Assembly (NCBI GenBank): GCA_964453135.1
Contig: CAYVOL010000002.1
Coordinates: 55,094 to 119,093 of the forward strand
Source: an uncultured Candidatus Saccharibacteria bacterium
Lineage (GTDB): Bacteria > Patescibacteriota > Minisyncoccia > UBA6257 > UBA9933
Length of the DNA: 64,000 nt
Reading direction: 5' to 3'
Shown: piece by piece, positions 1-64,000 of the stretch
How the letters are laid out: the number at the start of each line of letters is the position of its first letter
How positions within the stretch are numbered: the stretch's first letter is position 1
Notes under the pieces: model-generated
Databases searched by the model: none
What the model was told of the DNA's origin: nothing
What the model saw: the letters and a program-made list of their open reading frames with translations, nothing else
Translations under genes and position numbers: made by a program

Positions 1-1
1 G

Positions 2-343
2 CGACTGCTGAAAATTACGAGAAAAGAGGCGCTGCAAAAAATTCAGTGGCACAGAGAACAAGGTCATAAACTTGCTATAGCCAGCGCTTCAATGGAAAAC
101 TGGATAGGGCCCTGGGCAAGGCAAGCAGGATTTGAAAAAGTTATAGCGACAGCTCCGGAAGTTAAAGGAGGATTTTTAACCGGAAATTTTCAAACAAAAA
201 ATTGCAATCGCGAAGAGAAGGTCAAAAGATTTTTAGCAGAATATCCGAATAAAAATAATTACAAACTGTATGTTTACGGCGACAGCCGCAAAGACAAGTG
301 GCTTTTTGACATCGCGGATGAAAAATTTTACCAGTCGTTTTGA
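2..343 (+). CDS. HAD-superfamily hydrolase (subfamily IB-like), 5'-partial, continues upstream of the window
   Basis: Frame is open from nt 2 with no upstream stop. The C-terminal region carries the HAD motif ...KLYVYGDSRKDKWLFDIAD. The ORF track shows only the Met-initiated tail 92..343. Confidence 0.5.
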   Translation, partial: RLLKITRKEALQKIQWHREQGHKLAIASASMENWIGPWARQAGFEKVIATAPEVKGGFLTGNFQTKNCNREEKVKRFLAEYPNKNNYKLYVYGDSRKDKWLFDIADEKFYQSF

Positions 344-1488
344 GTATATTTTTCTTCAGCGCATTTTATTGAGTCGCAGCCAGCTTTATAAAGCGTCAGG
401 CGTTTTTCAATGTCCTGCAGAAGATACCCTTTTTCAATTGCGAAGCCAAATTTGGCGTCCGTGGCTTGGCCCGGGATATTGGGCTTGGCAACATTGAAAT
501 TTATAAAATTGTAAAAAAATACAAGCGTGGCGAATAAATAAATTATTTTGGGCCGATCTTTCAACCCAATCCCCAATACAATAAGAGCGAATGGTAAAAG
601 CGGCAAAAGGTAGGCCGGTTTTATCGGGTATTCAAAATAAAGGGCTTCATAGCCGATAATTATAAAAAAAGAAAGCAAAGAAATGGCGCGCCACCTTTCT
701 TGAAAAAAAATTTGGCGTTTTTTTATTGAAATTAGTGACATTGCAACCAGAATGATAAAAGCCGGCAGCCCCCAGAAATAGATATTTTTATAAATAAACC
801 GGCCGGCGCGCAAATAAAAAGTCCAAAATTCCAGCCCGCCTACCCCCGGCGTTAAAAAAATAAAAGTATAACCAGCATTAATAAATGAAGGAAGATAAAA
901 TAATGCCGAAGAAACTCCGCAAAGAAAACCGGCCCAAACAATTTGCTTTCTTTTGTCTTTTGCGGTTAGCCAGAGAAAAACAAAAATTCCAATAGCGGCA
1001 ATGAAAGAAGAGAGTCGGCTACCGACCGATAATCCCAAGAGTAATCCGCCTAGCTGGTATTTGTTTTGCAATAGCAATGCGAAGCCGGCCAAGATAAATC
1101 CTATTGCCCAAACATGGTCTATTGTTGATGTTGCGTTAACCCAAAATATCGGATTCACCGCTATTGTTAGCGCAAGAAATTTATAATTAGGGATTTCAAA
1201 TTTTTTACAGATGAAAATAAAACTATATACTGCGAGCAATGCCATTACAGATGTCCCTAAATTGGTTAATATACTTCCGCCGAGATAGTTTAAAATCATC
1301 GTGAAAAATTCGTGCACGAAATAGCCGGGGTTGCGGGACGGCGTCCAATTTCCGCGGTGGATAAAATTTCTCCCGGTATCAAGCACCAGGTAAATATCGG
1401 GCCAGGAGCCATAGCCGGTGAAAATCAGCGGCAGATACAATAAAAATGGAATAATAAGCGGATAGTATGATACAATAAATCCCAGCAT
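328..1488 (-). CDS. GT-C fold integral-membrane glycosyltransferase (ArnT/PMT-like, GT39/GT83-type)
   Basis: 386 aa, polytopic, at least 9 hydrophobic segments. Architecture and N-terminal loop resemble undecaprenyl-phosphate-sugar dependent GT-C transferases. Assigned by recollection of the family, not by search. Confidence 0.5.
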   Translation of the reverse strand: MLGFIVSYYPLIIPFLLYLPLIFTGYGSWPDIYLVLDTGRNFIHRGNWTPSRNPGYFVHEFFTMILNYLGGSILTNLGTSVMALLAVYSFIFICKKFEIPNYKFLALTIAVNPIFWVNATSTIDHVWAIGFILAGFALLLQNKYQLGGLLLGLSVGSRLSSFIAAIGIFVFLWLTAKDKRKQIVWAGFLCGVSSALFYLPSFINAGYTFIFLTPGVGGLEFWTFYLRAGRFIYKNIYFWGLPAFIILVAMSLISIKKRQIFFQERWRAISLLSFFIIIGYEALYFEYPIKPAYLLPLLPFALIVLGIGLKDRPKIIYLFATLVFFYNFINFNVAKPNIPGQATDAKFGFAIEKGYLLQDIEKRLTLYKAGCDSIKCAEEKYTQNDW

Positions 1489-1511
1489 AATTTAATTATA
1501 CCCAATTCCAG

Positions 1512-2450
1512 ATGCCAATAGAAGCAACAACATTTTTAGAACAAAAATTAGCCAGGCTAAAAGCGCCGATTTTTCTAAATCCGCGTTTTCTGCGGTCTGT
1601 GGGCTTAAGATTTTTAGGATTTCAAGCCTGGCGGGCAAAAGAAATATCTTCGACAGACGCCCTTCTAAATTTATTGCCGAATTATTTTAAGCCCTTGTTT
1701 TTGAACGATAAGCTATATAAATATATTGAGAGGCAGCTTGATGATATTTTTCTCAAAAACGGCATTTACGACGCGAAAGAGATTTTGTTGTTTGGCAATT
1801 CTTTTGCTCCAGCCACAGAGAGAGACGCCGTAACTTCCTGGCTGAATTTTTTTATCCTTGTTTTTCAAATCGATATTTGCGATCAATATCAGGCTCGGAG
1901 ATTTTTAAAGAGAGATTCTGTTGTAATTGACGCCGGAGCGAACATCGGAATTTTTTCTGCTTTGGCCGCTTCTCTTTGCCATGAGGGGCAAATTTATTCT
2001 TTTGAACCGGGAACTAATGCTTTTGCAACTCTTCAAAAAAATTTAGCTTGTTATCACAATGCGAAGGCGATAAATTCGGCATTAGGCGATTTTCCCCACT
2101 CCGGACGATTATATCTCGGTTCAAGCACAACCGTTAATGCTGTGTCTGATGATATAACTGCCCAAACGACAACAACGGAAAAAATTGAAATTAATTCAAT
2201 AGATAATTTTGTTAGAGAAGAAAAGCTAAAAAGAGTTGATTTTATTAAAATTGACACAGAGGGATATGAGGAAAAAGTCATTAAGGGGGCAAGTGAAACG
2301 ATTAAAAAGTTTTCTCCTATTATCGCGACATCGGCTTATCATAGAAAAGATGATAAAAATGCCCTCATTAAACTTATTAAGGGCATAAATCACTCATATA
2401 ATTATACGCTAAACAAAAAGGCTGAAGAGGTTTTGATTTTTTGGAAGTAA
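1512..2450 (+). CDS. FkbM-family methyltransferase
   Basis: SAM-binding motif VIDAGANIGIFS plus IYSFEPGTNAF and the DFIKIDTEGYE motif typical of Methyltransf_21/FkbM. Confidence 0.8.
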   Translation: MPIEATTFLEQKLARLKAPIFLNPRFLRSVGLRFLGFQAWRAKEISSTDALLNLLPNYFKPLFLNDKLYKYIERQLDDIFLKNGIYDAKEILLFGNSFAPATERDAVTSWLNFFILVFQIDICDQYQARRFLKRDSVVIDAGANIGIFSALAASLCHEGQIYSFEPGTNAFATLQKNLACYHNAKAINSALGDFPHSGRLYLGSSTTVNAVSDDITAQTTTTEKIEINSIDNFVREEKLKRVDFIKIDTEGYEEKVIKGASETIKKFSPIIATSAYHRKDDKNALIKLIKGINHSYNYTLNKKAEEVLIFWK

Positions 2451-3376
2451 ATTGTATGCTTAATCCCGATTTTTCCAGAAAAATTAAAAATGTTGATTTA
2501 GAGAATTATGTTTTGCCTTCGGCAATTATTCAAAAAGTTGTCCAGCAAAATCAAAATTTTGATTCCGGGCCGGAATTAAGATTGCAAAAAATTTATGGCG
2601 ACGAATTGTGGCTAAAAATAAAATCTTTGGGACTAAAAGAATCAGATTTTGAAAATAAGAAAATTTTGGATATTTGTTGCGGAACGGGATTTCTTTCGCG
2701 CCATCTTTTGGAGAAGATAAAACCGCGAGAACTGACTTTATTAGACATCAGCGCGAAAGAAATTAGTGAAGCGAAAAAATTATTAGCGCGTTCGCATCCG
2801 GGAGTAAGGATAAATTATATTACTGCCGATTTTTTGAATGCGGAATTCCCGGGAAGATTTGACGTTATTATCGGCAATTCTTTTTTGCATCATTTTTACA
2901 ACATGCCGCTGGCATTAAAGTCAATTTATAATTTATTGGAAAACGGCGGAGTTTTTATTTCTTTGCATGAACCGACAATCGCTTCTATTGCTTTTGAATC
3001 GAGAAATCCTAAAAATTATTTGTCCTATCTAATTAAGGGCAAAAGCTATCTCGACTTTATCAGCGATAAAGGATTAAAAAAATACCCCGATGAATTAGTG
3101 CGGCCGGGCGGCGGCGGCGATGTTTGGGTTTTTCAGCCAGCGGAATTTAAAAAATTATTTCAGAAAACTGGTTTTGTTAAGGTAAAAACGGCTTATTGGC
3201 ATTTTTTGCGGCCGATAGTCGTGGCCATTGCGAGTCTCCATTTAAGCCCTCAAAAACCGCGTCTAAATTTTTTTGAAAAATTTTTTCAGGAATCAGCAAT
3301 AATTTGCGATTCAATTTTAAGGCATATTTTACCAGCGCAATTTTTTGCTTCGGTAGCAATTAAGGCGGAAAAATAA
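2441..3376 (+). CDS. class I SAM-dependent methyltransferase
   Basis: Motif I ILDICCGTGFLS, then LLDIS acidic loop and VIIGNSFLHH. Overlaps the previous gene by 10 nt. Confidence 0.7.
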   Translation: MEVNCMLNPDFSRKIKNVDLENYVLPSAIIQKVVQQNQNFDSGPELRLQKIYGDELWLKIKSLGLKESDFENKKILDICCGTGFLSRHLLEKIKPRELTLLDISAKEISEAKKLLARSHPGVRINYITADFLNAEFPGRFDVIIGNSFLHHFYNMPLALKSIYNLLENGGVFISLHEPTIASIAFESRNPKNYLSYLIKGKSYLDFISDKGLKKYPDELVRPGGGGDVWVFQPAEFKKLFQKTGFVKVKTAYWHFLRPIVVAIASLHLSPQKPRLNFFEKFFQESAIICDSILRHILPAQFFASVAIKAEK

Positions 3377-3389
3377 AAAAATTTATTTT

Positions 3390-4424
3390 ATGCTCAATAT
3401 AATTTCTCGCTCAATTTTATTTAAGAACGTTAGTGGGCCGAAAAAAGTGGCGGAGAATTTGATGAAGGGCTTGGATAAAATCGGCTATCCCTATGTCGTG
3501 AACAAGCGGCTTGACGCCTGCAAGAGATTATGGATTCATGATGATAGGGTTGCGCTCAATAAAATCGCCGGCCTTCCGACGGAAATAAAAGTAATTGTCG
3601 GACCGAATTTATATGATTTTCCTAGAGATATTCCTGATGACGTCGATATTTCGAGGGCAATTTATATTCATCCATCGGAAGCGGCAAAAGAATTTTGGGA
3701 GCATTCCGGATTTAAGAAATGCCCGCTTGATGCATGGCCAACCGGAATTGATACAAATGATTTTTATCCCGACGGACAGAAAAAAGAACTGGTTCTCGTT
3801 TATTTTAAACAGCGGCTGGATTCCGAATTGAAATCCGCCGAGGATCTTTTAAAAGAAAAAAAAATTAAGTATGAGGCACTCGTTTGCTATTCTTATCAGG
3901 AAAATGAATACAAGAGATTATTGCAGAAGGCAAAATATATTTTTTGGATTGGTCGCGGAGAAACTCAAGGGATTGCGCTAGAAGAGGCATTGGCAACAGA
4001 TGTGCCAATTTTAATTTGGGACGTCAGCTCTTTGAAACAATGCACGGTCAATATAAGATTTACTGATAGAGAATTAAAATACCTAGATGCAACTTCAAGC
4101 TCTGCGCCTTATTTCAGCGGCGAATGCGGCTTGAAAGTTAAAGATTTTAGCGAGCTAGGCAGAGCCGTCGATTTTATGGAACAAAATTGGCAGAATCTTC
4201 ACCCGCGGAAATATATTTTAGAAAATCTAAGCTTAGAGAAGCAGGCTAAAGACATGGTTATGTTGTATGAAAAGCATTTTGGCTTGGAATACGAAGATGG
4301 GTTCAGAGAAAAAATTTTAAGACGGGGAAATTGGCTAAATAACAAAGTCCATTATCGTCTCTGGCTCAAAGCAAAACATTTTACAAGAATTTTTTTGGCA
4401 AAATTAAAATTCGGGATGTCATAA
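3390..4424 (+). CDS. divergent GT-B (GT1/GT4-like) glycosyltransferase
   Basis: C-terminal E-x7-E style motif WIGRGETQGIALEEALATDVPIL typical of retaining GT4 enzymes. N-terminal GT-B beta-strand is not obvious. Confidence 0.4.
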   Translation: MLNIISRSILFKNVSGPKKVAENLMKGLDKIGYPYVVNKRLDACKRLWIHDDRVALNKIAGLPTEIKVIVGPNLYDFPRDIPDDVDISRAIYIHPSEAAKEFWEHSGFKKCPLDAWPTGIDTNDFYPDGQKKELVLVYFKQRLDSELKSAEDLLKEKKIKYEALVCYSYQENEYKRLLQKAKYIFWIGRGETQGIALEEALATDVPILIWDVSSLKQCTVNIRFTDRELKYLDATSSSAPYFSGECGLKVKDFSELGRAVDFMEQNWQNLHPRKYILENLSLEKQAKDMVMLYEKHFGLEYEDGFREKILRRGNWLNNKVHYRLWLKAKHFTRIFLAKLKFGMS

Positions 4425-4434
4425 TCAAATCAAA

Positions 4435-5556
4435 ATGTTTTTAAGAAAAAATATCCTTGACGTTAAGGGCGGGCAATATGATTATTTAATCGTGGGCGCC
4501 GGTTTTGCCGGAAGCGTTTTGGCGGAAAGATTAAATGCAATTGGGCGAAGGGTGCTGGTGGTTGACAAGAGAGGGCACATAGGCGGGAATGCTTATGATT
4601 ATTATAATGAGTTTGGCGTGCTCGTCCATAAATACGGCCCACATTATTTTCGGACAAACTTTGATGAAGTTAAAAATTATTTATCAAGATTCACTAAGTG
4701 GAGGATTTACAGATACAAGATAAAAGCAAGCATCAGCGGGCATCTTTACGCATTTCCCATAAACAGAAATACGTTAAATGAATTCTTCAACGTTAATTTA
4801 AGAACCGGAAACGATGCCCAAAAATTTTTAGATTCCAAGCGGTTGGACATAAAAAATCCGAAAAATGCCGAGGAACAGGTTTTGGCCCTCGTCGGCCGGG
4901 AAATTTATAGCGCTTTCTTCAAAAACTATACAATCAAACAATGGGGGATTCATCCCAAAAAACTTAGTCCTTCCGTGACAGCCAGAATTCCCATAAGAAC
5001 AAACACAGATGACGGATATTTGAGCGATAAATTTCAGGCTATGCCCAAAGACGGGTATCGCAATCTTTTTGAAAATCTTTTGGAAGGGATTGAGGTTGTA
5101 TTAAAAGCGGATTACGAAGATATTAGATATAAGATAGGATACAAAAGATTGATTTACACAGGGCCAATTGACGCATTTTTTAACTATAAATACGGTAAAT
5201 TGTCTTATAGAAGTTTATATTTTAAATTTGAAAATTATGACAAAGAATTTTATCAGGATTATTCGCAAATAAATTATCCCAATGAGCGTAGATTTACAAG
5301 AATTGTAGAAATTAAGCATGTGACGGGGCAGAAAATTCCGAGGACAACCATTGTGAGGGAATATCCGAAGCCCAAGGGCGAGCCTTATTATCCTATTCCC
5401 AGCAGGGAAAACGAAGCGCTCTACAATAAGTACAAAAGAGAAGCGGAAGAGCTTAAAAATGTTTACTTTGTCGGGCGGTTAGCCGAGTATAAATACCTTA
5501 ATATGGACCAGGTTGTGAAAGCGGCATTAGATCTTTTTGAGAAACTAGAAAATTAA
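4435..5556 (+). CDS. glf: UDP-galactopyranose mutase
   Basis: FAD-binding N-terminus YDYLIVGAGFAGSVLAERL, then VLVVDKRGHIGGNAYD and GPHYFRTN. Length about 370 aa matches Glf. Confidence 0.9.
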   Translation: MFLRKNILDVKGGQYDYLIVGAGFAGSVLAERLNAIGRRVLVVDKRGHIGGNAYDYYNEFGVLVHKYGPHYFRTNFDEVKNYLSRFTKWRIYRYKIKASISGHLYAFPINRNTLNEFFNVNLRTGNDAQKFLDSKRLDIKNPKNAEEQVLALVGREIYSAFFKNYTIKQWGIHPKKLSPSVTARIPIRTNTDDGYLSDKFQAMPKDGYRNLFENLLEGIEVVLKADYEDIRYKIGYKRLIYTGPIDAFFNYKYGKLSYRSLYFKFENYDKEFYQDYSQINYPNERRFTRIVEIKHVTGQKIPRTTIVREYPKPKGEPYYPIPSRENEALYNKYKREAEELKNVYFVGRLAEYKYLNMDQVVKAALDLFEKLEN

Positions 5557-5557
5557 T

Positions 5558-6514
5558 ATGGCGATAAGCAGAAATAGAAAAAAACCAAAAGTCTCCGTTA
5601 TCATACCCACCTATAATAATTCCTTATTTCTGAAAGCCGCCATCGAAAGCGTTTTGCGGCAAACTTTTCAGGATTTTGAATTGATTATCGTTAACGACGG
5701 TTCAACCGATAACACCGAACAGGTTATCAACCAATTCAGAGTTAACGATGTGCGGATTACTTATATAAAACAGGATAACTTCGGCGGTTTGGCGGGACCG
5801 GTCAACAAGGGATTAAAAATAGCCCAGGGAGATTATATTGCTATTTTGGAAAACGACGATGAATGGCTGCCGGAAAAACTTGAGAAACAGGTTAAATTAT
5901 TAGAGCAATCAGCGCAAGATGTCGGCTGTGCCGGTTGCCACGCCCTAATTGTTGATTGCTTAACAAAAGCCGTTAAGCAGAAAAAAAATAATCCCATAAC
6001 CAGTAACGATCGTGACGCGTTTTTAAGAATTGTTTATGGCGAGAATTTTATGACCACTTTCAGCGTTTTTCTACTAAAAAAGGAGGTTTTCGATGCCGTC
6101 GGAATCATCGATGAAAATTTAAAATACGGAGCGGACAACGATTTTTTCTTCAGGGTTTTCCAAAGGTTCAATCTCGCTATCGTGCCGGATTTTTTGGTAA
6201 AATATAATATCCACGGTTCCAATCTTACAAAAGTTATGTCCGTCGCAAAAATTCAAGAGTTAGAGTACATGCTTCATAAGCATAATGATTTATTTAATAA
6301 GGTCCCGGATATTAAGAGCGCCAGACTGCAAGATGTTGGCGGGCTTTGGTTTTTAAGGGGAGAAAAAAAACGGGCGCGCACATTTTTTGCGGAAGCGATT
6401 AAGATTTCTTCGTCGCGAAGCCGCGTTTATACGAAATACGTTTTCACATTTTTCCCGCTTATTTTTTATAAGATCATTAGAGTCGCCGCCGCATTATTTA
6501 AAAATAGGCAATGA
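5558..6514 (+). CDS. family 2 glycosyltransferase
   Basis: VSVIIPTYNNSLFLKAAIESVLRQTF...ELIIVNDGSTDNT GT-A signature with DxD region. Confidence 0.8.
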   Translation: MAISRNRKKPKVSVIIPTYNNSLFLKAAIESVLRQTFQDFELIIVNDGSTDNTEQVINQFRVNDVRITYIKQDNFGGLAGPVNKGLKIAQGDYIAILENDDEWLPEKLEKQVKLLEQSAQDVGCAGCHALIVDCLTKAVKQKKNNPITSNDRDAFLRIVYGENFMTTFSVFLLKKEVFDAVGIIDENLKYGADNDFFFRVFQRFNLAIVPDFLVKYNIHGSNLTKVMSVAKIQELEYMLHKHNDLFNKVPDIKSARLQDVGGLWFLRGEKKRARTFFAEAIKISSSRSRVYTKYVFTFFPLIFYKIIRVAAALFKNRQ

Positions 6515-7710
6515 AAAACCTTAAAAAAACATTATTGAAAATGCCGCTAGTTTATTCGCTCAACGCTTTTTGGAAGGCAGGGCAAAATACGCGCAAAACG
6601 AAGAAATTGCACGATTTTTATAATAGAAAAGCAGATGAACTCGGCATTAAATATGACGAGAAGGAAATTATCAACAAGGTGAGAGCAAATTTAGCAAAAA
6701 GAGGGATTGTCTTTAATAAGGCAAAAAAAGATTTGAGAATTTTTTGGGTGGGCGCCCATTATGCGCAGGACATGTCTGGAACGCTGCAGGGGTTAAAAAA
6801 AATCGGAGAAATAACCACTTTTCAAAATGAAGAAGACGGATACGGCCTTTTGTGGAGGCAAACCTCAAAAGCCGGAATGAGCGAATCGGAGATAATTGAA
6901 AGCAATAGCCGCATGCTGTTAAAGCAAGTTAGAGAAGATAATCAAAAGGGAAAGATAGATTTGCTAATGGGACAAATGTGGGCGGATGTTTTGGATGTCG
7001 AATCTTTAAAAAAAATTCAGCAAATGGGCATCCCGGTAGTCAACATTTCAATGGATGACAAAATACCTGACCTTTGGGGAAGAAAAAATAATAAAAGAAT
7101 CGGAGCGGTAGGTTTGGTTTCGGGAGTTGATTTGACGCTTACCACTTCGCCGGATACTTGCCTCTGGTATCAGGTAGAAGGAGGAGCGGCTGTGTATTGG
7201 CCACTAGCAAGCGATCCCAATATATTTTATTCAAGAGAGCCGAAAATTTATGATGTAGTTTTTGTTGGCGGCAAATATGGGGTTCGCGGGAAATTAGTCC
7301 AGGCAATAATGGAGGCAGGGGTAAAAATAGAGGCGTTCGGCCCCGGATTTCCCAACGGTTTTATTAGCGCAGATAAAATCGCCGAAGTTTTTGGAAAGGC
7401 AAGAATAATTTTAGGAAGCGGTTATGTTGGCTATAACACCGACATTCTTACTATTAAATTAAGAGATTTTGATGCGACGATGGCGGGGGCTTTATATTTA
7501 ACAAATCGCAATCCAGATTTATTAAAATTATTTGACGAGGGAAAGGAAATTGAATGCTATGATACTATTGAGGAGTGTGTAAGTAAAATTAAATTTTATC
7601 TTGCCGATCCGGATAAATTAAAAACGGTGGCCGAATCCGGCCTGAAAAAAGCCAGAGAAAATTATACCTGGGAAGAAAATATTAAACGGGCATTAGAAAT
7701 TATCGGTTGA
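6511..7710 (+). CDS. CgeB-family / DUF3880-like glycosyltransferase-related protein
   Basis: C-terminal half (DVVFVGGKYG...ILGSGYVGYNTD...DATMAGALYLTN...KLKTVAESGLKKAREN) resembles the CgeB spore-maturation glycosyltransferase-like domain. Start overlaps the upstream stop (ATGA). Confidence 0.45.
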   Translation: MKNLKKTLLKMPLVYSLNAFWKAGQNTRKTKKLHDFYNRKADELGIKYDEKEIINKVRANLAKRGIVFNKAKKDLRIFWVGAHYAQDMSGTLQGLKKIGEITTFQNEEDGYGLLWRQTSKAGMSESEIIESNSRMLLKQVREDNQKGKIDLLMGQMWADVLDVESLKKIQQMGIPVVNISMDDKIPDLWGRKNNKRIGAVGLVSGVDLTLTTSPDTCLWYQVEGGAAVYWPLASDPNIFYSREPKIYDVVFVGGKYGVRGKLVQAIMEAGVKIEAFGPGFPNGFISADKIAEVFGKARIILGSGYVGYNTDILTIKLRDFDATMAGALYLTNRNPDLLKLFDEGKEIECYDTIEECVSKIKFYLADPDKLKTVAESGLKKARENYTWEENIKRALEIIG

Positions 7711-7720
7711 CTTTAATTCT

Positions 7721-9568
7721 ATGTGCGGGATTGCCGGAATTGTCGCTCAAAATTCAAGAAACTGCGAGAAGGAAGTAAGGAAAATGGCGGATGCACTTGG
7801 TCATCGCGGACCGGATGACGAAGGGATTTTTTTAGACGAAAAAAACGGCGTGGCGCTCGGCCATCGCCGACTTTCAATTTTAGATTTGTCGGCTGCGGGC
7901 CACCAGCCGATGGTTTGGCGTGGCGCGCGAGATGAGGAAATTGTCATAGTTTTTAACGGCGAAATTTACAATTTTTTAGAGATTAAGAAAGATTTGCTGG
8001 GGAAAGGATATTCTTTTCGTACTAAAACCGACACCGAGGCGATATTGGCCCTTTATAATGAATACGGCGGAAAATCTTTCGCGATGCTGAAAGGAATGTT
8101 TGCGTTTGCCATGTGGGACGGAGAAAATGAGCAACTCGTTTGCGCTCGCGATCGTTTCGGAGAAAAGCCGCTTTATTACGCTTGGGGCGTTAATGGCGAA
8201 TTTATTTTTGCTTCGGAGATTAAGGCGATTTTGGCTTCGGGATTGGTAAAGCCGATTTTGGATTTGGAATCCGTTTCTTGTTATTTGGGGCATCTTTATG
8301 TTTATCCAAACAAGACGATTTATAAGAATATCCATACTTTGCCGGCGGGGCATCAACTTGCATACAAAAATGGCGAAGTGGAAATAAAAAGATATTGGAA
8401 TTTGCCGCCGGTGAACCAAAAAATCACTCTTGACGAAGTGATTCCGGTTTTCAGAAATTTATTAAATCAAGCGGTGGAGCGGCAGTTGATAGCCGATGTG
8501 CCGGTGGGCGCTTTTTTGAGCGGCGGCTTGGATTCTTCAACGATTGTGGCGGTTGCTTCGCAATTTAAGCCGAAAATAAAAACTTTTTCTTTCGCTTTTC
8601 GCGATTCAATTGACGAGACGCCATACGCGCGCGAGATTGCCAAGAAATATAATACCGACCACGTTGAGCTTTTTGATGACGGAGAAGATTTGGGAGAATT
8701 GTTTATAAAAATGCAGGAAATTTACGATGAGCCGCTCGGCGATTCCTCTAATATCCCGACATATTTAATTTCTAAATTGGCGCGGCAGTACACGAAAGTC
8801 GTTTTAACAGGAGATGGCGGTGACGAAATATTGGGCGGTTATGGCTGGTACAAGCCGTTTTTATATTTAAATTCAAAGGATAGCGTTTTTTGGCGCAATC
8901 AATTCGTGTATTTTATCGCGCGAGCGGTTCGGCGAATAAACGGCAATCAATTTTTGCTGCATAAAGTTTTAGGCGCGCGACATGAAGCAGTTAGTGATGT
9001 TGTTCAAGTGCATTTAGCAACTCAGCAAAATGTTTTTAATAATGCGGAACTAGCAGCGTTGGACCTGCCGCAATTTTTAGAAAAAAACTATTATCAGCCG
9101 AGTTGGAAAGCAGAAAATAACTTAAACGATGTTTTTCGAGTTGATCTAGAAAATTATATGCCGGGCGATATCTTGGTGAAAACCGACCGAGCATCAATGG
9201 CGAATGGATTGGAATTGCGCGCGCCGTTTTTGGATGTAGATTTAGCTTCGTTTTGCATTTCTCTGCCATATCAATTAAAAGTAAACAAAGATAGCGATAA
9301 AATAATTTTGCATAAGGCAGCGGCTGATTTATGGACGCCGTCTATTCGAAAACGGACGAAGCAGGGCTTTGGCGCGCCGGTTGGAAAATGGTTGCAAGAG
9401 AAATCATTGGCGGGTTTGAGGCGCGATTATTTACAGAATTCCAAAAGAAAAATTTTTGATGTAATTTCTTTTGATGCGTCGCAACTGTTCGCCGCTAAAA
9501 ATAATTATCAGACATGGGCGCTACTGGTTTTGGCGCTATGGATGGAAAAGCATAACTTTGATTTATGA
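7721..9568 (+). CDS. asnB: asparagine synthetase-like glutamine amidotransferase (class II GATase, AsnB/WbpS-type)
   Basis: N-terminal MCGIAGIV with catalytic Cys2, PP-loop SGGLDSS, 615 aa. In glycan clusters these enzymes amidate uronic acids. Confidence 0.85.
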   Translation: MCGIAGIVAQNSRNCEKEVRKMADALGHRGPDDEGIFLDEKNGVALGHRRLSILDLSAAGHQPMVWRGARDEEIVIVFNGEIYNFLEIKKDLLGKGYSFRTKTDTEAILALYNEYGGKSFAMLKGMFAFAMWDGENEQLVCARDRFGEKPLYYAWGVNGEFIFASEIKAILASGLVKPILDLESVSCYLGHLYVYPNKTIYKNIHTLPAGHQLAYKNGEVEIKRYWNLPPVNQKITLDEVIPVFRNLLNQAVERQLIADVPVGAFLSGGLDSSTIVAVASQFKPKIKTFSFAFRDSIDETPYAREIAKKYNTDHVELFDDGEDLGELFIKMQEIYDEPLGDSSNIPTYLISKLARQYTKVVLTGDGGDEILGGYGWYKPFLYLNSKDSVFWRNQFVYFIARAVRRINGNQFLLHKVLGARHEAVSDVVQVHLATQQNVFNNAELAALDLPQFLEKNYYQPSWKAENNLNDVFRVDLENYMPGDILVKTDRASMANGLELRAPFLDVDLASFCISLPYQLKVNKDSDKIILHKAAADLWTPSIRKRTKQGFGAPVGKWLQEKSLAGLRRDYLQNSKRKIFDVISFDASQLFAAKNNYQTWALLVLALWMEKHNFDL

Positions 9569-10581
9569 CCCCATTTATTTCAATTTGCATCCCGAGTTAT
9601 AACCGGCCGAAAGAACTTTTGCGGCTGTTAAAAAGCGTTGATGCGTTAAAATTCGACGATATCGAGATTGTCGTTGCGGAAGATAAAAGCGTGAAAAGAG
9701 ATGAGATTAGAAGCGAGGTTGAGAAATTCAAAAAAGAAACAAAATACAGAATTGTTTACAAGGAAAATGAAAATAATTTTGGTTATGATAAAAATCTGCG
9801 GGAGTTAATTAACAATGCCGCTGGCGAGTGGATTATTTATATGGGCGATGACGACATTTTTGTTCCCGGCGTCCTGGATAAATTTATTCTTTTTTTGAAA
9901 GAACACAATGATTTGGGGTATGTTTTGAGGTCGTATAATGTTATTCATTATGGTGGCGAAACGGAAAAATTTCGGTATTTTGAAGGAAACAAATTTTTTG
10001 ATCCGGGATTTTACGCGTATCTTTCTTTATTTAGGAAAAGCGTTTTTATTTCCGGTTTTACAATCAAACGAGAATTGGCGAAGCGTTTTTTGATCGGCGA
10101 TTTTGACGGAACCCTGCTTTTCCAGTTGTATTTGGCGGCAGAAGTCGTTTTAAAATTTCCTTCGGCATATTTCGACGAGCCATTAACCAATGCTTACGAA
10201 AAAGAATTAAAGCCGGAGTTCGGTTCATCCGAGGCGGAAAAGAAATTCTACACCCCCGGCGCGATAACAATTGAAAATTCAATAAATTTTATGAAGGGAT
10301 TTTTAAAGATAGCCGATTATATCGATAAAAAGTATAATTTCAATTCGGCGGAAATTATTCAATGGGACATCTCAAAGTATTCCTATCCGGTTTTATCAAT
10401 TCAGCGCGATAAAGGCTTGAAAGAATTTTTAAGATATGTAAAAGAATTAAACAAATTGGGTTTTAACATTACGATTTATTATTATATTTACATTATCGCT
10501 TTGATTTTATTTGGAAAAAAATTTTGCGATTATTCAATTTTTTTTATTAAGAAAATTTTAGGTAAAACCCCTGAATTATAA
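9565..10581 (+). CDS. family 2 glycosyltransferase
   Basis: ISICIPSYNRPKELLRLLKSV...IEIVVAEDKS GT-A N-terminus. 4-nt overlap with asnB. Confidence 0.7.
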   Translation: MTPFISICIPSYNRPKELLRLLKSVDALKFDDIEIVVAEDKSVKRDEIRSEVEKFKKETKYRIVYKENENNFGYDKNLRELINNAAGEWIIYMGDDDIFVPGVLDKFILFLKEHNDLGYVLRSYNVIHYGGETEKFRYFEGNKFFDPGFYAYLSLFRKSVFISGFTIKRELAKRFLIGDFDGTLLFQLYLAAEVVLKFPSAYFDEPLTNAYEKELKPEFGSSEAEKKFYTPGAITIENSINFMKGFLKIADYIDKKYNFNSAEIIQWDISKYSYPVLSIQRDKGLKEFLRYVKELNKLGFNITIYYYIYIIALILFGKKFCDYSIFFIKKILGKTPEL

Positions 10582-11474
10582 TGTTATTTTCTATGAAACA
10601 AGAAAGTTATTTAATGAAATTTTTAAGGGAATTAGGAATTGATTCGTTGGCTTGGTCCCTGCGGCGGCTCCACTGCCCTGTTAAAAAAAATGATTTAGTT
10701 TTGGAAATCGGCAGTGGCGGCAATCCTTATCCGCGGGCGAATATTCTTTGCGACGCTTATTTAGAAACTATGGAGCGTCATTTTGATCCCTTGGTACATG
10801 ACCGCCCGACGATTCTGGCTTTTACGGAAAATTTGCCCTTTAAAGATAATGTTTTTGACTTTGTAATCGCGTCACATGTTTTAGAGCATTCATCCAATCC
10901 GGATAAATTTTTAGCAGAAATACAGCGAGTCGGGAAAGCGGGCTACATAGAAACGCCAAGCGCTTTTTTTGAGAGGTTATGCCATTATCCAATGCATCGT
11001 CTTGAGATCGAAAATAAAAATAACGAATTATTAATTTATAAAAAAACGGGCCAGATTGAAGATAAATATTTAAGCAGATTATTTTTGGAGGTTAGCGCAA
11101 TTTTTTCTGAATGGGTTTCTAGTCATCCGTTTAATTTCCATGTCCGCTATTACTGGAACAAAGATATTGGCGGAATAAAATACAAGATTCTTAATCCCGG
11201 TTACAAATTTGATTGGAATGCGCCGTTGCCCCAAAAAGAATTAATTCCGCCGAAAAGCTGTAAAAATAAAATAAGAACATTTATTATTTTTTTATTGAGA
11301 GATTTTCTTTCTCAAAATAAAAGAAATGAACGCCTTGATTTGCTGGATTATCTCAAATGTCTTAAATGTGGCGGCAAAAAGTTAGAGAGGGGAGAATCGG
11401 ACGTACATTGCGTTCGATGCGATTATTCATATAAAATCGTTGATAAAAATATTATAGATTTTATTAATAATTAA
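10581..11474 (+). CDS. class I SAM methyltransferase with C-terminal Cys4 zinc-ribbon
   Basis: LEIGSGGNPYP motif I, VIASHVLEHS motif, C-terminal CLKCGG...CVRCDY. Confidence 0.65.
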   Translation: MLFSMKQESYLMKFLRELGIDSLAWSLRRLHCPVKKNDLVLEIGSGGNPYPRANILCDAYLETMERHFDPLVHDRPTILAFTENLPFKDNVFDFVIASHVLEHSSNPDKFLAEIQRVGKAGYIETPSAFFERLCHYPMHRLEIENKNNELLIYKKTGQIEDKYLSRLFLEVSAIFSEWVSSHPFNFHVRYYWNKDIGGIKYKILNPGYKFDWNAPLPQKELIPPKSCKNKIRTFIIFLLRDFLSQNKRNERLDLLDYLKCLKCGGKKLERGESDVHCVRCDYSYKIVDKNIIDFINN

Positions 11475-12508
11475 TGAGGATTATTGTTGCGGGCGACTTC
11501 TTGGCTGATATGTACGAACCGGCGTTTTATAGCGCTTTTTTGAAATTGGGGCACAATGTTTCCAAATTTTCTATCGGGGATTATTTCAAGGAAAAAAAAT
11601 TTTTTCAGAAATTACAGAATAAATTTTTATTCGGCCCTATTCTGCGAAAAATCAATAAAGATTTGATTGCTTGCGTGGAAATGGAAAAACCTGATTTAAT
11701 TTTTATTTATCGCGGGAATATGATTTTCGCGGAGACAGTTCAAGAGATTAGAGAGTCTAGCGCGACTGTTTTCGGTTATAATAATGACGATCCATTTAGC
11801 GAGAGGCATCCTTCGTATATGTGGCGGCACTGGTTTCGGGCAGTTCCTTATTACGACCATATTTTTGTTTATCGTTCTAAAAATTTGGACGATTATACAA
11901 AGATCGGTTATGGCAAAACAAGTTTGCTGATGTCTTATTATTTGGTGGAGGAAAATTTTCCCATTGTGAACTTGCCGACGGATAGATTTCAATGCGATGT
12001 TATTTTTGTAGGACATTACGAGGACGACGGTCGCGATGAATATATAGCGGCGATTATTGATGAAGGAATAAATTTTAAGCTTTACGGCCCAGAATGGCAC
12101 CGTTCAAAATATTATAATTTTTTAAAGGAGAAACTCGGGTATGAGGCAGAGCCGTTGAAAGGCGATGATTATAATTTGGCGCTCAATAGCGCGAAAATCG
12201 CACTGTGTTTTTTGTCTAAGTTGAACAACGACACCTACACCCGCCGTAATTTTGAAATTCCGGCAACGAAAACTTTTATGCTGAGCGAATATAGCGATGA
12301 TTTGAATGATTTATTCGCCGCGGGCCGCGAAGCGGACTATTTTCGCAATAAAGAAGAAATGCTGGAAAAAATAAATTATTATTTAGCTCACAAGGAGGAA
12401 AGAGAGAGGATTGCCGAGGCGGGCTACCAGAGATTACTGCAAGGCGGCCACGAGGCGCTGGACAGGGCAAAAGAAATTTTAAGGCTCTATCAAGAATTCA
12501 AAAAATGA
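11474..12508 (+). CDS. CgeB-family / DUF3880 glycosyltransferase-like protein
   Basis: DVIFVGHYEDDGRDEY...LYGPEWH...FEIPATKTFMLSEYSDDLNDLF...EEMLEKINYYLAHKEERERIAEAGY, recalled as the CgeB family signature. Confidence 0.5.
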   Translation: MRIIVAGDFLADMYEPAFYSAFLKLGHNVSKFSIGDYFKEKKFFQKLQNKFLFGPILRKINKDLIACVEMEKPDLIFIYRGNMIFAETVQEIRESSATVFGYNNDDPFSERHPSYMWRHWFRAVPYYDHIFVYRSKNLDDYTKIGYGKTSLLMSYYLVEENFPIVNLPTDRFQCDVIFVGHYEDDGRDEYIAAIIDEGINFKLYGPEWHRSKYYNFLKEKLGYEAEPLKGDDYNLALNSAKIALCFLSKLNNDTYTRRNFEIPATKTFMLSEYSDDLNDLFAAGREADYFRNKEEMLEKINYYLAHKEERERIAEAGYQRLLQGGHEALDRAKEILRLYQEFKK

Positions 12509-13695
12509 AAATTCTGCACATTATTCCATCGTATTTGCCGGCTAGATTCGCGAGCGGGCCGATTATTCCAACGCATAGTTTGAATAAAGAATTATCGAAA
12601 AATGGCGTTGAGGTTGTTGTTTATACGACTAATTTAGATGGCGACAGAATTTTAGATGCTCCCTTAAATCAAGAAATTAATCTTGACGGCGTAAAGGTTT
12701 TTTATTTTCCAATCACTTGCCGGTTTTGGCAATACTCCTGGGAGCTGCATCGCGCTTTGGCGTGCAATTTCAAAAATTTTGATTTAATTCATATCACTTC
12801 GGTTTTTTTATCGGCATCTACTCTTGGCGCTTACTACGCGAAAAAATCAGGCAAGCCTTATATCATTTCTCCGCACGGCAGTTTGATGAAGGAGCCGTTA
12901 GGCCGCGGATATTTGAAAAAGAATATTTACCTCTCGCTTCTTGAAAAAAGAAATTTAGAAAATGCGGCGGCAGTCCATTTTTTAAACGATAAAGAAGAAA
13001 GCGATTATTTGACGGCGGGCTTGTCGCTCAAAAAAGAGATTATTGTCCCGAATGGAATTGATGCGGATAAATTTCAAAATGTTTCGCGGCGGATTTCTTT
13101 CCGGAAAAAATTCAGCATTCCATCCGAATGCAAAATCATCCTTTTTTTAGGACGTCTGCATCCGATAAAGGGGTTGGATACTTTGATTTCGGCTTTTGCC
13201 GAGGTTATTAAGAAAGAACCGGATTCTTTTTTGGTTTTAGCAGGTCCGGATGAAAACGATTACGGCGAAAATCTTAAATCTCAAATCTCGAAATTTAACA
13301 TTGGCGGCAAGGTTGTTTTTACGGGGATGATTGTTGGAGAAGAAAAAAATGCGGCTTTGCGGGAGAGTGATGTTTTTGTTTTGCCGTCTTACACCGAGGC
13401 GATGAGCGTGGCTGTGCTGGAGGCGATGTATTTCGGCTTGCCGGCTATCGCGACGAAGAATGTCGGCAATGCTTCGGATATTTTACGGGTTGATGCCGGC
13501 ATTGTCGTGGAAAAAACGGAGTCTGCCGTGGCGGAGGCGATTTTGAAAGTTTTAAGAGATCCGGCGCTCGCGAAAAAGATGGGCGAAAACGGTCGGCGAT
13601 TGGTGGCTCAGGAATTTTCCGGTGAAAAGATGGCAAAAAGATGGATAGAAGAATATGAAAAGATAATAAAAGAATGGAGCAAGCAGAATTTTTAA
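12505..13695 (+). CDS. family 4 (GT-B, retaining) glycosyltransferase
   Basis: MKILHIIPSYLP... N-terminus and C-terminal EAMSVAVLEAMYFGLPAIATKNVG EX7E motif. Confidence 0.85.
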   Translation: MKILHIIPSYLPARFASGPIIPTHSLNKELSKNGVEVVVYTTNLDGDRILDAPLNQEINLDGVKVFYFPITCRFWQYSWELHRALACNFKNFDLIHITSVFLSASTLGAYYAKKSGKPYIISPHGSLMKEPLGRGYLKKNIYLSLLEKRNLENAAAVHFLNDKEESDYLTAGLSLKKEIIVPNGIDADKFQNVSRRISFRKKFSIPSECKIILFLGRLHPIKGLDTLISAFAEVIKKEPDSFLVLAGPDENDYGENLKSQISKFNIGGKVVFTGMIVGEEKNAALRESDVFVLPSYTEAMSVAVLEAMYFGLPAIATKNVGNASDILRVDAGIVVEKTESAVAEAILKVLRDPALAKKMGENGRRLVAQEFSGEKMAKRWIEEYEKIIKEWSKQNF

Positions 13696-13764
13696 GCCAA
13701 TTATCGCTGTTAGCTGGCGCCGGTTTTTAGAAAAATTTTATCTTGCGCTTGTTAAGGTGGCGCT

Positions 13765-14478
13765 ATGTTGAGCGGCGATGATTGCGCAAAGATTTTTATT
13801 ATTGTTTCCATCTTGGCTATTTTAGCAGTGTCGGATATTTTGCTTTCCGCTAAAGCGGCCTATCATTTTTCCAATTATCGCGGCCAGCCGCCTATACATA
13901 TTTACGGCGCGGCAAGTAAAACTTCTTTGGATAAACACTTTGCCAGTAAATACGGGGCAGTTTTCTTTGCTTCCTCTGGTGATAATGGCTATGGCGCTTC
14001 TTGGCCCGCTTCTTCTCCTAATGTTATTGCCGTTGGCGGCACATCGCTCGAATTAAATAAAAATAGATCTTTTACAAAAGAGATTGCTTGGAGCGGGAGC
14101 GGAGGGGGTGTCAGCGCTTATGAGAAGTCGCCGGATTTTCAAGTTGGCTACGATATCCCCAAAAGTCATAACAAGCGCGCTATTCCGGATGTTTCTTACA
14201 ACGCGGATCCGAAGTCGGGATTTTCTGTTGTTCATAATGGCGTTTGGCGGATTGTCGGCGGCACTTCTGCCGGGGCGCCGCAGTGGGCGGCTATCGCGGC
14301 ATTAGGAAGCGGAATTTCCAATGTCCGATTTTACGCTGATAAATCAGGCGAGAACAACGGAAAATATTTCCGCGACATTAAAAGCGGCTCCAACGGCGAT
14401 TGCGGATATTATTGCGAGGCGCGCAAACATTATGACTATATTACTGGCTTGGGTAGCCCGCTGACAGCGAATTTTTAA
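13765..14478 (+). CDS. sedolisin (S53)-like peptidase, C-terminal portion only, with N-terminal signal anchor (possible gene remnant)
   Basis: Oxyanion-Asp motif ASSGDNG and Ser motif IVGGTSAGAPQWAAI are present. No region corresponding to the catalytic Glu/Asp. Hydrophobic N-terminus IFIIVSILAILAV. Confidence 0.4.
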   Translation: MLSGDDCAKIFIIVSILAILAVSDILLSAKAAYHFSNYRGQPPIHIYGAASKTSLDKHFASKYGAVFFASSGDNGYGASWPASSPNVIAVGGTSLELNKNRSFTKEIAWSGSGGGVSAYEKSPDFQVGYDIPKSHNKRAIPDVSYNADPKSGFSVVHNGVWRIVGGTSAGAPQWAAIAALGSGISNVRFYADKSGENNGKYFRDIKSGSNGDCGYYCEARKHYDYITGLGSPLTANF

Positions 14479-14542
14479 CTTTTGGCCGCGTATTTTTGGT
14501 GCGCGGTTGTTTTACTGCCTTTTTATTTTATAATGAAGCATT

Positions 14543-15406
14543 ATGGCAAAAGCGCCGGTAAGCGTTGTTGTTTTAACTTATAACGAAGAAATCCACATTG
14601 GCAGATTGTTGAAAAATATCTCTGATTGGGCGGATGAGATTTTTATCGCGGATTCTTTTTCTACGGATAAAACTTTGGAAATCGCGCGGTCATACGGGGT
14701 AAAAATAGTCCAGCATAAATTTGAAAATCAGGCGTCTCAATTTAATTGGGCACTGGACAATTTGGAAATTAAAAATGACTGGATTTTGCGGTTGGACGCG
14801 GACGAATATCTGATCGAAGACTTGAAAAAAGAAATCGGGACAATTTTGCCGAAAACTCTCGAAGGTGTCGGCGGTTTTTACATCAAGAGGCGTGTTTATT
14901 TTATGGGCCGCTGGATAAGGCACGGCGCGTATTATCCGGTTTGGTTTTTGAGGTTATTCAGAAAAGGCGGGGCGCGTTCGGAACAAAGGGCAATGGACGA
15001 GCATATTGTTTTACTTGAAGGCAAGGCGGAAAAGTTAAAGAATGATTTTGTGGATGAAAATTTGAAAGGATTAAGAGACTGGGTTGATAAGCATAATAAT
15101 TACGCGAGTCGCGAAGCGGAAGAGGCGCTAAAATTTAAAAGCCATAAGTCGGAAACTGATTTAGGCGGTCAAGCCGGGAGAAAGCGCTGGCTGAAAAATA
15201 ATTTTTATTACCGGCTGCCGCTTTTCTTGCGCGCCTGTCTATATTTTTGCTATCGTTATTTCATTCGTCTGGGATTTTTGGATAGCCAAGAAGGAATGAT
15301 ATTTCATTTTCTTCATGCTTTTTGGTATAGATTTTTGGTGGACGCGAAAATTTATGAAGCGCGGATGGTCGCGAAAAACAATTATACTGGACGAAAAAAA
15401 TATTGA
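14543..15406 (+). CDS. family 2 glycosyltransferase
   Basis: VSVVVLTYNEEIHIGRLLKNI...IFIADSFSTDKTLEIA GT-A N-terminus. Confidence 0.75.
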   Translation: MAKAPVSVVVLTYNEEIHIGRLLKNISDWADEIFIADSFSTDKTLEIARSYGVKIVQHKFENQASQFNWALDNLEIKNDWILRLDADEYLIEDLKKEIGTILPKTLEGVGGFYIKRRVYFMGRWIRHGAYYPVWFLRLFRKGGARSEQRAMDEHIVLLEGKAEKLKNDFVDENLKGLRDWVDKHNNYASREAEEALKFKSHKSETDLGGQAGRKRWLKNNFYYRLPLFLRACLYFCYRYFIRLGFLDSQEGMIFHFLHAFWYRFLVDAKIYEARMVAKNNYTGRKKY

Positions 15407-15436
15407 AGAATCCGCAAAATAGCGTATAATTTCTAT

Positions 15437-16477
15437 ATGGACGCGAAAAACGCTGTTAAAAACAAGACAATTTTAATAACCGGCGGGACCGGTTCTTTTG
15501 GCAATGCGGTGGTCGAAAAACTTCTGCCACTGAATCCTAAAAGGATAGTTATTTTCAGCCGCGACGAGAAGAAGCAATTTGATATGGGTAATAAATTTAA
15601 CAGCGATAAATTGGAATTTTTTATCGGCGACGTGCGGGATAGAGATTCGGCGCAGCATGCGATGTATGACGTTGATTACGTTTTCCATGCGGCGGCTTTG
15701 AAGCAGGTGCCGAATTGCGAATTTTTCCCCGTCGATGCCGTTAAGACAAATTCATTGGGCGCGCATAATGTTATTGACGCGGCTATAGAAAACGGCGCAA
15801 AAAGAGTTGTGGTTTTGAGCACTGACAAAGCGGTTCATCCGATTAACGCGATGGGTATGAGCAAGGCGTTGATGGAAAAAATAATGGTTGCCGCTTCGCG
15901 CGAAAAAAGAGGGAAAACAATTTTATGCGGCACCCGTTATGGCAACGTAATGTACACGCGCGGCTCGGTGCTTCCTTACTTTATCGGTTTAATGAAAGCG
16001 GGAAAACCGCTTACGGTTACGGATAAAAATATGACCAGGTTTTTAATGCCGATAGATCATTCGGTTGATTTGGTTTTATATGCTTTAACTAGCGGAGAAA
16101 ATGGCAATATTTATGTCAGGAAATCGCCAGCTAGCACAGTCGGCGATTTGGCAGAGGCGTTGGTTGAAATTTTTAATTACAGAGGCGGCATTAAAGAAAT
16201 CGGCGTTCGGCCAGGAGAAAAAGGTCATGAGGAATTGATTTCCCGAGAAGAAGCTGTGCGGACACGAGATAAAAATGTTTATTTTCAAATTAATCCGGAA
16301 TCACGGGAGATAGATTATCGAAATTATTATTTTGAGGGCATAAAAAGTGGACATGTTTTGTTGTCAGAAGGATATACTTCAGCTAATACCCAAAGATTGT
16401 CAATAAAAGAAATTAAGAAATTGCTGTTGTCTTTAAATGAAGTCAAAGAAGAACTTAAAAATTGGCATTACCGGTAG
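15437..16477 (+). CDS. fnlA: UDP-N-acetylglucosamine 4,6-dehydratase/5-epimerase (CapE/FnlA type)
   Basis: Near-canonical CapE motifs ILITGGTGSFGNAV, IFSRDEKKQ, FIGDVRD, VFHAAALKQVPNCEFFP, STDKAVHPINAMGMSKA, GTRYGNVM. Confidence 0.85.
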   Translation: MDAKNAVKNKTILITGGTGSFGNAVVEKLLPLNPKRIVIFSRDEKKQFDMGNKFNSDKLEFFIGDVRDRDSAQHAMYDVDYVFHAAALKQVPNCEFFPVDAVKTNSLGAHNVIDAAIENGAKRVVVLSTDKAVHPINAMGMSKALMEKIMVAASREKRGKTILCGTRYGNVMYTRGSVLPYFIGLMKAGKPLTVTDKNMTRFLMPIDHSVDLVLYALTSGENGNIYVRKSPASTVGDLAEALVEIFNYRGGIKEIGVRPGEKGHEELISREEAVRTRDKNVYFQINPESREIDYRNYYFEGIKSGHVLLSEGYTSANTQRLSIKEIKKLLLSLNEVKEELKNWHYR

Positions 16478-17201
16478 CCGCGGATTTATCGGCAGACACA
16501 TCGCGGCGGCTTTGAGTAGAAAAGGCGCAAAACTTTCTTTTTTCGATAGGCCTCAAAACGATTTATTAGAAAGCGTCTCGGCCGCTCTGAAAAAATTCGT
16601 TAAAAATAACGATGTCATAATTCATGCGGCGGCGGTTAATCGCGGCAACAATACGGAAATCATTGCTGGTAGCATAGCGGCAACTTACAATTTAATCGCC
16701 GCGATGGAAAAATATAAGAGCCGCGCGAAATTAATTTTTTTGTCATCAATTCAGGCGGAAACAGATACTTTATATGGCCAAAGCAAAAGATTAACGGAAA
16801 TAATCCTGGAGGATTTTTCCAGAAAGAATAATTCGGCAGTTTCAATCTTTCGCTTGGCCAATGTTTTCGGCGAAGGATGCAGGCCATTTTATAATTCTGT
16901 GGTGGCGACATTTTGCCATCAAGCGGCGCATGGAGAAAAATTAACAGTACATCCGCAAAGCAAAAATAAAAAAATCAATTTGATTTATGTCGGCGACGCG
17001 GCGCGGATTATCGCCGATGAAGCGCATAAGGAACGAGCGCAAAAATTTTCTTTCAAAAGAGTGGATTCAAAAAATATAATTTCTATCGGCGATTTGGCAG
17101 AAGCTGTGGAATCATTCCGAAAGAGCGCACCGAAGAATTTAAAATCTAAATTTTATAGAGATTTGTATACAACGTGTTTGTCATATAAAAATGGAAAATA
17201 A
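16437..17201 (+). CDS. fnlB: CapF/FnlB N-terminal SDR reductase domain (separate ORF)
   Basis: GITGSRGFIGRHI Rossmann motif, NSVVATFC, LYTTCLSY matching CapF residues about 1-250. Ends at the inter-domain linker. Confidence 0.7.
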   Translation: MKSKKNLKIGITGSRGFIGRHIAAALSRKGAKLSFFDRPQNDLLESVSAALKKFVKNNDVIIHAAAVNRGNNTEIIAGSIAATYNLIAAMEKYKSRAKLIFLSSIQAETDTLYGQSKRLTEIILEDFSRKNNSAVSIFRLANVFGEGCRPFYNSVVATFCHQAAHGEKLTVHPQSKNKKINLIYVGDAARIIADEAHKERAQKFSFKRVDSKNIISIGDLAEAVESFRKSAPKNLKSKFYRDLYTTCLSYKNGK

Positions 17202-17562
17202 AAAATTAGAAATGAAAAGCGATGAGCGGGGAGACTTCGTGGAAGTTTTTAAAATCCCCGGATTTGGACAGGTTTCATATTCTACGACAAATCCAGGAGT
17301 TATTCGCGGTAATCATTATCACGCGCGGAAAAAGGAAATTTTTTGCGTTATTGAAGGAGAGGCGAAGGTGCGGCAGAGGGATATCAAAACCGGAGAAGTT
17401 GAGGAGAAAATTGTTTCCGGCGCCGCGCCGGAGCTGGTTGAAATGAAACCGAATTGGACGCATAATATACAGAATATCGGCAATAAAGAAATGAAATTAT
17501 TAATTTGGATAAGCGAGGTTTATAATCCCGCGGACACGGATACTTTTTATGAAGAAGTCTGA
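17191..17562 (+). CDS. CapF/FnlB C-terminal cupin (epimerase) domain (separate ORF)
   Basis: SDERGDFVEVFKIPGFGQVSYSTTNPGVIRGNHYHARKKEIFCV...PNWTHNIQNIG...YNPADTDTFYEEV aligns with the CapF C-terminal cupin. 11-nt overlap with the previous ORF in a different frame. Confidence 0.7.
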   Translation: MENKKLEMKSDERGDFVEVFKIPGFGQVSYSTTNPGVIRGNHYHARKKEIFCVIEGEAKVRQRDIKTGEVEEKIVSGAAPELVEMKPNWTHNIQNIGNKEMKLLIWISEVYNPADTDTFYEEV

Positions 17563-18688
17563 CGTCGACAAACTTAAAGTGATGACGATTTTCGGGACGC
17601 GGCCGGAAATTATCCGGCTTTCGCGGATTTTTGCAATTTTAGATAAATACGTTAATCATATAATGGTCCATACGGGCCAAAGCTTTGATTACGAGATGAA
17701 CCAAGTGTTTCTCGATGATTTGAGAGTCAGGAAGCCGGATTATTTTTTAGAAGTGAAATCAGAAACGTTAGGCGGACAAATTGCGAAGATTATTGAGCGG
17801 AGCGAAGAGGTTTTGAAAAAAGAAATGCCGGACGCTCTTTTGATTTTGGGCGATACCAACAGCGCTTTGGCGGCGATAGTCGCCAAAAGGATGAAAATCC
17901 CGATTTTCCATATGGAGGCCGGAAACCGTTCTTTTGACGAAAATGTGCCGGAAGAGACCAATCGCCGCATTGTGGACCATATTAGCGATATCAATTTGCC
18001 TTACAGCGAGAATGCCCGATTGTATTTGATACGTGAAGGGGTCCATCCGGGGACCATTTACGTAACCGGTTCGCCGATGGCGGAAATCTGGGAGGCATAC
18101 AAAAAAAGCATTCTAAAATCAAATGCGCTTAAGAAATTTAATTTGAAAAAGGGCCAGTATTTTGTAGCCAGCATTCATCGGGAGGAAAACGTGGAAAGCA
18201 AAGAGGCGTTGACGAAATTAATAGACTCTTTGAATGCCATCGCCGAAATATATAAAATGCCTGTTGCGGTAAGCACTCATCCTCGGACAGCCAATCGTCT
18301 TGCGGAGCATAAGTTCAGGGTTGATAAGTTAATTAATTTTCATAAGCCGATGGGTTATTTTGATTATAACAATCTTCAGCTGAACGCTTTTTGCGTTTTG
18401 TCTGATAGCGGAACGATTTTGGAAGAGTCGTCTATTATGGGATTTCCGGCCGTACAAGCGAGAGTCAGTTCTGAGCGGCCAGAAGGTTTTGACGAGGGGG
18501 TTTTAATTTTGTCGGGTTTGGACAGAGATATTATTTTGCAGGCCATTGAAATTACGGTTAAGCAATTGGCAGGAGGCGAAAAATTCAACGTCCCGCGCGC
18601 TTATCGGGATATAAACGCTTCCGGCAAGGTTTTGCGTTTAATTGTCGGTTTAGCGAAAATCGTGAAAAAGCGGCGCGCTTTGACGTAG
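17549..18688 (+). CDS. fnlC: UDP-N-acetylglucosamine 2-epimerase (non-hydrolysing; CapG/FnlC/WecB type)
   Basis: MTIFGTRPEIIRL, HTGQSFDYEM, GDTNSALAAIVAKRMKIPIFHMEAGNRSFD, typical of WecB. Confidence 0.85.
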   Translation: MKKSDVDKLKVMTIFGTRPEIIRLSRIFAILDKYVNHIMVHTGQSFDYEMNQVFLDDLRVRKPDYFLEVKSETLGGQIAKIIERSEEVLKKEMPDALLILGDTNSALAAIVAKRMKIPIFHMEAGNRSFDENVPEETNRRIVDHISDINLPYSENARLYLIREGVHPGTIYVTGSPMAEIWEAYKKSILKSNALKKFNLKKGQYFVASIHREENVESKEALTKLIDSLNAIAEIYKMPVAVSTHPRTANRLAEHKFRVDKLINFHKPMGYFDYNNLQLNAFCVLSDSGTILEESSIMGFPAVQARVSSERPEGFDEGVLILSGLDRDIILQAIEITVKQLAGGEKFNVPRAYRDINASGKVLRLIVGLAKIVKKRRALT

Positions 18689-18694
18689 GCAGGT

Positions 18695-19936
18695 ATGAAA
18701 AATATTTTAATTGTGGCGGATGTCTATCCACCAGAGATTTCTTCAGCCGCGAATTTAATGCGGGAACTTTCTGGTGGTCTTAAAAATCGGGGGTACAATG
18801 TCTGGGTTTTAACTTCTTACCCGAAACATTATTTGCCCCAAGAATTACGGGGCAATAATTTTGAGATTTTTTCCGAAGAAAACGGCGTAAAAATTATCAG
18901 GGTAAAGACCTTGCCTCTTCATAAGGTCAATTTCATCATTCGCGGTATTTCTCAGTTGCTTTTACCTTTTATTTTTTTTCGTCAGGCGAGAAAATTTATT
19001 GGTGTAAAAATAGACGCAGTGATAGTTTACAGCCCGCCGCTGCCCTTGGCTTTAATTGGCGGAATGATAAAAAAACGCTACGGGGCCAAATTCATTTTGA
19101 ATATCCAGGACATTTTTCCTCAGAATGCCATTGACCTCGGAGTTTTAAGAAAATGGCCGCATTGGCTCGCGATTTGGATTTTTGAACAGATTGAGAAGAG
19201 GGCTTATCAAGAGGCCGACAAAATTTCTTTTCATTCAGAGGGCGGCAGGAACTTTTTGATTGAAAAAAAACGCGTGCCCGAAGAAAAGATCTTCGTTGTT
19301 TATAATTGGATTGACCTGGCGCCGTATCAGAACTTAACTAAGAAAATTTCTTTCAGAAAGCGATGGGGGCTGGAGAATAAGTTTATCATTTTATTTGCGG
19401 GGATTATGGGGCCAGCGCAAGGAATGGAATTTATCGCGGATGTTGCCGAAAAAATATCCGACATAAAAAATGTCGTTTTTCTTTTGGTAGGCGACGGAAC
19501 GGAAAAAGAGAAAGTTGATAAATTAATCAAAGAGCGTGGATTAAAAAACATTATCATTAAGTCGTCTGTTTCCATGGACGAGTATCCTTATTTAGTTAAA
19601 GAAGCTAATGTGGGGTTGGTTTGTTTAAGCGCGCGAAATAAAACCCCTTTTGTTCCGGGAAAATTTTTGGGATATCTGGCGGCAGGTAAGCCTATTCTGG
19701 CTTTTCTTAATAAAGAGAGCGATGGGTTTGCCCTAGTTGAGAAGGCGCATTGCGGCTATGCGATAGTGGCGGGCGACCTTGAGCGCGCGGAGAATTTAAT
19801 AAGAAAAACACTGCAGGGGAATAAGGCCGTCCTTAAGGAGTTGGGAGAAAACGGGATGAGATACGCTGAAGATAATTTGAGCCTGGAGGCGGCTTTGGAT
19901 AAATTTGAAAGATTGATTTCTCCCGATGATTTTTAA
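18695..19936 (+). CDS. family 4 glycosyltransferase (WbuB-like, candidate L-FucNAc transferase)
   Basis: GT-B fold. N-terminus ILIVADVYPPEISSAANLMREL. Position immediately after fnlABC mirrors wbuB in O-antigen loci. Confidence 0.7.
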   Translation: MKNILIVADVYPPEISSAANLMRELSGGLKNRGYNVWVLTSYPKHYLPQELRGNNFEIFSEENGVKIIRVKTLPLHKVNFIIRGISQLLLPFIFFRQARKFIGVKIDAVIVYSPPLPLALIGGMIKKRYGAKFILNIQDIFPQNAIDLGVLRKWPHWLAIWIFEQIEKRAYQEADKISFHSEGGRNFLIEKKRVPEEKIFVVYNWIDLAPYQNLTKKISFRKRWGLENKFIILFAGIMGPAQGMEFIADVAEKISDIKNVVFLLVGDGTEKEKVDKLIKERGLKNIIIKSSVSMDEYPYLVKEANVGLVCLSARNKTPFVPGKFLGYLAAGKPILAFLNKESDGFALVEKAHCGYAIVAGDLERAENLIRKTLQGNKAVLKELGENGMRYAEDNLSLEAALDKFERLISPDDF

Positions 19937-19956
19937 AATGGGTGTTTTTGCACTTT

Positions 19957-20400
19957 TTACTTTATTCTGGAAGCCAGCGCTTTTTTGATGGTTTCCAGGA
20001 ATTGCTCGGTGCCGATGGTGGTTTTGACGGCGTAGTCGTAAGCGCCGATGTCTTTGGCTTTTTGGATGGTGTCAGTGTCGTTCATATTGGAGAATACGAT
20101 AATGGGAATATCTTTATATTTTTCATTGGCCTTGGTTTCTTTCAGGAAAGAAAAGCCCATTTTTTCGGACAAATCTTCTTTATTGTCGGAGACTGATTTG
20201 TCGTAAGGCAGGATAAGGTCCAAGACGATTAAGTCTGGAGTGTTTTTCTCGAGAAGTTCAAAGGCGGATTTTAAATCAAGAGCATTGAGTATTTCGTAAT
20301 CGTAATCTTTATCGGCGGAAAAAAGGTCGCTGAACAGAGAACACAACAAACTCTCGTCTTCTATAAACAATATTTTGGCATTTCTCGCGTTGTCTGCCAT
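19957..20400 (-). CDS. single-domain response regulator (REC only)
   Basis: KILFIEDE...DLIVLDLILPYDK with phospho-acceptor Asp context. 147 aa, no output domain. Confidence 0.75.
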   Translation of the reverse strand: MADNARNAKILFIEDESLLCSLFSDLFSADKDYDYEILNALDLKSAFELLEKNTPDLIVLDLILPYDKSVSDNKEDLSEKMGFSFLKETKANEKYKDIPIIVFSNMNDTDTIQKAKDIGAYDYAVKTTIGTEQFLETIKKALASRIK

Positions 20401-20487
20401 TACTATTATTTTAAAGCATTATATTTTCCAGTCAATTGAAAAGCGGGGATAAACGGAGGGCGCGGACTGCCTCGTTCAATGATTTTC

Positions 20488-20730
20488 CTAGTCGGGTATC
20501 TTTAATTGCCCCGTTGCCTTAAATTCCTGCAGTTTTTTGAATGTTTCCTCAATGAGATTTTCCATTTTATTCGCCCCTTCCAGCGCTTTCAAGACGAAAT
20601 CCCGCTGTTTTTCCGGCGGGAATTTGACGTAAGTGTTGTTTTCCCAGAAACTCAAATACCCTTTAACAATGGTAAGAGGACCTTTCAGGTCGTGTTTCAT
20701 TACTCTTAGAACGTCCTTTTTTTCTTCCAT
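20488..20730 (-). CDS. orphan HisKA (DHp) domain fragment of a histidine kinase
   Basis: H-box MKHDLKGPLTIVKGY. 80 aa, no HATPase_c domain. Confidence 0.45.
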   Translation of the reverse strand: MEEKKDVLRVMKHDLKGPLTIVKGYLSFWENNTYVKFPPEKQRDFVLKALEGANKMENLIEETFKKLQEFKATGQLKIPD

Positions 20731-20867
20731 AAATTTTAAAAACAGGATTTAATTAACTGGCTGCTGTGTTATTTTTTAGTATAGCATATTTGTTTTCAAC
20801 AACAAGTTATGATTAGGTTACGAATACACAAAAATTATTATGAATAATAATATGTTTATCTGTTATA

Positions 20868-23063
20868 ATGTTTATAATGAAGAAAATTCTTTTGATTGAC
20901 GCTAACGCTCTTATTCACCGGAGTTTTCACGCTTTGCCGTCTTTTGCTTCTTCCACCGGACAAGCCACGGGCGCGCTTTACGGCTTATCCAATATCCTCT
21001 TGAAAATTCTTAAAAAAGATCCGCCGGATTATTTAGCCGCTTTTTTTGACCGGCCCGAGCCTACTTTTCGCAAAGAACTTTATTCGGAATACAAGGCGCA
21101 TCGTCCTAAAGCTCCGGACGAGCTTATCTCCCAAATTAAGGAAGCTCGCCGGCTTTTTGAGCAGTTTGGCGTCAAAGTTTTTGAAATTCCTGGTTTTGAG
21201 GCCGATGATTTAATCGGCGCGGCGGTGAAAAAATTTAAAGACGCCAATCAATCTCAAATAGTTATTCTTACCGGCGACTTGGATACCTTGCAGCTGGTGG
21301 AGGGTAATAAAATTGTGGTGGAGGCGCTGAAAAAAGGAATCTCCGAGACCATAATTTACAACGAGACAGCAGTGAAAGAAAAATACGGAATTTCTCCCGA
21401 ACAAATTCCCGATTATAAAGGGTTGGTGGGCGACCAATCCGACAATATTCCGGGCGTGAAAGGAGTGGGCCCGAAAACCGCCGCCGCTTTTATTCAAAAA
21501 TACAAAACTTTGGAAAATTTTTTCCAAAAACATCAGGGAGCTGGACGCGAGCAAGAGAAAACAGCCGAAGAAAAATTAGGAAAAAAATCAGAAAGCGCCA
21601 TTCAGAAAATTATCAGCGAAAAAGAAATTGCTTTGCTTTCCAAAAGATTGGCTGTTATTAATCAGGAAGCGTCTTTGGCCATTGATAATTTGGAAGAAAT
21701 AAAATACGGGAAGCTTCCTTTGGAGCATATTATCAAATACTTTGAAAGTTTGGGCTTTCAGAGTCTGATAAAACGGCTGCGCGAATTTCAGGAAATCTCC
21801 CAGAAAAATTTATTGGCGCATGACCATTTGCCCGCCAAGGAAATAGAATTTTTGAAACACCAGCCCACCTTGTCTTTGAAGATAGCGGAAGAAGTGGAAG
21901 CGCCTCTCACCGCCATTTTAAAGGAAATGGAAAACATCGGCATAAAGGTTGATATCGCAAAATTGAAAGAAAAGCGGAGCGCGGTAGAAAAAGGGCTGGA
22001 TAAATTAACCAAAGAAATTTATCAGGAAGCCGGGGAAGTTTTTAATATTAACTCTCCCAAACAAACCCTGGATATTCTTAACAAAAAATTTAAGCTGTCT
22101 TTGCGCTCTACTGCTTATGAGAAATTGATCAAGTTAAAAAACGTTTCTTTGGCGAAATTAATTCTTGAGTACCGCGAACTTTTTAAACTGAATTCAACAT
22201 ATTTTATTCCTCTTATTGAACGGGCATCGCAAGATGCCAAAAGCCGCATTCACCCTACTTTTGTGCAGCTGAAAGCCGCCACGGGCCGCATCACTTGCGA
22301 AAATCCTAATTTGCAGAACATCCCCAAGAGCGCGCGCGATGTTTTCGTGCCTGAAAAAGGCTATAAACTGGCGGCTTTTGATTATTCCCAAATTGAACTG
22401 CGCATCATTGCTTCTTTGTGCGAAGACGCGGAAATGATAAATGTTTTTTTAAGCGGCAAGGATATTCATCAAATGACTGCCTCGAAAATCTTTCGGGTGA
22501 AATCCGAAGACGTCAATTCTTCTATGCGCCAAATCGCCAAGACATTGAACTTCGGCATTATTTACGGAATGGGCAGCCGCAGCTTCAGCGAGGGAAGCGG
22601 GCTGAGTTTGGCAGAGGCGAAAAAATTTATCGCGGAATATTTTGCCGGCTTCCCGGCTATTAAAATTTGGCAGGAGAATGTTTTGAAAGACGCGCGCCAG
22701 AACGGTTATGTGGAAAATTTAAACGGACGGCGCCGGTATTTGCCGGAAATAATTTCTTTTAACCCCCGGATTCAGGCTGAGGCGGAAAGAATGGCGGTTA
22801 ATTTTCCGGTGCAAAGTTTGGCGGCGGACATTATTAAAATGGCGATGATAGGAACTAAGGAAAAATTAACCGAAAAAAATTATTGGAGCGTTAAAGCGCA
22901 TATGCTTCTGACCATTCACGACGAATTGGTGTTTGAAATTAAAGACGACGAATCACTTCCCGGAATCGCCGCTTTAATTAAGGAAACAATGGAGAATGTT
23001 TATGTTTTAAAAGCGCCGCTATCGGTAAAGTCGGCCGCAGGGGATAGCTGGAAAGATTTATAA
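20868..23063 (+). CDS. polA: DNA polymerase I (5'-3' exonuclease + polymerase domains, no recognisable 3'-5' proofreading domain)
   Basis: N-terminal FEN-like LLIDANALIHRSFHAL. Pol A motifs DYSQIELRI, RQIAKTLNFGIIYGM, HDELVFE. 731 aa. Confidence 0.9.
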   Translation: MFIMKKILLIDANALIHRSFHALPSFASSTGQATGALYGLSNILLKILKKDPPDYLAAFFDRPEPTFRKELYSEYKAHRPKAPDELISQIKEARRLFEQFGVKVFEIPGFEADDLIGAAVKKFKDANQSQIVILTGDLDTLQLVEGNKIVVEALKKGISETIIYNETAVKEKYGISPEQIPDYKGLVGDQSDNIPGVKGVGPKTAAAFIQKYKTLENFFQKHQGAGREQEKTAEEKLGKKSESAIQKIISEKEIALLSKRLAVINQEASLAIDNLEEIKYGKLPLEHIIKYFESLGFQSLIKRLREFQEISQKNLLAHDHLPAKEIEFLKHQPTLSLKIAEEVEAPLTAILKEMENIGIKVDIAKLKEKRSAVEKGLDKLTKEIYQEAGEVFNINSPKQTLDILNKKFKLSLRSTAYEKLIKLKNVSLAKLILEYRELFKLNSTYFIPLIERASQDAKSRIHPTFVQLKAATGRITCENPNLQNIPKSARDVFVPEKGYKLAAFDYSQIELRIIASLCEDAEMINVFLSGKDIHQMTASKIFRVKSEDVNSSMRQIAKTLNFGIIYGMGSRSFSEGSGLSLAEAKKFIAEYFAGFPAIKIWQENVLKDARQNGYVENLNGRRRYLPEIISFNPRIQAEAERMAVNFPVQSLAADIIKMAMIGTKEKLTEKNYWSVKAHMLLTIHDELVFEIKDDESLPGIAALIKETMENVYVLKAPLSVKSAAGDSWKDL

Positions 23064-23480
23064 GGGTTTAATTACAACGTATCTTTCGCTGCCTTCTCCG
23101 GAGCTTTCCGTGGTTAGATCCGGGCGGTTTGCCAGCTCGGCATGTATTAAACGGCGTTCGTAGGAGTTCATTGCCGGAAGAGTTATCGGTTCTTTGGCGG
23201 TAGCGGCTTTGCGCGCCGCGGCGCGGGCCAGTTCTAAAATCAGCTCCTCTCTTTTCTTGCGGTAATTGTTTACGTCAACAATTATCAAAGAGCCGTCATT
23301 TTTTTTGGCAATCATTTTGACAATATGGTTAAAATCATCCATAAAACCCGGAAGACTTTTTTCAATTAAAACATCGGAAATGATAATGTGAAAACGATGA
23401 CCGTCGGAATTTTCAGTGACGGAAAAATCCTCAAATCCTATTTTGGTTATTAAGTTTTCAATAATTTGTTTTAGTTCCAT
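23058..23480 (-). CDS. Jag/KhpB-like R3H RNA-binding protein
   Basis: C-terminal R3H motif SYERRLIHAELAN. Immediately downstream of yidC as in the conserved yidC-jag pair. Confidence 0.7.
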   Translation of the reverse strand: MELKQIIENLITKIGFEDFSVTENSDGHRFHIIISDVLIEKSLPGFMDDFNHIVKMIAKKNDGSLIIVDVNNYRKKREELILELARAAARKAATAKEPITLPAMNSYERRLIHAELANRPDLTTESSGEGSERYVVIKPL

Positions 23481-23554
23481 ATTTTAGGCGTCAAGCGTCA
23501 AGTATCGGGTATCAAGCGTTGGACGTCAAGGGGTGTCGGCTGCTGAACATTGAA

Positions 23555-24265
23555 TTAGCGCGCCGTTTCCAATTTCTCTTCTTCTTTTTCAATCTCCTTT
23601 TTTATATTCAATTTATTATTTATTATCATTTGTTGGACAACGGAAAACGCGGTGGTGGTGAGCCAGTAAAGCGCCACAGCTGAAGGAAAGCGCCAAAGCA
23701 GGGAGATGGTTAAAATTGGCCCAAGAAACAGCATCATCTTCGCCATTTGTTCTTCGGCAGAGAGATTATAGAACTTTTTTTTGGATTTGGGAAGAGTCAG
23801 CCGCGATTGCCAGTATTGCGCGAGGCAGGCCGCTATGGCTAAAAAAGGGCTGGGCTGAGCAAGATTAAAAAATCCCAAAAAATGAGTATCAATGCCGCCG
23901 ATATTTTTGAATCCGCGGGAGAAAATGAAAAATAAAGAAATCATCACCGGCATCTGAAGCAATAAAAGAAAAAAAGAGCTGAAAGGATTGACTTTGTGTT
24001 CGCGATAAAGCTCCATCGTGGCTTGCACTTGTTTTTCTTTGTCTTCTTTATGAAGCCGCTGGATTTCTTTCAGGCGCGGCGCGATTTTTTGCATAATGGC
24101 CTGGTCTTTGGCGCTTTTATAGAATAAAGGGAAGAGGACGAAACGGATAATAAGGGTTAAAAGAATCACCGCCACGCCGAAATCTCCGAAGGAGAAATGC
24201 TGGTAGAGGTAAATCAAAAAATTCAACAGCGGTTCGTAGAGATATTGTTTGAAAAAATCAATCAT
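23555..24265 (-). CDS. yidC: membrane protein insertase YidC (short form)
   Basis: LIIRFVLFPL...QKIAPRLKEIQRLHKEDKEK...ELYREHKVNPFSS conserved YidC/Oxa1 core. Confidence 0.85.
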   Translation of the reverse strand: MIDFFKQYLYEPLLNFLIYLYQHFSFGDFGVAVILLTLIIRFVLFPLFYKSAKDQAIMQKIAPRLKEIQRLHKEDKEKQVQATMELYREHKVNPFSSFFLLLLQMPVMISLFFIFSRGFKNIGGIDTHFLGFFNLAQPSPFLAIAACLAQYWQSRLTLPKSKKKFYNLSAEEQMAKMMLFLGPILTISLLWRFPSAVALYWLTTTAFSVVQQMIINNKLNIKKEIEKEEEKLETAR

Positions 24266-24317
24266 AAAATTTTATTAGCGCATAGCGTTTAATGTGGATG
24301 AAAATAGAATTCGCGGC

Positions 24318-25241
24318 TCAAGTACTCTTAACTTTCAGGTAGTCATTGATGTTTAAGACTGCCTTGACGGCGTCTCCGATGGCGATGTTGATTTGGCCGT
24401 ACAAAACATCGGTAATGTCTCCGGCGGCCCAAATGCCTTCGCGGGATGTTTTTTGGGTTTTGCCGTCAACAATAATTTTTCCCGCGGGACTGACGTCTAT
24501 CAGGTTTTTAAACAAGCCGCTGTTTGGCTGGTTGCCGATAGCCACGAAAACGCCGTCGGTTTCTAATTCTTTAACGCCTCCCTTGGCGCGGTCTTCATAT
24601 TTAATGGCGGAAACGAAATTGCCGCCAATGATTTCCGATGTTTCCGCCTGGCTGATAAATTCAACCTTTCCGGATTCTCTGGCTTTATCTAAATAAACCG
24701 GGTCGGCGCGGAAAGTATTATTATGACTTAAAATAAAAATTTTGGAAGCGTAGGGCAGCAAATCCAAAACAGCGTACAAGGCGGAGTTTCCTCCTCCGAC
24801 GACCGCCGCTGTTTTATTTTTCATTAAAGGAGCGTCGCAAATAGAGCAATAAAAAACGCCCTTGCCTTCAAATTTTTTTTCTCCGGGAATATTCAGCTTG
24901 CGATGATTGCTTCCCGAAGCGATAAGAATTGTTTTAGATTCAAAAATTTCGCCGTCAGCCGCCACAGAAAAGCCGGCGTCGGTCACCCCAATTTTTTCAA
25001 TCCGGCGTCCCTCTTTTATCTCAATTCCGTCATGCGAACGCAAGTGTTCTTCCAGGGTGTTTTTCAATTCCAGTCCGCTGATGGATTGGAAGCCGATGAA
25101 GTTGTTTATTTGAGAGGCAACCACGGATTGGCCGCCGAAAGATTCGGTGATAAGCAGGGTGTTTATTTTTTTTCGGGAGGCGTAAATGCCGGCGGCTATA
25201 CCTGCCGGTCCGCCGCCGATAATGATAAGGTCATACAGCAT
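24318..25241 (-). CDS. trxB: thioredoxin-disulfide reductase
   Basis: LIIIGGGPAGIAAGIYA FAD site, redox-active CSICD, GGGNSA NADPH site, 307 aa. Confidence 0.85.
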   Translation of the reverse strand: MLYDLIIIGGGPAGIAAGIYASRKKINTLLITESFGGQSVVASQINNFIGFQSISGLELKNTLEEHLRSHDGIEIKEGRRIEKIGVTDAGFSVAADGEIFESKTILIASGSNHRKLNIPGEKKFEGKGVFYCSICDAPLMKNKTAAVVGGGNSALYAVLDLLPYASKIFILSHNNTFRADPVYLDKARESGKVEFISQAETSEIIGGNFVSAIKYEDRAKGGVKELETDGVFVAIGNQPNSGLFKNLIDVSPAGKIIVDGKTQKTSREGIWAAGDITDVLYGQINIAIGDAVKAVLNINDYLKVKST

Positions 25242-25318
25242 GTAATGTGTGGTATGTAGCGCGTAACGCGTGAACAGAATGCGTTTACGCCGCGCAGAAT
25301 ACCGCGGAATTCAGCGTC

Positions 25319-25552
25319 CTATGTTTTTAACGCTTTGTCTATTTCTGCCCGATTAAATCCGATGATAATCTCGCTGTTTATATCAATAACCGGCACGCCC
25401 AATTGCTGTGATTTTTTAATCATTTCGTCGCGGGCTTTTTCGTCAACGCTGACGTCAAATTCTTCGTAAGCGACATTTTTTTGGCGAAAATAATCTTTGG
25501 CCATCTGGCAATAAGGGCAAACCGGCGTGGAATAAATTTTTATTTTAGGCAT
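25319..25552 (-). CDS. glutaredoxin-like protein
   Basis: IKIYSTPVCPYCQMAKDYF CPYC active site, 77 aa. Confidence 0.75.
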   Translation of the reverse strand: MPKIKIYSTPVCPYCQMAKDYFRQKNVAYEEFDVSVDEKARDEMIKKSQQLGVPVIDINSEIIIGFNRAEIDKALKT

Positions 25553-25593
25553 AGTTTGTTAAATGATTTTTTGAACGGATTTTTTGAGTTGTT

Positions 25594-26445
25594 TTATTTT
25601 AACAAAGCGTCAATCGCCGCCTTCATTGCCAGATAATCAAATTCTCTTTTTTCGTTCATTTGCAGACTTACTTTCTGGCCGTTAAGAAATACAGCCGGCG
25701 TTCCCACGCCTTCGGGCAGGGCTTTTTCCGCTTCGCTCATCGCGTCGGAGTAAGTATTTTTGTATTTCTCGGAATCATAACAGGCGCCGAAAGCGGCAAC
25801 ATTCATTCTTAAAGCGGCGGCGGTTTTCTGGAAAAAATCCTTAACCAGATTCCCGCTACCCTCATTGGAAGCCAATTGTCCAGACATTACTTTTTGCACC
25901 TCGGCGTATTCCGCGCTGAAGATCGCGTCGCGCATTTCCCAGAATTTTCCCTGCTCTTGGGAGCATTTGGCGGCAATTACGGCGTTTTGCGATTCTTTGA
26001 CGGTTGAACGCGCATCCAAAAAGGCCAAGGGCTTATAAACCATTTTTACTTTTCCGGTTTTAATATATTCTTCGCGTAAGGACTCTTCTATTTCTTTATG
26101 GAATTTGGCGCAAAACGGGCATTGAAAATCGCCGAATTCTATCAGGGTTATAGGAGCGTCGGTATTGCCTAAAATAGCGTCGCTTTCGGAAATTTGAGGG
26201 GAAGCGGTTTGTCCGGTCTGGGCGCCGTTATTCAATGTTTTAAGTGCTACTGCTTGTTGGCTATTTTGAGAAGGGGCATAATTTTTTAAGCCCGTGGAGT
26301 AAATAACCGCTCCGGCGATTAACACTCCGGCGAAGATAATGCTGGCTGGCAGAAGCCAATCTTTCCCCTTTTTTCCTTGGGGTTGCGCGATAGATTGTTC
26401 CTCGGACTGCTCATTGATAGCGCTGTTAGAAGTTTGATTTTCCAT
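25594..26445 (-). CDS. DsbA-family thiol:disulfide oxidoreductase, membrane-anchored
   Basis: N-terminal TM helix. Thioredoxin-fold motif LIEFGDFQCPFCAKFH. Confidence 0.75.
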   Translation of the reverse strand: MENQTSNSAINEQSEEQSIAQPQGKKGKDWLLPASIIFAGVLIAGAVIYSTGLKNYAPSQNSQQAVALKTLNNGAQTGQTASPQISESDAILGNTDAPITLIEFGDFQCPFCAKFHKEIEESLREEYIKTGKVKMVYKPLAFLDARSTVKESQNAVIAAKCSQEQGKFWEMRDAIFSAEYAEVQKVMSGQLASNEGSGNLVKDFFQKTAAALRMNVAAFGACYDSEKYKNTYSDAMSEAEKALPEGVGTPAVFLNGQKVSLQMNEKREFDYLAMKAAIDALLK

Positions 26446-26485
26446 ATGCTACAATGATAGGGTTCAGGCGAAGCAATGTCAAATT

Positions 26486-27847
26486 TTGCTGGAATTTTAT
26501 CCATTATTTTTGCCTGTTATTATGAATAATTTTAAATTTTTGGCGGTTTTCGCGGGCGACGCGGCGATTTTTTTTCTTTCTTTGGCGCTGGCTATTTATC
26601 TGCGCCAGCCCGTAAATTTTCCCGCGGTTTTTCGGGAGCACTTTTTGCCCTTTTCTTTTATTTTTGTGTTTTGGACGCTGGTTTTTTATTTGTTTAATCT
26701 ATACGAGCCGAAAAATTTTAAGAACGACCTCGCGCTTTTCAAAAATTTTATCCTTTCTCTCGTTTTTAACGCGGCCGCCGCCGTTATTTTCCTGTATTTT
26801 TTCGCCGCTCAGTTTCAAAATGTTTCCCCTAAGACAATTTTCTTTCTTTTTGTTTTGATTTTCGGGCTGCTTGGATTTTTGTGGCGCTATTTTTTCAATT
26901 ATTTCAATAACATCGTCGGAGCAGGGGAGAAAATTTTATTTATTCTTCCTTCTGAACAGCGTTATCAAAAATCAGTCGGCGAATTAAGCGGTTATCTCAA
27001 AAATCATCCTCACCTTGGCTACGAGATAAAATATCAGCTGCCGGAAGGCGACATTAGCCAGATGGATAAGATTCCCGACATCATCCGGAATCATCAGATA
27101 AATTTAATTATTATCCCGGCGCATTTGAAGGAGAAAAAATTGTCCCGGGCGATTTACGACAATTTGGCCTTGGGAATTGCTTTGATAAGCTGGGTGGAAT
27201 TTTACGAGATTATTTTTAAAAAAATTCCTTTGGCCGAGCTGGAAGAAAGCTGGTTTTTGGAAAATATCGCTTTTCGCCACCAAATTTACGACGCGGTTAA
27301 GGGGATAACCGAAGCAATTTTGTCGTCCATTTTAATTATTATTTTATCGCCTCTTTTTGTTTTGATTTTTATTTTAATAAAAATTACTTCCCGCGGCCCG
27401 GCGATTTATCGGCAAAAAAGAACCGGACAAAAAGAAAAAATTTTCACGCTTTACAAATTTCGCACTATGAGGATTGACCAAGAAGGGCCTTTGTGGACTG
27501 ACAAAAACGATCGCCGCCTTACTTTCGCGGGGAAAATTTTGCGTTACAGCCATTTAGACGAACTGCCCCAGTTGTGGAATATCTTAAAAGGCGACATTTC
27601 TTTTGTGGGGCCGCGGCCGGAGCGGGTGGAACTTTCCGAACAATACAAACAGCTTCCTTTTTACGAAATCCGCCATATTATCAAACCGGGACTTACCGGC
27701 TGGGCGCAAATAAATTATCAGCCGAGCGTTTCTTTGGAAGAGGCTTACGAAAAACTGCAATACGATGTTTATTATATTGAGAATCGCTCGCTGTTTTTGG
27801 ACTTCTTGATTTTAGTGAAAACAATCAAACATTTATTCGCGTCCTGA
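26486..27847 (+). CDS. undecaprenyl-phosphate sugar phosphotransferase (WbaP/CpsE-type initiating enzyme)
   Basis: N-terminal TM bundle. C-terminal bacterial sugar transferase motifs LSPLFVLIFILIKITSRGPAIYRQKRTG...FTLYKFRTM...FVGPRPER. Confidence 0.85.
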   Translation: MLEFYPLFLPVIMNNFKFLAVFAGDAAIFFLSLALAIYLRQPVNFPAVFREHFLPFSFIFVFWTLVFYLFNLYEPKNFKNDLALFKNFILSLVFNAAAAVIFLYFFAAQFQNVSPKTIFFLFVLIFGLLGFLWRYFFNYFNNIVGAGEKILFILPSEQRYQKSVGELSGYLKNHPHLGYEIKYQLPEGDISQMDKIPDIIRNHQINLIIIPAHLKEKKLSRAIYDNLALGIALISWVEFYEIIFKKIPLAELEESWFLENIAFRHQIYDAVKGITEAILSSILIIILSPLFVLIFILIKITSRGPAIYRQKRTGQKEKIFTLYKFRTMRIDQEGPLWTDKNDRRLTFAGKILRYSHLDELPQLWNILKGDISFVGPRPERVELSEQYKQLPFYEIRHIIKPGLTGWAQINYQPSVSLEEAYEKLQYDVYYIENRSLFLDFLILVKTIKHLFAS

Positions 27848-27855
27848 CTTAAGAA

Positions 27856-29322
27856 ATGATCAGCCGCCTTAAAAATCTTCTTTTTCAAAATCGTTCTACC
27901 AGGCAAACCATCGCTAAAAATATTTTTTGGCTGAGCGTGTCGCAGGTGGGCAGCCGTTTTATCCGCGCCAGCATTTTGATTTACGCGGCGCGCGTTTTGG
28001 GCGCGGAGCAGTACGGAGTTTTTTCCTATGTTTTGGGATTGGCCGGATTTTTTACCATCTTCGCCGATCTGGGGGTAAGCCCTTTGATGACGCGGGAAGT
28101 GGCGGGCCGGCCGGAAAAGCGAACGGTTTATTTCGCCAACGCTTTTTGGCTAAAAACCATACTTCTTTCCTTGACGGCTATACTCATTGTTTTCGCGGCG
28201 CCTAAATTTTCCAAAATTGAAGAGGCGTCCTTTCTTATTCCTTTCGTGGCGCTTCTTACTATATTTGATAATTTCCGCGATTTTACATTCTCTTATTTTC
28301 GGGGAACGGAAAAAATGGAGGTAGAAGGTTTTCTGACGGTTATTATGAATGTGGCGATTGCCGCGGCCGGATTTGTTATTTTATATTTTTCCAAAACCGC
28401 CGGCGCTTTGCTTTTTTCTTATATTGCCAGCGTGGGTATTTTAAGCGCGATTGCTTTTTATTTTATCAAAGACGAATTGAAAAATGTTTTTCAAAATTTT
28501 CACAAAAAAATCTTCGTCCAATTTTTTAATGATTCCTGGCCATTGGCTTTCGCGGGACTCTTCGGCGTTTTTATGCTGAACATTGACCTGGTGATTCTCG
28601 GCTGGTGGCGCGGCGCGGCGGAAATCGGCTATTACGCGGCCAGCCAGCGGGTGGTGCAAATACTTTATACTTTGCCCTCCATTCTGGCCAGCGCCGCTTT
28701 TCCCGCTCTCTCGCGCTTTGTCAGCCAAAACGATATAGAAAAAGCGCGCCGGCTTAATGAAAAATCAATGGCGGTTTTGTATTTTGTCGCCCTGCCGCTG
28801 GCCGTGGGCGGAGTTGTATTGGGAGCGCCGATAATAGAATTTCTCTTTGGCAAAGAATATCTTCCGGGCGCGCCCACTTTTCAGATATTCTGCGCTACTT
28901 TGCTGATAAATTTTCCCGGAGCCGTAATTGGCAATCTTATTTTGGCGCACAACCAACAGCGGTCGTCGTTTAAGTATCTGGCTTTGGGCGCGCTTACCAA
29001 TGTATTATTTGACATTATTTTAATCCCGCCTTACGGCATTGCCGGTTCGGCAGTAGCGACTTTTCTGTCGCAGGCGGTTTATTTTATCCCGGTCTGGTTT
29101 ATGATGAAAAAGAAAAATAATTTTCAAACACTTGTCTACTTAAAAAAAATGATTGCGAGCGCGGCTCTTATGGGGATTTTCAGCTACGGACTTAATGTTT
29201 TCGGTTCGCCGGTTGCTGTTAATATCGTTCTCTCGGCGGGAATCTATTTGGGACTGCTTTATTTATTGAAAGAAAACATTATTTATGAAATGGGAGAATT
29301 GTTTGGCAGGTTGAAGGAGTAG
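27856..29322 (+). CDS. wzx: Wzx-like oligosaccharide flippase (MOP superfamily)
   Basis: 488 aa, about 12-14 TM helices, polysaccharide biosynthesis protein architecture. Confidence 0.75.
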   Translation: MISRLKNLLFQNRSTRQTIAKNIFWLSVSQVGSRFIRASILIYAARVLGAEQYGVFSYVLGLAGFFTIFADLGVSPLMTREVAGRPEKRTVYFANAFWLKTILLSLTAILIVFAAPKFSKIEEASFLIPFVALLTIFDNFRDFTFSYFRGTEKMEVEGFLTVIMNVAIAAAGFVILYFSKTAGALLFSYIASVGILSAIAFYFIKDELKNVFQNFHKKIFVQFFNDSWPLAFAGLFGVFMLNIDLVILGWWRGAAEIGYYAASQRVVQILYTLPSILASAAFPALSRFVSQNDIEKARRLNEKSMAVLYFVALPLAVGGVVLGAPIIEFLFGKEYLPGAPTFQIFCATLLINFPGAVIGNLILAHNQQRSSFKYLALGALTNVLFDIILIPPYGIAGSAVATFLSQAVYFIPVWFMMKKKNNFQTLVYLKKMIASAALMGIFSYGLNVFGSPVAVNIVLSAGIYLGLLYLLKENIIYEMGELFGRLKE

Positions 29323-29363
29323 AGAGATACTTTCGGGAGTTGTTTGCTATTTATCTCCGTCTA

Positions 29364-29395
29364 TTGTCTTGCGGGGGGGGGCTTACTGGTATAAT
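29364..29395 (+). promoter_or_regulatory. candidate sigma70-like promoter with G9 homopolymer in the spacer
   Basis: TTGTCT (29364-69), 20-nt spacer containing GGGGGGGGG (29373-81), extended -10 TGgTATAAT (29387-95), ATG at 29402. Confidence 0.35.
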
Positions 29396-29401
29396 TAAAA
29401 T

Positions 29402-30613
29402 ATGAATAAGGCTTTCACCCTCATAGAACTTCTGATAGTTATTGCCATCTTGGCTATATTAGCCACGGTAATTACTTTAGCCATCAACCCCATAGAATAC
29501 TTCAAACAAACCAGAGATGCCAAAAGAATGGCGGAACTCAATGCCTTAAACCAAGCCCTCCAGATATACGATGCCAGCAATGTAAACATCATCAGCCAGC
29601 AATCCTCCACCACTGTCTACGTCTCTATTGCCGACCCCAATATTACTGGAAACTCCACTTCTTCCTGTTCCAATATGGGTCTTCCCTCCCTTCCCTCCAA
29701 CTACTCCTACTACTGCGTTTCCCAAGCTAATCTCAGAAAAACAGACGGCACGGGCTGGATACCTGTCAACTTCCAATCCCTGTCTTCTGGTTCTCCTTTA
29801 TCCGCCTTGCCCATTGATCCGATAAACACCACTTCTTCTGGGAATTATTATACCTATACGCAAGGAGGGAGTTGGGAATTAACTACCATCTTTGAATCCC
29901 AAAAATATATTGATAAGGCCGCGCAAGACGGCGGACCAGATTCGGCAATGTATGAAATAGGGACTAATCTTTCTCTTTCCCCGTTTGTACACGGCTTATT
30001 GGGCTATTGGCAATTAGATGAAAATAGCGGAACAATTGCAAGTGATTTGAGTGGCAATGGCCACAATGGAACATGGAATGGATCTGGCAACCATTTTGCT
30101 ACAGGGAAAGTCGGCCTTTTTGCAGGCCAATTTAATGGCAGCGACGATTATGTAAGCATAAATACGTGGCCGTCGTCTTCTCATGAGCCGCTTACTATAG
30201 GAGGATGGTTTAATGTTCTTGGGGGCGGGAATTATATGGCGGGATTAGTTGATAAAAATGCACGTTTTTCATTATTCTCCAATGCCGCTAATGGAGCAAT
30301 CGAGGTATTTGCTGGTGGCGCTATTAGTTGTGGTTATGATGAATTGTGGGCTAATAGTAAAATGTTAGTCGGATCGGGTTGGCATTTTATTTATGCTACT
30401 ATAGATTCTGCAAATAAAGTCTCTATATATTATGATGGCATATTAGATAGTTCTAAATTTTTTTGCGGAGTGCCAGAAGGTAGCAATTTGATGAATTTAG
30501 GCTTAAATCCTAATGGTAATCGTTATTTTAATGGTCAAATAGATGACGTCCGCATTTATAATCGCGCTCTTTCCGCCGCTGAAATTGCCGCCATCTATAA
30601 TGCCGAGAAATAA
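29402..30613 (+). CDS. type IV pilin-like protein fused to a C-terminal LamG/concanavalin-A-like lectin domain
   Basis: Class III signal MNKAFTLIELLIVIAILAIL with Glu+5. Shares the ...MYEIGT core with the downstream pilins. C-terminus carries the LamG hallmark GQIDDVRIYNRALSAAEI. Confidence 0.75.
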   Translation: MNKAFTLIELLIVIAILAILATVITLAINPIEYFKQTRDAKRMAELNALNQALQIYDASNVNIISQQSSTTVYVSIADPNITGNSTSSCSNMGLPSLPSNYSYYCVSQANLRKTDGTGWIPVNFQSLSSGSPLSALPIDPINTTSSGNYYTYTQGGSWELTTIFESQKYIDKAAQDGGPDSAMYEIGTNLSLSPFVHGLLGYWQLDENSGTIASDLSGNGHNGTWNGSGNHFATGKVGLFAGQFNGSDDYVSINTWPSSSHEPLTIGGWFNVLGGGNYMAGLVDKNARFSLFSNAANGAIEVFAGGAISCGYDELWANSKMLVGSGWHFIYATIDSANKVSIYYDGILDSSKFFCGVPEGSNLMNLGLNPNGNRYFNGQIDDVRIYNRALSAAEIAAIYNAEK

Positions 30614-30628
30614 CTTCTATTTTTTGCC

Positions 30629-32863
30629 CTACTCCAGTTTCAGTGAGAGAATTTTTGAGGTGCCGTCGTTGTTCATAGTGACGCCGTAAAGCACGTCCGC
30701 TGTTTCCATTATCACGCGGTTGTGGGTGATGACGATAAACTGAATCTCGCGGCAAAATTCTTTTATCAATTCGGCAAAGCGGCGGGAGTTTTTTTCGTCC
30801 AGAGGCGCGTCAATTTCGTCTAAGACCAAAAAGGGCGGGGGACTGACGGAAATCAAAGAGAATAAAGCGGCAATGGAAACAAGGCTTTTTTCTCCGCCGG
30901 ACAAAGCATCCAGGCTGTGAATCCGTTTTTTGGGCAAATTAAGCTCAATGTCTATGCCGGTATTTTCTTCCTTTTTTTCCTCCCCGGTAGTTTCAATGGA
31001 GGTCGGTGCGTTTTCTTCACTATCCATTGCATTTTGACTTTTGTCCGCCCCCGCCGCGGCGGATCGGATCGGATTTTGGATTTTCATTTTGGCGCTTCCT
31101 CCGCCGAACATCAGCCGGAAAAATTTGTTGAATTCTTCGTTAATGATTTTAAAAGAATCATTAAAACGGGAAGAGATTTCATTTTTTAATTCCGCGATGA
31201 GATTATGTAAATCCGCCAAGGCCTTTTCCAAGTCGGCTGATTGATTTGTTAAATAATCACAGTGCGCTTCCACCTCTTTTGCTTCCCGGATAAGCGCGTC
31301 GTCTATTTCGCCGATGCTCATCAGCTCGTTTTTTAAGCGAAGAATCTTTCTTTCCAGTTCTTGCCAGTCAGCGGTATTGTCAATAAAGGCGGGGCCCAAT
31401 TTGGAGAAATCTTCTTCGGTTCTTCCATTGGCCAGCCAATCGTTTTTGATATCTCCAATGCGTTCTTCCAATTTTTTATTTTCAAACAAAAGATAATTTT
31501 TTTTGTTTTCCTGCGCTCGGATTTCTTCTTTTTGCTCCTCTTTTAGTTCAAAAGCTTTCCGGAATTGTTCGTTGAAATTTTCCAGATTTTTTTCCAGGGA
31601 TTCTTCGCGCGTTTTAATTTCTTGGATATCTTTTTCTATCAACGAGAGTTGTTCGGAAATTTTTATTTTTTCTTTGTTGAGGTTTTCTAGTTCTGGCTTT
31701 GGAGAAGCGTCAGTTGTCGGACGCCGGAAGAAATCGTCTATTTTTTTAATGAGCGATTTTAAGGAGGAAATGATTTGGGAATGGTCGTTTGCGTTTAATT
31801 TGTCTTCCATCTGCTGGCGGATGTCTTTCAAAAGATTGATTAAATCGCCGGCGGGGAATTGTTGTTCTTTTTCAGGAGTTTTTTGAGTTATTATTTCTAT
31901 GCGCGCTTCAATTTTTCCCAATTCGCGCTGGAGAGATGATTGCCGTCCGGCTAATTCTTCTTTTTCATTTCTTAAAATAGAATGTTCGTTTTTGACAATT
32001 GCTTGAGATTCTATTTTTTTTAGCTCAGCGGACAAAGTGGTCAACTTTTTATTTTGTTCGGCGATAATTTGTTCGTATTCTTGCGCCGAGCGGTTATTGC
32101 CGCTGATGTCTTTTTTTATGCCGGCAATTTTATGGCTGAAATAAATGTTTTCCGCCTGGAGAAGCTCTTCTTTTTTTTGGTCGCGCAGTTCGTAGCGCGC
32201 CACTTGTTTTTTGAGCGTTTTTAAGCGCGGTAAAACCTCTTCCAGCATCAATTTCACTTTTTCCAAATTGAGCGCGGTGGCTTTTAATTTTCTTTCCGCC
32301 TCGGCTCTTTTCAGCTGGTATTCTTTTAATCCTAAAATTTCTTCCACCATCTGTCGGCGTTCTTCCGGCGCGGCTTTCACGAATAAGTCGCTGGAGCCTT
32401 GATTGATGATAGCGATGCCTTTGGCTCCCAATCTAGAGCGGGCGAAAAAATCAATCACGTCTTTGGCGCGGGATTCTGATTTGTTGATAAAATAATTGGA
32501 ATTGCCGTCGCGGGAAACTTCGCGGCTGACAGTTACTTCCTCAAATTCTAACGGGAAGGTTTTGGAGCGGTTGTCAAAAGAAATCGCCACTTGCGCCAGG
32601 CTGGCGCGCGTTTTTTGGGGCGTGCCGGCGAAAATCAAATCTTCCGCCTTGCTCCCCCGCAAGTTTTTCGTTTCCCGCTCGCCTAAAATCCAGCGGATGG
32701 AGTCGGTTAGATTGGATTTCCCGCTTCCGTTGGGGCCGACAATCGCCGTGATGCCTTTGGGAAATTCCAAAATTGTTTTTTGAGCGAATGATTTAAAGCC
32801 GTTGAGCTCTAAAGATTTGAGATGCATTAGGTCAAATTTAGAGCATTTTTTAATGGTTGACAA
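30629..32863 (-). CDS. smc: SMC-family chromosome segregation ATPase, unusually short (744 aa)
   Basis: N-terminal LKSLELNGFKSFAQKTILEFPKGITAIVGPNGSGKSNLTDSIRWILGE. C-terminal LSGGEKSLVSIAALF...LVLDEIDAPLD...QFIVITHNRVIMETADVLYGVTM. Long coiled-coil middle. Confidence 0.8.
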   Translation of the reverse strand: MSTIKKCSKFDLMHLKSLELNGFKSFAQKTILEFPKGITAIVGPNGSGKSNLTDSIRWILGERETKNLRGSKAEDLIFAGTPQKTRASLAQVAISFDNRSKTFPLEFEEVTVSREVSRDGNSNYFINKSESRAKDVIDFFARSRLGAKGIAIINQGSSDLFVKAAPEERRQMVEEILGLKEYQLKRAEAERKLKATALNLEKVKLMLEEVLPRLKTLKKQVARYELRDQKKEELLQAENIYFSHKIAGIKKDISGNNRSAQEYEQIIAEQNKKLTTLSAELKKIESQAIVKNEHSILRNEKEELAGRQSSLQRELGKIEARIEIITQKTPEKEQQFPAGDLINLLKDIRQQMEDKLNANDHSQIISSLKSLIKKIDDFFRRPTTDASPKPELENLNKEKIKISEQLSLIEKDIQEIKTREESLEKNLENFNEQFRKAFELKEEQKEEIRAQENKKNYLLFENKKLEERIGDIKNDWLANGRTEEDFSKLGPAFIDNTADWQELERKILRLKNELMSIGEIDDALIREAKEVEAHCDYLTNQSADLEKALADLHNLIAELKNEISSRFNDSFKIINEEFNKFFRLMFGGGSAKMKIQNPIRSAAAGADKSQNAMDSEENAPTSIETTGEEKKEENTGIDIELNLPKKRIHSLDALSGGEKSLVSIAALFSLISVSPPPFLVLDEIDAPLDEKNSRRFAELIKEFCREIQFIVITHNRVIMETADVLYGVTMNNDGTSKILSLKLE

Positions 32864-32948
32864 GAGAGAGAGAGAGTAAGATGTAATTAATAAAAATTAA
32901 AGGTCGCAGAGTTTACAAAAAGGGTCGCGAAAAAATAACTTAAAAAAT

Positions 32949-33656
32949 ATGGAAAAGTTTGATAGGGAAAGTTTTGAGGAATTGACTACGCAACACGAAA
33001 AAGAAAAGAAAGAATTTATTGATAAGGCGCATGGAGAGGCGTTGGAACATGAAGAATCTTTAAAACATGAAGACAAATTAAACGAAGAAGCATTGGAAAG
33101 GGCAAAAAGATTAGAAGCCCAGGAGGGGGATATTAAAGAAAGAATGGAAGAGTTAAAAGAAGGTCTTCCGAGGGTTGTAGCAAGATACTTTGAGCATGAT
33201 CCTGATAGGATTTTTAGTTATGGCTTCAGCAATGCCTTTTGGTACAATACCAAGGATGGAAGTACCGGCTGTTATCAAACAGGGTTGGGAGGAGATTATA
33301 AAAGAGATCGAGAGCGTATTGAAAGCAATTCCGATATTGAAGTTATAGATAGTCAGTCCCTACATATGAACCAAAAACACATTGAAGAACAAATTGTTGA
33401 TTTGGAGGAAGATTATAAAATGGGTAGAATTAAGGAAACCGATTATAAAAGCATGAGAAAAGATTTAGAAATAGAACTCAAGGAATGTTATCCAAATTGG
33501 TGGTATCTATCCGATTTAGAAGCAAAAATCCGATATTTTAAAGAGCACAGACTTCCCTTGACAAGAAAAGGTATTGAAGAACTTAAAAAAGAAAGATCGT
33601 CACCCAACGAAAGGGTGTATTTAGAATTTTACTTTTCTCATCAGTCGATATTGTAG
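32949..33656 (+). CDS. hypothetical protein (charged coiled-coil N-terminus, Trp/Tyr-rich C-terminus)
   Basis: Long ORF, strongly AT-rich. No recognisable domain. Confidence 0.4.
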   Translation: MEKFDRESFEELTTQHEKEKKEFIDKAHGEALEHEESLKHEDKLNEEALERAKRLEAQEGDIKERMEELKEGLPRVVARYFEHDPDRIFSYGFSNAFWYNTKDGSTGCYQTGLGGDYKRDRERIESNSDIEVIDSQSLHMNQKHIEEQIVDLEEDYKMGRIKETDYKSMRKDLEIELKECYPNWWYLSDLEAKIRYFKEHRLPLTRKGIEELKKERSSPNERVYLEFYFSHQSIL

Positions 33657-33689
33657 GAGTGAATAAAAAGGGATGTTTATATAAAAAAT

Positions 33690-34004
33690 ATGTACGAATC
33701 ACTAGAACAACCAAATCAAAAAAAAGAATTAGGGATTAATTGGCATGATGGTAATCAAGCAGACTACTATCATTTAGGAGGTGGTATGGATAGAGATGGC
33801 AAACATTTTGAAGCAGAATCAGAATTATTTATCTCTAAGGATAGAAAATATATTCTAGTCATGTCTCAGGATAAAGCCAAGCTGGATGAAGGATCTGGGT
33901 TGGATATAGAATATGAAGGACTTCTGTCCAACGCGCCAGAAAGCGTCAAAAGAACACTAGAATACTATAAGAATGATTTAGTTCGAGAGGATATAATAAT
34001 TTGA
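33690..34004 (+). CDS. hypothetical protein
   Basis: 104-aa ORF following the previous one. No recognisable domain. Confidence 0.35.
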   Translation: MYESLEQPNQKKELGINWHDGNQADYYHLGGGMDRDGKHFEAESELFISKDRKYILVMSQDKAKLDEGSGLDIEYEGLLSNAPESVKRTLEYYKNDLVREDIII

Positions 34005-34094
34005 CGCGCGCGGGAAAATTGAAAACGCATTAAAATGGCCACGTGATGAGGCAATAAAAAAGTCGAGGAATGGCATTTGAAGTTAATAAAATGG

Positions 34095-34787
34095 TTACCC
34101 CCCGCTGATTTTTTGTAAGGCGTCCTGGGCTGCCTCGGTTTCTGCTTCCTGTTTGGAAAATCCTTTGCCCGTGCCGCTGATTTTGTCTCCGAAGTAAACC
34201 GCCACGGTGAAAATTTTTTGATGGTCTGGCCCTTCTTCTTTTAAGACAGAATACGAAGGGGTTAGTTTTAATTTTTCCTGAATAATTTCCTGCAGTAAGC
34301 TTTTCGGGTCTTTGTAGGTTTTGTTTTTGATTACTTCCGGCACAAGAGAGAGGATGTGGTTTTTGATGAAGCAAGATGTTTTTTCGTAGCCGGCGTCCAA
34401 GTAAGCGGCGCCGATAACCGCTTCCAGGGCATTGGCTAAAATGACTTCTTTCGCCCGGCCGGAATCTTTTTCTTCTCCGCGGGAAAGGTAAATGAAGGTT
34501 TCTAAATTGATGCTTTTCGCCACTTTTGCCAGAGTCTGATAATTAACAATCGCGGCGCGAATGCCGGTAAGCTCCCCTTCGGAGTATTGCGGGTAGCTTT
34601 GAAAAAGATTTTCCGTGGTTGTCAGCTCTAAAACAGCGTCTCCCAAAAATTCCAGTCTTTCATTATGGGGAGTTTCCCAGTCGGGGTTTTCATTAAGATA
34701 AGAGCGGTGAGTGAGCGCTTCTTTGAGCAGTTGTTTGCTATTAAACTCAATGCCGATTTTGTTTTCTAAATTCGATAATTCCACCAA
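34095..34787 (-). CDS. rnc: ribonuclease III
   Basis: Signature ERLEFLGDAVLE, C-terminal dsRBD. Probable TTG/GTG start. Confidence 0.9.
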   Translation of the reverse strand: MVELSNLENKIGIEFNSKQLLKEALTHRSYLNENPDWETPHNERLEFLGDAVLELTTTENLFQSYPQYSEGELTGIRAAIVNYQTLAKVAKSINLETFIYLSRGEEKDSGRAKEVILANALEAVIGAAYLDAGYEKTSCFIKNHILSLVPEVIKNKTYKDPKSLLQEIIQEKLKLTPSYSVLKEEGPDHQKIFTVAVYFGDKISGTGKGFSKQEAETEAAQDALQKISGG

Positions 34788-34916
34788 ATTAAATAATTTA
34801 GGATTTAGGATATAGAATTTAGGCCATTATTTCCGCGAGAAAGCCAACTCCTAAATTCTAAATTCTAATTCCTAACTATAAATAATTCTGTATTCTAACT
34901 TCTAAATTACTAAATC

Positions 34917-35351
34917 TTATTTTGATTCCATTTCTTTATACAATGTTCCCAAAACGCCGTTGACGAATTTTGGGGAATTGGGGCCGCCGAAATTTTTCGC
35001 CAGCTCAATGGCTTCATTGATGGCTACCTTTCTTGGTACTTCGTTTATATCGGAATAAAGCAATTCGTACAATCCGAGGCGCAAGACATTCCTGTCTATA
35101 ACGGGAATTTGTTCTATGGGCCATTGGGGAGCGGATTTTTTAATAAGTTCGTTTAATCCCGGCAAGTGGGAAATGATTCCGTGGATAAGGCGCCAGGCGA
35201 ATTCCGGTTCGTCGATGCCCTCGCCCATTTCTTTTAAGTTTCTCTCCACTATTTTAATTAAGTCTTCTTTCTGCTGATAAAAATCCCACTCGTAGAGCGA
35301 TTGTATAATTATGGAGCGGATAAGATGTCGAGTAGCCATTAATAATGCCAA
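34917..35351 (-). CDS. nusB: transcription antitermination factor NusB
   Basis: [15 protein letters not shown]... [28 protein letters not shown] matches NusB. Confidence 0.8.
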
Positions 35352-35406
35352 CCGGCGAATTTATGCGAACGCCGCGAACATCAACGGATGTATTGTTAAA
35401 TCAGCA

Positions 35407-35601
35407 TCACTTCTTGACTTTGAGCTTCTTTTCTTTAACAGTCCTTCCCTGGTATTTTCCGCAGTTGGCGCAGTAGCGGTGAGGAAGAATAGGATGTCCG
35501 CAATGAGGGCAGACAAAAATTTTAGCCGGGTTAAGGGCTAAGTGAGAACGACGCCGTCCGACTTTTGATTTAGAATGATGTTTTACGGGAACGCCACCCA
35601 T
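35407..35601 (-). CDS. rpmF: 50S ribosomal protein L32 (zinc-ribbon form)
   Basis: HHSKSKVGRRRSH...CPHCGHPILPHRYCANCGKYQG matches the L32 pattern. Confidence 0.8.
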   Translation of the reverse strand: MGGVPVKHHSKSKVGRRRSHLALNPAKIFVCPHCGHPILPHRYCANCGKYQGRTVKEKKLKVKK

Positions 35602-35789
35602 TTTCTTGTATCGTGTATCGTGAAATGTAAGCCATAAATTTTATGGAATAAATTTCAAAATACGCGATTTTATGCCATTGTAATGATTTGGCGTTAAAAA
35701 GTCAATTGTGATAGAGTAAATTGTAGGAAATCCCGAGTGTGGTTTGTATTTCGGAACATCGGCTATTGGCATTCCCGACGTCCATCCTT

Positions 35790-35883
35790 GTCATTCTGAA
35801 TCCGCCAGCTGGCGGAGAAGAATCTTGTTAGATCCTTCGCCCCGCTAAGCGGGGCTCAGGATGACAAAAACGTTCAGGATGAC
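35790..35883. repeat. MITE-like intergenic repeat, copy A (module 1 hairpin TCCGCC-n-GGCGGA, module 2 hairpin CCCCGC-n-GCGGGG, GTCATTCTGAA / CTCAGGATGAC termini)
   Basis: gtcattctgaatccgccagctggcggagaagaatcttgttagatccttcgccccgctaagcggggctcaggatgac. Homologous to copies at 53026-53070, 57963-58015 (inverted) and 62237-62379. Confidence 0.7.
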
Positions 35884-35940
35884 AATAAAGACGAAAAGCG
35901 TAAACAACGCTGCGGTATTTTACGAATAACTTTATAACTT

Positions 35941-36924
35941 ATGAAGCGGATAACTTTGAAAAATTCTAAAGAAGATTCTTTTTTGGAAAATTTGTTAAGA
36001 CCGAGCCGATGGAGCGACTACATCGGCCAGGAAAAAATTAAAAATAATCTGCAGATTATGATTAAAGCCGCCGGGAAACGAGGGGAACTGCCGGACCATT
36101 TGTTGTTTTACGGGCCTCAAGGATTAGGGAAGACCACTCTGGCTCATTTGATAGCCAAAGAGGCCGGGGCGAATTTGCGGGTAATTTCCGGCGTTAATTT
36201 GGAAAGAGCCGGAGATTTAGCCGCGGTCTTAGCTAATTTAGAGGAGGGCGATCTGCTTTTTATTGACGAGGCACATCGTTTAAACCGGCTGATTGAGGAA
36301 ATGCTTTATCCGGCAATGGAGATGAGAAAGTTGTATTTGACCGTGGGCAAAGGACCGGCGGCGCGAATGATGGCTTTGGATTTGCCTCCGTTTACCCTAA
36401 TCGCCGCCACTACACGATTAAATTTGTTGTCTGCGCCGCTGCGCTCGCGCTTCGGGGCGGTTTTCGGTTTGAATTATTACGCTTTGCCGGAAATGGAGAG
36501 TATAATCTTGAGATCAGCGGAAATTTTAAAAATAAATTTAGACAAGGAAGCGGTTAGCATTGTCGCCCAAGCGTCGCGGTTTACTCCGCGCATCGCCAAC
36601 CGTCTCTTAAGGCGTTTGCGCGACTACGCCGAAGTAAGCAATCTAGAGTTAATAAACAAAGAAACCGCGGAGCTGGTTTTGAAAATGTTTGACATTGACC
36701 AGCGCGGTTTGGAAAAAGGCGACCGCCAGATTTTGGAAATAATAATCGATAAATTTAAAGGAGGGCCGGTAGGCCTTAATACTTTGGCGGCCGTGATGGG
36801 GGAGGACAGTTCAATCATAGAAGAAATTTATGAGCCGTTTTTGATTAGATTGGGTTTTTTACAAATAACTTCGGCGGGACGAAAAACAACCGAGGAAGCC
36901 AAGAAACATTTGCGGGCGCGTTAA
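35941..36924 (+). CDS. ruvB: Holliday junction branch migration ATPase RuvB
   Basis: Walker A GPQGLGKTTLA, LFIDEAHRL, sensor and C-terminal winged helix. 327 aa. Confidence 0.9.
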   Translation: MKRITLKNSKEDSFLENLLRPSRWSDYIGQEKIKNNLQIMIKAAGKRGELPDHLLFYGPQGLGKTTLAHLIAKEAGANLRVISGVNLERAGDLAAVLANLEEGDLLFIDEAHRLNRLIEEMLYPAMEMRKLYLTVGKGPAARMMALDLPPFTLIAATTRLNLLSAPLRSRFGAVFGLNYYALPEMESIILRSAEILKINLDKEAVSIVAQASRFTPRIANRLLRRLRDYAEVSNLELINKETAELVLKMFDIDQRGLEKGDRQILEIIIDKFKGGPVGLNTLAAVMGEDSSIIEEIYEPFLIRLGFLQITSAGRKTTEEAKKHLRAR

Positions 36925-36961
36925 ATAATTCTGGCTCGCCATTCATCTTTTGAAAAACTGC

Positions 36962-36989
36962 TTGCTTTTTTGATTTTCTTGGCTATAAT
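36962..36989 (+). promoter_or_regulatory. candidate promoter for rpsB-tsf
   Basis: TTGCTT, 16-nt spacer, TATAAT (36984-89). 36 nt upstream of the rpsB ATG. Confidence 0.3.
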
Positions 36990-37025
36990 GTTTATGCGCT
37001 AAAAAATAGTGTTATTTTATTTTTT

Positions 37026-37784
37026 ATGTCGGAAATTAATAATAATCAAACAAATATTTCGTCAGACGAAGAAACCCCAAAAGAAGATTTTAGCGGAGGC
37101 GATTTGGACAGCTTGAAAGAAATGGCGCAAGCCGGAGTGATGTATGGCCACAAGAAAACCAAAACCCACCCGCGCTTCAAGCCGTTTGTTTATCTTAACC
37201 GCAACGGCATAGAAATCATTGATTTGAGCAAATCTTTCGGTTCCGCGATAAAAGCGGCGGACTTTTTGAAAAAGAAAATTTCCGAAGGCAGGATCGTTCT
37301 TTTGGTGGCTACCCAGCCGGCGGCCTGGGAAGCGGTTGATATCTTAGCTGAAAAGTACAAGTTTCCGTTTATTAAAAATAAATGGATCGGAGGCCTGTTG
37401 ACCAATTTCAAGGTTGTTTATCAGCGCTTGGAATATTATCGGAAAATAAAAAGCGATTTGGAGAAAGGAGCGCTGGATAAGTATACCAAGAAAGAAAGAG
37501 CGATGATTAGCAAGAATATCGACCGTTTAGGAAAAATGTTTGCGGGACTGGATAATTTGACCAAAATGCCGGATGTTATTTTTTTGGTGGACTTGGCGAT
37601 TAAAGGACACAAAACCGCTTTAAGAGAGGCGCGGCTGAATAAAATTCCGGTAGTGGCTATATTGGATAGCGACGATAATCCTGATTTGGTTGATTATCCC
37701 ATAATAGCCAATGACCACTCTAAGATGAGTATTCAGTGGATTGTTAATAAAATTGACCAGCAACTGCTGGCCGGAAAAGATTAG
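37026..37784 (+). CDS. rpsB: 30S ribosomal protein S2
   Basis: [24 protein letters not shown]...NGIEIIDL, conserved S2 core. Confidence 0.9.
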
Positions 37785-37827
37785 TCATAGAAAAAGAATA
37801 AAATTTCCAGCGCGGGAAGATTTCAAT

Positions 37828-38274
37828 ATGGTTAATGGCGACACAATTAAAAATTTGCGGGAAACAACTGGCGCCGGCGTGATAGAATGCAAAAAGGCGC
37901 TGGAAGAATCCGGGGGGGACATTGAAAAAGCTAAGAGCATTATCTACGAAAGAGGTTTGGCGCGCGCCGAACGGAAAAAAGAAAGAACCACCGGAGCGGG
38001 ATTGCTGGAAACCTATATTCACAACGGACGCGTGGGCGTGCTTTTGGAGCTTCGCTGCGAGACGGATTTTGTGGCGCGCAATGAAAATTTCAAAGAATTG
38101 GCTCATAACGTCGCCATGCATATTGCCGCGATGAATCCTCAAGACGCGGAAAATCTTTTAGAACAGCCTTTTATTAAAAACGATTCTCAAACAATCGGCG
38201 ATTTGATAAAAGATTTTATCGGACGGTCGGGAGAGAACGTCAAAGTGGAAAGATTTTGCCGCTACGAAGTTTAA
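37828..38274 (+). CDS. tsf: elongation factor Ts (short form)
   Basis: [32 protein letters not shown]-like N-terminus and TDFVARNE core. The ORF-track start at 37741 is upstream of the conserved N-terminus; ATG at 37828 chosen. Confidence 0.8.
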
Positions 38275-38330
38275 TCTTTTTATATTTCGCCGCCGGCTTA
38301 CTGGAAAATTTTCTTTTTACTCATTGAAGC

Positions 38331-38729
38331 GTGCTTAACTTTTTTCTTCAAATCGTTATAATGTGCTCTTTGGCGGCGATGGTTTATTTGGCGGCCAGAA
38401 AAATTCCCCAATTAGACGACACTTTAAATTCGGCGCATCAGGGAGCAGGGGGTTTTTTCGGTAAAATCGGACATTTTTTTGATTCTTTGCCGTGGAACAA
38501 GGTTGATTTTTTTGTCAGCCAGTTTCTGGAAAAATTATTGCGGCGAGTAAGAGTTTTTGTGATGCGCGTTGATAACCGCCTTATACATCATTTGGGGAAA
38601 ATCAAAACGTTAAAAGATGCGCACCTTCAGTCAAGAGAGAAAAAACTGGGGTTGTTTGAAAATAACAATGGCAACGGCGAAGCGAAGCGCGAAGAAAATA
38701 GCAATGGCGACGGCGAGGCTGTCGAGTAA
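38331..38729 (+). CDS. hypothetical membrane-anchored protein with low-complexity acidic tail
   Basis: ORF with N-terminal hydrophobic helix. No domain recognised. Confidence 0.3.
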   Translation: MLNFFLQIVIMCSLAAMVYLAARKIPQLDDTLNSAHQGAGGFFGKIGHFFDSLPWNKVDFFVSQFLEKLLRRVRVFVMRVDNRLIHHLGKIKTLKDAHLQSREKKLGLFENNNGNGEAKREENSNGDGEAVE

Positions 38730-38736
38730 TCAATAA

Positions 38737-38822
38737 GCGCAGGTGGCAGAGCGGTCAATTGCATCAGACTGTAAATCTGACGCCTTTATGGCTACGGGGG
38801 TTCGAATCCCTCCCTGCGCACC
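38737..38822 (+). tRNA. tRNA-Tyr (anticodon GTA)
   Basis: Acceptor GCGCAGG/CCTGCGC, anticodon arm TCAGA-CTGTAAA-TCTGA, long variable arm, T-arm GGGGGTTCGAATCCCTC. Confidence 0.8.
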
Positions 38823-38849
38823 GCATAAACTGCGTAGAGAAAATTAAGC

Positions 38850-38923
38850 GCCACCTTAGCTCAGCGGCAGAGCAACTCTTTTGTAAAGAGAAGGTCCCGA
38901 GTTCAAATCTCGGAGGTGGCTCA
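38850..38923 (+). tRNA. tRNA-Thr (anticodon TGT)
   Basis: Acceptor GCCACCT/AGGTGGC, D-arm TAGCTCAGCGGCAGAGC, anticodon loop TTTGTAA, T-arm CCGAGTTCAAATCTCGG. Confidence 0.75.
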
Positions 38924-39104
38924 AAAATTGTTTTCGCCGCAATAACCCATATTTGTTGCAATTACCGGAAAAATCGTGTATAAAATTATAGCCTACGCGT
39001 AAGAAAAATGGCGGGCTACAGTTTTTACCGACGTAGCTCATCGGCAGATTTGTCTGTTGCGCTTCGCCGTAGCGAATGAAGGCGGAGCAATTTCCTGTCT
39101 ACAT

Positions 39105-39177
39105 GCCGAGATAGCTCAGTCGGCAGAGCGCATCCATGGTAAGGATGAGGTCCCGGGTTCGATCCCCGGTCTCGGCT
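39105..39177 (+). tRNA. tRNA-Thr (anticodon GGT)
   Basis: Acceptor GCCGAGA/TCTCGGC, D-arm TAGCTCAGTCGGCAGAGC, anticodon arm CATCC-ATGGTAA-GGATG, T-arm CCGGGTTCGATCCCCGG. Confidence 0.8.
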
Positions 39178-39289
39178 CGGCATTTTGGCGGGTATGCATG
39201 GAAAGGAGCAAGAGTAATGCAGGCTAATTAAAATACTAAAAAAACTTAAAGGCCGAAATCTTTGATTAAGAATTTAAGCCTTTGGTTAT

Positions 39290-39475
39290 TTGGTTTTATC
39301 AATCGTGGCTAAGTCAAAATTAAAAGAACAACTCACCCGAATGCGCTGCGCCGTTTGCAAACGGGTTAATTACCATACTAAGAAAAACCGCAAGAAAGTG
39401 GAAAAGAAACTGGAGTTTCGCAAGTATTGCCGCTGGTGCCGCAAGCACACCGCGCATAAAGAAGCCAAAAAGTAA
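39290..39475 (+). CDS. rpmG: 50S ribosomal protein L33 (zinc-ribbon form)
   Basis: CAVCKRVNYHTKKNRKK...KLEFRKYCRWCRKHTAHKEAKK matches the L33 pattern. Confidence 0.8.
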   Translation: MVLSIVAKSKLKEQLTRMRCAVCKRVNYHTKKNRKKVEKKLEFRKYCRWCRKHTAHKEAKK

Positions 39476-39579
39476 ATTGAAATAAAAAACAGCGTGGAAA
39501 ATTATTTCTACGCTTAATCTTGACGGCGAAATTTTTTTGACGCAGAGATAAATTCTAACACGCGCCTTTCACTACAAAA

Positions 39580-39653
39580 GGGGACATAGGCTCAACGGCA
39601 AACTGCCTCTCTCCAAAAGAGGATTTCTCCGTTCGAATCGGAGTGTCCCCGCA
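39580..39653 (+). tRNA. tRNA-Trp (anticodon CCA)
   Basis: Acceptor GGGGACA/TGTCCCC, anticodon arm CCTCT-CTCCAAA-AGAGG, T-arm CTCCGTTCGAATCGGAG. D-arm is atypical. Confidence 0.7.
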
Positions 39654-39676
39654 AACAGCCAAATAAGAGCATAGTG

Positions 39677-40096
39677 TTATGCCGCTGTTGTTGACGCTCC
39701 CAGCATTCCTTTCACAGTCTCAACTAATTGCATAGGAGTAGTGTCCATTTTTAAAAGATATTTTGTGTTAGGATATTTTTCTATTTCCGCCCTGATTTCA
39801 TCGCTGCTGTAATTGGTAAACATTATAATAGGTACGGAATTAAACATTGGATGTTTGCGGGTTTCGCGCATGACATCCATTCCGGAAATATCAGGCAGAA
39901 GAATATCTAAAATCATCACCGTATGTTTTTGAACATCTTCCGGGGTGAAGCCGTTAAGTTTTTCCAGGGCTTCCTTGCCGGTTCTGACGTCTTCCACAGT
40001 AAAACCCTCCTCTTCAAAGGCGGTTTTGTAAAGTTCGGCTATATCGGCCTCGTCTTCCACGAAGAGCAATATTCTGGGGGATTTATTTTCGTCCAT
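39677..40096 (-). CDS. single-domain response regulator (REC only)
   Basis: ILLFVEDEADIAELY...VMILDILLPDISGMDV...IIMFTNYS. 139 aa, no output domain. Confidence 0.75.
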   Translation of the reverse strand: MDENKSPRILLFVEDEADIAELYKTAFEEEGFTVEDVRTGKEALEKLNGFTPEDVQKHTVMILDILLPDISGMDVMRETRKHPMFNSVPIIMFTNYSSDEIRAEIEKYPNTKYLLKMDTTPMQLVETVKGMLGASTTAA

Positions 40097-40171
40097 AATT
40101 TGTGTTTATTTTATCGGCAATATCAATAAAAAGCAATAGGCAAGGTGGATAACCGCGGATTTTTAGGAAGT

Positions 40172-41194
40172 TTATTGAGGAGTGGGCAGTAAAATAGTGA
40201 ATTTTGATCCCATGTCTCTGCCGCGGGATTCGGCCCAAATCCTTCCGTCATGCGCCTGAATTATGGCCTTGGTAAGCGCCATTCCTATTCCTTTGCCGGT
40301 GGTGTATATGTTTTTCGCTTCCTCCCCTCTTTCAAAATACTTGTCAAAAAGCCCGTCCAGCTCTTTTTGGTTCAGTCCGATGCCGGTATCTTCTATGTAA
40401 AATTGCAGGAATTGTTTGTCTTTTTCAATTGGGTGGACGACGATTTTTGAAGAAATTGTTATTGATCCGCCGTCTTTGTTGTATTTAACGGAATTGTTCA
40501 GGATGTTATACAGCGCTTCTTTTATTTTTGTTCTGTCAGCGATAGCCATGGAATTTTCGGAAAAATTTTTGGCAATCGCGATGCGCTTGGCTTCAATTTC
40601 TGGATTTAGTTCTTGTATTATTTCGTCAAAAACACTTTCCATATCCACCAGCGTTTTATTGAGCATTTCTTTCCCGACGCGCAAAGCGGAGATGTCAAGA
40701 AAGTCGTTTACTAATTTCGCCATCTGTTCGGTGGAAACCAAAATTTTATCCAAATAACCTTTTACGGTCGGGTTGATTTCATCGGCTTTTTTGGCAAGCA
40801 AAAACTCAATGTAGCCCTTGGCGATGGTGATAGGCGTCCTTAAATGATGCTGGGTTGTCAGAATAAATTGCGTTTTTGTCTTATCTAATTCCTCTAAATC
40901 TATTCTCGCCCTTTTTTCCACTTCGTAGGCGTTTTTGATTTCTTTGGTTTGTTCGTCAATTTTTTCCTGCAGATGAGTGTTAAGATCAGCCAGTTCGTTT
41001 TTCAGTTTTTGTTCCCGCAGAATCAGATCGTTGAATTCTTTGGAGCTTACTTCCAAAGAGCGGTCCAAAAGAGCGCGATCTTCGTCAAAGTGGACATAAG
41101 TATCGCTTATCGCTTTGAGGAAATTTTCCCAGTCAGCAGGAATATTATCGCCCAAAAAACGGCGGATTTGTCTTTCAAGCGTCCGGTGGAGCAT
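40172..41194 (-). CDS. cytoplasmic sensor histidine kinase (coiled-coil + HisKA + HATPase_c)
   Basis: H-box TTQHHLRTPITIAKGY, N-box YNILNNSVKYN, G-boxes IEDTGIGL and GKGIGMALTKAI. No TM segments. Confidence 0.85.
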   Translation of the reverse strand: MLHRTLERQIRRFLGDNIPADWENFLKAISDTYVHFDEDRALLDRSLEVSSKEFNDLILREQKLKNELADLNTHLQEKIDEQTKEIKNAYEVEKRARIDLEELDKTKTQFILTTQHHLRTPITIAKGYIEFLLAKKADEINPTVKGYLDKILVSTEQMAKLVNDFLDISALRVGKEMLNKTLVDMESVFDEIIQELNPEIEAKRIAIAKNFSENSMAIADRTKIKEALYNILNNSVKYNKDGGSITISSKIVVHPIEKDKQFLQFYIEDTGIGLNQKELDGLFDKYFERGEEAKNIYTTGKGIGMALTKAIIQAHDGRIWAESRGRDMGSKFTILLPTPQ

Positions 41195-41196
41195 TG

Positions 41197-42357
41197 TTAT
41201 ACTTCGCTAAAGACGGTAACGGTCATTGTTTGGTTGTGGAGCTGGCATTGTTTTTCCGTTGCCGCCACGGGGCAAAGCTCTCCGTAAGAATAAAATCCGG
41301 TGATGGCTGCTTGCTTGCCCACGACATTTCTGACTGCTTCAATTTCTTCTTCAATGCGTTCTTTCAGCACTAATTTTCTTCCGATGCAGCTGATGAGTAT
41401 TGCCAGCTGGGGGATATTGTCTTCAAACGATTGGATGCTCATACTGCTGGCGCCTCCGGCTCCGTCAATCAAGCGGTCAAAATTCGCCTTCATAAAAGTA
41501 ACTTTGGTGCCCACTGGCATATCGCCCGCGAAAGTCATGCTCTGGGTTTTTTCATCCACCGCTAAAATAGTGCGCACCACTTCGGCGTCTTTGCCGCTTT
41601 TTTCTTTTAAGTGCAGTTTAAGAGGGAAGAGCAGTCCGGTATTGGGCAGTCCTTGGGCTTGTTCGCCTAAATAGGTTTTGTAAAGCGCGAGAGCCGGCTG
41701 GTTGTCGAGTTCGTAAAGAACGTTATTTTCCGCTTTGGTGATGGTTCTCTCAACCCCGAAAGCGTCCCAGCCTCCCAAAGATCCGTAGCCGACGCGCAAG
41801 TTGTTTCCATAGAAGCCTATGGCCACTATTTTTCCTTCTTTGCCTACGCCGTCAAAGCCAACCAGGGTTTTCTTGAAATCAGTGCCGTCTCCCACGAGCC
41901 CGCCGGTAACCGAAACATTGCCGGGTAAATTTTGATTTAGTCCTTCAACCAAAGGAGTGCCGTTGACTTTTAAGCCGTCGGAGAACACCATGACGTGCGT
42001 TAAATCGTTTCCAGAAGACAGCTCTTGAGCCAGTTTTTTACCTGCTTCAAAACTTTCCGAAGCGTTTCCTATTTCGGTTTGCGCGAACCGTAGGTTTGTT
42101 TTTTCAAAAAAGACAGCGGTTAAAGACAGGGAATCGTCGCGCACTTCGGTGTCGATGATTTCTCCGGCTGTTGAGCAGATGAGAATATGGGTGGAAGGGT
42201 TGGGGTATTGCGAGCGCACATCATCGTAATACTTCTGGTCTTCCAGCAAATGCCTTCCTCCGAAGACGATGACCAATTGAGGAACCTCTGTTAATTTTTG
42301 AAGCGAAACCGTCGACCATCCGCCTTCGGCGGTCCATTTTTTTTGTTCAATCTTCAT
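41197..42357 (-). CDS. FIST-domain sensory protein
   Basis: FIST_C-like tail ITGFYSYGELCPVAATEKQCQLHNQTMT. About 380 aa, immediately upstream of the kinase. Confidence 0.65.
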   Translation of the reverse strand: MKIEQKKWTAEGGWSTVSLQKLTEVPQLVIVFGGRHLLEDQKYYDDVRSQYPNPSTHILICSTAGEIIDTEVRDDSLSLTAVFFEKTNLRFAQTEIGNASESFEAGKKLAQELSSGNDLTHVMVFSDGLKVNGTPLVEGLNQNLPGNVSVTGGLVGDGTDFKKTLVGFDGVGKEGKIVAIGFYGNNLRVGYGSLGGWDAFGVERTITKAENNVLYELDNQPALALYKTYLGEQAQGLPNTGLLFPLKLHLKEKSGKDAEVVRTILAVDEKTQSMTFAGDMPVGTKVTFMKANFDRLIDGAGGASSMSIQSFEDNIPQLAILISCIGRKLVLKERIEEEIEAVRNVVGKQAAITGFYSYGELCPVAATEKQCQLHNQTMTVTVFSEV

Positions 42358-42580
42358 AAAAATGAAGCTTAGTCATAATTATTTTCTCGATAATTTCGTA
42401 TGGAGAAAGATTACGACCGCCTGATTATTTATTCTTATTATAAGAAACGTAGATTTTCATTTCAAGATATGCTTATCCACCGAAGAATAAAGTTTACAAT
42501 GTTATAAGGTTTATAAAGTTAGAAAGTTTGATTATGTAGCCGCTTTACAAACTTTATACACATTATAAGCTTTTATTGAT

Positions 42581-43294
42581 ATGCTGGAAAAATTGGAAGG
42601 TATTTTACAAAGGGTTGCCGAGAAGGGAAATTTATTCCACGCGTATTTGTTTTTCGGCGAAAACGAAAGGGCAATTTTTGAGTTGAGCGAGAAATTGGCA
42701 AATTTTTTGGAAAATCAACAGTGGGAAACGCCCCCTCGTTTTTTGAGCGATTGCTTAATCATAGAAAAAGGAACAGAAGAAAACATCGGCATTGACGAGG
42801 CGCGCCGATTGAAGAATTTTCTCTATCAAAAGCCTGTTGTTGCTTCAAGAAGGACGGCCATTGTTTACCAGGCCGATTCCTTGACCGAGGCGGCGCAAAA
42901 CGCGCTTTTGAAAATTGTGGAAGAGCCTCCCGGCGACACTCTTTTAATCTTAATCGCCCGCCGCGAGGAAAGTTTGCTGCCTACGCTTCTTTCCCGTCTG
43001 CACCGCGTTTATTTCCCTCATTCGCTGAGACATAATAAAAGAGGAAATAGCAAGACAGAAGTTTTTTCCAAAAAAGAAAATCGCAGCCAATCGGAAACGG
43101 ATAAAAAATTGGAAGATTTTTTTGACAAGTTTTTTAGTTCGGCGATTGACGATCAAGATAATTTAGTTCAAAATTCTTATATTGCCCAAGAGATGCTGGA
43201 GCGGCTGAAGGTCATAAGGCAGTTTAATTTGAATAAGCCGCTGCAGCTGAAATTTTTGAATTTGTTAAGCAAAAAACCTCCTTCGGCAAAATAA
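42581..43294 (+). CDS. holB: DNA polymerase III delta-prime-like clamp-loader subunit (short)
   Basis: NALLKIVEEPP and TLLSRL motifs. Degenerate Walker A (HAYLFFGEN). Confidence 0.7.
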   Translation: MLEKLEGILQRVAEKGNLFHAYLFFGENERAIFELSEKLANFLENQQWETPPRFLSDCLIIEKGTEENIGIDEARRLKNFLYQKPVVASRRTAIVYQADSLTEAAQNALLKIVEEPPGDTLLILIARREESLLPTLLSRLHRVYFPHSLRHNKRGNSKTEVFSKKENRSQSETDKKLEDFFDKFFSSAIDDQDNLVQNSYIAQEMLERLKVIRQFNLNKPLQLKFLNLLSKKPPSAK

Positions 43295-43302
43295 TCAGAT
43301 TT

Positions 43303-43890
43303 ATGGCGCAAGAAACTTCGGGCGGAAACAATATTGTTAAAGATATCGTTATATTGCTGATAATCTGGGGATTTATTCTGGGAATTTTGCTGGCCAACAG
43401 CAAGGTGAGAAATTTTCTTTTGTCGCTGGCGGGATTGAATAAAACAACAGTGGTTTTTAACGACGTGATTTTTCTCCGCCAGAACAATGTTTTTCGCGGC
43501 GCTTCTTTATATGCGGACAAGCGTCCCAATGTTTACGATGTTATCGCCTCTCCCTGGGACGGCAATATGTTTTTTGCCGGAACAGATTTGGGTATTTTTG
43601 TTTCCGCTGACGGCGGCGGGAGCTGGCGCCGTCTGGACGCTCTTTCTAAAGAAATCGGAGATGGGACTTTGGTGGAGAAATTTTTCATCAATCCTCAGCG
43701 AAGCGGAGAGATTTCTTTCTTGGCTTCTTCCGGAGGAAGCAGCGCTGTTTACCGCAGCCGCGACAATTTAAATTCTGTTTTTAAGGATTACGAGATTGAC
43801 GCCGAGACGATGAAAAGAATGTCTGCTGGCCGTTCGGTTTCCTCGGTCGCCTCCCAGGACAATTTTGATGTTATTGGAACGCGAAAATAA
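43303..43890 (+). CDS. membrane-anchored BNR/Asp-box repeat protein
   Basis: N-terminal TM helix. Asp-box SADGGGSW and WDGNMFFAGTDLGIF beta-propeller-like repeats. Confidence 0.4.
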   Translation: MAQETSGGNNIVKDIVILLIIWGFILGILLANSKVRNFLLSLAGLNKTTVVFNDVIFLRQNNVFRGASLYADKRPNVYDVIASPWDGNMFFAGTDLGIFVSADGGGSWRRLDALSKEIGDGTLVEKFFINPQRSGEISFLASSGGSSAVYRSRDNLNSVFKDYEIDAETMKRMSAGRSVSSVASQDNFDVIGTRK

Positions 43891-43919
43891 GTTTTAGTAA
43901 TTTTTCCGCATTATTTTTT

Positions 43920-44468
43920 ATGGAGCTATTAAAAGATTTGGAAAATAAAACAAAGGAAATTATCGAGCAGAGCAAACAGCAATTGAAAAGTTTGCGCTCC
44001 AATCGTCCCAGTCCGGTGATGGTGGAGGATATTTTGGCGGAAGCTTACGGCCAGAAAATGGCTATCAAGCAACTAGGAGCAATCAGCATTGTTCCTCCGG
44101 CGCAGATCCAAATTTCTGTTTGGGACCAAAGCGTGGCCGGAGCAGTGGCGAAAGCCGTGGAGTCCTCCAATTTGAAAATTGCCGCCAGTGTGGAAGGAAA
44201 TCTGATAAGGATAAATTTGCCACCCTTGTCCAATGAGCGGCGCCAGGAGCTGGTTAAAACCATAAAAAGAGAAGTGGAAGACACGCGTATCAAGATTCGT
44301 TTTGCGCGGGACGAGGCGATGAAAAAAGTCGGCAAAGATTTGGAAAACGGCGATATCACCGAGGATGAAAAGTTTATGTTAAAAGACAAAATTCAGGAAA
44401 TAGTTGATAAAGCCAATCAGGAATTGGAGAGTGTAATGGAAAAAAAGATTAAAGAGATTGAAGAGTAG
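43920..44468 (+). CDS. frr: ribosome recycling factor
   Basis: 182 aa. LKSLRSNRPSPVMVEDI and ERRQELVKTIKREVEDTRIKIR conserved RRF pattern. Confidence 0.9.
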   Translation: MELLKDLENKTKEIIEQSKQQLKSLRSNRPSPVMVEDILAEAYGQKMAIKQLGAISIVPPAQIQISVWDQSVAGAVAKAVESSNLKIAASVEGNLIRINLPPLSNERRQELVKTIKREVEDTRIKIRFARDEAMKKVGKDLENGDITEDEKFMLKDKIQEIVDKANQELESVMEKKIKEIEE

Positions 44469-45504
44469 GCCAATGCTTGCCGCCCTTATTATAATATTAT
44501 TTTTTTCGCTTTTGATTGTCGTCCATGAACTGGGTCATTTTTTACTGGCGAAAAAATTCGGATTATTCGTTGAAGAATTCGGATTAGGACTTCCGCCGCG
44601 AATCTGGGGAAGAAAAAAGGGAGAAACGATTTACAGCGTTAATCTTTTGCCCCTTGGCGGGTTTGTTAAAATTGCCGGAGAAAACAGGGAAGAAGAAGCG
44701 GCAGACAGCCAGCTTTTGCCGGAAAGAATTTTTTATAACCTAAAAATATGGAAAAGGTGCCTGATATTGATTGGCGGGGTGGCGATGAATTTTCTGCTGG
44801 GCTGGCTTCTTTTGTCCGCGGTTTTTATCGCCGGAATTCCGCCCGCTGTTTTTATCACAGAAGTGTCTCCCAACAGCCCGGCGGCTCAAGCCGGTTTTCA
44901 GGTCAACGACAAAGTAGTCGGTTTTTCCCGGGTAAGCGGTTTGATTAACTTTATAAACAGCAGTAAGGGGAAAGAAATAGCGATAAAAGTGGAAAGAGCA
45001 GGAGAGGAAATAGAATTAAAAGCAGTGCCGAGAGTTAATCCGCCGGCCGGAGAAGGGGCGCTGGGCATTGGCTTGGTAGAATCAGGACAAGAAAGGCAGG
45101 GGATACTGCGCAGTTTTTGGAACGCTTTAATAGTTTCAGGCCAGATATTCGGCTTAATTTTCGTCACCATATTTAATTTGGTGAAAATGGCGATTTTTGG
45201 CCAGGCCCATTTGGAAGGAATAACCGGTCCGGTCGGCATTGTGCGAGTTACTTCCCAGGCAAGCCATTTGGGCTGGGTTTACCTTTTTAATTTGATGGCG
45301 CTTATTTCCATTAACTTGGCCGCGGTTAATATTTTTCCTTTTCCGGCTTTGGATGGCGGAAGAGTTTTGTTCGTGCTGATTGAAAAAATAAAAGGTTCGC
45401 CCTTGCCTCATCGTCTGGAAAATTACGCCAACGCCATTGGCTTTGCTTTGCTTATTTTTTTGATGATTCTTATTACCATTAAAGACGTGGGAGGGATTTT
45501 GTAA
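44458..45504 (+). CDS. rseP: RIP zinc metalloprotease RseP (site-2 protease)
   Basis: HELGHF zinc motif in TM1, PDZ domain, LNLLPLGGFV and NLAAVNIFPFPALDGG motifs. Likely start at the internal Met about 44473. Confidence 0.85.
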   Translation: MKSRPMLAALIIILFFSLLIVVHELGHFLLAKKFGLFVEEFGLGLPPRIWGRKKGETIYSVNLLPLGGFVKIAGENREEEAADSQLLPERIFYNLKIWKRCLILIGGVAMNFLLGWLLLSAVFIAGIPPAVFITEVSPNSPAAQAGFQVNDKVVGFSRVSGLINFINSSKGKEIAIKVERAGEEIELKAVPRVNPPAGEGALGIGLVESGQERQGILRSFWNALIVSGQIFGLIFVTIFNLVKMAIFGQAHLEGITGPVGIVRVTSQASHLGWVYLFNLMALISINLAAVNIFPFPALDGGRVLFVLIEKIKGSPLPHRLENYANAIGFALLIFLMILITIKDVGGIL

Positions 45505-45512
45505 ATTGCCTT

Positions 45513-47303
45513 TCACATTTCTTTTAAAGTTTTAATGCCTAAGAGATTCAGTCCGGTTTTCAGCGTTTGAGAGATGGCGGATATTAAAGCCAAGCGGCTG
45601 AGGCGGATTTTATTTTCCGCTTTCAAGACCGGAACTTTTTGATAATAAGCGTTGGTTTCTTTGGCTAATTTATAAAGATAATCGGCTAAGTGATGGGGAT
45701 AATAGTCTTCGGTGATTTGCTCAATAACATCGGGAAATTCTTCCAGCCGGCGGATTAATTTTAGTTCGCTTTCTTCGTTTAAGTTGACGAGGGCGGTAGA
45801 ACTGATATTTTTCAATTTTTTACTGGCAATTTTTGTTTTACTGAGAATGCTTTCCAAGCGGGCGTAAGCGTACAAAAGATAAGGAGCGGAATTGCCCTCA
45901 AGATTGAGCATTTTGTCCCATTGAAAAGCGATGTCGGATTGGCGGTTTTGAGACAAGTCGTTGTATTTAATGGCGGCAATGCCGATTGCTTTCGCCGTTG
46001 CTTGTTTTTTATTCTCCGGCCAGCCGGGATTTTTCTTTTTTATAATTTTTTTTGCCCGGCTTATCCCTTCCTCAATGACCTTAAAAAGAGAAATAGTTTT
46101 GCCGGCGCGGGTGGAGAATTTTTTCAAGTCGTCTCCCAGCATCAAGCCGAATTTTACGTGAGCTAGTTTTTGCGATTTGAGATATCCTAAGCGCCTGGCG
46201 GATTCAAACAGCTGTTCAAAGTGAAGCGATTGTCCGTTGTCCACTACATAGATAATTGAGTCGGCCTTAAATTTTTTCAGGCGGTATTCAATAGCAGCCA
46301 AGTCGGTGGTGGAATAAAGATAGGCCTCGTCGCTTTTCTGGATAATAAACGGCGGCTGATTTTCTTTTAAGAAAATAACCGCGGCGCCTTGGCTTTTTTG
46401 GGCCACTCCGCTTTTTAGAGCGTTTTGAACTATTTTTTCCAAAGCCGGAGCGTAAAAGCTTTCTCCCAAGTAACAGTCAAATTTAACGCCGAGAATCCGG
46501 TAGACTTTCTTAAATTCATCCAAGCTTATTTTATAAAATTTTTTCCAGATTCTTGTGTTGTTTTTGTCGCCGTTCTGAAGTTTTTTGATTTCTTGCCTCG
46601 CTTTTTCCTCTAAAGACGGATTAGTTTTCATTCTCGCCGTGTAGTCAACGTATAATTTCACCAGGTCGTTTATGGAATAATTTGTCAGCTGTTTTCCCTG
46701 GGCAGTTTTTTCTTTATAGGCGGCTATTAAAACGCCGAATTGTTTTCCCCAGTCTCCCAAGTGATTGTCGCCGATGGTTTTCCAGCCGCTGAATTGGAAA
46801 ATATTGTAAAGCGCCTGGCCGATTAAAGTGGAGCGGAAGTGCCCCACGTGCATTGGCTTGGCGATGTTGGGATGGGAATAATCAATAACAACGGTTTGTT
46901 TTTTGGTTTTTTTCTCTGACTTTCCCCAATTTTCTTCTTTGCTTAAAATATCCGCCAGTTCTTTTTGCAGAGTTTTTTCGGCCAGCCAGAAATTGATAAA
47001 TCCCGGCGGGGCAACCTCAATTTTTTCAAAAAAATCAGACTGGATATTTGCCAGCCGATTTTTGATATTCTCGGCAATTTCCAGCGGATTTTTTTTCAGG
47101 ATTCTGGCCAATCTTAGGGCGACATTGGAGGAATAATGGCCGTGTTGATCGTTCTCGGGAACAAAAATTTCCACTTCGCCGTATTCTGCCGGCGCGTTTG
47201 AGTTTTTTAGCTCCGCGGCAACTGATTTTTTAAGATATTTTTCTATTTTTATTTTCAACACAATTATGATTATACTGATAATTATGATTATTTCCACCAA
47301 CAA
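45513..47303 (-). CDS. argS: arginine--tRNA ligase
   Basis: HIGH-type motif PMHVGHFRS, class I fold, DALR anticodon-binding C-terminus ending in M. Confidence 0.9.
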   Translation of the reverse strand: MLVEIIIIISIIIIVLKIKIEKYLKKSVAAELKNSNAPAEYGEVEIFVPENDQHGHYSSNVALRLARILKKNPLEIAENIKNRLANIQSDFFEKIEVAPPGFINFWLAEKTLQKELADILSKEENWGKSEKKTKKQTVVIDYSHPNIAKPMHVGHFRSTLIGQALYNIFQFSGWKTIGDNHLGDWGKQFGVLIAAYKEKTAQGKQLTNYSINDLVKLYVDYTARMKTNPSLEEKARQEIKKLQNGDKNNTRIWKKFYKISLDEFKKVYRILGVKFDCYLGESFYAPALEKIVQNALKSGVAQKSQGAAVIFLKENQPPFIIQKSDEAYLYSTTDLAAIEYRLKKFKADSIIYVVDNGQSLHFEQLFESARRLGYLKSQKLAHVKFGLMLGDDLKKFSTRAGKTISLFKVIEEGISRAKKIIKKKNPGWPENKKQATAKAIGIAAIKYNDLSQNRQSDIAFQWDKMLNLEGNSAPYLLYAYARLESILSKTKIASKKLKNISSTALVNLNEESELKLIRRLEEFPDVIEQITEDYYPHHLADYLYKLAKETNAYYQKVPVLKAENKIRLSRLALISAISQTLKTGLNLLGIKTLKEM

Positions 47304-47721
47304 GCGGGCGTATTTTGACTATGAAATTTTGGAAACTTACGAGGCGGGAGTTGAACTTTTGGGCCAAGAAGTGAAGTCAATTAAAAACGGCCGGATAAAT
47401 TTGACCGGAGCCTACGTGATTATCCGCGGGAATGAGCCGTGGCTTTTGAACGCCGATATTCCGCCGTATCAATCTAATGCCAGAGATAATTATGATTCAA
47501 AACGCACTCGCCGCCTGCTCTTGAAGAAAAAGGAAATAAAAAATTTACAATACCGGATAGAAGAAAAAGGCTTGACTTTACTGCCTCTAAAAGTTTATAC
47601 TAAAGGCAGGAAAGGATTGATAAAGGCAGAAATCGGCTTGGCGAAGAGCCGCAAAAAGTTTGACAAGAGGGAGCTGATTAAAAAGAGAGAAACAGAACGG
47701 GAAATAGCTCGCGTTGTTTAA
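47266..47721 (+). CDS. smpB: SsrA-binding protein SmpB
   Basis: NKRAYFDYEILETYEAGVELLGQEVKSIKNG...NADIPPYQ conserved SmpB. True start probably one of the internal Met codons (47284 region). Confidence 0.85.
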   Translation: MIILIIMIISTNKRAYFDYEILETYEAGVELLGQEVKSIKNGRINLTGAYVIIRGNEPWLLNADIPPYQSNARDNYDSKRTRRLLLKKKEIKNLQYRIEEKGLTLLPLKVYTKGRKGLIKAEIGLAKSRKKFDKRELIKKRETEREIARVV

Positions 47722-47723
47722 AA

Positions 47724-48107
47724 GGGGAGCGTCAGGCTTCGACAGAAGACTGCGCCCATAAAATTGCAGGCTGAGGACGGCCCGTTATCCTCAACAATCT
47801 TTCGGGCCAAAAAACAACTGCCAACAAAACATTGGCTCCTGCTTTCGCTTTTGCCTAAGCGGGTTTACCCGCTAAAGCTTTAGCGGCGGCGGGCATCGCT
47901 TGATTGACGCTTGATAAATCAAAAGCGGTGTTATAAATTCAAGATATATTCTTTGTTTGCCGAAGGCAAGGAACTAATTAATTTTCGGCAGGGAATTTCA
48001 AAGATTTTGCCGGATAGTACTTGAAGTTCCTAACTTAATCCGGATAAGCCTGTAGTGATTTTAGGGAAAGTCTTTTGGACAAGGGTTCAATTCCCTTCGC
48101 TTCCACC
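47724..48107 (+). ncRNA. ssrA: tmRNA (ssrA)
   Basis: Starts 3 nt after the smpB stop with GGGGAGCGTCAGGCTTCGACAG. tRNA-like 3' end AGGGTTCAATTCCCT + CGCTTCC-A-CC, acceptor pairing GGGAGCG/CGCTTCC. Internal tag frame gcc aac aaa aca ttg gct cct gct ttc gct ttt gcc taa = ANKTLAPAFAFA*. Confidence 0.75.
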
Positions 48108-48132
48108 GCGACAACTTTTATATTAAGCAGAC

Positions 48133-48639
48133 ATTTTTCACCATTACAAAGTCAACAATCAAATAACCGCGGCGCAAGTGCGCGTGATTGACGAAGAGGG
48201 TAATAATTTGGAAATAATGCCGTTAAACGCGGCATTAAAATTGGCTCAAGAAAAAGGGGTGGATTTGGTGGAAATAGCTTCTACGGCCCAGCCGCCGGTG
48301 GTGAAAATAATCAGTTTTGATAAATTCCGTTATCAGAAAGAAAAGGAAGAAAAAAAACAAAAAACAGCCCAGAAGGCGGGACAACTGAAAAAAATACGCA
48401 TTTCTCCGCGGGAAGCCAAAAACGATCTAGAAAATAAAATAAATAAAATAAAAGAATTTTTTGAGGAAGGAGACAAAATAGAAATTACTTTGACCTTACG
48501 AGGAAGAGAAAAATATAATCAGCCTTGGGCGCGGTTGAAAATGGACGAATTTTTACAAATGATTGATGAGGAATACAAATTTACCATGGAGCCGAAGTTC
48601 GCGGGAAGAGGACTAATGACACAAATAATTAAAAAATAG
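48133..48639 (+). CDS. infC: translation initiation factor IF-3, likely AUU (ATT) start
   Basis: Conserved N-terminus KVNNQITAAQVRVIDEEG lies upstream of the GTG used by the ORF track (48178). The in-frame ATT at 48133 follows a stop at 48124. Confidence 0.75.
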   Translation: MFHHYKVNNQITAAQVRVIDEEGNNLEIMPLNAALKLAQEKGVDLVEIASTAQPPVVKIISFDKFRYQKEKEEKKQKTAQKAGQLKKIRISPREAKNDLENKINKIKEFFEEGDKIEITLTLRGREKYNQPWARLKMDEFLQMIDEEYKFTMEPKFAGRGLMTQIIKK

Positions 48640-48679
48640 TTTTTATCCCGGCGTATCCGGGCGAATCGGCGAAAATATC

Positions 48680-48835
48680 ATGCGCAAGTCAATTTCGGAC
48701 AGAATAAAAATAACCAAAAAAGGAAAAGTTTTAAGAAAAGCCATGGGGCTGGGGCATTTTCGTTCCCGCAAGAGCACTGCGCAATTGAAGCGGAAGAAAG
48801 CATATCGCTCCCTTGACAACGGCGCTTTTTCTTAG
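48680..48835 (+). CDS. rpmI: 50S ribosomal protein L35
   Basis: 51-aa ORF MRKSISDRIKITKKGKVLRKAMGLGHFRSRKSTAQLKRKKAYRSLDNGAFS between infC and rplT, the conserved operon position. Below the ORF-track length cutoff. Confidence 0.7.
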   Translation: MRKSISDRIKITKKGKVLRKAMGLGHFRSRKSTAQLKRKKAYRSLDNGAFS

Positions 48836-48874
48836 TAATTTGCTTTATCATTTTTGCATCAATAATCAAAAAAT

Positions 48875-49222
48875 ATGCCCAGAGTAAAGCGAGGTAAAAT
48901 AGCGCACAAAAAGCGCGAGAAAATATTAAAAAGAACCAAGGGGTTTAAGTGGGGGAGAAAATCCAAAGAAAGAGCGGCGAAAGAAGCCTTGCTTCACGCC
49001 GGAGATCATTCTTTCCGCGGCCGAAAAGAGAAGAAAAGAAATTTTCGTTCCCTTTGGATTGTTAAAATTAGCGCGGCCAGCCGCGGAGCAAATTTGACTT
49101 ACAGCCAATTGATAAATAAATTAAAAAAGCAAAATATTTTGCTGGACAGAAAAATATTGGCCGACTTGGCTCAAAATAATCCGGCTGTTTTCGAGAGAAT
49201 AGTTCAGCAAATCAGCCAGTAA
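48875..49222 (+). CDS. rplT: 50S ribosomal protein L20
   Basis: MPRVKRGKIAHKKREKILKRTKGF...RKEKKRNFRSLWI conserved L20. Confidence 0.9.
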   Translation: MPRVKRGKIAHKKREKILKRTKGFKWGRKSKERAAKEALLHAGDHSFRGRKEKKRNFRSLWIVKISAASRGANLTYSQLINKLKKQNILLDRKILADLAQNNPAVFERIVQQISQ

Positions 49223-49230
49223 ACAAAAAA

Positions 49231-49260
49231 CCGCTATAGTGCGCTATGGCGGTTTTTTTT
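49231..49260. terminator. bidirectional intrinsic terminator between rplT and the convergent NUDIX gene
   Basis: ccgctatagtgcgctatggcgg hairpin flanked by an A-run upstream and T8 downstream. Confidence 0.6.
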
Positions 49261-49283
49261 GTTGTTGATTAAGCGCTCGCTTT

Positions 49284-49721
49284 TTATCGTGAAGACGGAC
49301 GTTTTTTCAGGAAGTCTCCGGCTTGTTTTAATACCCTCCTGCTTCCTTCGTGTTTTAATATCCTTGCCGCTTCGGAGGCGGAGAACCATCCGAAGCCTTC
49401 ATGTTCGTCGGAAATCTTTATTTCTTTTTTCCGGCTTTCGGCTAAATAGAATGTCACTACTTTGAAAACTTTTTCCTTTCCCCGCCAAAAGGAAAATTTT
49501 TCGTTGGTTTTGAAGTACTGGTTGAATTTCAAGTCGTTGCGCCCCAGTCCGGTTTCTTCTTTTACTTCCCGCAAGGCGGCGACAAAGCTTTTTTCCGTCG
49601 GCTCCAATTTTCCCTTGGGGAAATTCCAGTAATTCCGGCCGTGATATAGCAGTAAAAATTTTAATCCTCCGGGTCCGGGATCTTTTTTGTAAATAATTAA
49701 GCCCGCTGATATTTCCTGCAT
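49284..49721 (-). CDS. NUDIX hydrolase
   Basis: Nudix box GKLEPTEKSFVAALREVKEETGL. Confidence 0.75.
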   Translation of the reverse strand: MQEISAGLIIYKKDPGPGGLKFLLLYHGRNYWNFPKGKLEPTEKSFVAALREVKEETGLGRNDLKFNQYFKTNEKFSFWRGKEKVFKVVTFYLAESRKKEIKISDEHEGFGWFSASEAARILKHEGSRRVLKQAGDFLKKRPSSR

Positions 49722-49790
49722 ATCTTAATCTTATCACACAATCAGCGGCAGGGAAATGACTACTTCGCGAAGAAGGGTAGGGCGCGGGAT

Positions 49791-50093
49791 TTAGGAGGAT
49801 AATTTTTCACTCTCTTCGCCGGATTTTTTGGAGAAAGAATGAACGGGAATTTTTACGCCTTTAATTATCTGGGCTTTCACTAATAGATTATGAATAGACG
49901 GCGTTGGCTGGGCGCCGTTTTTCAGCCAATACTGAATACGTTCTGTTTTGAGGTTGAATTGGTCGGAGTGGGGATTCCAGTAGCCGATATCTTCCACAAA
50001 TTTTCCGTTCAGTTTGGAACGTTTTTCCGTGACAATGGCGCGGAATGTGGGTTGGTGTTTTTTGCCGATTTTTTTCAGTTTAATGGTAAGCAT
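49791..50093 (-). CDS. rpsP: 30S ribosomal protein S16
   Basis: MLTIKLKKIGKKHQPTFRAIVTEKRSKLNGKFVEDIGYWNP matches S16. Confidence 0.85.
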   Translation of the reverse strand: MLTIKLKKIGKKHQPTFRAIVTEKRSKLNGKFVEDIGYWNPHSDQFNLKTERIQYWLKNGAQPTPSIHNLLVKAQIIKGVKIPVHSFSKKSGEESEKLSS

Positions 50094-50145
50094 AGTAGAT
50101 TTTGAAACTTTTTAATCTTATCAGAGATTGGCAGGGAAATCAATT

Positions 50146-51015
50146 TTATTTCATTGTCACCAGCAAAGGGCTGGCGATGAAGATAGACGAGTAGGCCCCC
50201 ACTATTGTTCCGGTTAAAATAGTGAGTATGAAATACTTTAAGGTAATGGGTCCGAAGAAAAATAGCGAGATTAAAACTAAAATTAAAGTCAGGGAAGTGT
50301 TGATGGAGCGCGCTAATGTTTGATTGACGCTGTTGTTGACGATGCTTTCAAAACTTTCTTGAGCGCGGCGCACCATAAGATTTTCCCTGATGCGGTCAAA
50401 AACGACAATGGTGTCGTGCACGGAAAATCCCATTACCACTAAAAGAGCCACCACGAAGTTTATGTCCGCTTCTACCCCCAAGGTGTTTCCTAAAAAGGCT
50501 ATTAACCCCGCTGGAACAATAACATCGTGAAACAGGGTGATCAAAGTGATAAATCCGTATTTCCATGATTTCACCGGATGAGAAACCTTGCGGAAAGCGT
50601 AAGCCACGAAAAGAGAGATTCCTATCAGCACCAAGACCACGGCCCAGATGGCTTTGTTTTTTAGTTCATTGCCTACAGAAGGGCCGATGGATTCAAAACG
50701 CAGTTCCTCCACATTGCCGAATTTGCCTTGCAAACTTTTCAGGTACTTTTGATGTTCTGTCTCTGATAAGTTGTCCAATTTAATCAAAAGGCTATTGTCG
50801 GAAACCGGAAAAACGGAAACATTTTTTAAGCCCTCTTGCTGTAAAAATGTTTTTATTTCTTCGGCGTTAGTTTGCGATAGGCGTATTTGCCACAAAGCGC
50901 CGCCTTGAAAATCAGCACCTATTCTAAATCCAAAGAATAAAATCGCTCCGAGGCTGGCCAAAACCATTATTCCGGAAAAGAAGAAAAAAATTTTGCGATA
51001 GCCGATGATGTTCAT
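50146..51015 (-). CDS. secF: protein translocase subunit SecF
   Basis: 6-TM architecture with periplasmic loop. HDVIVPAGLIAFLG and NFVVALLVVMGFSVHDTIVVFDRIRE motifs. Confidence 0.85.
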   Translation of the reverse strand: MNIIGYRKIFFFFSGIMVLASLGAILFFGFRIGADFQGGALWQIRLSQTNAEEIKTFLQQEGLKNVSVFPVSDNSLLIKLDNLSETEHQKYLKSLQGKFGNVEELRFESIGPSVGNELKNKAIWAVVLVLIGISLFVAYAFRKVSHPVKSWKYGFITLITLFHDVIVPAGLIAFLGNTLGVEADINFVVALLVVMGFSVHDTIVVFDRIRENLMVRRAQESFESIVNNSVNQTLARSINTSLTLILVLISLFFFGPITLKYFILTILTGTIVGAYSSIFIASPLLVTMK

Positions 51016-51030
51016 AATTTATTTCCGGTA

Positions 51031-52263
51031 TTATTTCTTATAAAAATTTTTCAGCAATAATCTTGTTACGGTGATGGCGGAAAACATGCTGACTAAAACA
51101 CCGATGAGAAGCGTCAAGGCGAATCCTTTGACAAAGCTGGAGGTGAATTCATAAAGAATTAAAGAGGAAATGATAGTGGAAATGTTGGAATCTCTGATAG
51201 AAGGCCAGGCGCGGCGGAATCCTTCGTCTATGGCGCCGGTTTTTGACAGGCCTTTTTTAATTTCTTCCTTGGTTCTTTCAAAAATCAGAATGTTGGCGTC
51301 TACCGCCATGCCGATGGAAAGGATATAACCGGCAATGCCGGCCAAAGTCATCGTGATGGCAATTTTGAAAATCGCCATAGTGAGGACGATGTAAACTAAT
51401 AAAGCGATGACGGCAAAAATTCCCAAAGCCCGATAATAAAGCATCATGAATAAAATTACCAGAAGTGTGCCCAGCAGGCCGGCGTAAATCGCCTTTTGCA
51501 ACGACTCCTGACCCAGTCCCGCTCCGATGGTTTGCTGGCTGACTAATTTTAAGGGCGCGGGCAGAGCGCCGGCGTTAAATCTTTCCACTAAGCCGCGGGC
51601 TTCTTCCCGGGAAAAGCGGCCGGTGATTTCCGCCTTGCCGCCGGAAATTTTATCCTGCACGCGCGGAGAGTCTATTAATTGATTGTCCAGAAAAATAGCC
51701 AGAGGTTTTCCGATGTTGCGGCTGGTGATGTCTTCAAATAATTTCGCGCCTTCGTCATTGAGCTGAAAATTTATTTTCGGCGCGTTGGTGTTTTGGTCAA
51801 AATCAAGCTGGGCGCCGATAATATAGCGGCCCGACAAAGCGGTGGGAGCAAAAGCCGTGCTTGTGCCCACTTGTACTTGTTCGCGGAAATCTAAAAGCGG
51901 GGTTTGGCCGATTTCGCTGATGGCTTGGCTGGCGTCTTTGATGCCGGCCAACTCCACCACCAAGCGATAAGCGTCGCCCTCTCGGGCGGTCAACACTTGC
52001 GGTTCGCTGACGCCAAAAAGATTTACTCTTTTTTCTATCACGTCTTTCAGTCCGGCCAGGACCGAGTCGCGGTCCCCTGATTTTACCTGGCTCATATCCG
52101 CTTCGTAAACCAAATGAGTGCCGCCCACCAAATCAAGGCCCAAACGCCAGGGCAAAAATTTCTGCCCCCAGTTGAGCGGCTTAGACAATGGCCAGATAAA
52201 AAACAAAGCCGCTACGGCTACGATAAATACCAATATCAAAAGAAGTGATTGCTTTTCGTTCAT
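51031..52263 (-). CDS. secD: protein translocase subunit SecD
   Basis: LDLVGGTHLVYEAD, LAGIAGYILSIGMAVDANILIFERTKEE. Start placed at the internal MNEKQSLLLIL rather than the ORF-track start at 52350. Confidence 0.85.
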   Translation of the reverse strand: MNEKQSLLLILVFIVAVAALFFIWPLSKPLNWGQKFLPWRLGLDLVGGTHLVYEADMSQVKSGDRDSVLAGLKDVIEKRVNLFGVSEPQVLTAREGDAYRLVVELAGIKDASQAISEIGQTPLLDFREQVQVGTSTAFAPTALSGRYIIGAQLDFDQNTNAPKINFQLNDEGAKLFEDITSRNIGKPLAIFLDNQLIDSPRVQDKISGGKAEITGRFSREEARGLVERFNAGALPAPLKLVSQQTIGAGLGQESLQKAIYAGLLGTLLVILFMMLYYRALGIFAVIALLVYIVLTMAIFKIAITMTLAGIAGYILSIGMAVDANILIFERTKEEIKKGLSKTGAIDEGFRRAWPSIRDSNISTIISSLILYEFTSSFVKGFALTLLIGVLVSMFSAITVTRLLLKNFYKK

Positions 52264-52398
52264 AGAAGATAGAAGTTTGATGGTCAAATTTTCAACAAAA
52301 CAAGAATACTTTTTTCTGCGGTTGATGTCAATGATTTTTCTTTGGGACAATTTGAGTTTAATTTGGAAATTTTTGTTTGATGTCCTATAATTTTCCTT

Positions 52399-52959
52399 AT
52401 GATTTTATCAGACAAAGACCTGAAAAAAGCTATCAGCGAGAAAAAATTGATATTTCAGCCGAAATTGGAATCAGAGCAAATAGGGCCGGCGTCTATTGAT
52501 TTAAAATTGAGCCCGATATTCAAAGTTTTCCACGCCGAAAGAAACAGCTTATTAGATACGAAAAAAGAATTGCCCAAGGATTTTTATAAGACCTATAAAT
52601 TGAAAAACGATGAATTTTTTATTTTGCATCCAATGTCTTTTATTCTTGCCAGCACCATTGAATATATAAAAGTGCCGAGCGATATGGTGGTCAGGGTTGA
52701 GGGCAAAAGTTCTTTGGCAAGAATGGGGATTTTAGTGCATACTGCCGGTTTTGTTGATCCTGGGTTCGAAGGCGCGATAACACTGGAAATCAGCAATCAG
52801 TCAAATCTGGCTGTAACTTTATATCCGAAAATGTACATTTGCCAGATAGCGGTTGAGATGATGTCTTCGCCCGCCGAGACGCCGTATAACAAAAGAAAAA
52901 AATCTCTTTATTTGAAACAAAAGGGGCCGACCGAAGCAAAAACAAGAAATCTTTTTTAG
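52399..52959 (+). CDS. dcd: dCTP deaminase
   Basis: MILSDKDLKKAI, GPASIDLKL, VEGKSSLARMGILVHTAGFVDPGFEGAITLE. 186 aa. Confidence 0.85.
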   Translation: MILSDKDLKKAISEKKLIFQPKLESEQIGPASIDLKLSPIFKVFHAERNSLLDTKKELPKDFYKTYKLKNDEFFILHPMSFILASTIEYIKVPSDMVVRVEGKSSLARMGILVHTAGFVDPGFEGAITLEISNQSNLAVTLYPKMYICQIAVEMMSSPAETPYNKRKKSLYLKQKGPTEAKTRNLF

Positions 52960-53025
52960 ATCCGGGATAGTTTGGCCCGCGTATAGCGAGTCCGTATGCA
53001 GTTATGGCGGCGCTGTTTGCAATCT

Positions 53026-53070
53026 GTCATCCTGAGTCCCCCGCCGTGGCGGGGCGGGGCTCAGAATGAC
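53026..53070. repeat. MITE-like intergenic repeat, copy B (compact form)
   Basis: gtcatcctgagtcccccgccgtggcggggcggggctcagaatgac. 11-nt terminal inverted repeats around a CCCCGCC/GGCGGGG hairpin. Confidence 0.7.
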
Positions 53071-53207
53071 CAAGGCAGGATGTTTTGCCGAGGTTTTTTT
53101 TGAATGGCGTTAGTTGTGGTTGACGGAATTCCTAATTTAATTTACTTTTTAGGCAGAGATTATTTCAGCATTTCAGATGTTTAACAATTTCATAGAAGGA
53201 GGAAAGC

Positions 53208-53894
53208 ATGGAAAAGAAACATGGACGACGGGGCAAGTTTATCGTGTTGGAAGGCGGCGAAGGAAGCGGCAAGGGCACGGCGATTGATTTTTTGAAAGAA
53301 CGTTGCGCCACGGAGTTTCCGGGAAAAGAGTTTGTCTTTACCCGAGAGCCTGGAGGAACGGAGTACGGCGAAGAACTGCGCGGAGCATTACTTTCCCCGG
53401 CCAACAAAGGGAAAGTTACTGCGCTCTCGGAGCTTTTGACATTTTGCGCCATCCGGGCAAATCACTGCGACCTACTTATTCGCCCAGCTCTTGATGCCGG
53501 AAAGATCGTGGTCTGCGACAGGTTTTACCATTCCACTATTGCTTACCAGATTTACGGAAGAGACAGGAAGGAGTTGCGGCCGGTTTTTGAACGGATTAAT
53601 TCTTACGCAATCGGAGGAAACGGGAAGGGCGGCGGATTGGAGCCGGATCTCGTCATATTTTTAGATGTTGAACCAGAGATCGGCCTGGAAAGAATCCAAC
53701 GAAGAAAGGGAGAATTAACGCGGTTTGACCAGGAGAAGCTTATGTTTCATAAGCGCGTTTTCTGGGGATATACCGACCAGTATTACGACGGAAACAGCGA
53801 TAATTGGGTGCGCATAGATACCGGACTTTACGACATAGAAAGAATGCGCGCGCTCGTGTTTCAAGAAGCCAAAACGCTTTTAGCCGGAGGATAA
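53208..53894 (+). CDS. tmk: thymidylate (dTMP) kinase
   Basis: P-loop FIVLEGGEGSGKGT, TREPGGTEYGEELR, lid region. GGAGG RBS upstream. Confidence 0.85.
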   Translation: MEKKHGRRGKFIVLEGGEGSGKGTAIDFLKERCATEFPGKEFVFTREPGGTEYGEELRGALLSPANKGKVTALSELLTFCAIRANHCDLLIRPALDAGKIVVCDRFYHSTIAYQIYGRDRKELRPVFERINSYAIGGNGKGGGLEPDLVIFLDVEPEIGLERIQRRKGELTRFDQEKLMFHKRVFWGYTDQYYDGNSDNWVRIDTGLYDIERMRALVFQEAKTLLAGG

Positions 53895-53904
53895 GGAGGA
53901 CAGG

Positions 53905-55278
53905 ATGATTTCGGTTAATCTGGTCAATAAATCGGAAGTTCCGCCTTTGAAAAGCGCGTCGCAAGCCGGGCGCACCTGTTACAGCGACGAGATACCAGAC
54001 GCAGATGATGGAAAGATGCTTGACGTTGAGGGGCGATTATTCGACACGGGTCATCATACGACCTGCGAACATTTCTATATGTCGTATGCGATAGAGGGGA
54101 TTGCGGTGGGAGATGTAACATTCGGTTTGCATCTGGCCCATCCTTTCTATAACAGCGATCAGCGATCAGGAAGATTTTGCGGAAAGATGTTTACAAATCC
54201 TGACCGCGCTTATACGCAAATCGCAAGCTATCTCAGCAACTATTGGCCGCTGTTGGATTACTCGCGTCATCGCGAAGTAATGAATTATGTATGCGAGGGC
54301 GTTCAGTTATTCAATTCTTATCTTCCGCGCGCGACAGAAGTCGCGGAGCGCTGGATAGCAGAAGACCGGCCTTTCGCGAGCAAATTTGTTCGGGCGAGCG
54401 CGGCAAAATTCGCGCAAGAGCAGTTGCGGATGTTTATTCCGGTCATTTTTCCTACTGGGCTGATATATACGATTGACCCCATTACGCTCGCTTCAATGTA
54501 TCGCGCGGCATGGAGTCCGCCATTGCGGTGCGTAACCGGCCAAATGGCCGATGCGCTTATCACGAAATATCCGGAGGTCGGATTTATGTTCGGTCCGCGC
54601 GACGAGGATTACGAGTGGGCGCCGGAAAAAATGGAAAATCGCGGAGAGATGTTTTTGTATACTCCTCGACTTGATTCTCTTGAAGTCAAGATTAAGGAGA
54701 ATAAATTTATAGCGCCTGCTCCAGTCGACAAACATCCAATTGATCTGCTTCGGTTTCGCCCAGAGTTTATGGATAATTCGGTGGCGACAATAGAAACAAG
54801 AATTTCGATTTCCTTGGCTACAATGGGACAAGACCAGCGCCATCGGACAATTGAGCGGGGCATTCCGCAATTTACCGGAGAATTTTATATTCCTCCGATA
54901 ATGGCGGGACTCGGGGCTGAGCGTCGGATATGGGAGCAGATGTGTTGGTGGCTATCTTTCAAAGACCGCCTGCCACCGACGCTTTGGATGATTCTCGCGC
55001 CATACGGAGCAGTGGTTTCCTACGAAAAGCGCGCCAGCTTGAACGCGATGATCCACGAGCAAGCCAAACGTTTATGCTGGAGCGCGCAGGAAGAAATTTA
55101 TCATCTCGGGCGCGAGATGAGGCAGGGGTTGCTCAAGCAAGGATACGAAAACTTGGCCGATCTTTTTCCGCCGCATTGTTTCTTTACCGGCCGTTGCGCG
55201 GAAGGAAAGAGATTTTGCGGCAGAGACAGGAGATTGCGGCATCAACCGGAATTGTATTTTCCGGAACGGAGAATATGA
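53905..55278 (+). CDS. tandem-duplicated ThyX-like (flavin-dependent thymidylate synthase) protein with complementary motif loss between halves
   Basis: Half 1 has GHHTTCEH (like GHETPFEH) and SDQRSGRF (like SxRY) but AHP in place of RHR. Half 2 has DQRHRTIERG (the RHR motif), EFYIPP and RASLNAMIHEQ...CWSAQEEI (like [20 protein letters not shown]). Motifs recalled from T. maritima ThyX, not searched. Confidence 0.5.
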   Translation: MISVNLVNKSEVPPLKSASQAGRTCYSDEIPDADDGKMLDVEGRLFDTGHHTTCEHFYMSYAIEGIAVGDVTFGLHLAHPFYNSDQRSGRFCGKMFTNPDRAYTQIASYLSNYWPLLDYSRHREVMNYVCEGVQLFNSYLPRATEVAERWIAEDRPFASKFVRASAAKFAQEQLRMFIPVIFPTGLIYTIDPITLASMYRAAWSPPLRCVTGQMADALITKYPEVGFMFGPRDEDYEWAPEKMENRGEMFLYTPRLDSLEVKIKENKFIAPAPVDKHPIDLLRFRPEFMDNSVATIETRISISLATMGQDQRHRTIERGIPQFTGEFYIPPIMAGLGAERRIWEQMCWWLSFKDRLPPTLWMILAPYGAVVSYEKRASLNAMIHEQAKRLCWSAQEEIYHLGREMRQGLLKQGYENLADLFPPHCFFTGRCAEGKRFCGRDRRLRHQPELYFPERRI

Positions 55279-55305
55279 TTTTGGGGAGGTTCTTTCGAGC
55301 TTTAC

Positions 55306-55345
55306 GGGCTCCGGCGGATTTTCGTCGGAGCCCTTTTCATTTTTC
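55306..55345 (+). terminator. intrinsic terminator after the tmk/thyX-like pair
   Basis: gggctccggcggattttcgtcggagccc hairpin followed by ttttcattttt. Confidence 0.55.
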
Positions 55346-55399
55346 ACAAGAGTGATATGATTAAGGTCGCAAATTGTTTATTTTTTTGTCTGAATACTT

Positions 55400-55906
55400 A
55401 TGCTCAACATAATTTTAACGATTTTAGTATTGGCCGTTGTTCTTGCCGGCGGGTATTATTTTAAGGATAAATTTAATCCAATGTTTTCTCCGCTTAGGAA
55501 TGAAAACACAACCAGTGAGACTGCCAAGCAAGAGACATCCGCGAGGAATGAGAACAAAATTTCTCTTCCGGTTGGCGGCCAAGGGGATTTGAAAGTAGAA
55601 ATCTTGAAGCAAGGCCAGGGAGTGGAAATTAAAAATGGAGACAAAGCCACGGTGCATTATGTCGGGACTTTGGAAAACGAAAAAAAATTTGATTCCAGTC
55701 TTGATAGGGGCCAGCCGTTTGAATTTATCGTGGGCGCCGGCCGGGTGATTAAAGGCTGGGATTTGGGAGTTGCGGGGATGAAAGCCGGAGAGAAAAGAAA
55801 ATTAACCATTCCTTATAATTTAGCCTACGGCGAGGCGGGTATTCCTAACGCCATTCCTCCCAAAGCCACCCTTATTTTTGAGGTGGAGCTTTTGAAGATA
55901 AATTGA
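55400..55906 (+). CDS. FKBP-type peptidyl-prolyl cis-trans isomerase, membrane-anchored
   Basis: N-terminal TM helix. FKBP core ATVHYVGTLENEKKFDSSLDRGQPFEFIVGAGRVIKGWDLGVAGMKAGE. Confidence 0.8.
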   Translation: MLNIILTILVLAVVLAGGYYFKDKFNPMFSPLRNENTTSETAKQETSARNENKISLPVGGQGDLKVEILKQGQGVEIKNGDKATVHYVGTLENEKKFDSSLDRGQPFEFIVGAGRVIKGWDLGVAGMKAGEKRKLTIPYNLAYGEAGIPNAIPPKATLIFEVELLKIN

Positions 55907-57075
55907 AAAATGCGGGAGCGGGGTTGATTTTTCCAGCGACTTATAATAACATCATTAACTATATGAACAGCGAAGCGAACACATCTTCCAATGTTTCCTT
56001 AATGGAGCAATTGATTAAGGCGGATGCCGGCGCGATTGCTTTTGTTAAAGAAGGTGATTTGGTGCCGGCGCGATTTTTAAACCGCTCTGCTTCGGTTGTT
56101 TTTTTTGATTTGGGAAAATACGGCACCGGTATTGTATACGGACGGGAATTGATGAACGCCCGGGAGATTGTGAGAAATCTTCAGCCGGGAGACGAAGTTA
56201 ATGTCGAGGTTGTTAATTTAGAAAGCGAAAACGGCTGTCTGGAACTTTCTTTGGTGAATGTCCAGGAACAGAGAAGCTGGGAAGTGGTAAAAGAAATGAA
56301 AGAGAGCGACAAGGTGATGAGCGTAAAAATTAAAGGCGCCAACAGCGGAGGATTGACTACTGACGTGGAAGGATTGAAAGCGTTTTTGCCGGCTTCGCAA
56401 TTGTCCAGCGAGCATTATCCGTCTGTGGGCAAGGAAGACCCGAAGAGAATTTTGACGGAGCTCAAAAAATTGGTGGGAGAGGAATTGTCGGTGAAAATTA
56501 TAGACGTCAACCCGCGGGCGGAAAAATTGATAATCTCGGAAAAAGAAGCAGTGGGAGAAAACATTAAAGCGCTTCTGGCGGCTTATAAAGCGGGCGACGA
56601 AGTGGAAGGGATAATTTCCGGCGTGGTTGATTTCGGCGTCTTCGTCAAATTTGTGAATACGCCGGCTATTGAAGGACTCATTCATATTTCGGAATTAGAC
56701 TGGCGCCTGATTGATAATCCCAAAGAAATTTTCAAGATGGACGAGGTGGTGAAAGCAAAAATTATTGAGATTAAAAACGACAAGGTGTTTCTTTCTTTGA
56801 AAGCGCTGAAGCCCAATCCTTGGGAAGCGGCGGGCGGAAAATTTGCGGAAGGGCAAAAAGTTTCCGGCCGCGTTTACAAATTCAGCCCCTTCGGCGCTTA
56901 CGTTGATTTGGGAAGCGATCTTTTCGGCTCGGTCCACGTTTCCGAGTTTGGCTCTGTGGAAGAAATGAAAAAACATCTGGAGCTGGGCAAGGATTATGAA
57001 TTTACCATCAGCGTTTTCAAGCCGTCCGATAAGAGGATTTCCTTGAAAGCGGCGGGGACGAACAATGAATCTTGA
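55903..57075 (+). CDS. rpsA: 30S ribosomal protein S1 (short four-S1-domain form)
   Basis: Repeated S1 OB-fold motifs (GDEVEGIISGVVDFGVFVKF, GQKVSGRVYKFSPFGAYVDL). Start uncertain; internal Met at MNSEANT is possible. Confidence 0.75.
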   Translation: MKNAGAGLIFPATYNNIINYMNSEANTSSNVSLMEQLIKADAGAIAFVKEGDLVPARFLNRSASVVFFDLGKYGTGIVYGRELMNAREIVRNLQPGDEVNVEVVNLESENGCLELSLVNVQEQRSWEVVKEMKESDKVMSVKIKGANSGGLTTDVEGLKAFLPASQLSSEHYPSVGKEDPKRILTELKKLVGEELSVKIIDVNPRAEKLIISEKEAVGENIKALLAAYKAGDEVEGIISGVVDFGVFVKFVNTPAIEGLIHISELDWRLIDNPKEIFKMDEVVKAKIIEIKNDKVFLSLKALKPNPWEAAGGKFAEGQKVSGRVYKFSPFGAYVDLGSDLFGSVHVSEFGSVEEMKKHLELGKDYEFTISVFKPSDKRISLKAAGTNNES

Positions 57076-57094
57076 TTGACATGGCGGAGAAAAA

Positions 57095-57131
57095 AGGGCT
57101 GTCCCGTTAAATCGGTACAGCCCTTTTTTTA
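57095..57131 (+). terminator. intrinsic terminator after rpsA
   Basis: gggctgtcccgttaaatcggtacagccc hairpin + ttttttta. Confidence 0.65.
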
Positions 57132-57172
57132 TTGATTACTTTCGCGCCCGCCGTATAATAAGTTTAAGAAGT

Positions 57173-57955
57173 ATGTCTGTTGAAATTATCTATCAAGACA
57201 AAAATTTCATTGCCGTAAACAAACCGGCGGGAATGCTGACGCACCCGGTTTTAAGGGCGCAAGAAAAAAGACAAGGCAAAAATTTGGGCGGCGAGCGCGG
57301 ACAAGAAGCCCTGACAGATTTTTTAGTCAAAAAATTTCCGGAGATAAAAGAAGTGGGAGACGACCCTTTTCTCCGCCCGGGAATAGTACATCGTTTAGAT
57401 AAGGATACCTCGGGCGTTATTTTAATAGCCCGCAATCAGCCCTATTTTGATTATCTGAAAAATCTTTTTCAAACTCGCAGGATAAAAAAAACATATTTAG
57501 CTTTGGTACAAGGGGAATTAAAAGAAAAGAAAGGAGTGATTGAGAGAGTTATCAGTTTGAAGAGCGGCTCGGTAAAAAGAACGGTTCATAAGGGCAAAGA
57601 AGAAAAGCCGGCCATTACCGAATATCGGACATTGAAAAATTTAATTTTAAGAAAATCGCCGGAAGGAAAAGATTTGAAAGAGAAATTTTCTTTGCTGGAA
57701 GTTAGCCCCAAGACAGGCAGAACCCATCAGATAAGGGTTCATTTGGCGTCAATTAGCCATCCGGTTGCGGGCGACAATTTATACGGGCCTAAAAATTTTG
57801 ACTACACTTCCTTGGGATTGAACCGGCAATTTCTTCACGCGCAATCCGTGGAGTTTAACACCGAAGAAGGGAGGCGGGTTAAAATTGAGGCGGATTTGCC
57901 GCCGGAATTAAAAAACGTTTTGAAAAAATTCCGCGCGGCGCAAGCGGCTAGGTGA
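57173..57955 (+). CDS. RluA-family pseudouridine synthase (no S4 domain)
   Basis: FIAVNKPAGMLTHP, catalytic HRLDKDTSGVILIA, GRTHQIRVHLA. Confidence 0.85.
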   Translation: MSVEIIYQDKNFIAVNKPAGMLTHPVLRAQEKRQGKNLGGERGQEALTDFLVKKFPEIKEVGDDPFLRPGIVHRLDKDTSGVILIARNQPYFDYLKNLFQTRRIKKTYLALVQGELKEKKGVIERVISLKSGSVKRTVHKGKEEKPAITEYRTLKNLILRKSPEGKDLKEKFSLLEVSPKTGRTHQIRVHLASISHPVAGDNLYGPKNFDYTSLGLNRQFLHAQSVEFNTEEGRRVKIEADLPPELKNVLKKFRAAQAAR

Positions 57956-57962
57956 TGCGGTT

Positions 57963-58015
57963 GTCATCCTGAGGAGCCCCGCTGTGGCGGGGCGACGAAG
58001 GATCTCGCGAGATTC
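57963..58015. repeat. MITE-like intergenic repeat, copy C (module 2, inverted orientation)
   Basis: gtcatcctgaggagccccgctgtggcggggcgacgaaggatctcgcgagattc. Its reverse complement aligns base-for-base with copy A 35818-35865. Confidence 0.7.
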
Positions 58016-58117
58016 TTTTCCTCTGATTGGCCTGGCGATAGAATGATTCGCCTTTATTTTTATTTGACTAAACGGCGATGATTTGGTAGTCTTACGAAAT
58101 AATTTTTATCAGGAACT

Positions 58118-58477
58118 ATGGATGAAAAAATTATTCAACAAATAAAGTCCGGCGCGCAGGTGCGCGTTTGGGAAAGAATTGTTGCCGAAAAAGGCGCGGC
58201 TGGCGGAAAAGGGAAAAAAGAAAGCGGCAAAGAGAGAATTTCCAAATTTCAGGGAATAGTTTTGGCGCGCAAACACGGCAAAGAAACCGGCGCCACTTTC
58301 ACCGTTCGCTCTACAGTTGGAGGCGTGGGCGTGGAGAAGGTTTATCCTTTTTATTCGCCGATAATTTCCAAAATAGAAATTTTATCTTCTCCTAAAAAGA
58401 TTCATCGCTCCAAACTTTATTTTGTCAGGGATCTCTCCAAAAAGAAATCGCGCGAGAAAATCGGCGTGGCGGCGTAG
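58118..58477 (+). CDS. rplS: 50S ribosomal protein L19
   Basis: VRVWERI...ERISKFQGIVLARKHGKETGATFTVRS...GVGVEKVYPFYSP matches L19. Confidence 0.9.
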   Translation: MDEKIIQQIKSGAQVRVWERIVAEKGAAGGKGKKESGKERISKFQGIVLARKHGKETGATFTVRSTVGGVGVEKVYPFYSPIISKIEILSSPKKIHRSKLYFVRDLSKKKSREKIGVAA

Positions 58478-58572
58478 AGAATAAGAAGAAGCAATATTTT
58501 TTTGTTTTTATTGATTATGGTATACGCTATAAACTTGAGAAAATGATAAAATAATGATGAAATAAATTAAAA

Positions 58573-59241
58573 ATGAGTAAGAGGGGGGCCAAGCCAAAGG
58601 GGAAAGTTAAAATAAAGTGGTCGTCAAAATTTGCTTACGCGATTGGGCTCTTGGTTACCGACGGCAGTTTATCGAATGATGGGCGACATATTAATTTTAC
58701 CTCAAAAGATAGGGAGTTAGTTATTTTACTAAAAGATTCTTTAATGATCGATAATCACATTGGTAAAAAAGCGAGAGTGAGCGAGCAGGAGAAAAAATAT
58801 TTTGTTATTCAATTTGGAGATGTTTTGTTTTATTCATTTTTATGCTCTATCGGCTTGATGCCATGTAAATCCAAGAAGTTAACTTCAATCAATATTCCAG
58901 ATAAATATTTTTTCGATTTTTTGCGAGGTCATTTTGATGGCGACGGAACTTTTTATTCGTATTGGGATCCGCGTTGGAAATCAAGTTTTATGTTCTATAC
59001 TGTTTTTGTTTCGGCGAGCGAAAAACATATTCAATGGCTTCAAAATAAAATATACGGATTTTTAAAAATTAAAGGGCACATCAACCATAATTTTAAGAAA
59101 ACGGTTTATGAGTTGAAATACGCCAAAAAAGAATCATTGAGTTTATTGACTAAAATGTATTATGATAACAAAGTATCTTGTTTATCAAGGAAGAAGGAAA
59201 AAATAAAAAAAGCTTTAAAAATTGATGAGTATCATCAATAG
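58573..59241 (+). CDS. free-standing LAGLIDADG-family homing endonuclease (two motifs)
   Basis: AYAIGLLVTDGSL and FDFLRGHFDGDGTF. AT-rich compared with neighbours. Ends 4 nt before tRNA-Leu. Confidence 0.7.
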   Translation: MSKRGAKPKGKVKIKWSSKFAYAIGLLVTDGSLSNDGRHINFTSKDRELVILLKDSLMIDNHIGKKARVSEQEKKYFVIQFGDVLFYSFLCSIGLMPCKSKKLTSINIPDKYFFDFLRGHFDGDGTFYSYWDPRWKSSFMFYTVFVSASEKHIQWLQNKIYGFLKIKGHINHNFKKTVYELKYAKKESLSLLTKMYYDNKVSCLSRKKEKIKKALKIDEYHQ

Positions 59242-59245
59242 GTTA

Positions 59246-59332
59246 GCCCGGGTGTCGTAATTGGTAGCCGAGCATGCTTGAGGTGCATGTGGCCGCAAGG
59301 CCGTGGAGGTTCGAGTCCTCTCCCGGGCACCA
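59246..59332 (+). tRNA. tRNA-Leu (anticodon GAG), CCA encoded
   Basis: Acceptor GCCCGGG/CCCGGGC, anticodon arm CATGC-TTGAGGT-GCATG, long variable arm GGCCGCAAGGCCG, T-arm GGAGGTTCGAGTCCTCT, 3' ACCA. Confidence 0.8.
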
Positions 59333-59386
59333 CAACTAACTTTTTCGGAATTGATATTTAAAGGCGCTGTTTGTATACTAAAGAGA

Positions 59387-59776
59387 ATGACAGGAACTGA
59401 AAAAGCAACAAAAAAAATTTTAATCATTGAAGACGACCCTTATATTGTCCGGGCCTACACTTTAAAATTGGCCAAGGAAGGCATTGCCGCGGAGGCGGTT
59501 AATGACGGCGAAACAGCGGTTGATTTCTTGAAAAAAAACAAGCCGCCCGATTTGATTATTTTGGATTTGATGTTGCCTAGGCAAAGCGGCTTCGATGTTT
59601 TAAAAGAGATTAAGCAAAGCGATTTATGGAAAGATATTCCGGTGATAATTCTTTCCAATCTTGGCAGCGAAGAGGACAAGGAGAAAGGGAAAAAACTGGG
59701 CGCCAGCGATTATATCACCAAAGCCGACGCCGGCATTGAAGAGGTGATAGCGAAAATAAAAAAATATCTGAAATGA
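59387..59776 (+). CDS. single-domain response regulator (REC only; PilH/CheY-like) heading the pilin locus
   Basis: ILIIEDDPYIVRAY...DLIILDLMLPRQSGFDV...VIILSNLGS. 129 aa. The ORF-track start at 59303 lies inside the tRNA; ATG at 59387 chosen. Confidence 0.75.
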   Translation: MTGTEKATKKILIIEDDPYIVRAYTLKLAKEGIAAEAVNDGETAVDFLKKNKPPDLIILDLMLPRQSGFDVLKEIKQSDLWKDIPVIILSNLGSEEDKEKGKKLGASDYITKADAGIEEVIAKIKKYLK

Positions 59777-59916
59777 GCGAGCGCGCCTGGGAAAGTTATC
59801 CACATTGTAAAGTCTTGCGGCGGATAAATAAATAAATTAAAATAAATTTTGAGGCGTTGAAAATTATTAAGTGAAATAATTAAGCGAAAGGTCGTCTACT
59901 ATACCAAATTTTTTAT

Positions 59917-60582
59917 ATGTTAAATAAAAATAAGAAAAGAGGTTTTACTTTGTTGGAGCTTTTAATTGTTATCGGCATTTTGGCGGTTTTAGCCGGAGTG
60001 ATGATTTTTATTTTAAACCCGGCGGAAACTTTAAGGAAAGCGCGCGATTCGCAAAGGTTGAGCGATTTGGCGACGTTAAAGTCTGCCTTGGGAATTTATA
60101 TGTCCAGCGCGGCTTCTCCTCAGATTGACGGCACGAGCGGAACAGCCAATGATAAATGTTTGGGCGGCGGAGGGACAAAAACTATTTATTGGAGCAATGC
60201 TACTTCCGGCGCAAACACATCAACAACCAATTCCGGTTTTGACGCTTTTTCCGTTTCTACTTCCGGGGTTATCACCGGCAGCGGCTGGGTTCCGGTAAAC
60301 TTAAGCAGTCTTTCCGGCGGTTCTCCTATATCCGCCATGCCTATTGACCCGTCAAACACCACCAGTTCGGTTGCCACCTCCAGCTTGGTTTATCGTTATG
60401 CTTGCAGGAAGTCTCCCTTGGGATTTGAAATTAATTCTCAGTTGGAGTCTGATTTCTACACGGGCGTTTCCAGCGGCGCCGCTGATTGGAGGAAAAATGA
60501 TTCAGGCAACGAGTCCGGTCTTTATGAAGTAGGCACAGACCTGACAATTTTACTGGCCGCTAGCAGCTCTAATGCGTATTAA
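59917..60582 (+). CDS. type IV pilin-like protein (paralog 1)
   Basis: Prepilin signal MLNKNKKRG-FTLLELLIVIGILAVL with Glu+5. Conserved PAETLRKARDSQR and C-terminal LYEVGTD. Confidence 0.8.
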   Translation: MLNKNKKRGFTLLELLIVIGILAVLAGVMIFILNPAETLRKARDSQRLSDLATLKSALGIYMSSAASPQIDGTSGTANDKCLGGGGTKTIYWSNATSGANTSTTNSGFDAFSVSTSGVITGSGWVPVNLSSLSGGSPISAMPIDPSNTTSSVATSSLVYRYACRKSPLGFEINSQLESDFYTGVSSGAADWRKNDSGNESGLYEVGTDLTILLAASSSNAY

Positions 60583-60590
60583 AATAAAAA

Positions 60591-61280
60591 ATGTTAATTC
60601 ATAAAAAATCAAAAAATAAGCTCGGTTTCACGCTTTTGGAACTTTTAATTGTTATCGCTATTATCGGCATTTTGGGTATGGTGTTGTTTTTCCTGATTAA
60701 CCCGGCGGAAACTTTAAGAAAAGCTCGCGATTCGCAAAGAATTAGCGATTTGGGAACAATCAAATCGGCTTTAGCGCTTTACACTTCCAATGTTTCTTCT
60801 CCTCAGCTTGACGGAACAAGCGGAACGGCCAATGCAAAATGTAAAGACGGAAGCGGTACGAAGACAATTTTCTTAAGCGTCGCGACCAGCGGTATTGCCA
60901 CGACAACGGGTATGAGTCCTGCTTACAGCGCTTTTACCACTTCTACCTTGGCCAGTTCGTCATTGACCAATGGCACGGGATGGGTTCCGGTGAATCTGGC
61001 TTCAATTTCCGGAGGCACGCCGATTTCTCAGCTTCCGGTTGACCCGACTAATACTACAAATAGTTCGGTTGCCACCAGCAGTTTGATTTATCGTTATGTT
61101 TGTAACGGCAGTCCTTTGGGTTTTGGGGTTTCAGCGCAGATGGAAAGCGCTTATTATACCGGATCTGATTCTTCCGCTTCCAGCACGGACGTGAGAAAAA
61201 TTGACGGAGGCAACAACGCGGATCTTTACGAAGTCGGCAGCGACCCGACGCTGTTGCCGGCCACGGGAGCGAAATATTAA
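60591..61280 (+). CDS. type IV pilin-like protein (paralog 2)
   Basis: KLG-FTLLELLIVIAIIGIL. Same conserved N-terminal 50 aa and LYEVGSD tail. 8 nt after paralog 1. Confidence 0.8.
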   Translation: MLIHKKSKNKLGFTLLELLIVIAIIGILGMVLFFLINPAETLRKARDSQRISDLGTIKSALALYTSNVSSPQLDGTSGTANAKCKDGSGTKTIFLSVATSGIATTTGMSPAYSAFTTSTLASSSLTNGTGWVPVNLASISGGTPISQLPVDPTNTTNSSVATSSLIYRYVCNGSPLGFGVSAQMESAYYTGSDSSASSTDVRKIDGGNNADLYEVGSDPTLLPATGAKY

Positions 61281-61310
61281 ACAGGTCGTATAAATAATTA
61301 AATAATAAAT

Positions 61311-61443
61311 CCCCACACCTAATGCGAATTGCGAAGCAAACAAAACTTTATCGTTAAACTTCGCATTCCGTAATTATAGCTATTGTTTTATTTTTCCGTA
61401 TCATTTTGGCTTCGCAAGTTTTATATTCGCATTAGGTGTGGGG
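61311..61443. repeat. large imperfect inverted repeat (27/35-nt arms, about 70-nt spacer) between pilin paralogs 2 and 3
   Basis: Arm 1 ccccacacctaatgcgaattgcgaagc (61311-37). Arm 2 gcttcgcaagttttatattcgcattaggtgtgggg (61409-43) equals the reverse complement of arm 1 plus an 8-nt insertion. Confidence 0.7.
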
Positions 61444-61491
61444 ATAGAAATAATCCATCAATGAATTTTCATCAAAACAGAAAATTTTACT

Positions 61492-62166
61492 TTGCTTGAA
61501 CTTTTGATTGTGGTGGCGATTTTGGCGGTGTTGGGCGCCATTACTTTGTTTGTCTTGAATCCGGCGGAAACTTTGAAGAAAACAAGGGATTCGCAGAGAA
61601 TTACCGATTTGGGAACAATTAAATCGGCGCTGGCTTTGTATTTAACCAGCACCTCCACCGCTTATATAGGCGCGACTTCCACAAGTCCCATTACGACAAA
61701 CGGAGGTTGTCTTAATGGCGGCGCTTCGCTCGGTTCAGCCAGCGGAACGGTTTGGTACAGCGTTAACACTACTTTAGCGAAAGCTACAACTACTTATCCT
61801 GATAACGGAGTAGGCGCCAGCGTCTGGGCTCACGCAACTTCCACCAATCTTTATCTGACCGACGGAACAGGATGGGTTCATGCCAATCTTGACGCTTTGA
61901 CCGGCGGTTCCCCCATTTCCAATTTGCCGGTTGATCCGACCAATACAATAGCCGGGGCAAATAATTCCACCAGCACTGATTTGGTTTACCGGTACGGCTG
62001 CGCGGTTGACAATGCCGCCAATAAATCTATTACCGGATTCGAAGTGGACGCCGAGCTGGAAAGTTCCGCTTACAGCGGAATGGCTTCCACTGACGGCGGA
62101 GATAATTCCCAGCTTTACGAAGTGGGCACTCAGGTAAAAAATCTTTTGCCGAAAAGCGGATTCTAA
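61492..62166 (+). CDS. type IV pilin-like protein (paralog 3) with disrupted or non-canonical leader
   Basis: Mature region FTLLELLIVVAILAVLGAITLFVLNPAETLKKTRDSQR and LYEVGTQ tail are conserved. No in-frame ATG; Asn instead of Gly at -1. ATG at 61461 is in another frame. Confidence 0.55.
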   Translation: MLELLIVVAILAVLGAITLFVLNPAETLKKTRDSQRITDLGTIKSALALYLTSTSTAYIGATSTSPITTNGGCLNGGASLGSASGTVWYSVNTTLAKATTTYPDNGVGASVWAHATSTNLYLTDGTGWVHANLDALTGGSPISNLPVDPTNTIAGANNSTSTDLVYRYGCAVDNAANKSITGFEVDAELESSAYSGMASTDGGDNSQLYEVGTQVKNLLPKSGF

Positions 62167-62236
62167 AAATATCTTTTTATCTTTTTTAGAAAAAATCCCG
62201 TCCCGCCATTGGCGTGACGGGATTTTGTTTGCGGCA

Positions 62237-62379
62237 GTCATTCTGAACGCACAGCAGTGTCATTCCGAATCCGCCGAAGGCGGATGAGGAATCTCAAGAA
62301 AGACGCGTCGCTTGTCGGTAAGTTTTTCGAAATGGCGCAAGATTCCTCGCCCCCCGCCGTGGCGGGGGCTCGGAATGAC
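62237..62379. repeat. MITE-like intergenic repeat, copy D (expanded: duplicated module 1 + spacer + module 2)
   Basis: gtcattctgaacgcacagcagtgtcattccgaatccgccgaaggcggatgaggaatctcaag ... gattcctcgccccccgccgtggcgggggctcggaatgac. Confidence 0.7.
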
Positions 62380-62458
62380 GGACGACATTTGCTTTTTCTG
62401 GCAAGACGTTGTTTTTTGTTTGTTGAACACCGCAGAAAATAGTATAATTAAGAATTAA

Positions 62459-62980
62459 ATGTCGGGTTTAAGAATCGTAAAATCAAACAAAGGCGTTTCT
62501 TTGATGGAGCTCATTATCTATATCGGTGTTTTCTCCGTGGTCGCGGTGGTGATGGTGCAGTTTTTCTTGGCGAGTTTGAGAGGCCTCGATTTGGCAAACG
62601 CCAAATATGAAGTTTCGCAAAATATAAGATTTGCCACGGAGAAAATCAAACAAACTGTTTTTGACGCTTCGGCTGTTTCCACTTCGGGAAGCTGTCCGTT
62701 AAACACCTTGAATGCTACTTCCACTAGTAATGCCACCTCGTCTATTTTTGTCAATGCCAGCGGCACATTAGAGTTCAGCGACGCCAGTGGCACAGTTGAT
62801 TTAACCACCGGCCAAGTTATTGCCACGACCACCGCCACGTGCCTTTTTACGATCATTTCCAATCCCGCGCCCGCTAAGCCCACTGTTCAAACATCTTTGA
62901 AAATAGTTTATAATAATCAAAGCCGCACGGATTTAAGCCAAGTTGCCGATACGCAGCAATTTACCACTTCGCTTCGTTGA
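62459..62980 (+). CDS. minor pilin / pseudopilin-like protein
   Basis: Prepilin-type N-terminus KG-VSLMELIIYIGVFSVVAVVMV (Glu+5). Ser/Thr-rich secreted part. Confidence 0.55.
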   Translation: MSGLRIVKSNKGVSLMELIIYIGVFSVVAVVMVQFFLASLRGLDLANAKYEVSQNIRFATEKIKQTVFDASAVSTSGSCPLNTLNATSTSNATSSIFVNASGTLEFSDASGTVDLTTGQVIATTTATCLFTIISNPAPAKPTVQTSLKIVYNNQSRTDLSQVADTQQFTTSLR

Positions 62981-63034
62981 ATGAGCTTTTAGCTGTTAGC
63001 TTCTAGTTTTTAGCCAGAAAAAGAGATAAATAAT

Positions 63035-63508
63035 TTGAGAAAAATTAAGAATATACCGAGCATTATGGAAATCCTACCTCGGAAAGCTAAAAGCTATAAA
63101 CTAAAAACTAGCAGAGGGGTGGCAGCGCTGCCGGTTATCGTGGTGATTTCTTTGATTGTATTGGTGATTGCCGTCGGCATTTCTTCCAGCAGTTATATTG
63201 AAAATTGGGGAACATATACGGAGGCGGAAAACAAAAAAGCGTCGTTTGCGGCGGAAGCGGGCGCCCACGACGCTTACAAAAGGATTACCAAAAACACCAG
63301 CTGCAACACGGGAGGTTCGCCGGATTGCTCCAGTTATACGCTATCAGTTGCCGATGCTACAGCGACTATAACAGTAAGCGGCGGCAGTTCCAAAACAATT
63401 CTTTCCATCGGGAAAGTCAGCAATGTTCAGGTGAAAATTCAGGTGGGCGTTTCCGTTGACGCCGATAATAAAGTTACCCAGACATCGTGGCAGCAGCTAA
63501 ACAACTAA
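63035..63508 (+). CDS. pilin-like / pilus assembly protein with N-terminal hydrophobic anchor
   Basis: SRG-VAALPVIVVISLIVLVIAVGI leader-like segment without Glu+5. Confidence 0.45.
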   Translation: MRKIKNIPSIMEILPRKAKSYKLKTSRGVAALPVIVVISLIVLVIAVGISSSSYIENWGTYTEAENKKASFAAEAGAHDAYKRITKNTSCNTGGSPDCSSYTLSVADATATITVSGGSSKTILSIGKVSNVQVKIQVGVSVDADNKVTQTSWQQLNN

Positions 63509-63529
63509 TTAGTTTTATAAGGAGACTCA

Positions 63530-64000
63530 ATGAAAAGTTTTTTAGAGAAAAAAATTGATAATCTAAAAAAGAAATTTTTTTCTTTTTTGCGGCACCGAAA
63601 GCCGATTGCCGGCTTGGCTATTGCCGATGACAGCTTGAACGTCATTATTTTTGACGAATATAGGAATAGAAGATTGGGAGAAAAAATAAACATTGACATT
63701 TCCAGCGGCGAGTCTGTTAAAAACGGCTTGAAAAATTTGAAAAAAAAATTCGGCGCCAGTTTTTCTTCGGTGGTGGTATCTTTGCCGCCGGATTATTCTT
63801 ATTTGACGATGTTTGAATTTCCCTTGTCCGCCGAAGAAGAGCAAATTAAAGAAGCAATGAGTCTGGCGTCGTCGTCTTTGCCTTTGCCGGAAGAGAGGAT
63901 TTATTCCGACTGGATGTTTTTGGAAAACCGAAGCGCCAGAAAAAAAGAGGCGGTTTTGGAAATGGCGAAAAAGGAATTGATAGATTCTTATCTGAAAATT
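63530..64000 (+). CDS. pilM: type IV pilus assembly protein PilM-like (actin-fold), 3'-partial
   Basis: AGGAG RBS at 63520. KPIAGLAIADDSLNVIIFDE resembles the PilM/FtsA phosphate-1 strand. ORF runs off the window end. Confidence 0.55.
   Translation, partial: MKSFLEKKIDNLKKKFFSFLRHRKPIAGLAIADDSLNVIIFDEYRNRRLGEKINIDISSGESVKNGLKNLKKKFGASFSSVVVSLPPDYSYLTMFEFPLSAEEEQIKEAMSLASSSLPLPEERIYSDWMFLENRSARKKEAVLEMAKKELIDSYLKI

What the first reader, a model, noticed from the sequence alone, without database searches (positions are those of the whole stretch)
29364..29404. G9 homopolymer in the promoter spacer of the pilin-lectin fusion gene: candidate phase-variation switch
A run of nine G (29373-29381) is highly atypical for this AT-rich sequence. 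It lies between a -35-like TTGTCT and an extended -10 TGgTATAAT, and it stretches the spacer to about 20 nt. Slipped-strand changes in G-tract length alter spacer length and switch promoters on and off in the fimbrial and adhesin genes of Neisseria, Haemophilus and Bordetella. The controlled gene is a surface pilin fused to a lectin-like domain, exactly the kind of product that is usually phase-varied. The -10 ends 6 nt before the ATG, so the transcript would be leaderless or nearly so.
Basis: partly seen in the sequence, partly recalled or inferred. Interest (0 to 1): 0.6.

Follow-up and report, generated by a model that had tools for sequence, protein, structure and literature searches.

The report
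Poly-G tract inside a pilin promoter
A run of nine G's sits inside the core promoter of a stand-alone pilin-lectin gene in an ultrasmall (Patescibacteria-type) bacterium. That is the classic layout of a slippage-driven expression switch for surface adhesins, but no data here show that the run actually changes length.

Summary
It is the only G/C run of 8 or more in the 64 kb window. G/C runs of 5-6 are clearly depleted against a Markov null, but one G9/C9 still appears in 27% of dinucleotide shuffles.

The promoter reading is well supported. Six of eight sampled homologues carry a -10-like hexamer 6-9 nt before their ATG, four of them with TGn. About one gene in six in this window has the same leaderless geometry.

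The -35 assignment is doubtful. TTGCGG (29369-74, spacer 15) is as good a candidate as TTGTCT (spacer 20). An unbiased metagenome scan found 'TTGC-G8-10-N5-8-TGnTATAAT' in 8 of 63 independent loci against about 0.3 expected. Four of the five downstream products scanned are an autotransporter, a FadA adhesin, a DUF285 protein and a pilin. Ten of 16 families sampled more than once vary in tract length.

Length variation at this locus is untested. Two assemblies both read G9, no strain relatives exist, and the extended -10 may blunt any spacer effect.

Verdict: a plausible contingency promoter, a new member of a known kind, and apparently unreported in this phylum.

The parts
29364..29369 (+). 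-35 candidate A, TTGTCT (4/6 match to TTGACA). Its spacer to the -10 is n+11, which is 20 nt at G9 and would be 16-18 at G5-G7.
   Evidence: Sequence. The sigma-70 scan with a 16-18 nt spacer does not report a promoter here at G9.
29369..29374 (+). -35 candidate B, TTGCGG (3/6 match), overlapping the first two G of the tract. Its spacer is n+6, which is 15 nt at G9 and would be 16-18 at G10-G12.
   Evidence: Sequence. TTGC lies immediately 5' of the G tract in 8 of 63 independent metagenome families with the same downstream promoter. The 4-mer background is 0.0042, so about 0.3 are expected. Spacers in those families are 16, 16, 16, 16, 17, 17, 18 and 14.
29373..29381 (+). G9 homopolymer on the coding (non-template) strand, at -29 to -21 relative to the ATG/predicted TSS. 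It is the candidate slippage site.
   Evidence: It is the only G/C run of 8 or more in 64 kb and is also G9 in the independent contig L001.
29387..29395 (+). Extended -10 element, TGgTATAAT.
   Evidence: It is one of only 4 TGNTATAAT sites in the window. Two of the four lie 6-7 nt before the ATG of a long ORF. Homologues L083, L084, L085 and L210 carry TGnTA(T/C/G)AAT 6-8 nt before their ATG.
29402..29404 (+). Start codon and predicted transcription start (leaderless mRNA), 6 nt after the -10.
   Evidence: Inference from geometry. The distance from TATAAT to an ORF-opening ATG peaks at 5-8 nt in this window (6 cases, against 0-3 in other distance bins). There is no upstream in-frame start. The TSS is not mapped.
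29402..30613 (+). Controlled gene: a 403-aa type IV pilin-like protein (MNKA|FTLIELL) fused to a LamG/concanavalin-A-like domain.
   Evidence: Pfam N_methyl and Laminin_G_3. 2492 homologues at E<=1e-5; the source-given names among the best 120 are mostly Patescibacteria-type (Paceibacterota, Wolfebacteria), and the best hit is 48% identical.
27856..29322 (+). Upstream same-strand gene, a Wzx/MurJ-like polysaccharide flippase. It ends 79 nt before the pilin ATG with no terminator between, so read-through is possible.
   Evidence: Pfam. No terminator was found in 29323-29401. The fold of 29300-29420 is no more stable than shuffles (z = -0.37).

Best explanation
The G9 tract is a hypermutable homopolymer embedded in the core promoter of a stand-alone pilin-LamG (adhesin-like) gene.

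Proposed mechanism:
- RNA polymerase uses the extended -10 TGgTATAAT (29387-95) and starts at or next to the A of the ATG (29402), giving a leaderless mRNA.
- Replication slippage adds or removes G's. This changes the distance between the -10 and the upstream TTG elements (TTGCGG spacer n+6; TTGTCT spacer n+11).
- At G9 neither element is at the 16-18 nt optimum (15 and 20 nt). The assembled state is therefore predicted to be a low or basal state carried by the extended -10 alone.
- G10-G12, or G5-G7, would bring a -35 into register and raise transcription.

The expected result is heritable but reversible cell-to-cell variation, more likely graded than strictly on/off, in display of a lectin-tipped pilin.

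What is shown: the tract, its position, the conserved -10 and leaderless geometry, and the product domains. What is inferred: slippage at this locus, the choice of -35, the TSS, and any effect on expression.
For: 1. The tract and promoter elements are exactly as described.
2. The -10 and leaderless layout is conserved in homologues that share no other upstream sequence. L084 has TGcTATAAT-N6-ATG, L085 TGcTATAAT-N7-ATG, L083 TGtTAGAAT-N8-ATG, L210 TGgTACAAT-N6-ATG, and L208 TATAAT-N8-ATG.
3. This genome uses canonical sigma-70 geometry. Leaderless-type promoters in the window have TTGnnn at 16-17 nt, for example TTGACA-17-TATCAT at 26445(-), TTGACT-16 at 20400(-) and TTGGAA-17 at 52399 (read from the sequences). 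Spacer length should therefore matter.
4. G/C runs of 5-6 are otherwise 2-5 fold under-represented. The single long one lies in the promoter of a surface-protein gene.
5. The metagenome scan for G>=8-N3-8-TGNTATAAT-N5-8-ATG gave 63 independent families. Eight have TTGC directly before the tract, as here, against about 0.3 expected. Pfam scans of five of their downstream products gave an autotransporter/pertactin (L132), a FadA adhesin (L134), a DUF285 surface-type protein (L189) and a T2SSG/N_methyl pilin (L172). The fifth, L094 (893 aa), has a signal-peptide-like N-terminus and no Pfam hit.
6. Ten of 16 families sampled in more than one contig differ in tract length, so such tracts do vary in nature.
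7. A second homologue promoter (L210) carries a different G-rich SSR, about ten TAGGGKW heptamers, immediately upstream of its extended -10.
8. Established knowledge: G8-G11 tracts in promoter spacers switch or tune porA, opc and fetA in Neisseria, fim in Bordetella, vlp in Mycoplasma hyorhinis and tpr genes in Treponema pallidum. PMC6389960 states that variation in the length of promoter homopolymeric tracts can tune transcription, as shown for opc.
Against: - No length variation was observed at this locus. The window and an independent Logan contig both read G9.
- The exact proteins of this gene and its neighbour occur in only one sample.
- No related strain exists in the searched collections.
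- One G9/C9 per 64 kb is not rare under a dinucleotide null (27 of 100 shuffles).
- TGn extended -10 promoters are largely independent of the -35, so a spacer change may have little effect.
- The tract is absent from all eight homologue promoters inspected. It is also absent from about 26 other Patescibacteria-titled loci carrying pilin- or LamG-type matches.
- Read-through from the flippase gene could express the pilin regardless of this promoter. Most genes here lack a Shine-Dalgarno motif, so internal initiation is normal for this organism.
- The metagenome scan required the G tract and the TGNTATAAT by design. It shows that the architecture exists and recurs, not that it is enriched.
Confidence: 0.5

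Rival explanations
1. The tract is an incidental passenger. The promoter is a constitutive extended -10 leaderless promoter that needs no -35, and the G9 is neutral spacer sequence that arose by chance or drift in this lineage. It may slip occasionally, but without a selected or meaningful effect on expression.
For: - Homologue promoters work with TGn -10 elements and no recognisable -35 or tract.
- A G9/C9 occurs in 27% of dinucleotide shuffles of the window.
- At G9 neither TTG element is properly spaced, yet this is the state seen in both assemblies.
- The tract is not conserved in relatives.
Against: - G/C runs of 5-6 are clearly avoided elsewhere in the window (2-5 fold depletion), which makes a neutral G9 less expected.
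- Its position in the about 10% non-coding fraction, exactly between TTG elements and the -10 of an adhesin-type gene, copies an architecture that recurs before adhesin genes in other bacteria.
- Other promoters in this genome do have -35 TTG elements at 16-17 nt.
Confidence: 0.3
2. The tract is transcribed as part of a 5' leader or an operon read-through transcript. That transcript would start at an upstream promoter such as 29303-29331, or come from the Bac_transf/flippase operon. The tract would then act at RNA level, for example by pairing with the C-rich start of the coding region (GCUUUCACCC, 29411-29420) to mask the AUG. Alternatively it could be a protein-binding site.
For: - No terminator lies between the flippase stop (29322) and the pilin ATG, and the genes are on the same strand only 79 nt apart.
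- The MFE fold of 29300-29420 pairs the G tract with 29411-29420 around the AUG.
- A weak promoter-like site, TTGGCA-17-GATACT, lies at 29303-29331.
- Most genes here initiate without a Shine-Dalgarno motif.
Against: - The fold is no more stable than shuffled sequence (z = -0.37; 70 of 200 shuffles fold as well).
- The consensus extended -10 at exactly the leaderless distance, conserved across homologues, argues that the main TSS is at the ATG. The tract would then not be in the main transcript.
- No Rfam family matches here.
Confidence: 0.12
3. The tract length, or the tract itself, is a sequencing or assembly artefact. Examples are a homopolymer miscall, or poly-G read-end artefacts of two-colour Illumina chemistry.
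For: Homopolymers are error-prone. Some of the length polymorphism among metagenome contigs comes from very low-coverage contigs, for example L116 at coverage 1.2.
Against: - Two assemblies that differ by one SNP elsewhere both give G9 with identical unique flanks on both sides.
- The tract is internal to a 134-kb contig.
- Nine G's is far shorter than poly-G read-end artefacts.
Confidence: 0.03

Closest known systems
Neisseria meningitidis porA (poly-G), opc and fetA (poly-C) promoter-spacer tracts (own knowledge: van der Ende 1995; Sarkari 1994. opc is cited in PMC6389960)
   Same: A G/C homopolymer of about 9-14 nt lies between the -35 and -10 of a surface-protein gene. Slippage changes spacer length and gives high, intermediate or no transcription.
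   Different: - Those promoters have a mapped TSS, a 5' leader with an RBS, and experimentally shown switching.
- Here the -10 is an extended TGn type and the mRNA is predicted to be leaderless.
- The -35 is ambiguous, with two TTG elements that bracket the optimum.
- The host is a Patescibacterium, and no variation has been observed.
Bordetella pertussis fim2/fim3 poly-C tract and Haemophilus influenzae hifA/hifB TA repeats (own knowledge: Willems 1990; van Ham 1993. A genome-wide Bordetella survey, PMC1891110, is listed)
   Same: The controlled product is a pilus or fimbrial subunit, and an SSR in the promoter region sets the distance between promoter elements.
   Different: - In Bordetella the tract spaces an activator (BvgA) site from the -10. 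No activator site is known here.
- hif uses a dinucleotide repeat shared by divergent promoters. Here there is a single unidirectional promoter.
Treponema pallidum tprE/G/J and TP0126 poly-G tracts; Mycoplasma hyorhinis vlp poly-A tracts (own knowledge: Giacani 2007 and 2015; Yogev 1991)
   Same: Host-dependent bacteria with reduced genomes use promoter homopolymers to vary surface proteins. In T. pallidum the poly-G length grades transcription rather than giving a strict on/off switch.
   Different: The phyla differ, those genes have leaders, and variation was demonstrated by sequencing of isolates and by reporters.
Neisseria meningitidis nspA promoter poly-A tract (PMC6389960)
   Same: A homopolymer in a promoter whose length affects expression of a surface protein.
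   Different: [quoted passage not shown] It is a precedent for the rival reading, in which the tract is a fixed strain-level tuning element rather than a switch.
Metagenomic 'cTTGC-G8-10-N5-8-TGnTATAAT' promoters found here (L132/L092 family, L134, L189/L118, L123 family, L172, L094, L173, L140)
   Same: - They have the same local architecture as the window, including TTGC abutting the tract and an extended -10.
- Four of them share the eight bases tgtcttgc with the window.
- Downstream genes include an autotransporter, a FadA adhesin, a DUF285 protein and a pilin.
   Different: - Most have spacers of 16-17 (window 15) and a leader with an SD-type RBS before the gene.
- Their hosts are unidentified, and GC ranges from 27 to 51%.
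- They were found by a pattern that imposed the tract and the -10.
- I found no published description of this class.

Membership tests
SSR-mediated transcriptional phase variation (promoter-spacer contingency locus) | A simple sequence repeat long enough to slip at high frequency (G/C homopolymer of about 7-8 or more) | tested here: met
   G9 at 29373-29381.
SSR-mediated transcriptional phase variation (promoter-spacer contingency locus) | The repeat lies between, or overlaps, the -35 and -10 elements of the promoter that drives the gene | tested here: inconclusive
   The -10 is strongly supported by consensus and by conservation in homologues, and the tract lies 5-13 nt upstream of TGn. The -35 is ambiguous: TTGTCT has a spacer of 20 and TTGCGG a spacer of 15. 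The TSS is not mapped.
SSR-mediated transcriptional phase variation (promoter-spacer contingency locus) | Tract length is polymorphic within a population or between closely related strains | not testable with these tools
Two assemblies both read G9. There were no matches to the flanks with a variable gap in the metagenome or genome collections. The nearest homologue is 48% identical. Analogous tracts elsewhere are polymorphic in 10 of 16 families, but that is indirect.
SSR-mediated transcriptional phase variation (promoter-spacer contingency locus) | Expression level depends on tract length, reversibly | not testable with these tools
   This needs reporter constructs or single-cell expression data. 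Only spacer arithmetic is available: n+6 and n+11.
SSR-mediated transcriptional phase variation (promoter-spacer contingency locus) | The controlled product is surface-exposed or involved in host interaction | tested here: met
   N_methyl prepilin motif plus a Laminin_G_3 lectin-like domain. Surface location is inferred from the domains.
Type IV pilin / pseudopilin superfamily (the controlled gene) | N-terminal class III signal: a short basic leader, a cleavage site, then F-T-L-I-E with Glu at +5 and a hydrophobic helix | tested here: met
   MNKA|FTLIELLIVIAILAILA. PF07963 scores 28.8 bits (cut-off 21.2). F5, T6, L7 and E9 are invariant in 28 homologues.
Type IV pilin / pseudopilin superfamily (the controlled gene) | Gly at position -1 of the prepilin peptidase site | tested here: not met
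   Position -1 is Ala here, and the family consensus is Ser. This is a deviation from classical pilins. Whether a cognate peptidase accepts it was not tested.
Type IV pilin / pseudopilin superfamily (the controlled gene) | A prepilin peptidase and assembly ATPase/platform are encoded in the genome | not tested
   The ORFs flanking the locus (about 20-37 kb) and those at 57-63.5 kb were scanned and contain none. The remaining ORFs of the window (about 1-20 kb and 38-57 kb) were not scanned, and the rest of the genome is not available.
Leaderless mRNA | The TSS coincides with the start codon, with the -10 hexamer ending about 6-8 nt upstream of the ATG | tested here: inconclusive
   The geometry is met: TATAAT-N6-ATG. 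The same geometry occurs at 11 of 67 genes here and in 5 of 8 homologues. No transcript 5'-end data are available.

The most novel reading that the evidence does not exclude
The window's promoter may be one instance of a convergent, cross-phylum switch cassette, cTTGC-G(8-12)-N5-8-TGnTATAAT, in which the G tract starts inside the -35 hexamer. The cassette would be dedicated to adhesin genes: autotransporters, FadA, DUF285 proteins and pilins. In Patescibacteria it would be coupled to a leaderless start, so that a single-G slip is the only control point for display of a lectin-tipped attachment pilus. That would be stochastic host-attachment switching in an episymbiont lineage where no phase variation has been described.
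Probability: 0.2. Interest if true: 0.65.

Novelty: new member of a known kind. Interest (0 to 1): 0.45.

Why it matters
Patescibacteria (CPR) are thought to live attached to host cells, and they encode very many pilin-LamG proteins. How they regulate attachment is unknown, and their regulatory repertoire is small. A slippage-controlled promoter would be a regulator-free way to diversify surface lectins within a population. The searchable literature holds no report of SSR phase variation in this phylum.

The locus is directly testable with existing data (reads of SRR5161805). The side observation of a recurrent TTGC-Gn-TGnTATAAT adhesin promoter class gives a simple sequence signature for mining candidate contingency loci in uncultured bacteria. 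Mechanistically, however, it would add a member to a well-known class rather than a new principle.

Tried and rejected
- **Strain-level comparison.** A DNA pattern of both exact flanks with a variable gap (N3-25) found nothing in metagenome contigs or genome contigs. Exact-protein look-ups of the pilin and of the neighbouring flippase returned only one Logan contig from one sample. The 90% identity cluster has a single member with no name. Tract-length polymorphism at this locus could therefore not be assessed.
- **Homologue loci from genomes.** The search for related loci with an alignment of 28 homologues on genome contigs chose generic pilin and LamG peptide patterns. It returned mostly unrelated pilin or LamG genes from many phyla. 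It was useful only as a background set, in which no G/C run of 8 or more lies upstream of any match.
- **Terminator or structured RNA.** No terminator lies in the intergenic region. The fold is not better than shuffles. There is no Rfam hit there. Rejected as the primary explanation.
- **Rarity as proof.** The dinucleotide-shuffle test gives p of about 0.27 for one or more G9/C9. The tract's mere existence is therefore not significant on its own.
- **Missing Shine-Dalgarno motif as evidence for a leaderless mRNA.** Rejected, because only 6 of 67 genes have an SD-like motif.
- **SSRs as a general feature of pilin promoters in Patescibacteria.** Apart from the query locus, only L210 among about 34 loci has one. 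No general trend can be claimed.
- **Literature.** Searches for phase variation in CPR/Patescibacteria, for the TTGC-poly-G motif and for Fusobacterium promoter homopolymers found nothing relevant. Two searches failed on syntax.
Full report
**1. The observation**

The sequence reads ...ccgtctaTTGTCTtgcGGGGGGGGGcttacTGgTATAATtaaaatATGaataaggctttcaccctcatagaactt. TTGTCT is at 29364-69, G9 at 29373-81, TGgTATAAT at 29387-95 and ATG at 29402. The TTGTCT-to-TATAAT spacer is 20 nt, and 6 nt separate the -10 from the ATG.

The ORF 29402-30613 encodes 403 aa. It has a prepilin N-terminus (MNKA|FTLIELL; PF07963, 28.8 bits) and a C-terminal Laminin_G_3 / concanavalin-A-like domain (E 7e-21).

**2. Is the tract more than chance?**

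It is the only G/C run of 8 or more in the window. The others are one G7, one G6 and two C6.

The window is 42% G+C, so 'AT-rich' is an overstatement. With dinucleotide content preserved, 27 of 100 shuffles contain at least one G9/C9. A first-order Markov simulation gives 29%. Taken alone, the tract is not statistically remarkable.

The real sequence does avoid shorter G/C runs. Runs of 5 number 30 against 57 expected, and runs of 6 number 3 against 14.7; no simulation was as low. Runs of 7 and 8 are also low (1 against 3.5 and 0 against 0.9) but within the simulated range. G9 is therefore an outlier against the genome's own run-length decay. It also lies in the roughly 10% of the window that is non-coding.

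An independent Logan assembly of run SRR5161805 (L001, 4302 bp) differs from the window by one SNP at 27238 and also reads G9. The tract is real, and G9 is the consensus length.

**3. Organism and gene context**

- The homologues whose sources give a name are mostly from Candidatus Paceibacterota, Wolfebacteria or 'Patescibacteria group' MAGs. The family is large, with 2492 hits at E<=1e-5, and the best hit is only 48% identical.
- Upstream on the same strand are a Bac_transf sugar transferase (26486-27847) and a Wzx/MurJ-type flippase (27856-29322). Downstream is a convergent SMC gene (30629-32863).
- Further neighbours are housekeeping genes: polA, yidC, trxB-like, rnc, nusB and ruvB.
- The pilin-LamG gene is therefore a stand-alone gene, not part of a pilus-machinery cluster. 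Its homologues elsewhere are also scattered among housekeeping genes.

**4. Is there a promoter, and is the mRNA leaderless?**

- TGNTATAAT occurs only four times in the window. Two of the four lie 6-7 nt upstream of the ATG of a long ORF: polA at 20877 and the pilin at 29402.
- Of 81 TATAAT hexamers, six lie 5-8 nt before an ATG that opens an ORF of at least 80 aa. Other distance bins hold 0-3.
- A -10-like hexamer 5-9 nt before the start occurs at 11 of 67 genes.
- Several of these promoters also have TTGnnn at 16-17 nt: TTGACA-17, TTGACT-16, TTGAAG-16, TTGTTT-16 and TTGGAA-17 (read). The organism therefore appears to use canonical sigma-70 geometry.
- The layout is conserved in homologues whose upstream DNA is otherwise unrelated. 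L084 has TGcTATAAT-N6-ATG, L085 TGcTATAAT-N7-ATG, L083 TGtTAGAAT-N8-ATG and L210 TGgTACAAT-N6-ATG. L208 has TATAAT-N8-ATG and L082 TACAAT-N9-ATG. L207 has no clear -10, and L209 is operon-internal.

This is good comparative evidence that 29387-95 is the working -10 and that transcription starts at or next to the ATG.

One caveat applies. Only 6 of 67 genes have a Shine-Dalgarno-like motif. Its absence here is therefore uninformative, and translation from a read-through transcript cannot be excluded. No terminator separates the flippase from the pilin gene.

**5. Which -35, and what would slippage do?**

Two TTG elements flank the start of the tract.
- TTGTCT (4/6 match) has a spacer of n+11, where n is the tract length. 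That is 20 nt at G9 and 16-18 nt at G5-G7.
- TTGCGG (3/6 match, overlapping the tract) has a spacer of n+6. That is 15 nt at G9 and 16-18 nt at G10-G12.

At G9, and also at G8, neither element is in register. This is why the standard scan with a 16-18 nt spacer reports no promoter ending at 29395. My inference is that the assembled state is a basal state carried by the extended -10 alone, and that slips of one or more G upward, or two or more downward, would bring a -35 into register.

Extended -10 promoters tolerate loss of the -35 (established knowledge). I therefore expect graded modulation rather than a strict on/off switch.

**6. Comparative test of the architecture**

No relatives of the locus exist, so I scanned the metagenome collection for GGGGGGGG-N3-8-TGNTATAAT-N5-8-ATG. 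Of these, 100 parsed and fell into 63 independent families.

- In 8 of 63 families the four bases before the tract are TTGC, exactly as in the window. The background frequency of TTGC in the same loci is 0.0042, so about 0.3 families are expected.
- Four families (L092 family, L094, L173, L140) share 'tgtcttgc' and similar -10 flanks and could be paralogous. If they are merged, five unrelated families remain.
- With TTGCGG read as the -35, their spacers are 16, 16, 16, 16, 17, 17, 18 and 14. The window's is 15.
- Five downstream products were scanned against Pfam. L132 is a 903-aa autotransporter with a pertactin domain. L134 is a FadA adhesin. L189 is an 804-aa DUF285 protein. L172 is a T2SSG/N_methyl pilin lying 314 nt downstream. 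L094 is an 893-aa protein with a signal-peptide-like N-terminus and no Pfam hit.
- Ten of the 16 families sampled more than once differ in tract length. The largest is a 15-contig human-gut family with G8, G9 and G10. Its geometry is TTGAAA-aaca-Gn-taaaTGaTATAAT, a spacer of n+11, the same as the TTGTCT reading in the window.

Limits: the pattern imposed both the tract and the extended -10. Some polymorphism may be homopolymer error in low-coverage contigs. The hosts are unidentified.

Even so, the scan shows that the window's layout recurs before adhesin-type genes and that such tracts vary in length in nature.

**7. Conservation within the family**

None of the eight homologue promoters has a G/C tract. 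No Patescibacteria-titled locus in the background set has a G/C run of 8 or more upstream of its match.

One homologue, L210 (45% identity), has a different G-rich SSR. About ten TAGGGKW heptamers fill the whole intergenic space up to about 10 nt before its TGgTACAAT. Two of nine promoters of this family therefore carry a G-rich repeat on the coding strand just upstream of the -10. This is suggestive, but the numbers are small.

**8. Alternatives**

- An RNA-level role is not supported. The fold of 29300-29420 is no more stable than shuffles (z = -0.37), and Rfam finds nothing there.
- An artefact is unlikely, given two assemblies and unique flanks on both sides.
- The serious rival is that the tract is a neutral or fixed feature of a constitutive extended -10 promoter. 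[quoted passage not shown]

**9. Comparison with known systems and novelty**

The closest mechanistic relatives are the promoter-spacer homopolymers of Neisseria (porA poly-G, opc and fetA poly-C), Bordetella fim (poly-C), M. hyorhinis vlp (poly-A) and T. pallidum tpr and TP0126 (poly-G). These rest on my own knowledge; opc is cited in PMC6389960.

Of the defining features:
- repeat length and a surface-protein product are met;
- position in a spacer is met relative to the -10 but remains ambiguous for the -35;
- length polymorphism and length-dependent expression could not be tested.

I found no report of SSR phase variation in CPR/Patescibacteria. The one CPR 'hypervariation' paper concerns a coding 9-mer repeat (PMC6851277). 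If functional, this locus is a new member of a known kind, in a new phylum and with a leaderless twist.

**10. Verdict**

- Probability that the tract is a functional hypermutable modulator of this promoter: about 0.5.
- Incidental tract: about 0.3.
- Transcribed or other regulatory element: about 0.12.
- Artefact: about 0.03.

Interest is moderate at 0.45. The mechanism would be familiar. Its occurrence at a lectin-pilin gene of an episymbiont lineage is new and can be tested directly with the reads of SRR5161805.

Noticed in passing
Loci L132/L092/L169/L178/L103/L116, L134, L189/L118, L123/L148/L192, L172, L094, L173, L140 (metagenome contigs): A recurrent promoter design, cTTGC-G8-10-N5-8-TGnTATAAT, occurs in 8 of 63 independent families against about 0.3 expected. 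Downstream are an autotransporter/pertactin, a FadA adhesin, a DUF285 protein, a pilin and a large protein with a signal-peptide-like N-terminus. Four families share the eight bases 'tgtcttgc' with the window. I found no published description.
   Followed up: partly
L089, L091, L095, L104, L107, L117, L125, L146, L151, L170, L175, L188, L201, L204, L206: Fifteen human-gut metagenome contigs carry the same locus, agTTGAAAaaca-Gn-taaaTGaTATAAT, with n = 8 (5 contigs), 9 (8 contigs) and 10 (2 contigs). This is natural length polymorphism of a promoter G tract. It lies upstream of a 91-aa predicted membrane protein (MKKKMWLTLCNLGVSVVFLL...).
   Followed up: partly
L210:913-985 (homologue P0037): About ten tandem G-rich heptamers (TAGGGKW, like the plant telomere repeat TTTAGGG) fill the intergenic region up to about 10 nt before TGgTACAAT-N6-ATG of a pilin-LamG homologue. 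This is a second, different SSR in a promoter of this gene family, and it has the potential to form a G-quadruplex.
   Followed up: partly
window 34796-34915: Imperfect heptamer arrays (ATTTAGG x4; CTAAATT x about 9, 66-80% matches) lie in the 129-nt spacer between rnc (34095-34787, -) and nusB (34917-35351, -).
   Followed up: no
whole window (67 ORFs): Only 6 of 67 genes have a Shine-Dalgarno-like motif. Eleven of 67 have a -10-like hexamer 5-9 nt before the start codon, so SD-independent and leaderless initiation seem to be the norm in this organism.
   Followed up: partly
whole window: G/C homopolymers of length 5 and 6 are 2-5 fold rarer than a first-order Markov model predicts (30 against 57; 3 against 14.7). 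A/T runs of 6-9 are abundant.
   Followed up: yes
window 29402-29416, and alignment A1: The prepilin cleavage site has Ala at -1, and the consensus of 28 homologues is Ser, instead of the near-universal Gly. The leader is only 4 residues here, against about 9-10 in homologues.
   Followed up: no
window 59917-60582 and 60591-61280: Two further tandem pilin-like genes (N_methyl, 221 and 229 aa) follow a response-regulator gene (59303-59776). The second has TAAAAT 5 nt before its ATG. Neither has a G/C tract.
   Followed up: no
L085/L086:1687-2906 and L209:1-997: Directly upstream of two homologues lies a second pilin-LamG copy that is called as separate N_methyl and Laminin_G_3 ORFs. These are split or decayed paralogues. 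No G/C run of 6 or more lies within the split L085/L086 copy; L209 was checked only for runs of 7 or more.
   Followed up: no
window 27238: A single G/A difference separates the window from the Logan contig L001 over 4302 bp, inside the Bac_transf gene. The two assemblies are therefore not byte-identical consensus calls.
   Followed up: no
window 58573-59241: A 222-aa ORF with a weak LAGLIDADG_3 match lies between rplS (58118-58477) and tRNA-Leu (59246-59332). Its fourth codon starts the window's only G6 run (58583-58588).
   Followed up: no

What the first reader, a model, noticed from the sequence alone, without database searches (positions are those of the whole stretch)
30629..32863. Mini-SMC: 744-aa SMC with canonical head halves but no recognisable hinge
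The N-terminal Walker A region and the C-terminal signature, Walker B and D-loop are textbook SMC, nearly identical in pattern to Bacillus SMC. The protein is about 440 aa shorter than typical bacterial SMC. The central 400 aa are continuous coiled-coil-like, charged heptad sequence. They contain no glycine-rich hinge motif and no Rad50-type CxxC hook. A hingeless SMC would have to dimerise differently, as in MukB or RecN. Alternatively the hinge is extremely reduced.
Basis: partly seen in the sequence, partly recalled or inferred. Interest (0 to 1): 0.5.

Follow-up and report, generated by a model that had tools for sequence, protein, structure and literature searches.

The report
Hinge-less short SMC of Patescibacteria
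This is the chromosome-organising SMC ATPase of an ultrasmall (Patescibacteria/CPR) bacterium, with normal heads, arms less than half the usual length and a 63-residue two-helix tip where the hinge should be. It belongs to a large conserved family, so nature runs an SMC without the domain textbooks treat as essential.

Summary

No hinge was detected by four tests:
- Pfam SMC_hinge gives no hit at E<=1.
- A hinge HMM built here hits 51/51 canonical SMCs and none of about 290 short ones.
- hhalign probability is 0.1%, against 100% for the control.
- AlphaFold2 (pLDDT 85) predicts only helices between the head halves.

The anatomy is two ~147-aa arms, about 22 nm by rise-per-residue arithmetic, capped by a 63-aa loop-helix-turn-helix-loop apex. 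There is no CxxC and no glycine motif.

It is not an artefact. More than 240 cluster representatives of 696-775 aa, and about 20 of 843-907 aa, share the design. All form one Patescibacteria clade, usually in nusB-rnc-smc synteny.

Hinge loss looks independent in SAR86, SAR11, an Anaerolineae MAG and spirochaetes.

Published tables show ScpA, ScpB and SMC in near-equal numbers of CPR genomes. It therefore most likely still works as Smc-ScpAB, with the apex as the inferred new dimerisation site.

Hinge-less SMC was reported once, in marine Actinobacteria in 2025. No description of it in CPR was found.

The parts
30629..32827 (-). smc coding sequence, 732 aa plus stop. The ORF extends to a TTG at 32863, but the ATG at 32827 is the likely start.
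   Evidence: all homologues start at M-x-LK.
32333..32827 (-). N-terminal head half, aa 1-165. Contains Walker A GPNGSGKS (aa 31-38, 32714-32737), R57, K60, R120/K122 and Q-loop Q143.
31886..32326 (-). N-terminal coiled-coil arm, aa 168-314, one continuous helix. The neck (168-210) is highly conserved.
31697..31885 (-). Apex module replacing the hinge, aa 315-377: loop 315-325, helix A 326-343, turn 344-348 (D348 N-cap), helix B 349-367, loop 368-377.
31430..31696 (-). C-terminal arm, distal part, aa 378-466 (single helix).
31367..31429 (-). Variable loop at the joint, aa 467-487.
   Evidence: The joint is matched structurally to 5xei.
31184..31366 (-). C-terminal arm, head-proximal part and neck, aa 488-548 (conserved).
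30632..31183 (-). C-terminal head half, aa 549-732. Contains signature LSGGEKS (aa 642-648, 30884-30904), Walker B/D-loop FLVLDEIDAPLD (aa 666-677, 30797-30832) and H702.
30962..31069 (-). Acidic, variable-length, low-confidence insert in the C-terminal head, aa 587-622. B. subtilis Smc has only a short loop here (its residues 306-309 fall between the two aligned blocks).
34095..35351 (-). rnc (34095-34787) and nusB (34917-35351), the conserved upstream neighbours of smc in this clade.

Best explanation
This is the orthologous, housekeeping SMC of a Patescibacteria (Paceibacteria/Wolfebacteria-like) bacterium. It belongs to a CPR clade in which the canonical hinge has been replaced by a 63-aa helix-turn-helix apex. 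In this sub-clade the arms are also cut to about 147 aa, roughly 22 nm.

Shown here:
- The ATPase head, the DNA-facing basic residues, the neck and the joint are intact and conserved.
- No hinge fold or hinge sequence remains.
- The design is conserved across hundreds of lineages.

Inferred:
- The protein still acts as an ATP-driven Smc-ScpAB condensin.
- Two protomers engage their heads on ATP.
- ScpA bridges the neck of one protomer and the cap of the other.
- The distal ends are held together by the amphipathic apex helices of two protomers packing into a helical bundle, which takes over the hinge's dimerisation role. The flanking flexible loops would give hinge-like freedom.
- The hinge's DNA-binding and loading role is either dispensable or has moved to the heads.
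For: Orthology and function:
- phmmer gives E=4e-97.
- Invariant ATPase motifs across 144 sequences.
- nusB-rnc-smc synteny in 6 related loci, and in the window with two inserted ORFs.
- The neck regions are much more conserved than the mid-arm (0.51-0.57 against 0.31-0.35 mean top-residue frequency), as expected if a partner binds there.

No hinge.

Family-wide: 696-775 aa in more than 240 of the cluster representatives collected. A second class of 843-907 aa also lacks the hinge in all ten members scanned.

Apex:
- It is conserved in position and amphipathic pattern.
- Hydrophobic positions are a/d/e. The hydrophobic fraction is 0.36-0.42 against 0.26-0.27 in the arms.
- Its pLDDT is about 70, between loops with pLDDT below 50.

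Arm balance: 147 aa in the N-arm against 146 helical residues in the C-arm, but only if 315-377 is an extra module.

Partners: Meheust 2019 Table S2 lists scpA in 1010 CPR genomes, scpB in 1006 and the single SMC family in 1016.

Precedent: in B. subtilis the hinge can be replaced by a Rad50 zinc hook, and short arms work at particular lengths (PMC5344682).
Against: - No multimer prediction could be run, so apex dimerisation rests on sequence pattern only.
- The apex is among the least conserved helical parts in residue identity (0.27-0.31).
- ScpA and ScpB were not found in the 64-kb window, nor within 10 kb of smc in any of the roughly 14 CPR-clade loci I retrieved. Their presence in this genome is therefore unverified.
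- The CPR-wide counts do not prove co-occurrence in the same genomes.
- A cultivated Saccharibacterium has no SMC or ScpAB at all, so the system is dispensable in part of the superphylum.
- TIGR02168 scores just below its trusted cut-off (547.9 against 567.35).
Confidence: 0.6

Rival explanations
1. There is no distal dimerisation. Each protomer is a free hairpin, and the only dimer contacts are the ATP-engaged heads and the kleisin. The complex would act as a head-level DNA clamp, like RecF or Rad50 without its hook, rather than as a two-armed ring.
For: - The apex is short, weakly conserved in identity and flanked by disordered loops.
- No known dimerisation motif is present, neither CxxC nor a hinge.
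- Its extra hydrophobic positions could equally pack back on its own arm ends.
Against: - The position and amphipathic a/d/e pattern of two short helices are kept across about 270 sequences and across both length classes.
- Arm lengths fall in two discrete classes, which suggests the arms still work as paired mechanical elements (PMC5344682).
- All characterised SMC-class proteins with long arms are held together distally. This last point is from established knowledge, not tested here.
Confidence: 0.25
2. The protein has shifted function towards DNA repair. It would be a RecN-like or Rad50-like tether in organisms that have lost RecN, and would no longer be a condensin.
For: - RecN is almost absent from CPR: 6 genomes against 847 non-CPR.
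- RecN is also a short SMC-like protein whose Pfam architecture shows only SMC_N (554 aa).
- ruvB lies nearby.
Against: - The RecN model scores 50.7 bits against a cut-off of 407.85, and the Rad50 models score 70 bits or less against cut-offs of 700 or more.
- The head is far closer to Smc.
- The smc-type synteny with rnc is kept.
- The neck and joint are conserved.
- ScpA and ScpB are as frequent as SMC in CPR.
Confidence: 0.1
3. It is an artefact or a decaying gene: an internal deletion, a misassembly or a pseudogene.
For: - It is a single-contig MAG-type sequence.
- One related locus (L007) carries a frameshifted copy.
Against: - More than 240 independent cluster representatives from many sources have the same length and architecture, including complete genomes of 0.8-1.0 Mb.
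- The ATPase motifs are invariant.
- The AF2 model is confident.
Confidence: 0.02
4. It is a defence-system SMC-like ATPase (Lamassu LmuB, Wadjet JetC or MADS mad3) rather than the chromosomal SMC.
For: PADLOC hits: mad3 at 221 bits, LmuB at 76 bits and JetC at 30 bits.
Against: - These scores are far below the SMC_prok_B score of 548 bits.
- The mad3 profile (374 positions) matches across residues 3-730, so it can only be covering the head halves.
- The neighbours are housekeeping genes: rnc, nusB, ruvB, rpsB, polA and yidC.
- The phylogeny of the heads follows the organismal groups.
Confidence: 0.02

Closest known systems
Bacterial Smc of Smc-ScpAB (B. subtilis / G. stearothermophilus Smc; TIGR02168)
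   Same: - Head fold and all ATPase motifs.
- Basic residues K60, R120 and K122.
- Kleisin-binding neck region and joint.
- rnc-smc gene order.

   Different: - No hinge domain.
- Arms of about 147 aa instead of about 340 aa.
- A 36-aa acidic insert in the C-terminal head.
- It scores just under the family's trusted cut-off.

Engineered B. subtilis Mini-Smc and Smc(Rad50 zinc hook) chimeras (Buermann et al. 2017, PMC5344682)
   Same: - Shortened arms, with the hinge replaced by an unrelated small dimerisation element.
- My landmark-based arm estimates (about 158, 228 and 344 aa) lie close to the natural modes they report (163, 238 and 341 aa).

   Different: - This one is natural, not engineered.
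- The replacement is a Cys-free two-helix module, not a zinc hook.
- Arms of about 150 aa are shorter than any functional engineered construct they describe, whose shortest window was 253-267 aa.
'Hinge-less' SMC clade of marine Actinobacteria-like metagenomes (Sussfeld et al. 2025, PMC12153180)
   Same: SMC-type heads, an antiparallel coiled coil, no hinge and no CxxC. It is interpreted there as loss of the hinge within true SMCs.
   Different: - A different lineage: theirs branches at the base of Actinobacteria.
- They do not describe CPR, an apex module, arm-length classes or ScpAB.
Rad50 / SbcC
   Different: No CxxC zinc hook. Rad50 models score 70 bits or less against cut-offs of 700 or more. 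No Mre11/SbcD was seen among the neighbours tested.
RecN
   Same: A short SMC-like protein with a short coiled coil and no SMC hinge.
Archaeal hinge-poor SMC relatives (ASRP, NF045487)
   Same: A short SMC-superfamily ATPase. That these lack a canonical hinge is from memory, not tested here.
   Different: It scores 63 bits against a cut-off of 300. This protein is a bacterial Smc orthologue, not a separate paralogous family.

Membership tests
Bacterial SMC (Smc of Smc-ScpAB) | ABC-type head with Walker A, Q-loop, signature motif, Walker B, D-loop and H-loop | tested here: met
Bacterial SMC (Smc of Smc-ScpAB) | Long antiparallel intramolecular coiled coil with a head-proximal joint | tested here: met
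   AF2 helices 168-314 and 378-548 with a break at 467-487. 500 of 517 residues of 5xei (head, coiled coil and joint) are aligned. The arms are only about 147 aa.
Bacterial SMC (Smc of Smc-ScpAB) | Central hinge dimerisation domain (Pfam PF06470) | tested here: not met
   No Pfam hit at E<=1. The local hinge HMM is negative, while all canonical SMCs it was built from score E<=1e-22. hhalign probability is 0.1% against 100% for the control. There is no strand in the centre of the AF2 model.
Bacterial SMC (Smc of Smc-ScpAB) | Score above the curated equivalog cut-off (TIGR02168) | tested here: not met
   547.9 bits against a cut-off of 567.35. This explains why NCBI names family members 'AAA family ATPase'.
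Bacterial SMC (Smc of Smc-ScpAB) | Orthologous position and phylogeny (rnc-smc neighbourhood; heads follow organismal groups) | tested here: met
   nusB-rnc-smc in L001-L004, L011 and L012, and in the window. The CPR clade sits beside Chloroflexota in the NJ tree.
Bacterial SMC (Smc of Smc-ScpAB) | ScpA (kleisin) and ScpB partners encoded in the same genome | tested here: inconclusive
   None in the window, nor within 10 kb of smc in any of the roughly 14 CPR-clade loci I retrieved. A Lysobacteraceae control was detected at 1e-41 and 6e-26. CPR-wide counts are scpA 1010, scpB 1006 and SMC 1016 genomes.
Rad50 / SbcC | CxxC zinc hook at the coiled-coil apex | tested here: not met
   No Cys between residues 1 and 522. 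CxxC occurs in the central region of 2 of 270 family members.
Rad50 / SbcC | Family HMM score | tested here: not met
   Best Rad50 model scores 69.8 bits against a cut-off of 700.
RecN | Family HMM score (TIGR00634) | tested here: not met
   50.7 bits against a cut-off of 407.85.
MukB / MksB / JetC | Family-specific head and hinge profiles | tested here: not met
Hinge-less SMC (Sussfeld et al. 2025) | True SMC head, coiled coil, no hinge, no CxxC | tested here: met
   set against the description.
Hinge-less SMC (Sussfeld et al. 2025) | Membership of their monophyletic marine clade at the base of Actinobacteria | not tested
The CPR sequences form their own clade next to Chloroflexota in my tree, which contains no Actinobacteria.

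The most novel reading that the evidence does not exclude
The SMC hinge was lost once, at or near the base of Patescibacteria, and replaced by a two-helix apex that dimerises on its own. A complete Smc-ScpAB machine then kept working across a large part of the superphylum with arms of only about 150 or 230 aa, two of the discrete arm lengths seen in canonical SMCs. Together with apparently independent hinge losses in SAR86, SAR11, an Anaerolineae MAG and spirochaetes, this would make the hinge a dispensable accessory. It would also provide a natural minimal SMC (about 730 aa, about 22-nm arms) for testing loop-extrusion models.
Probability: 0.4. Interest if true: 0.75.

Novelty: new variant of a known kind. 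Interest (0 to 1): 0.6.

Why it matters
In all current models the hinge is the constitutive dimerisation site of SMC complexes, and it is implicated in DNA binding, loading and gate opening. A large, ancient and successful bacterial radiation that keeps canonical heads, neck and joint but has no hinge and less than half the arm length is a natural deletion experiment.
- It indicates which parts of the machine are indispensable.
- The two discrete arm-length classes fit the idea that arm length is mechanically quantised.
- It offers a compact protein, about 730 aa, for structural and single-molecule work.

There is also a practical point. These proteins fall just under the SMC equivalog cut-off and are widely annotated as 'AAA family ATPase'. 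Surveys may therefore under-count SMC in CPR, SAR11 and SAR86.

Tried and rejected
- Literature searches for SMC and hinge with Patescibacteria, CPR or Pelagibacter, and for ScpB with Patescibacteria, found nothing relevant.
- phmmer with B. subtilis ScpA and ScpB sequences written from memory, run against all ORFs of the window and 81 loci, found only the Lysobacteraceae pair. That hit validates the queries. It leaves ScpAB unlocated for this genome.
- Twenty other window ORFs scanned in Pfam while looking for ScpA/ScpB or other partners are unrelated housekeeping genes, and three have no hit.
- The two ORFs between rnc and smc (32949-33656 and 33690-34004) have no Pfam hit and no homologue in the related loci. 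I rejected them as candidate partners.
- Looking up the source contig through exact-protein look-ups failed three times.
- The Southlakia genome tables showed no SMC at all, so they say nothing about a hinge-less SMC working with ScpAB.
- phmmer of the central 141 aa against PDB sequences gave only chance coiled-coil hits.
- The afdb50 fold library was unavailable.
- L007 was tested for an alternative genetic code. The interruption is a frameshift or stop, not TGA recoding.
- The roughly 1100-aa Omnitrophota and Deferribacteraceae SMCs are not the same design. They carry a small non-helical central segment that neither Pfam nor my HMM recognises.
Full report
**What is there**

The minus strand of 30629-32863 holds an uninterrupted ORF. 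From the first possible start, a TTG, it would encode 744 aa. All 29 aligned homologues begin at the methionine encoded by the ATG at 32827 (MHLKSLELNGFKSF), so the protein is most likely 732 aa.

Pfam finds SMC_N spanning residues 2-724 (3e-67). It finds no SMC_hinge, even at E<=1. The NCBIfam equivalog for bacterial SMC (TIGR02168) scores 547.9 bits, just under its cut-off of 567.35. Rad50, RecN, ASRP and RecF models score an order of magnitude below their cut-offs.

Against PDB sequences the best match is the B. subtilis Smc head (3zgx, E=4.4e-97). The aligned features are Walker A, R57, K60, R120/K122, the helix after the joint, the signature motif, Walker B and the D-loop.

**Is the hinge really absent?**

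Four independent tests say yes.

1. Pfam SMC_hinge is silent on this protein, on ten 812-907-aa relatives and on 15 further short SMCs from genome contigs. It detects the hinge in canonical controls, Selenomonas at 3e-35 and Lysobacteraceae at 2e-5.
2. I built a hinge HMM from 51 canonical bacterial SMCs. It recovers all of them at E<=1e-22. With filters off, it gives nothing better than E=0.003 among about 290 short sequences.
3. Profile-profile comparison of the family's central region with the hinge alignment gives 0.1% probability. A split-half hinge control gives 100%.
4. AlphaFold2 with a 144-sequence alignment (mean pLDDT 85.4, pTM 0.67) predicts only helices and loops between residues 143 and 577.

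The only cysteines are at 523 and 692. CxxC occurs in the central region of 2 of 270 family members, and a glycine-rich hinge-type motif in 2 of 270.

**Anatomy (with conservation)**

| Residues | Element |
|---|---|
| 1-165 | N-terminal head half |
| 168-314 | one continuous N-arm helix (147 aa) |
| 315-325 | low-confidence loop |
| 326-343 | apex helix A |
| 344-348 | turn, with a frequently conserved Asp |
| 349-367 | apex helix B |
| 368-377 | low-confidence, Pro/Gly-containing, length-variable loop |
| 378-466 | C-arm helix |
| 467-487 | variable loop at the joint |
| 488-505 and 510-574 | helices running into the head |
| 549-732 | C-terminal head half, with a 36-aa acidic disordered insert at 587-622 |

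If 315-377 is counted as a separate module, the two arms balance: 147 residues against 146 helical residues. If it is counted as part of the N-arm, they do not. So the tip is a 63-aa helix-turn-helix module sitting on arms of about 22 nm. That length is arithmetic from about 0.15 nm per residue, not a measurement.

The apex helices carry hydrophobic residues at a, d and e positions. Their hydrophobic fraction is 0.36-0.42, against 0.26-0.27 in the arms. This is the pattern of helices that pack against more than one neighbour.

The necks (168-210 and 488-548) are much more conserved than the mid-arm. Mean top-residue frequency is 0.49-0.57 against 0.31-0.35.

**Not an artefact: a large family**

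The word-indexed search returned 120 clusters at 49-60% identity, all 715-755 aa. They come from NCBI, JGI, ENA and Logan. Some lie on contigs of 0.8-1.0 Mb and are named Candidatus Wolfebacteria or Patescibacteria.

The exhaustive representative search (one sequence per 50% cluster) listed 150 best hits. Most are about 700-775 aa. Sixteen are 843-907 aa, one each is 782 and 812 aa, and a few shorter entries look like fragments. None is longer than 907 aa. Named members are Paceibacterota or Patescibacteria.

The roughly 890-aa class has the same kind of helical tip, visible in the sequences. It has no Pfam hinge either.

The span between a head-proximal N landmark and the joint landmark has three peaks:
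- 320-360 residues (235 sequences);
- 460-499 residues (21 sequences);
- 780-860 residues, the canonical SMCs with a hinge.

Almost nothing lies between 380 and 440. After subtracting the apex or the hinge and correcting for landmark offsets, this gives arms of about 158, 228 and 344 aa. Buermann et al. reported natural prokaryotic arm-length modes at 163, 238 and 341 aa, and functional engineered arms only at particular lengths (PMC5344682). The agreement is suggestive. My sample is ranked by similarity to the query, so it is not an unbiased distribution.

**Orthology and evolution**

In six related loci nusB, rnc and smc are adjacent and co-directional. In the window the same order holds, with two lineage-specific ORFs on the opposite strand inserted between rnc and smc. 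rnc-smc is also the classical B. subtilis arrangement, which I cite from memory.

A neighbour-joining tree of the head halves gave the following:
- All Patescibacteria sequences, both length classes, form one clade next to Chloroflexota.
- A 727-aa SAR86 protein groups with canonical gammaproteobacterial SMCs.
- The 798-857-aa Pelagibacteraceae proteins group on their own.
- An 881-aa Anaerolineae protein groups with a canonical Caldilineaceae SMC.
- Spirochaetota (918 aa) and Brachyspira (952 aa) proteins branch elsewhere.

None of these has a Pfam or local-HMM hinge. Hinge loss therefore looks recurrent, and three of these lineages (CPR, SAR11, SAR86) are genome-streamlined. NJ on about 290 positions is weak evidence for the exact branching. 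The grouping of SAR86 with Gammaproteobacteria, and of the CPR proteins with each other, is clear.

**Partners**

Using B. subtilis ScpA and ScpB sequences written from memory, phmmer found ScpA and ScpB next to smc in a Lysobacteraceae locus (1e-41 and 6e-26). It found nothing in the window, and nothing within 10 kb of smc in any of the roughly 14 CPR-clade loci I retrieved. The 30 window ORFs scanned in Pfam include no ScpA or ScpB. I could not reach the rest of the source contig.

Published data help. Table S2 of Meheust et al. 2019 gives these genome counts:

| Family | CPR genomes |
|---|---|
| scpA | 1010 |
| scpB | 1006 |
| the only K03529 SMC family (listed sequence length 755 aa) | 1016 |
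| RecN | 6 (against 847 non-CPR genomes) |

Near-identical counts suggest that SMC, ScpA and ScpB travel together in CPR. The table does not give per-genome co-occurrence.

A cultivated Saccharibacterium, Southlakia epibionticum, has none of the three in its full sequence- and structure-based annotation. The system has therefore been lost outright in part of the superphylum.

**How it most likely works**

Shown: an intact ATPase head with conserved DNA-facing basic residues, conserved neck and joint, no hinge, and a conserved amphipathic two-helix tip.

Inferred: the protein remains the SMC subunit of an Smc-ScpAB complex. Heads engage on ATP and clamp DNA. ScpA binds the conserved neck and cap. 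The two protomers are joined distally by their apex helices forming a bundle, and the flanking flexible loops allow the arms to open and close.

The B. subtilis experiments show this is mechanistically plausible, because there the hinge can be swapped for a Rad50 zinc hook.

The main rival is that the tips do not associate and the complex works as a head-level clamp. A weaker rival is a shift to a RecN-like repair role in organisms lacking RecN. Artefact, pseudogene and defence-system readings are excluded by family conservation, gene context and scores.

**Novelty**

In the held literature the only description of natural hinge-less SMCs is Sussfeld et al. 2025. They found a marine clade at the base of Actinobacteria and presented it as new biology. 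I found nothing on CPR, SAR11 or SAR86.

Database annotation is inconsistent: 'AAA family ATPase', 'chromosome segregation protein' and 'Chromosome partition protein Smc' all appear. The proteins themselves are therefore in public databases. The recognition that a large Patescibacteria clade carries a hinge-less, short-armed SMC with a defined apex module appears to be undescribed.

I rate it a new variant of a known kind, of real interest to SMC specialists. Two gaps limit the claim: there is no test of apex dimerisation, and ScpAB is unconfirmed in this genome.

Noticed in passing
L008 (552-2732), L010, L059, L075, L041, L036, L081: Short SMCs without any detectable hinge also occur outside CPR: SAR86 (727 aa), Pelagibacter/Pelagibacteraceae (798-857 aa), an Anaerolineae MAG (881 aa), a Spirochaetota MAG (918 aa) and Brachyspira pulli (952 aa). 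Their heads group with their own phyla, so these look like independent hinge losses.
   Followed up: partly
L015 (10001-13339), L019 (4722-8027), L042, L054: Omnitrophota, Deferribacteraceae and one unclassified MAG have roughly 1100-1133-aa SMCs with near-full-length arms. In place of the hinge they have a short non-helical-looking central segment of about 80 aa, which neither Pfam SMC_hinge nor my hinge HMM recognises. This may be a third hinge design.
   Followed up: partly
window 30962-31069 (aa 587-622 of the SMC): An acidic, low-complexity, length-variable insert sits in the C-terminal head half. It is present throughout the CPR clade (both length classes) and has pLDDT below 50. B. subtilis Smc has only a short loop at this point. 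Its function is unknown.
   Followed up: partly
window 32949-33656 (+) and 33690-34004 (+): Two ORFs (235 and 104 aa) are inserted on the opposite strand between rnc and smc. They have no Pfam hit and no homologue in any related locus, where rnc abuts smc directly.
   Followed up: partly
window 20868-23063 (+): DNA polymerase I is only 731 aa. The 5'-3' exonuclease (6-280) and polymerase (365-730) domains are separated by only about 85 residues, so the 3'-5' exonuclease-like domain seems almost deleted. The Wolfebacteria relative in L001 has a 724-aa PolA. This is another example of domain trimming in this lineage.
   Followed up: no
window 53905-55278 (+): A 457-aa ORF has a ThyX (Thy1) match only in residues 14-201. 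The C-terminal 250 aa are unassigned.
   Followed up: no
window 58573-59241 (+), in a low-GC stretch (58-60 kb, GC 0.375): A free-standing 222-aa ORF has weak LAGLIDADG/WhiA-like matches. It lies just upstream of three tandem pilin-like ORFs.
   Followed up: no
window 29402-30613, 59917-60582, 60591-61280, 61492-62166: Four paralogous ORFs are related to one another (phmmer 1e-23 to 1e-27). Three carry the type IV pilin N-methylation motif; 61492-62166 had no Pfam hit. The one immediately downstream of smc also carries a Laminin_G_3/ConA-like lectin domain.
   Followed up: no
window 47725-48108 (+); 38737-39177 (+): tmRNA (150.7 bits) and three tRNA genes were found by Rfam. There is no rRNA in the window.
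   Followed up: no
L006, L009, L016, L039: Four MAGs labelled 'uncultured Gammaproteobacteria bacterium' carry SMCs that sit inside the Patescibacteria clade, next to Uhrbacteria. The likely causes are mislabelled or contaminated bins.
   Followed up: no
L007 10001-12267: The smc homologue of a marine Patescibacteria MAG is interrupted after 89 codons under genetic codes 11, 25 and 4 alike. This points to a frameshift, pseudogene or assembly error rather than recoding.
   Followed up: partly
Literature: Meheust 2019 Table S2; Wang 2023 Tables S1-S2: RecN is almost absent from CPR, in 6 genomes against 847 non-CPR. The cultivated Saccharibacterium Southlakia epibionticum has no SMC, ScpA or ScpB but keeps ParA and ParB, both scored essential or growth-defective in Tn-seq.
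   Followed up: partly

What the first reader, a model, noticed from the sequence alone, without database searches (positions are those of the whole stretch)
35790..35883. Four-copy family of MITE-like intergenic elements with GTCATYCTGAR terminal inverted repeats and GC-rich internal hairpins
The window is AT-rich, yet four intergenic sites carry the same GC-rich composite element: 35790-35883, 53026-53070, 57963-58015 (inverted) and 62237-62379. Conserved parts are an 11-nt terminal inverted repeat (gtcatYctgaR ... YtcRgaatgac), a first hairpin TCCGCC-nnn-GGCGGA followed by GAATCT, and a second hairpin CCCCGC-nnnn-GCGGGG. Copy C reverse-complemented matches copy A 35818-35865 almost base for base. 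Copy D carries a duplicated module 1 and a 45-nt spacer. Copy B is a minimal TIR-plus-hairpin form. All copies sit between convergent or tandem gene ends, never in coding sequence. This pattern fits a miniature mobile or REP-like element, or a family of structured small RNAs or terminators. It has no obvious T-tail, so it is not a classical intrinsic terminator.
Basis: seen in the sequence. Interest (0 to 1): 0.6.

Follow-up and report, generated by a model that had tools for sequence, protein, structure and literature searches.

The report
Hairpin repeats for Ssn DNA nucleases
The four intergenic elements are real copies of a known, very widespread family of bacterial DNA hairpin repeats (CGTC-tagged REPs, also called Ssn-related motifs) that small GIY-YIG nucleases recognise on single-stranded DNA; here they occur as a longer variant in a probable candidate-phyla-radiation genome, so the finding is correct but largely explained already.

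Summary
GTCATYCYGAR occurs 9 times in the window (0.15 expected), only at the four named sites.

The repeating unit is not a terminal inverted repeat. It is an oriented hairpin: YGTC, ATYCY, GA, a variable GC-rich stem-loop, GA, RGRAT, then C. The lower stem covaries: it is Watson-Crick in 138 of 152 distinct units from other contigs (47 expected).

Copies A, C and D are pairs of inverted units with the GTC tags outside. B is a minimal fused form.

The anatomy matches the CGTC-tagged REP superfamily (Di Nocera 2013). It also matches the NTS / Ssn-related motifs of Chenal 2025, which Ssn GIY-YIG nucleases bind and cut as single-stranded DNA.

In other genomes this same unit type brackets ssn genes 40-52% identical to Neisseria SsnA. 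Two observations suggest such pairs derive from unit-ssn-unit cassettes: a Sinorhizobium inverted pair holds an ssn remnant, and an Azospirillum cassette is absent from close relatives.

Nothing supports an RNA or terminator role. Units show no orientation bias, there is no Rfam match, and SsnA ignores RNA.

Caveats: no ssn gene lies in this window, and the published SRM search string misses this variant.

Verdict: new member of a known kind, moderate-low interest.

The parts
35790..35825 (+). Copy A, left unit: GTC tag, lower stem ATTCT/AGAAT, GA(A)/GA internal loop, upper stem TCCGCC-agct-GGCGGA, tail CT
   Evidence: Unit pattern match. The ssDNA fold gives a 5-bp lower stem, an internal loop and a 6-bp upper stem, with the GTC tag unpaired.
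35826..35829 (.). Copy A, 4-nt spacer (tgtt) between the two inverted units
   Evidence: Read directly from the sequence.
35830..35865 (-). Copy A, right unit (inverted): GTCATCCTGAG-CCCCGC-tta-GCGGGG-CGAAGGATCT, lower stem ATCCT/AGGAT
   Evidence: Together with the left unit it forms a tag-outside (HH) dimer, which folds as a cruciform or cloverleaf (z = -7.4 as DNA).
35873..35883 (-). Orphan head GTCATCCTGAA, 18 nt outside copy A's right unit
   Evidence: The same orphan-head arrangement, 18-27 nt from a full unit, recurs in unrelated contigs.
53026..53070 (.). Copy B, minimal fused form: head GTCATCCTGAG (+) and head GTCATTCTGAG (-) flank one GC-rich hairpin, with no inner GARGRATCT tails
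   Evidence: The same minimal form occurs in a Chloroflexota MAG (L187). It lies 67 nt after the dcd stop codon and just before a terminator-like hairpin at 53074-53089.
57963..58005 (+). Copy C, left unit: GTCATCCTGAG-GAGCCCCGC-tgtg-GCGGGGCGAC-GAAGGATCT
   Evidence: It starts 8 nt after the stop codon of the RluA-family pseudouridine synthase gene ('rluD' elsewhere in this report; ORF ends 57955).
58010..58047 (-). Copy C, decayed right unit, homologous to copy A's module 1 (AGATTCTT...GGCGAT AGAATGAT)
   Evidence: Global alignment of copy C with reverse-complemented copy A.
62237..62247 (+). Orphan head GTCATTCTGAA, 22 nt upstream of copy D's left unit
62259..62294 (+). Copy D, left unit: GTCATTCCGAA-TCCGCC-gaag-GGCGGA-TGAGGAATCT, lower stem ATTCC/GGAAT
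62295..62339 (.). Copy D, 45-nt spacer between the inverted units
   Evidence: It has no detectable similarity to ssn genes.
62340..62379 (-). Copy D, right unit (inverted): GTCATTCCGAG-CCCCCGCC-acg-GCGGGGGG-CGAGGAATCT

Best explanation
The four sites carry oriented DNA hairpin repeats of the CGTC-tagged REP superfamily, also described as NTS / Ssn-related motifs (SRM).

Each unit has, in order:
- an unpaired 5' tag YGTC
- a 5-bp lower stem ATYCY/RGRAT
- a GA/GA internal loop
- a variable GC-rich upper stem-loop
- a conserved C right after the palindrome

Proposed mechanism. When the DNA is single-stranded (replication, transformation, conjugation or phage DNA), a unit folds. It would then be bound by a small single-domain GIY-YIG nuclease of the Ssn family (cd10448), which cuts the ssDNA a few nucleotides upstream of the tag. 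This activity has been shown for Neisseria and Wolbachia Ssn proteins on their own motifs. It is inferred here.

A, C and D are inverted pairs with tags outside, so each strand offers one cleavable unit. I infer that such pairs are non-autonomous derivatives of unit-ssn-unit cassettes, in the way that REPINs relate to RAYT genes. I also infer that they arrived in this genome, probably a Patescibacteria/CPR lineage, by lineage-specific spread. The mechanism of spread itself is not known. GIY-YIG enzymes hydrolyse DNA and do not rejoin it, so homing or repair-mediated copying is more plausible than classical transposition.
For: Anatomy:
- 9 heads and 5 full units occur against about 0 expected.
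- Each unit folds as the same two-tier ssDNA hairpin with the tag left unpaired.

Covariation:
- All 5 window units pair ATTCT/AGAAT, ATCCT/AGGAT or ATTCC/GGAAT.
- 138 of 152 distinct units from IMG/VR contigs are Watson-Crick at both variable positions. Permutation gives a mean of 47 and a maximum of 70.

Family features:
- Position -1 is T 78% / C 18% in IMG/VR units and T or C in 65 of 70 tail-positive genome hits.
- The stem starts with AT.
- Tag-outside dimers outnumber tag-inside dimers 40 to 2.
- These match the description of CGTC REPs: tag often TGTC, AT-first stems, a 3-nt tail, mostly HH dimers (PMC3733652).

Determinants defined experimentally for SsnA are GTC before the palindrome (needed for cutting) and C right after it (needed for binding) (PMC11893778). 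Here GTC is invariant. C follows the palindrome in 60 of 70 genome hits whose tail was not part of the search pattern.

Link to Ssn:
- Units of exactly this type bracket GIY-YIG ORFs in L166, L127, L123, L134 and L289, with flanking dimers in L282 and clusters in L274 and L288.
- 5 of 6 loci chosen by protein carry intact heads within 400 nt of the ORF. The sixth (L264) has only a decayed unit downstream.
- These proteins are 40-52% identical to the 94-aa N. gonorrhoeae SsnA.
- GIY-YIG ties as the most frequent Pfam family among the 150 ORFs nearest to units, and no transposase family recurs.

Derivation and mobility:
- In S. meliloti an inverted dimer holds a 3' ssn remnant that is about 94% identical to the adjacent full copy.
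- The dimer-ssn-dimer cassette in the A. lipoferum 4B sufB-sufC spacer is absent from four relatives with 90-96% identical flanks.
- The closest relative of the window (RluD 69% identical) keeps the rplS promoter but has no element there.
- Relatives at 60% identity or less have 0-1 heads per 20 kb.
Against: - No ssn homolog or remnant lies in the 64-kb window. The rest of the source genome could not be read, so a cognate enzyme in this organism is unproven.
- The published degenerate SRM search string does not match any window unit. The GA/GA loop and long upper stem are not in the biochemically tested set.
- No insertion polymorphism was seen for the window copies themselves. The Logan contigs L121/L122 of the same organism show the same gene spacing.
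- The association analysis rests on a few dozen loci with crude ORF calling.
- Ssn function outside Neisseria is unknown even in the literature.
Confidence: 0.75

Rival explanations
1. They are classical REP/REPIN elements mobilised by a RAYT (a Y1 HUH tyrosine transposase of the IS200/IS605 type).
For: The inverted doublets of hairpins with an unpaired tag look like REPINs. RAYT genes are usually single-copy, so one could lie outside the window (PMC3116915 and PMC3733652 as listed).
Against: - The tag is YGTC, not GTAG.
- Di Nocera et al. found no tyrosine transposase flanked by CGTC repeats.
- The ORFs bracketed by units in the loci examined were GIY-YIG nucleases or ordinary genes, never a Y1 transposase.
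- No transposase family recurred among 150 neighbouring ORFs. That output lists only the top 25 families, so a single Y1 hit cannot be excluded.
Confidence: 0.07
2. They act at the RNA level as transcription terminators, mRNA 3'-end stabilisers or a family of structured small RNAs.
For: - B, C and D lie just downstream of plus-strand genes.
- The folds are stable (z = -2.6 to -7.6 as RNA).
- REPs in other bacteria can stabilise transcripts (stated in PMC3733652).
Against: - There is no T-tail. B and D sit next to separate terminator-like hairpins with T-runs.
- Copy A lies between divergent gene starts.
- Singleton units elsewhere show no strand bias relative to flanking genes (29:33), yet the unpaired tag is strand-specific.
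- Non-Watson-Crick exceptions in the lower stem favour neither strand (about 11 C.A against 5 T.G by my tally from the pair counts).
- No Rfam family matches.
- SsnA does not bind RNA.
- A secondary effect on transcripts is not excluded.
Confidence: 0.1
3. They are MITEs derived from a DDE-type insertion sequence, with the 11-mers as terminal inverted repeats and a target-site duplication.
Against: - No direct repeats flank the copies.
- Single units without a partner are common elsewhere.
- The covariation is within each unit, between head and inner tail, not between the two ends.
- The inner GARGRATCT tails and orphan heads have no place in a TIR model.
- The coding relatives carry a GIY-YIG nuclease, not a DDE transposase.
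Confidence: 0.03
4. The units are pre-existing host REPs that ssn genes merely target. In this view ssn is a homing parasite of the spacer of inverted dimers, so the dimers are not derivatives of ssn cassettes.
For: The unit-ORF-unit architecture fits equally well with an ORF inserted into a dimer. Units vastly outnumber ssn genes. Window dimers show no ssn remnant.
Against: - The S. meliloti dimer with an ssn 3' remnant shows that deletion from a full cassette does occur.
- In A. lipoferum the whole dimer-ssn-dimer block is absent from relatives, not just the ORF.
- Neither observation excludes the reverse process.
Confidence: 0.2

Closest known systems
NTS / Ssn-related motifs (SRM), recognised by Ssn GIY-YIG ssDNA nucleases (Chenal et al. 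2025, Nat Commun 16:2388, PMC11893778)
   Same: - An oriented hairpin repeat with an HGTC tag followed by AT.
- A C immediately after the palindrome.
- Within the 20-50 nt size range stated for SRMs.
- Intergenic and clustered.
- Motif-ssn-motif architecture: units of the window's type bracket ssn homologs that are 40-52% identical to Neisseria SsnA.
   Different: - The stem is bipartite: a 5-bp lower stem, a GA/GA internal loop, then a variable GC-rich upper stem-loop.
- Units are 36-43 nt long.
- None matches the published degenerate search string.
- No cognate ssn gene is seen in this window.
- The host is probably Patescibacteria, a group not mentioned in that paper.
- Cleavage of this variant is untested.
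CGTC-tagged REP superfamily, families CGTC-1 to CGTC-4, including Neisseria dRS3 and Rickettsia RPE-4/-6 (Di Nocera et al. 2013, BMC Genomics 14:522, PMC3733652)
   Same: - An unpaired CGTC tag, often TGTC.
- A stem that begins with AT.
- A short unpaired tail.
- Predominance of dimers with tags outside (HH).
- Mostly extragenic location.
- No associated transposase.
- Peptides encoded by intragenic copies there (VIPAKAGI, VIPWLDHGI, VILDGRNIEF) imply the same GTCAT head.
   Different: - The described families have continuous 8-9 bp stems, 4-5 nt loops and a CCA tail.
- Here the tail is CT(C), the stem is interrupted by a GA/GA loop, and the apical hairpin varies between copies.
- That paper reports head-to-tail (HT) arrangements as negligible. 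In the loci I examined orphan heads and tandem head arrays are common (46 HT against 40 HH).
REPIN/RAYT systems (GTAG-tagged REP doublets and their Y1 transposase; Bertels and Rainey 2011)
   Same: They work alike in outline. Both are inverted doublets of tagged hairpins that act as ssDNA structures. Both are dispersed in intergenic DNA, and the related coding gene is itself flanked by the repeats.
   Different: The tag differs (YGTC against GTAG). The enzyme superfamily differs (a GIY-YIG hydrolase against an HUH/Y1 transesterase). So the chemistry of any mobilisation must differ too.

Membership tests
CGTC-tagged REP superfamily (Di Nocera 2013) | Unpaired CGTC (or TGTC/CCTC) tetranucleotide at one end of the hairpin | tested here: met
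   Six of the 9 heads in the window are preceded by T or C, giving TGTC or CGTC. Position -1 is T 78% / C 18% in 170 units and T or C in 65 of 70 genome hits. The tag is unpaired in ssDNA folds.
CGTC-tagged REP superfamily (Di Nocera 2013) | Stem begins with complementary A-T residues in the first and second positions | tested here: met
   All five window units have AT... / ...AT lower stems. For the wider sample this feature was part of the search pattern, so only the window copies count as a test.
CGTC-tagged REP superfamily (Di Nocera 2013) | Continuous 8-9 bp stem, 4-5 nt loop, 3-nt tail fitting CCA | tested here: not met
   The units have a 5-bp lower stem, a GA/GA (or GAA/GA) internal loop and a 6-8 bp upper stem with 3-4 nt loops. 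The tail is CT(C). This makes them a variant within the superfamily, not a member of families CGTC-1 to -4 as described.
CGTC-tagged REP superfamily (Di Nocera 2013) | Dimers predominantly head-to-head (tags outside); tail-to-tail rare | tested here: met
   Copies A, C and D are tag-outside dimers. In 120 other contigs the count is HH 40 against TT 2. HT (orphan-head) arrangements are common there (46), unlike the published description.
Ssn-related motif (SRM/NTS; Chenal 2025) | Match to the published degenerate motif HGTCWYN(0-2)YYVSBRHN(0-5)WNVSBRGN(0-2)RNCYNB | tested here: not met
   The window gives 0 matches on either strand. The Neisseria and Azospirillum units match as positive controls. 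The failure is due to unit length and the GA loop, not to the tag or tail.
Ssn-related motif (SRM/NTS; Chenal 2025) | [quoted passage not shown] | tested here: met
   GTC is invariant in all 9 window heads. C follows the palindrome in all 5 window units and in 60 of 70 genome hits where the tail was not part of the pattern.
Ssn-related motif (SRM/NTS; Chenal 2025) | Physical association with an ssn (cd10448 GIY-YIG, about 95 aa) gene, typically motif-ssn-motif | tested here: inconclusive
   Met for the unit type in other genomes: L166, L127, L123, L134, L289, L282, L274 and L288. Those proteins are 40-52% identical to SsnA. Not met in this window, which has no ssn homolog or remnant.
Ssn-related motif (SRM/NTS; Chenal 2025) | Strand-specific binding and cleavage of the motif as ssDNA by the cognate Ssn; no activity on dsDNA or RNA | not testable with these tools
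   This needs nuclease and gel-shift assays with a cognate protein.
REPIN/RAYT | GTAG tag and a RAYT (Y1 transposase) gene flanked by the repeats | tested here: not met
   The tag is YGTC. No Y1 transposase was found among unit-flanked ORFs or recurrent neighbours. The whole source genome was not available.
Rfam structured RNA families | A covariance-model match at gathering or a permissive threshold | tested here: not met
   Only tmRNA and tRNAs reach gathering score in the window. Nothing credible appears at E<=10 around copy A.

The most novel reading that the evidence does not exclude
The GA-loop, long-hairpin units define a distinct and very widespread specificity class of Ssn motifs. The class is found from Patescibacteria to Acidobacteriota and in phage genomes, and the published SRM search string misses it.

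On this reading, the ORF-less inverted dimers, as in this window, are non-autonomous deletion derivatives of unit-ssn-unit selfish cassettes. The long-'orphan' CGTC REP superfamily would then be a second system analogous to REPIN/RAYT, driven by a GIY-YIG ssDNA nuclease instead of a Y1 transposase.

Its presence in a reduced CPR genome rich in pilin-like genes might tie it to the handling of incoming ssDNA.
Probability: 0.4. Interest if true: 0.6.

Novelty: new member of a known kind. Interest (0 to 1): 0.33.

Why it matters
For genome annotation, these sites should be labelled as CGTC-type REP / Ssn-related hairpin repeats. They should not be labelled as MITEs, small RNAs or terminators.

More broadly, three points are useful to people who study Ssn nucleases:

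- The variant seen here is abundant across many phyla, yet the published SRM search pattern does not detect it. Current counts of Ssn motifs, and of ssn genes 'without' motifs, are therefore probably underestimates.
- The bipartite stem with a GA/GA loop suggests a separate recognition class. This matters for the proposed use of Ssn/motif pairs as ssDNA tools.
- The Sinorhizobium remnant-containing dimer and the Azospirillum presence/absence polymorphism are concrete cases. They could be used to test whether Ssn cassettes are mobile and generate REPIN-like dimers.

Tried and rejected
- **Rfam.** Scans at gathering threshold (whole window) and at E<=10 (copy A region) gave nothing relevant.
- **Hammerhead ribozyme.** I considered a hammerhead-like reading (GUC ... 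CUGA ... GAA). The core lacks the UGA of CUGAUGA, and Rfam gives no ribozyme hit, so I rejected it.
- **Literature search by sequence strings.** It returned only primer coincidences.
- **Literature searches for COG2827/UPF0213/YhbQ and for GIY-YIG plus hairpin or selfish.** These found nothing useful. The decisive paper appeared only when GIY-YIG was combined with dRS3.
- **Empty-site test for the window copies.**
  - The metagenome scan with RluD found no relative above 60% identity.
  - The protein database gave one relative at 69%, too distant to align beyond the rplS promoter.
  - Logan contigs of the same organism show the same gene spacing.
- **Source organism.** The NCBI contig could not be retrieved, and the cluster look-up gave no names.
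- **C-terminal peptide signature of read-through into units.** This was uninformative because most top homologs end before the unit.
- **Ssn homologs in viral contigs.** Only three distant hits were found.
- **Genome-wide scan.** I counted only hits with an independent complementary tail.
- **Intragenic fraction.** The figure from my crude ORF calling is unreliable and is not used.

Full report

Yes. GTCATYCYGAR occurs 9 times in the window against 0.15 expected, and no shuffle reaches 9. Every match lies in the four named sites. Allowing one mismatch adds only about the chance number of extra hits.

Reading the sites shows that the 11-mer is not the end of a single element. It is the 5' part of an oriented unit: GTC-ATYCY-GAR-[GC-rich hairpin]-(Y)GA-RGRAT-CT. 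This full unit occurs five times against 0 expected.

- Copies A and D are two units in inverted orientation with the GTC ends outside. Their spacers are 4 nt and 45 nt.
- Copy C has the same layout, but its second unit has decayed. It aligns along its whole length with reverse-complemented copy A and so extends to about 58047.
- Copy B is a fused minimal form: two heads around one hairpin. The same form occurs in a Chloroflexota MAG (L187).
- A and D each carry one extra orphan head, 18 and 22 nt outside a full unit.

**2. Structure and covariation.**

As ssDNA, each unit folds into a 5-bp lower stem, a GA/GA internal loop (GAA/GA in A-left) and a 6-8 bp GC-rich upper stem. The tag and tail stay unpaired. 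The inverted pairs can also fold as a cloverleaf or cruciform.

The lower stem covaries. The five window units use ATTCT/AGAAT, ATCCT/AGGAT or ATTCC/GGAAT.

Of 152 distinct units found there, 138 are Watson-Crick at both variable positions. Permutation gives a mean of 47 and a maximum of 70. In copy A the two units have different lower stems. The pairing that selection preserves is therefore within a unit, not between the two ends.

**3. Context in the window.**

- B lies 67 nt after dcd and just before a terminator-like hairpin.
- C starts 8 nt after the stop of the RluA-family pseudouridine synthase gene (called rluD here) and precedes rplS.
- D follows an ORF and a terminator-like hairpin and precedes pilin-like genes.
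- A lies between the divergent starts of rpmF (a 64-aa ORF at 35407-35601, minus strand) and ruvB, 57 nt upstream of the ruvB ATG.

The organism is probably a member of the Patescibacteria. The best named relatives of its RluD are Patescibacteria group, Wolfebacteria and Paceibacterota proteins at 55-61% identity. This is an inference from source names only.

**4. Distribution.**

Its pattern alone would be expected about 100 times by chance in 596 Gb. I therefore counted only hits that carry the exactly complementary tail, which was not part of the pattern.

Of 126 hits, 70 pass this filter, where chance would give about 1%. They come from Omnitrophota, Acidobacteriota, Bacteroidota, Ignavibacteria, Chloroflexota, Planctomycetota, several Proteobacteria classes, Armatimonadota, KSB1 and several CPR groups.

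Relatives of the window's organism at 60% RluD identity or less carry 0-1 heads per 20 kb. The closest relative found (69% identity) conserves the rplS promoter but has no element between rluD and rplS. The distribution is therefore patchy and lineage-specific.

**5. RNA or DNA?**

- Singleton units in tandem intergenic regions are sense in 29 cases and antisense in 33.
- No Rfam family matches.
- There is no T-tail.
- Copy A is upstream of genes on both sides.

These points argue against a strand-specific RNA function.

**6. What is known.**

Di Nocera et al. 2013 (PMC3733652) defined CGTC-tagged REPs by these features:

- an unpaired CGTC tag, often TGTC
- stems starting with AT
- a 3-nt tail
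- mostly dimers with tags outside
- presence in Proteobacteria, Chlorobi, Bacteroidetes, Spirochaetes and Thermotogae
- no dedicated transposase

The peptides they list for intragenic copies imply GTCAT heads. The window units share the tag, the AT start and the dimer type. They differ in their interrupted stem and in their tail.

**7. The partner protein.**

I looked for ORFs bracketed by units and found a 113-aa GIY-YIG ORF in L166. It lies exactly between a forward unit and an inverted unit. The same architecture occurs in Omnitrophota (L127), Gracilibacteria (L123) and Bacteroidales (L134). These four proteins are 55-63% identical to one another across phyla.

I then chose loci by protein instead of by repeat. 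Five of the six carry intact heads within 400 nt of the ORF: L274, L282, L287, L288 and L289. The sixth, L264, has only a decayed unit downstream.

A tblastn search of plasmid and chromid records found homologs in Neisseria, Azospirillum lipoferum 4B, Novosphingobium aromaticivorans, Sinorhizobium, Sphingobium and others. These are the classical CGTC-REP hosts, and in each of the four I inspected the gene is flanked by that species' own CGTC REPs.

A literature search combining GIY-YIG with dRS3 then showed that this link was published in 2025. Chenal et al. (PMC11893778) describe Ssn, a family of single-domain GIY-YIG (cd10448) nucleases, and report the following:

- Ssn proteins bind oriented hairpin repeats (NTS in Neisseria, SRM in general) only as ssDNA.
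- They cut just upstream of the motif.
- GTC before the palindrome is needed for cutting, and the C just after it is needed for binding.
- They do not act on dsDNA or RNA.
- The genes typically show NTS-ssnA-NTS architecture.

The N. gonorrhoeae ORF I recovered is 94 aa long, as stated for SsnA. The proteins bracketed by the window's unit type are 40-52% identical to it.

In my data GTC is invariant. C follows the palindrome in 60 of 70 independent hits.

**8. What is different here.**

The published degenerate SRM string matches the Neisseria and Azospirillum units. It matches none of the window units, nor the short GTCATCCTGAGCGAAGCGAAGGATCT type, and it gives zero hits in the window. The window therefore carries a longer variant with a GA/GA loop, which lies outside the published search motif.

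No ssn gene or remnant lies in the window. A cognate enzyme in this organism is therefore inferred, not shown.

**9. Origin of the inverted dimers.**

Two observations from other genomes bear on this:

- In S. meliloti a dimer next to a full unit-ssn-unit copy has a spacer that is the 3' end of the ssn ORF. It is about 94% identical to the full copy over 124 nt. This is an internal-deletion derivative.
- In A. lipoferum 4B a dimer-ssn-dimer block of about 560 nt sits between sufB and sufC. It is absent from A. ramasamyi, A. oryzae, strain B510 and A. brasilense, whose flanks are 90-96% identical.

Both fit cassettes that move and decay into ORF-less dimers. Neither shows the mechanism, and the reverse process (ssn inserting into existing dimers) is not excluded.

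**10. Verdict.**

The finding is a true repeat family and the 'REP-like' reading is right. The family and its partner enzyme are already described. This is a new member, with a variant stem architecture, in a probable CPR genome.

- Confidence that these are CGTC-REP / Ssn-motif family members: about 0.85.
- Confidence in the full mechanism as stated for this organism: about 0.75 or lower.

Noticed in passing
L086 2286-2400 (-), L038 1268-1370, L063 3791-3920 and 5534-5620 (-); window 35873-35883 and 62237-62247: Orphan heads (GTCATYCYGAR without a body) sit 18-27 nt upstream of full units. Sometimes they form tandem arrays of 22-27 nt periods. In 120 contigs, same-strand head pairs (46) are as common as tag-outside dimers (40). 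The 2013 description calls head-to-tail arrangements negligible. This may record repeated events at the cleavage side of the unit.
   Followed up: partly
L293 (S. meliloti record CP090106.1, labelled pSymB in PLSDB) 1162-1317 against 1445-1820: An inverted dimer of CGTC-3 REPs has a spacer that is the 3' end of the neighbouring ssn (GIY-YIG) ORF. It is about 94% identical to the full copy over 124 nt, so it is an internal-deletion derivative of a unit-ssn-unit cassette.
   Followed up: yes
L291 (A. lipoferum 4B AZO_p3) 1391-1900 against L294, L295, L296: A dimer-ssn-dimer block of about 560 nt lies inside the suf operon, between sufB and sufC. It is absent from four related Azospirillum replicons whose flanks are 90-96% identical. 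The exact junctions could not be defined because the upstream spacer differs.
   Followed up: yes
L035 3859-5470; L063 189-1992 and 3814-4799: Units and dimers of this family lie between phage structural genes (capsid, SPP1-type portal, SU10-type adaptor) in IMG/VR contigs. Phage genomes therefore carry Ssn-type motifs. Whether this exposes them to Ssn nucleases or helps spread the motifs is open.
   Followed up: partly
L134 about 6300-7140 (minus strand): A stretch of at least 46 nt of flank plus the head (tgcgaaacgctcctccttccttctccccaataattaaaaaaacactGTCATTCCGA) is repeated on both sides of a unit-ssn-unit cassette in a Bacteroidales MAG. This is a long direct duplication, as expected from repair-mediated copying or a tandem duplication.
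   Followed up: no
L274 2100-3660; L288 whole locus: Some genomes hold very dense arrays around ssn: blocks of three tandem units with a 77-nt period, duplicated as about 500-nt blocks (L274), and 25 heads in 6.3 kb (L288). These resemble BIME or NIME arrays.
   Followed up: no
L123 about 6560-6600: The unit downstream of the Gracilibacteria ssn gene uses a GTCAC head with lower stem ACTCT/AGAGT. Covariation therefore extends to a position I had treated as fixed, and the family is broader than the search pattern used.
   Followed up: no
window 58573-59241 and 59246-59332: A 222-aa ORF with weak LAGLIDADG-like matches (PF14528, E = 8e-6) ends 5 nt before a tRNA-Leu(GAG) gene. It could be a homing-endonuclease relative or a WhiA-like protein.
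   Followed up: no
window 35407-35601 (-): A 64-aa ORF with a zinc-ribbon sequence typical of ribosomal protein L32 (rpmF), with a good -35/-10 match at 35705-35677. It redefines the context of copy A as a divergent promoter region.
   Followed up: partly
window 47725-48108; 38737-39652: A tmRNA gene (tag ANKTLAPAFAFA) and a cluster of tRNA-Tyr, Thr, Thr and Trp genes. These are ordinary features and are not linked to the repeats.
   Followed up: no
window 1-20000: About 20 consecutive plus-strand ORFs with strongly positive GC skew (0.13-0.21). All nine repeat heads lie in the second half of the window (35.8-62.4 kb).
   Followed up: no
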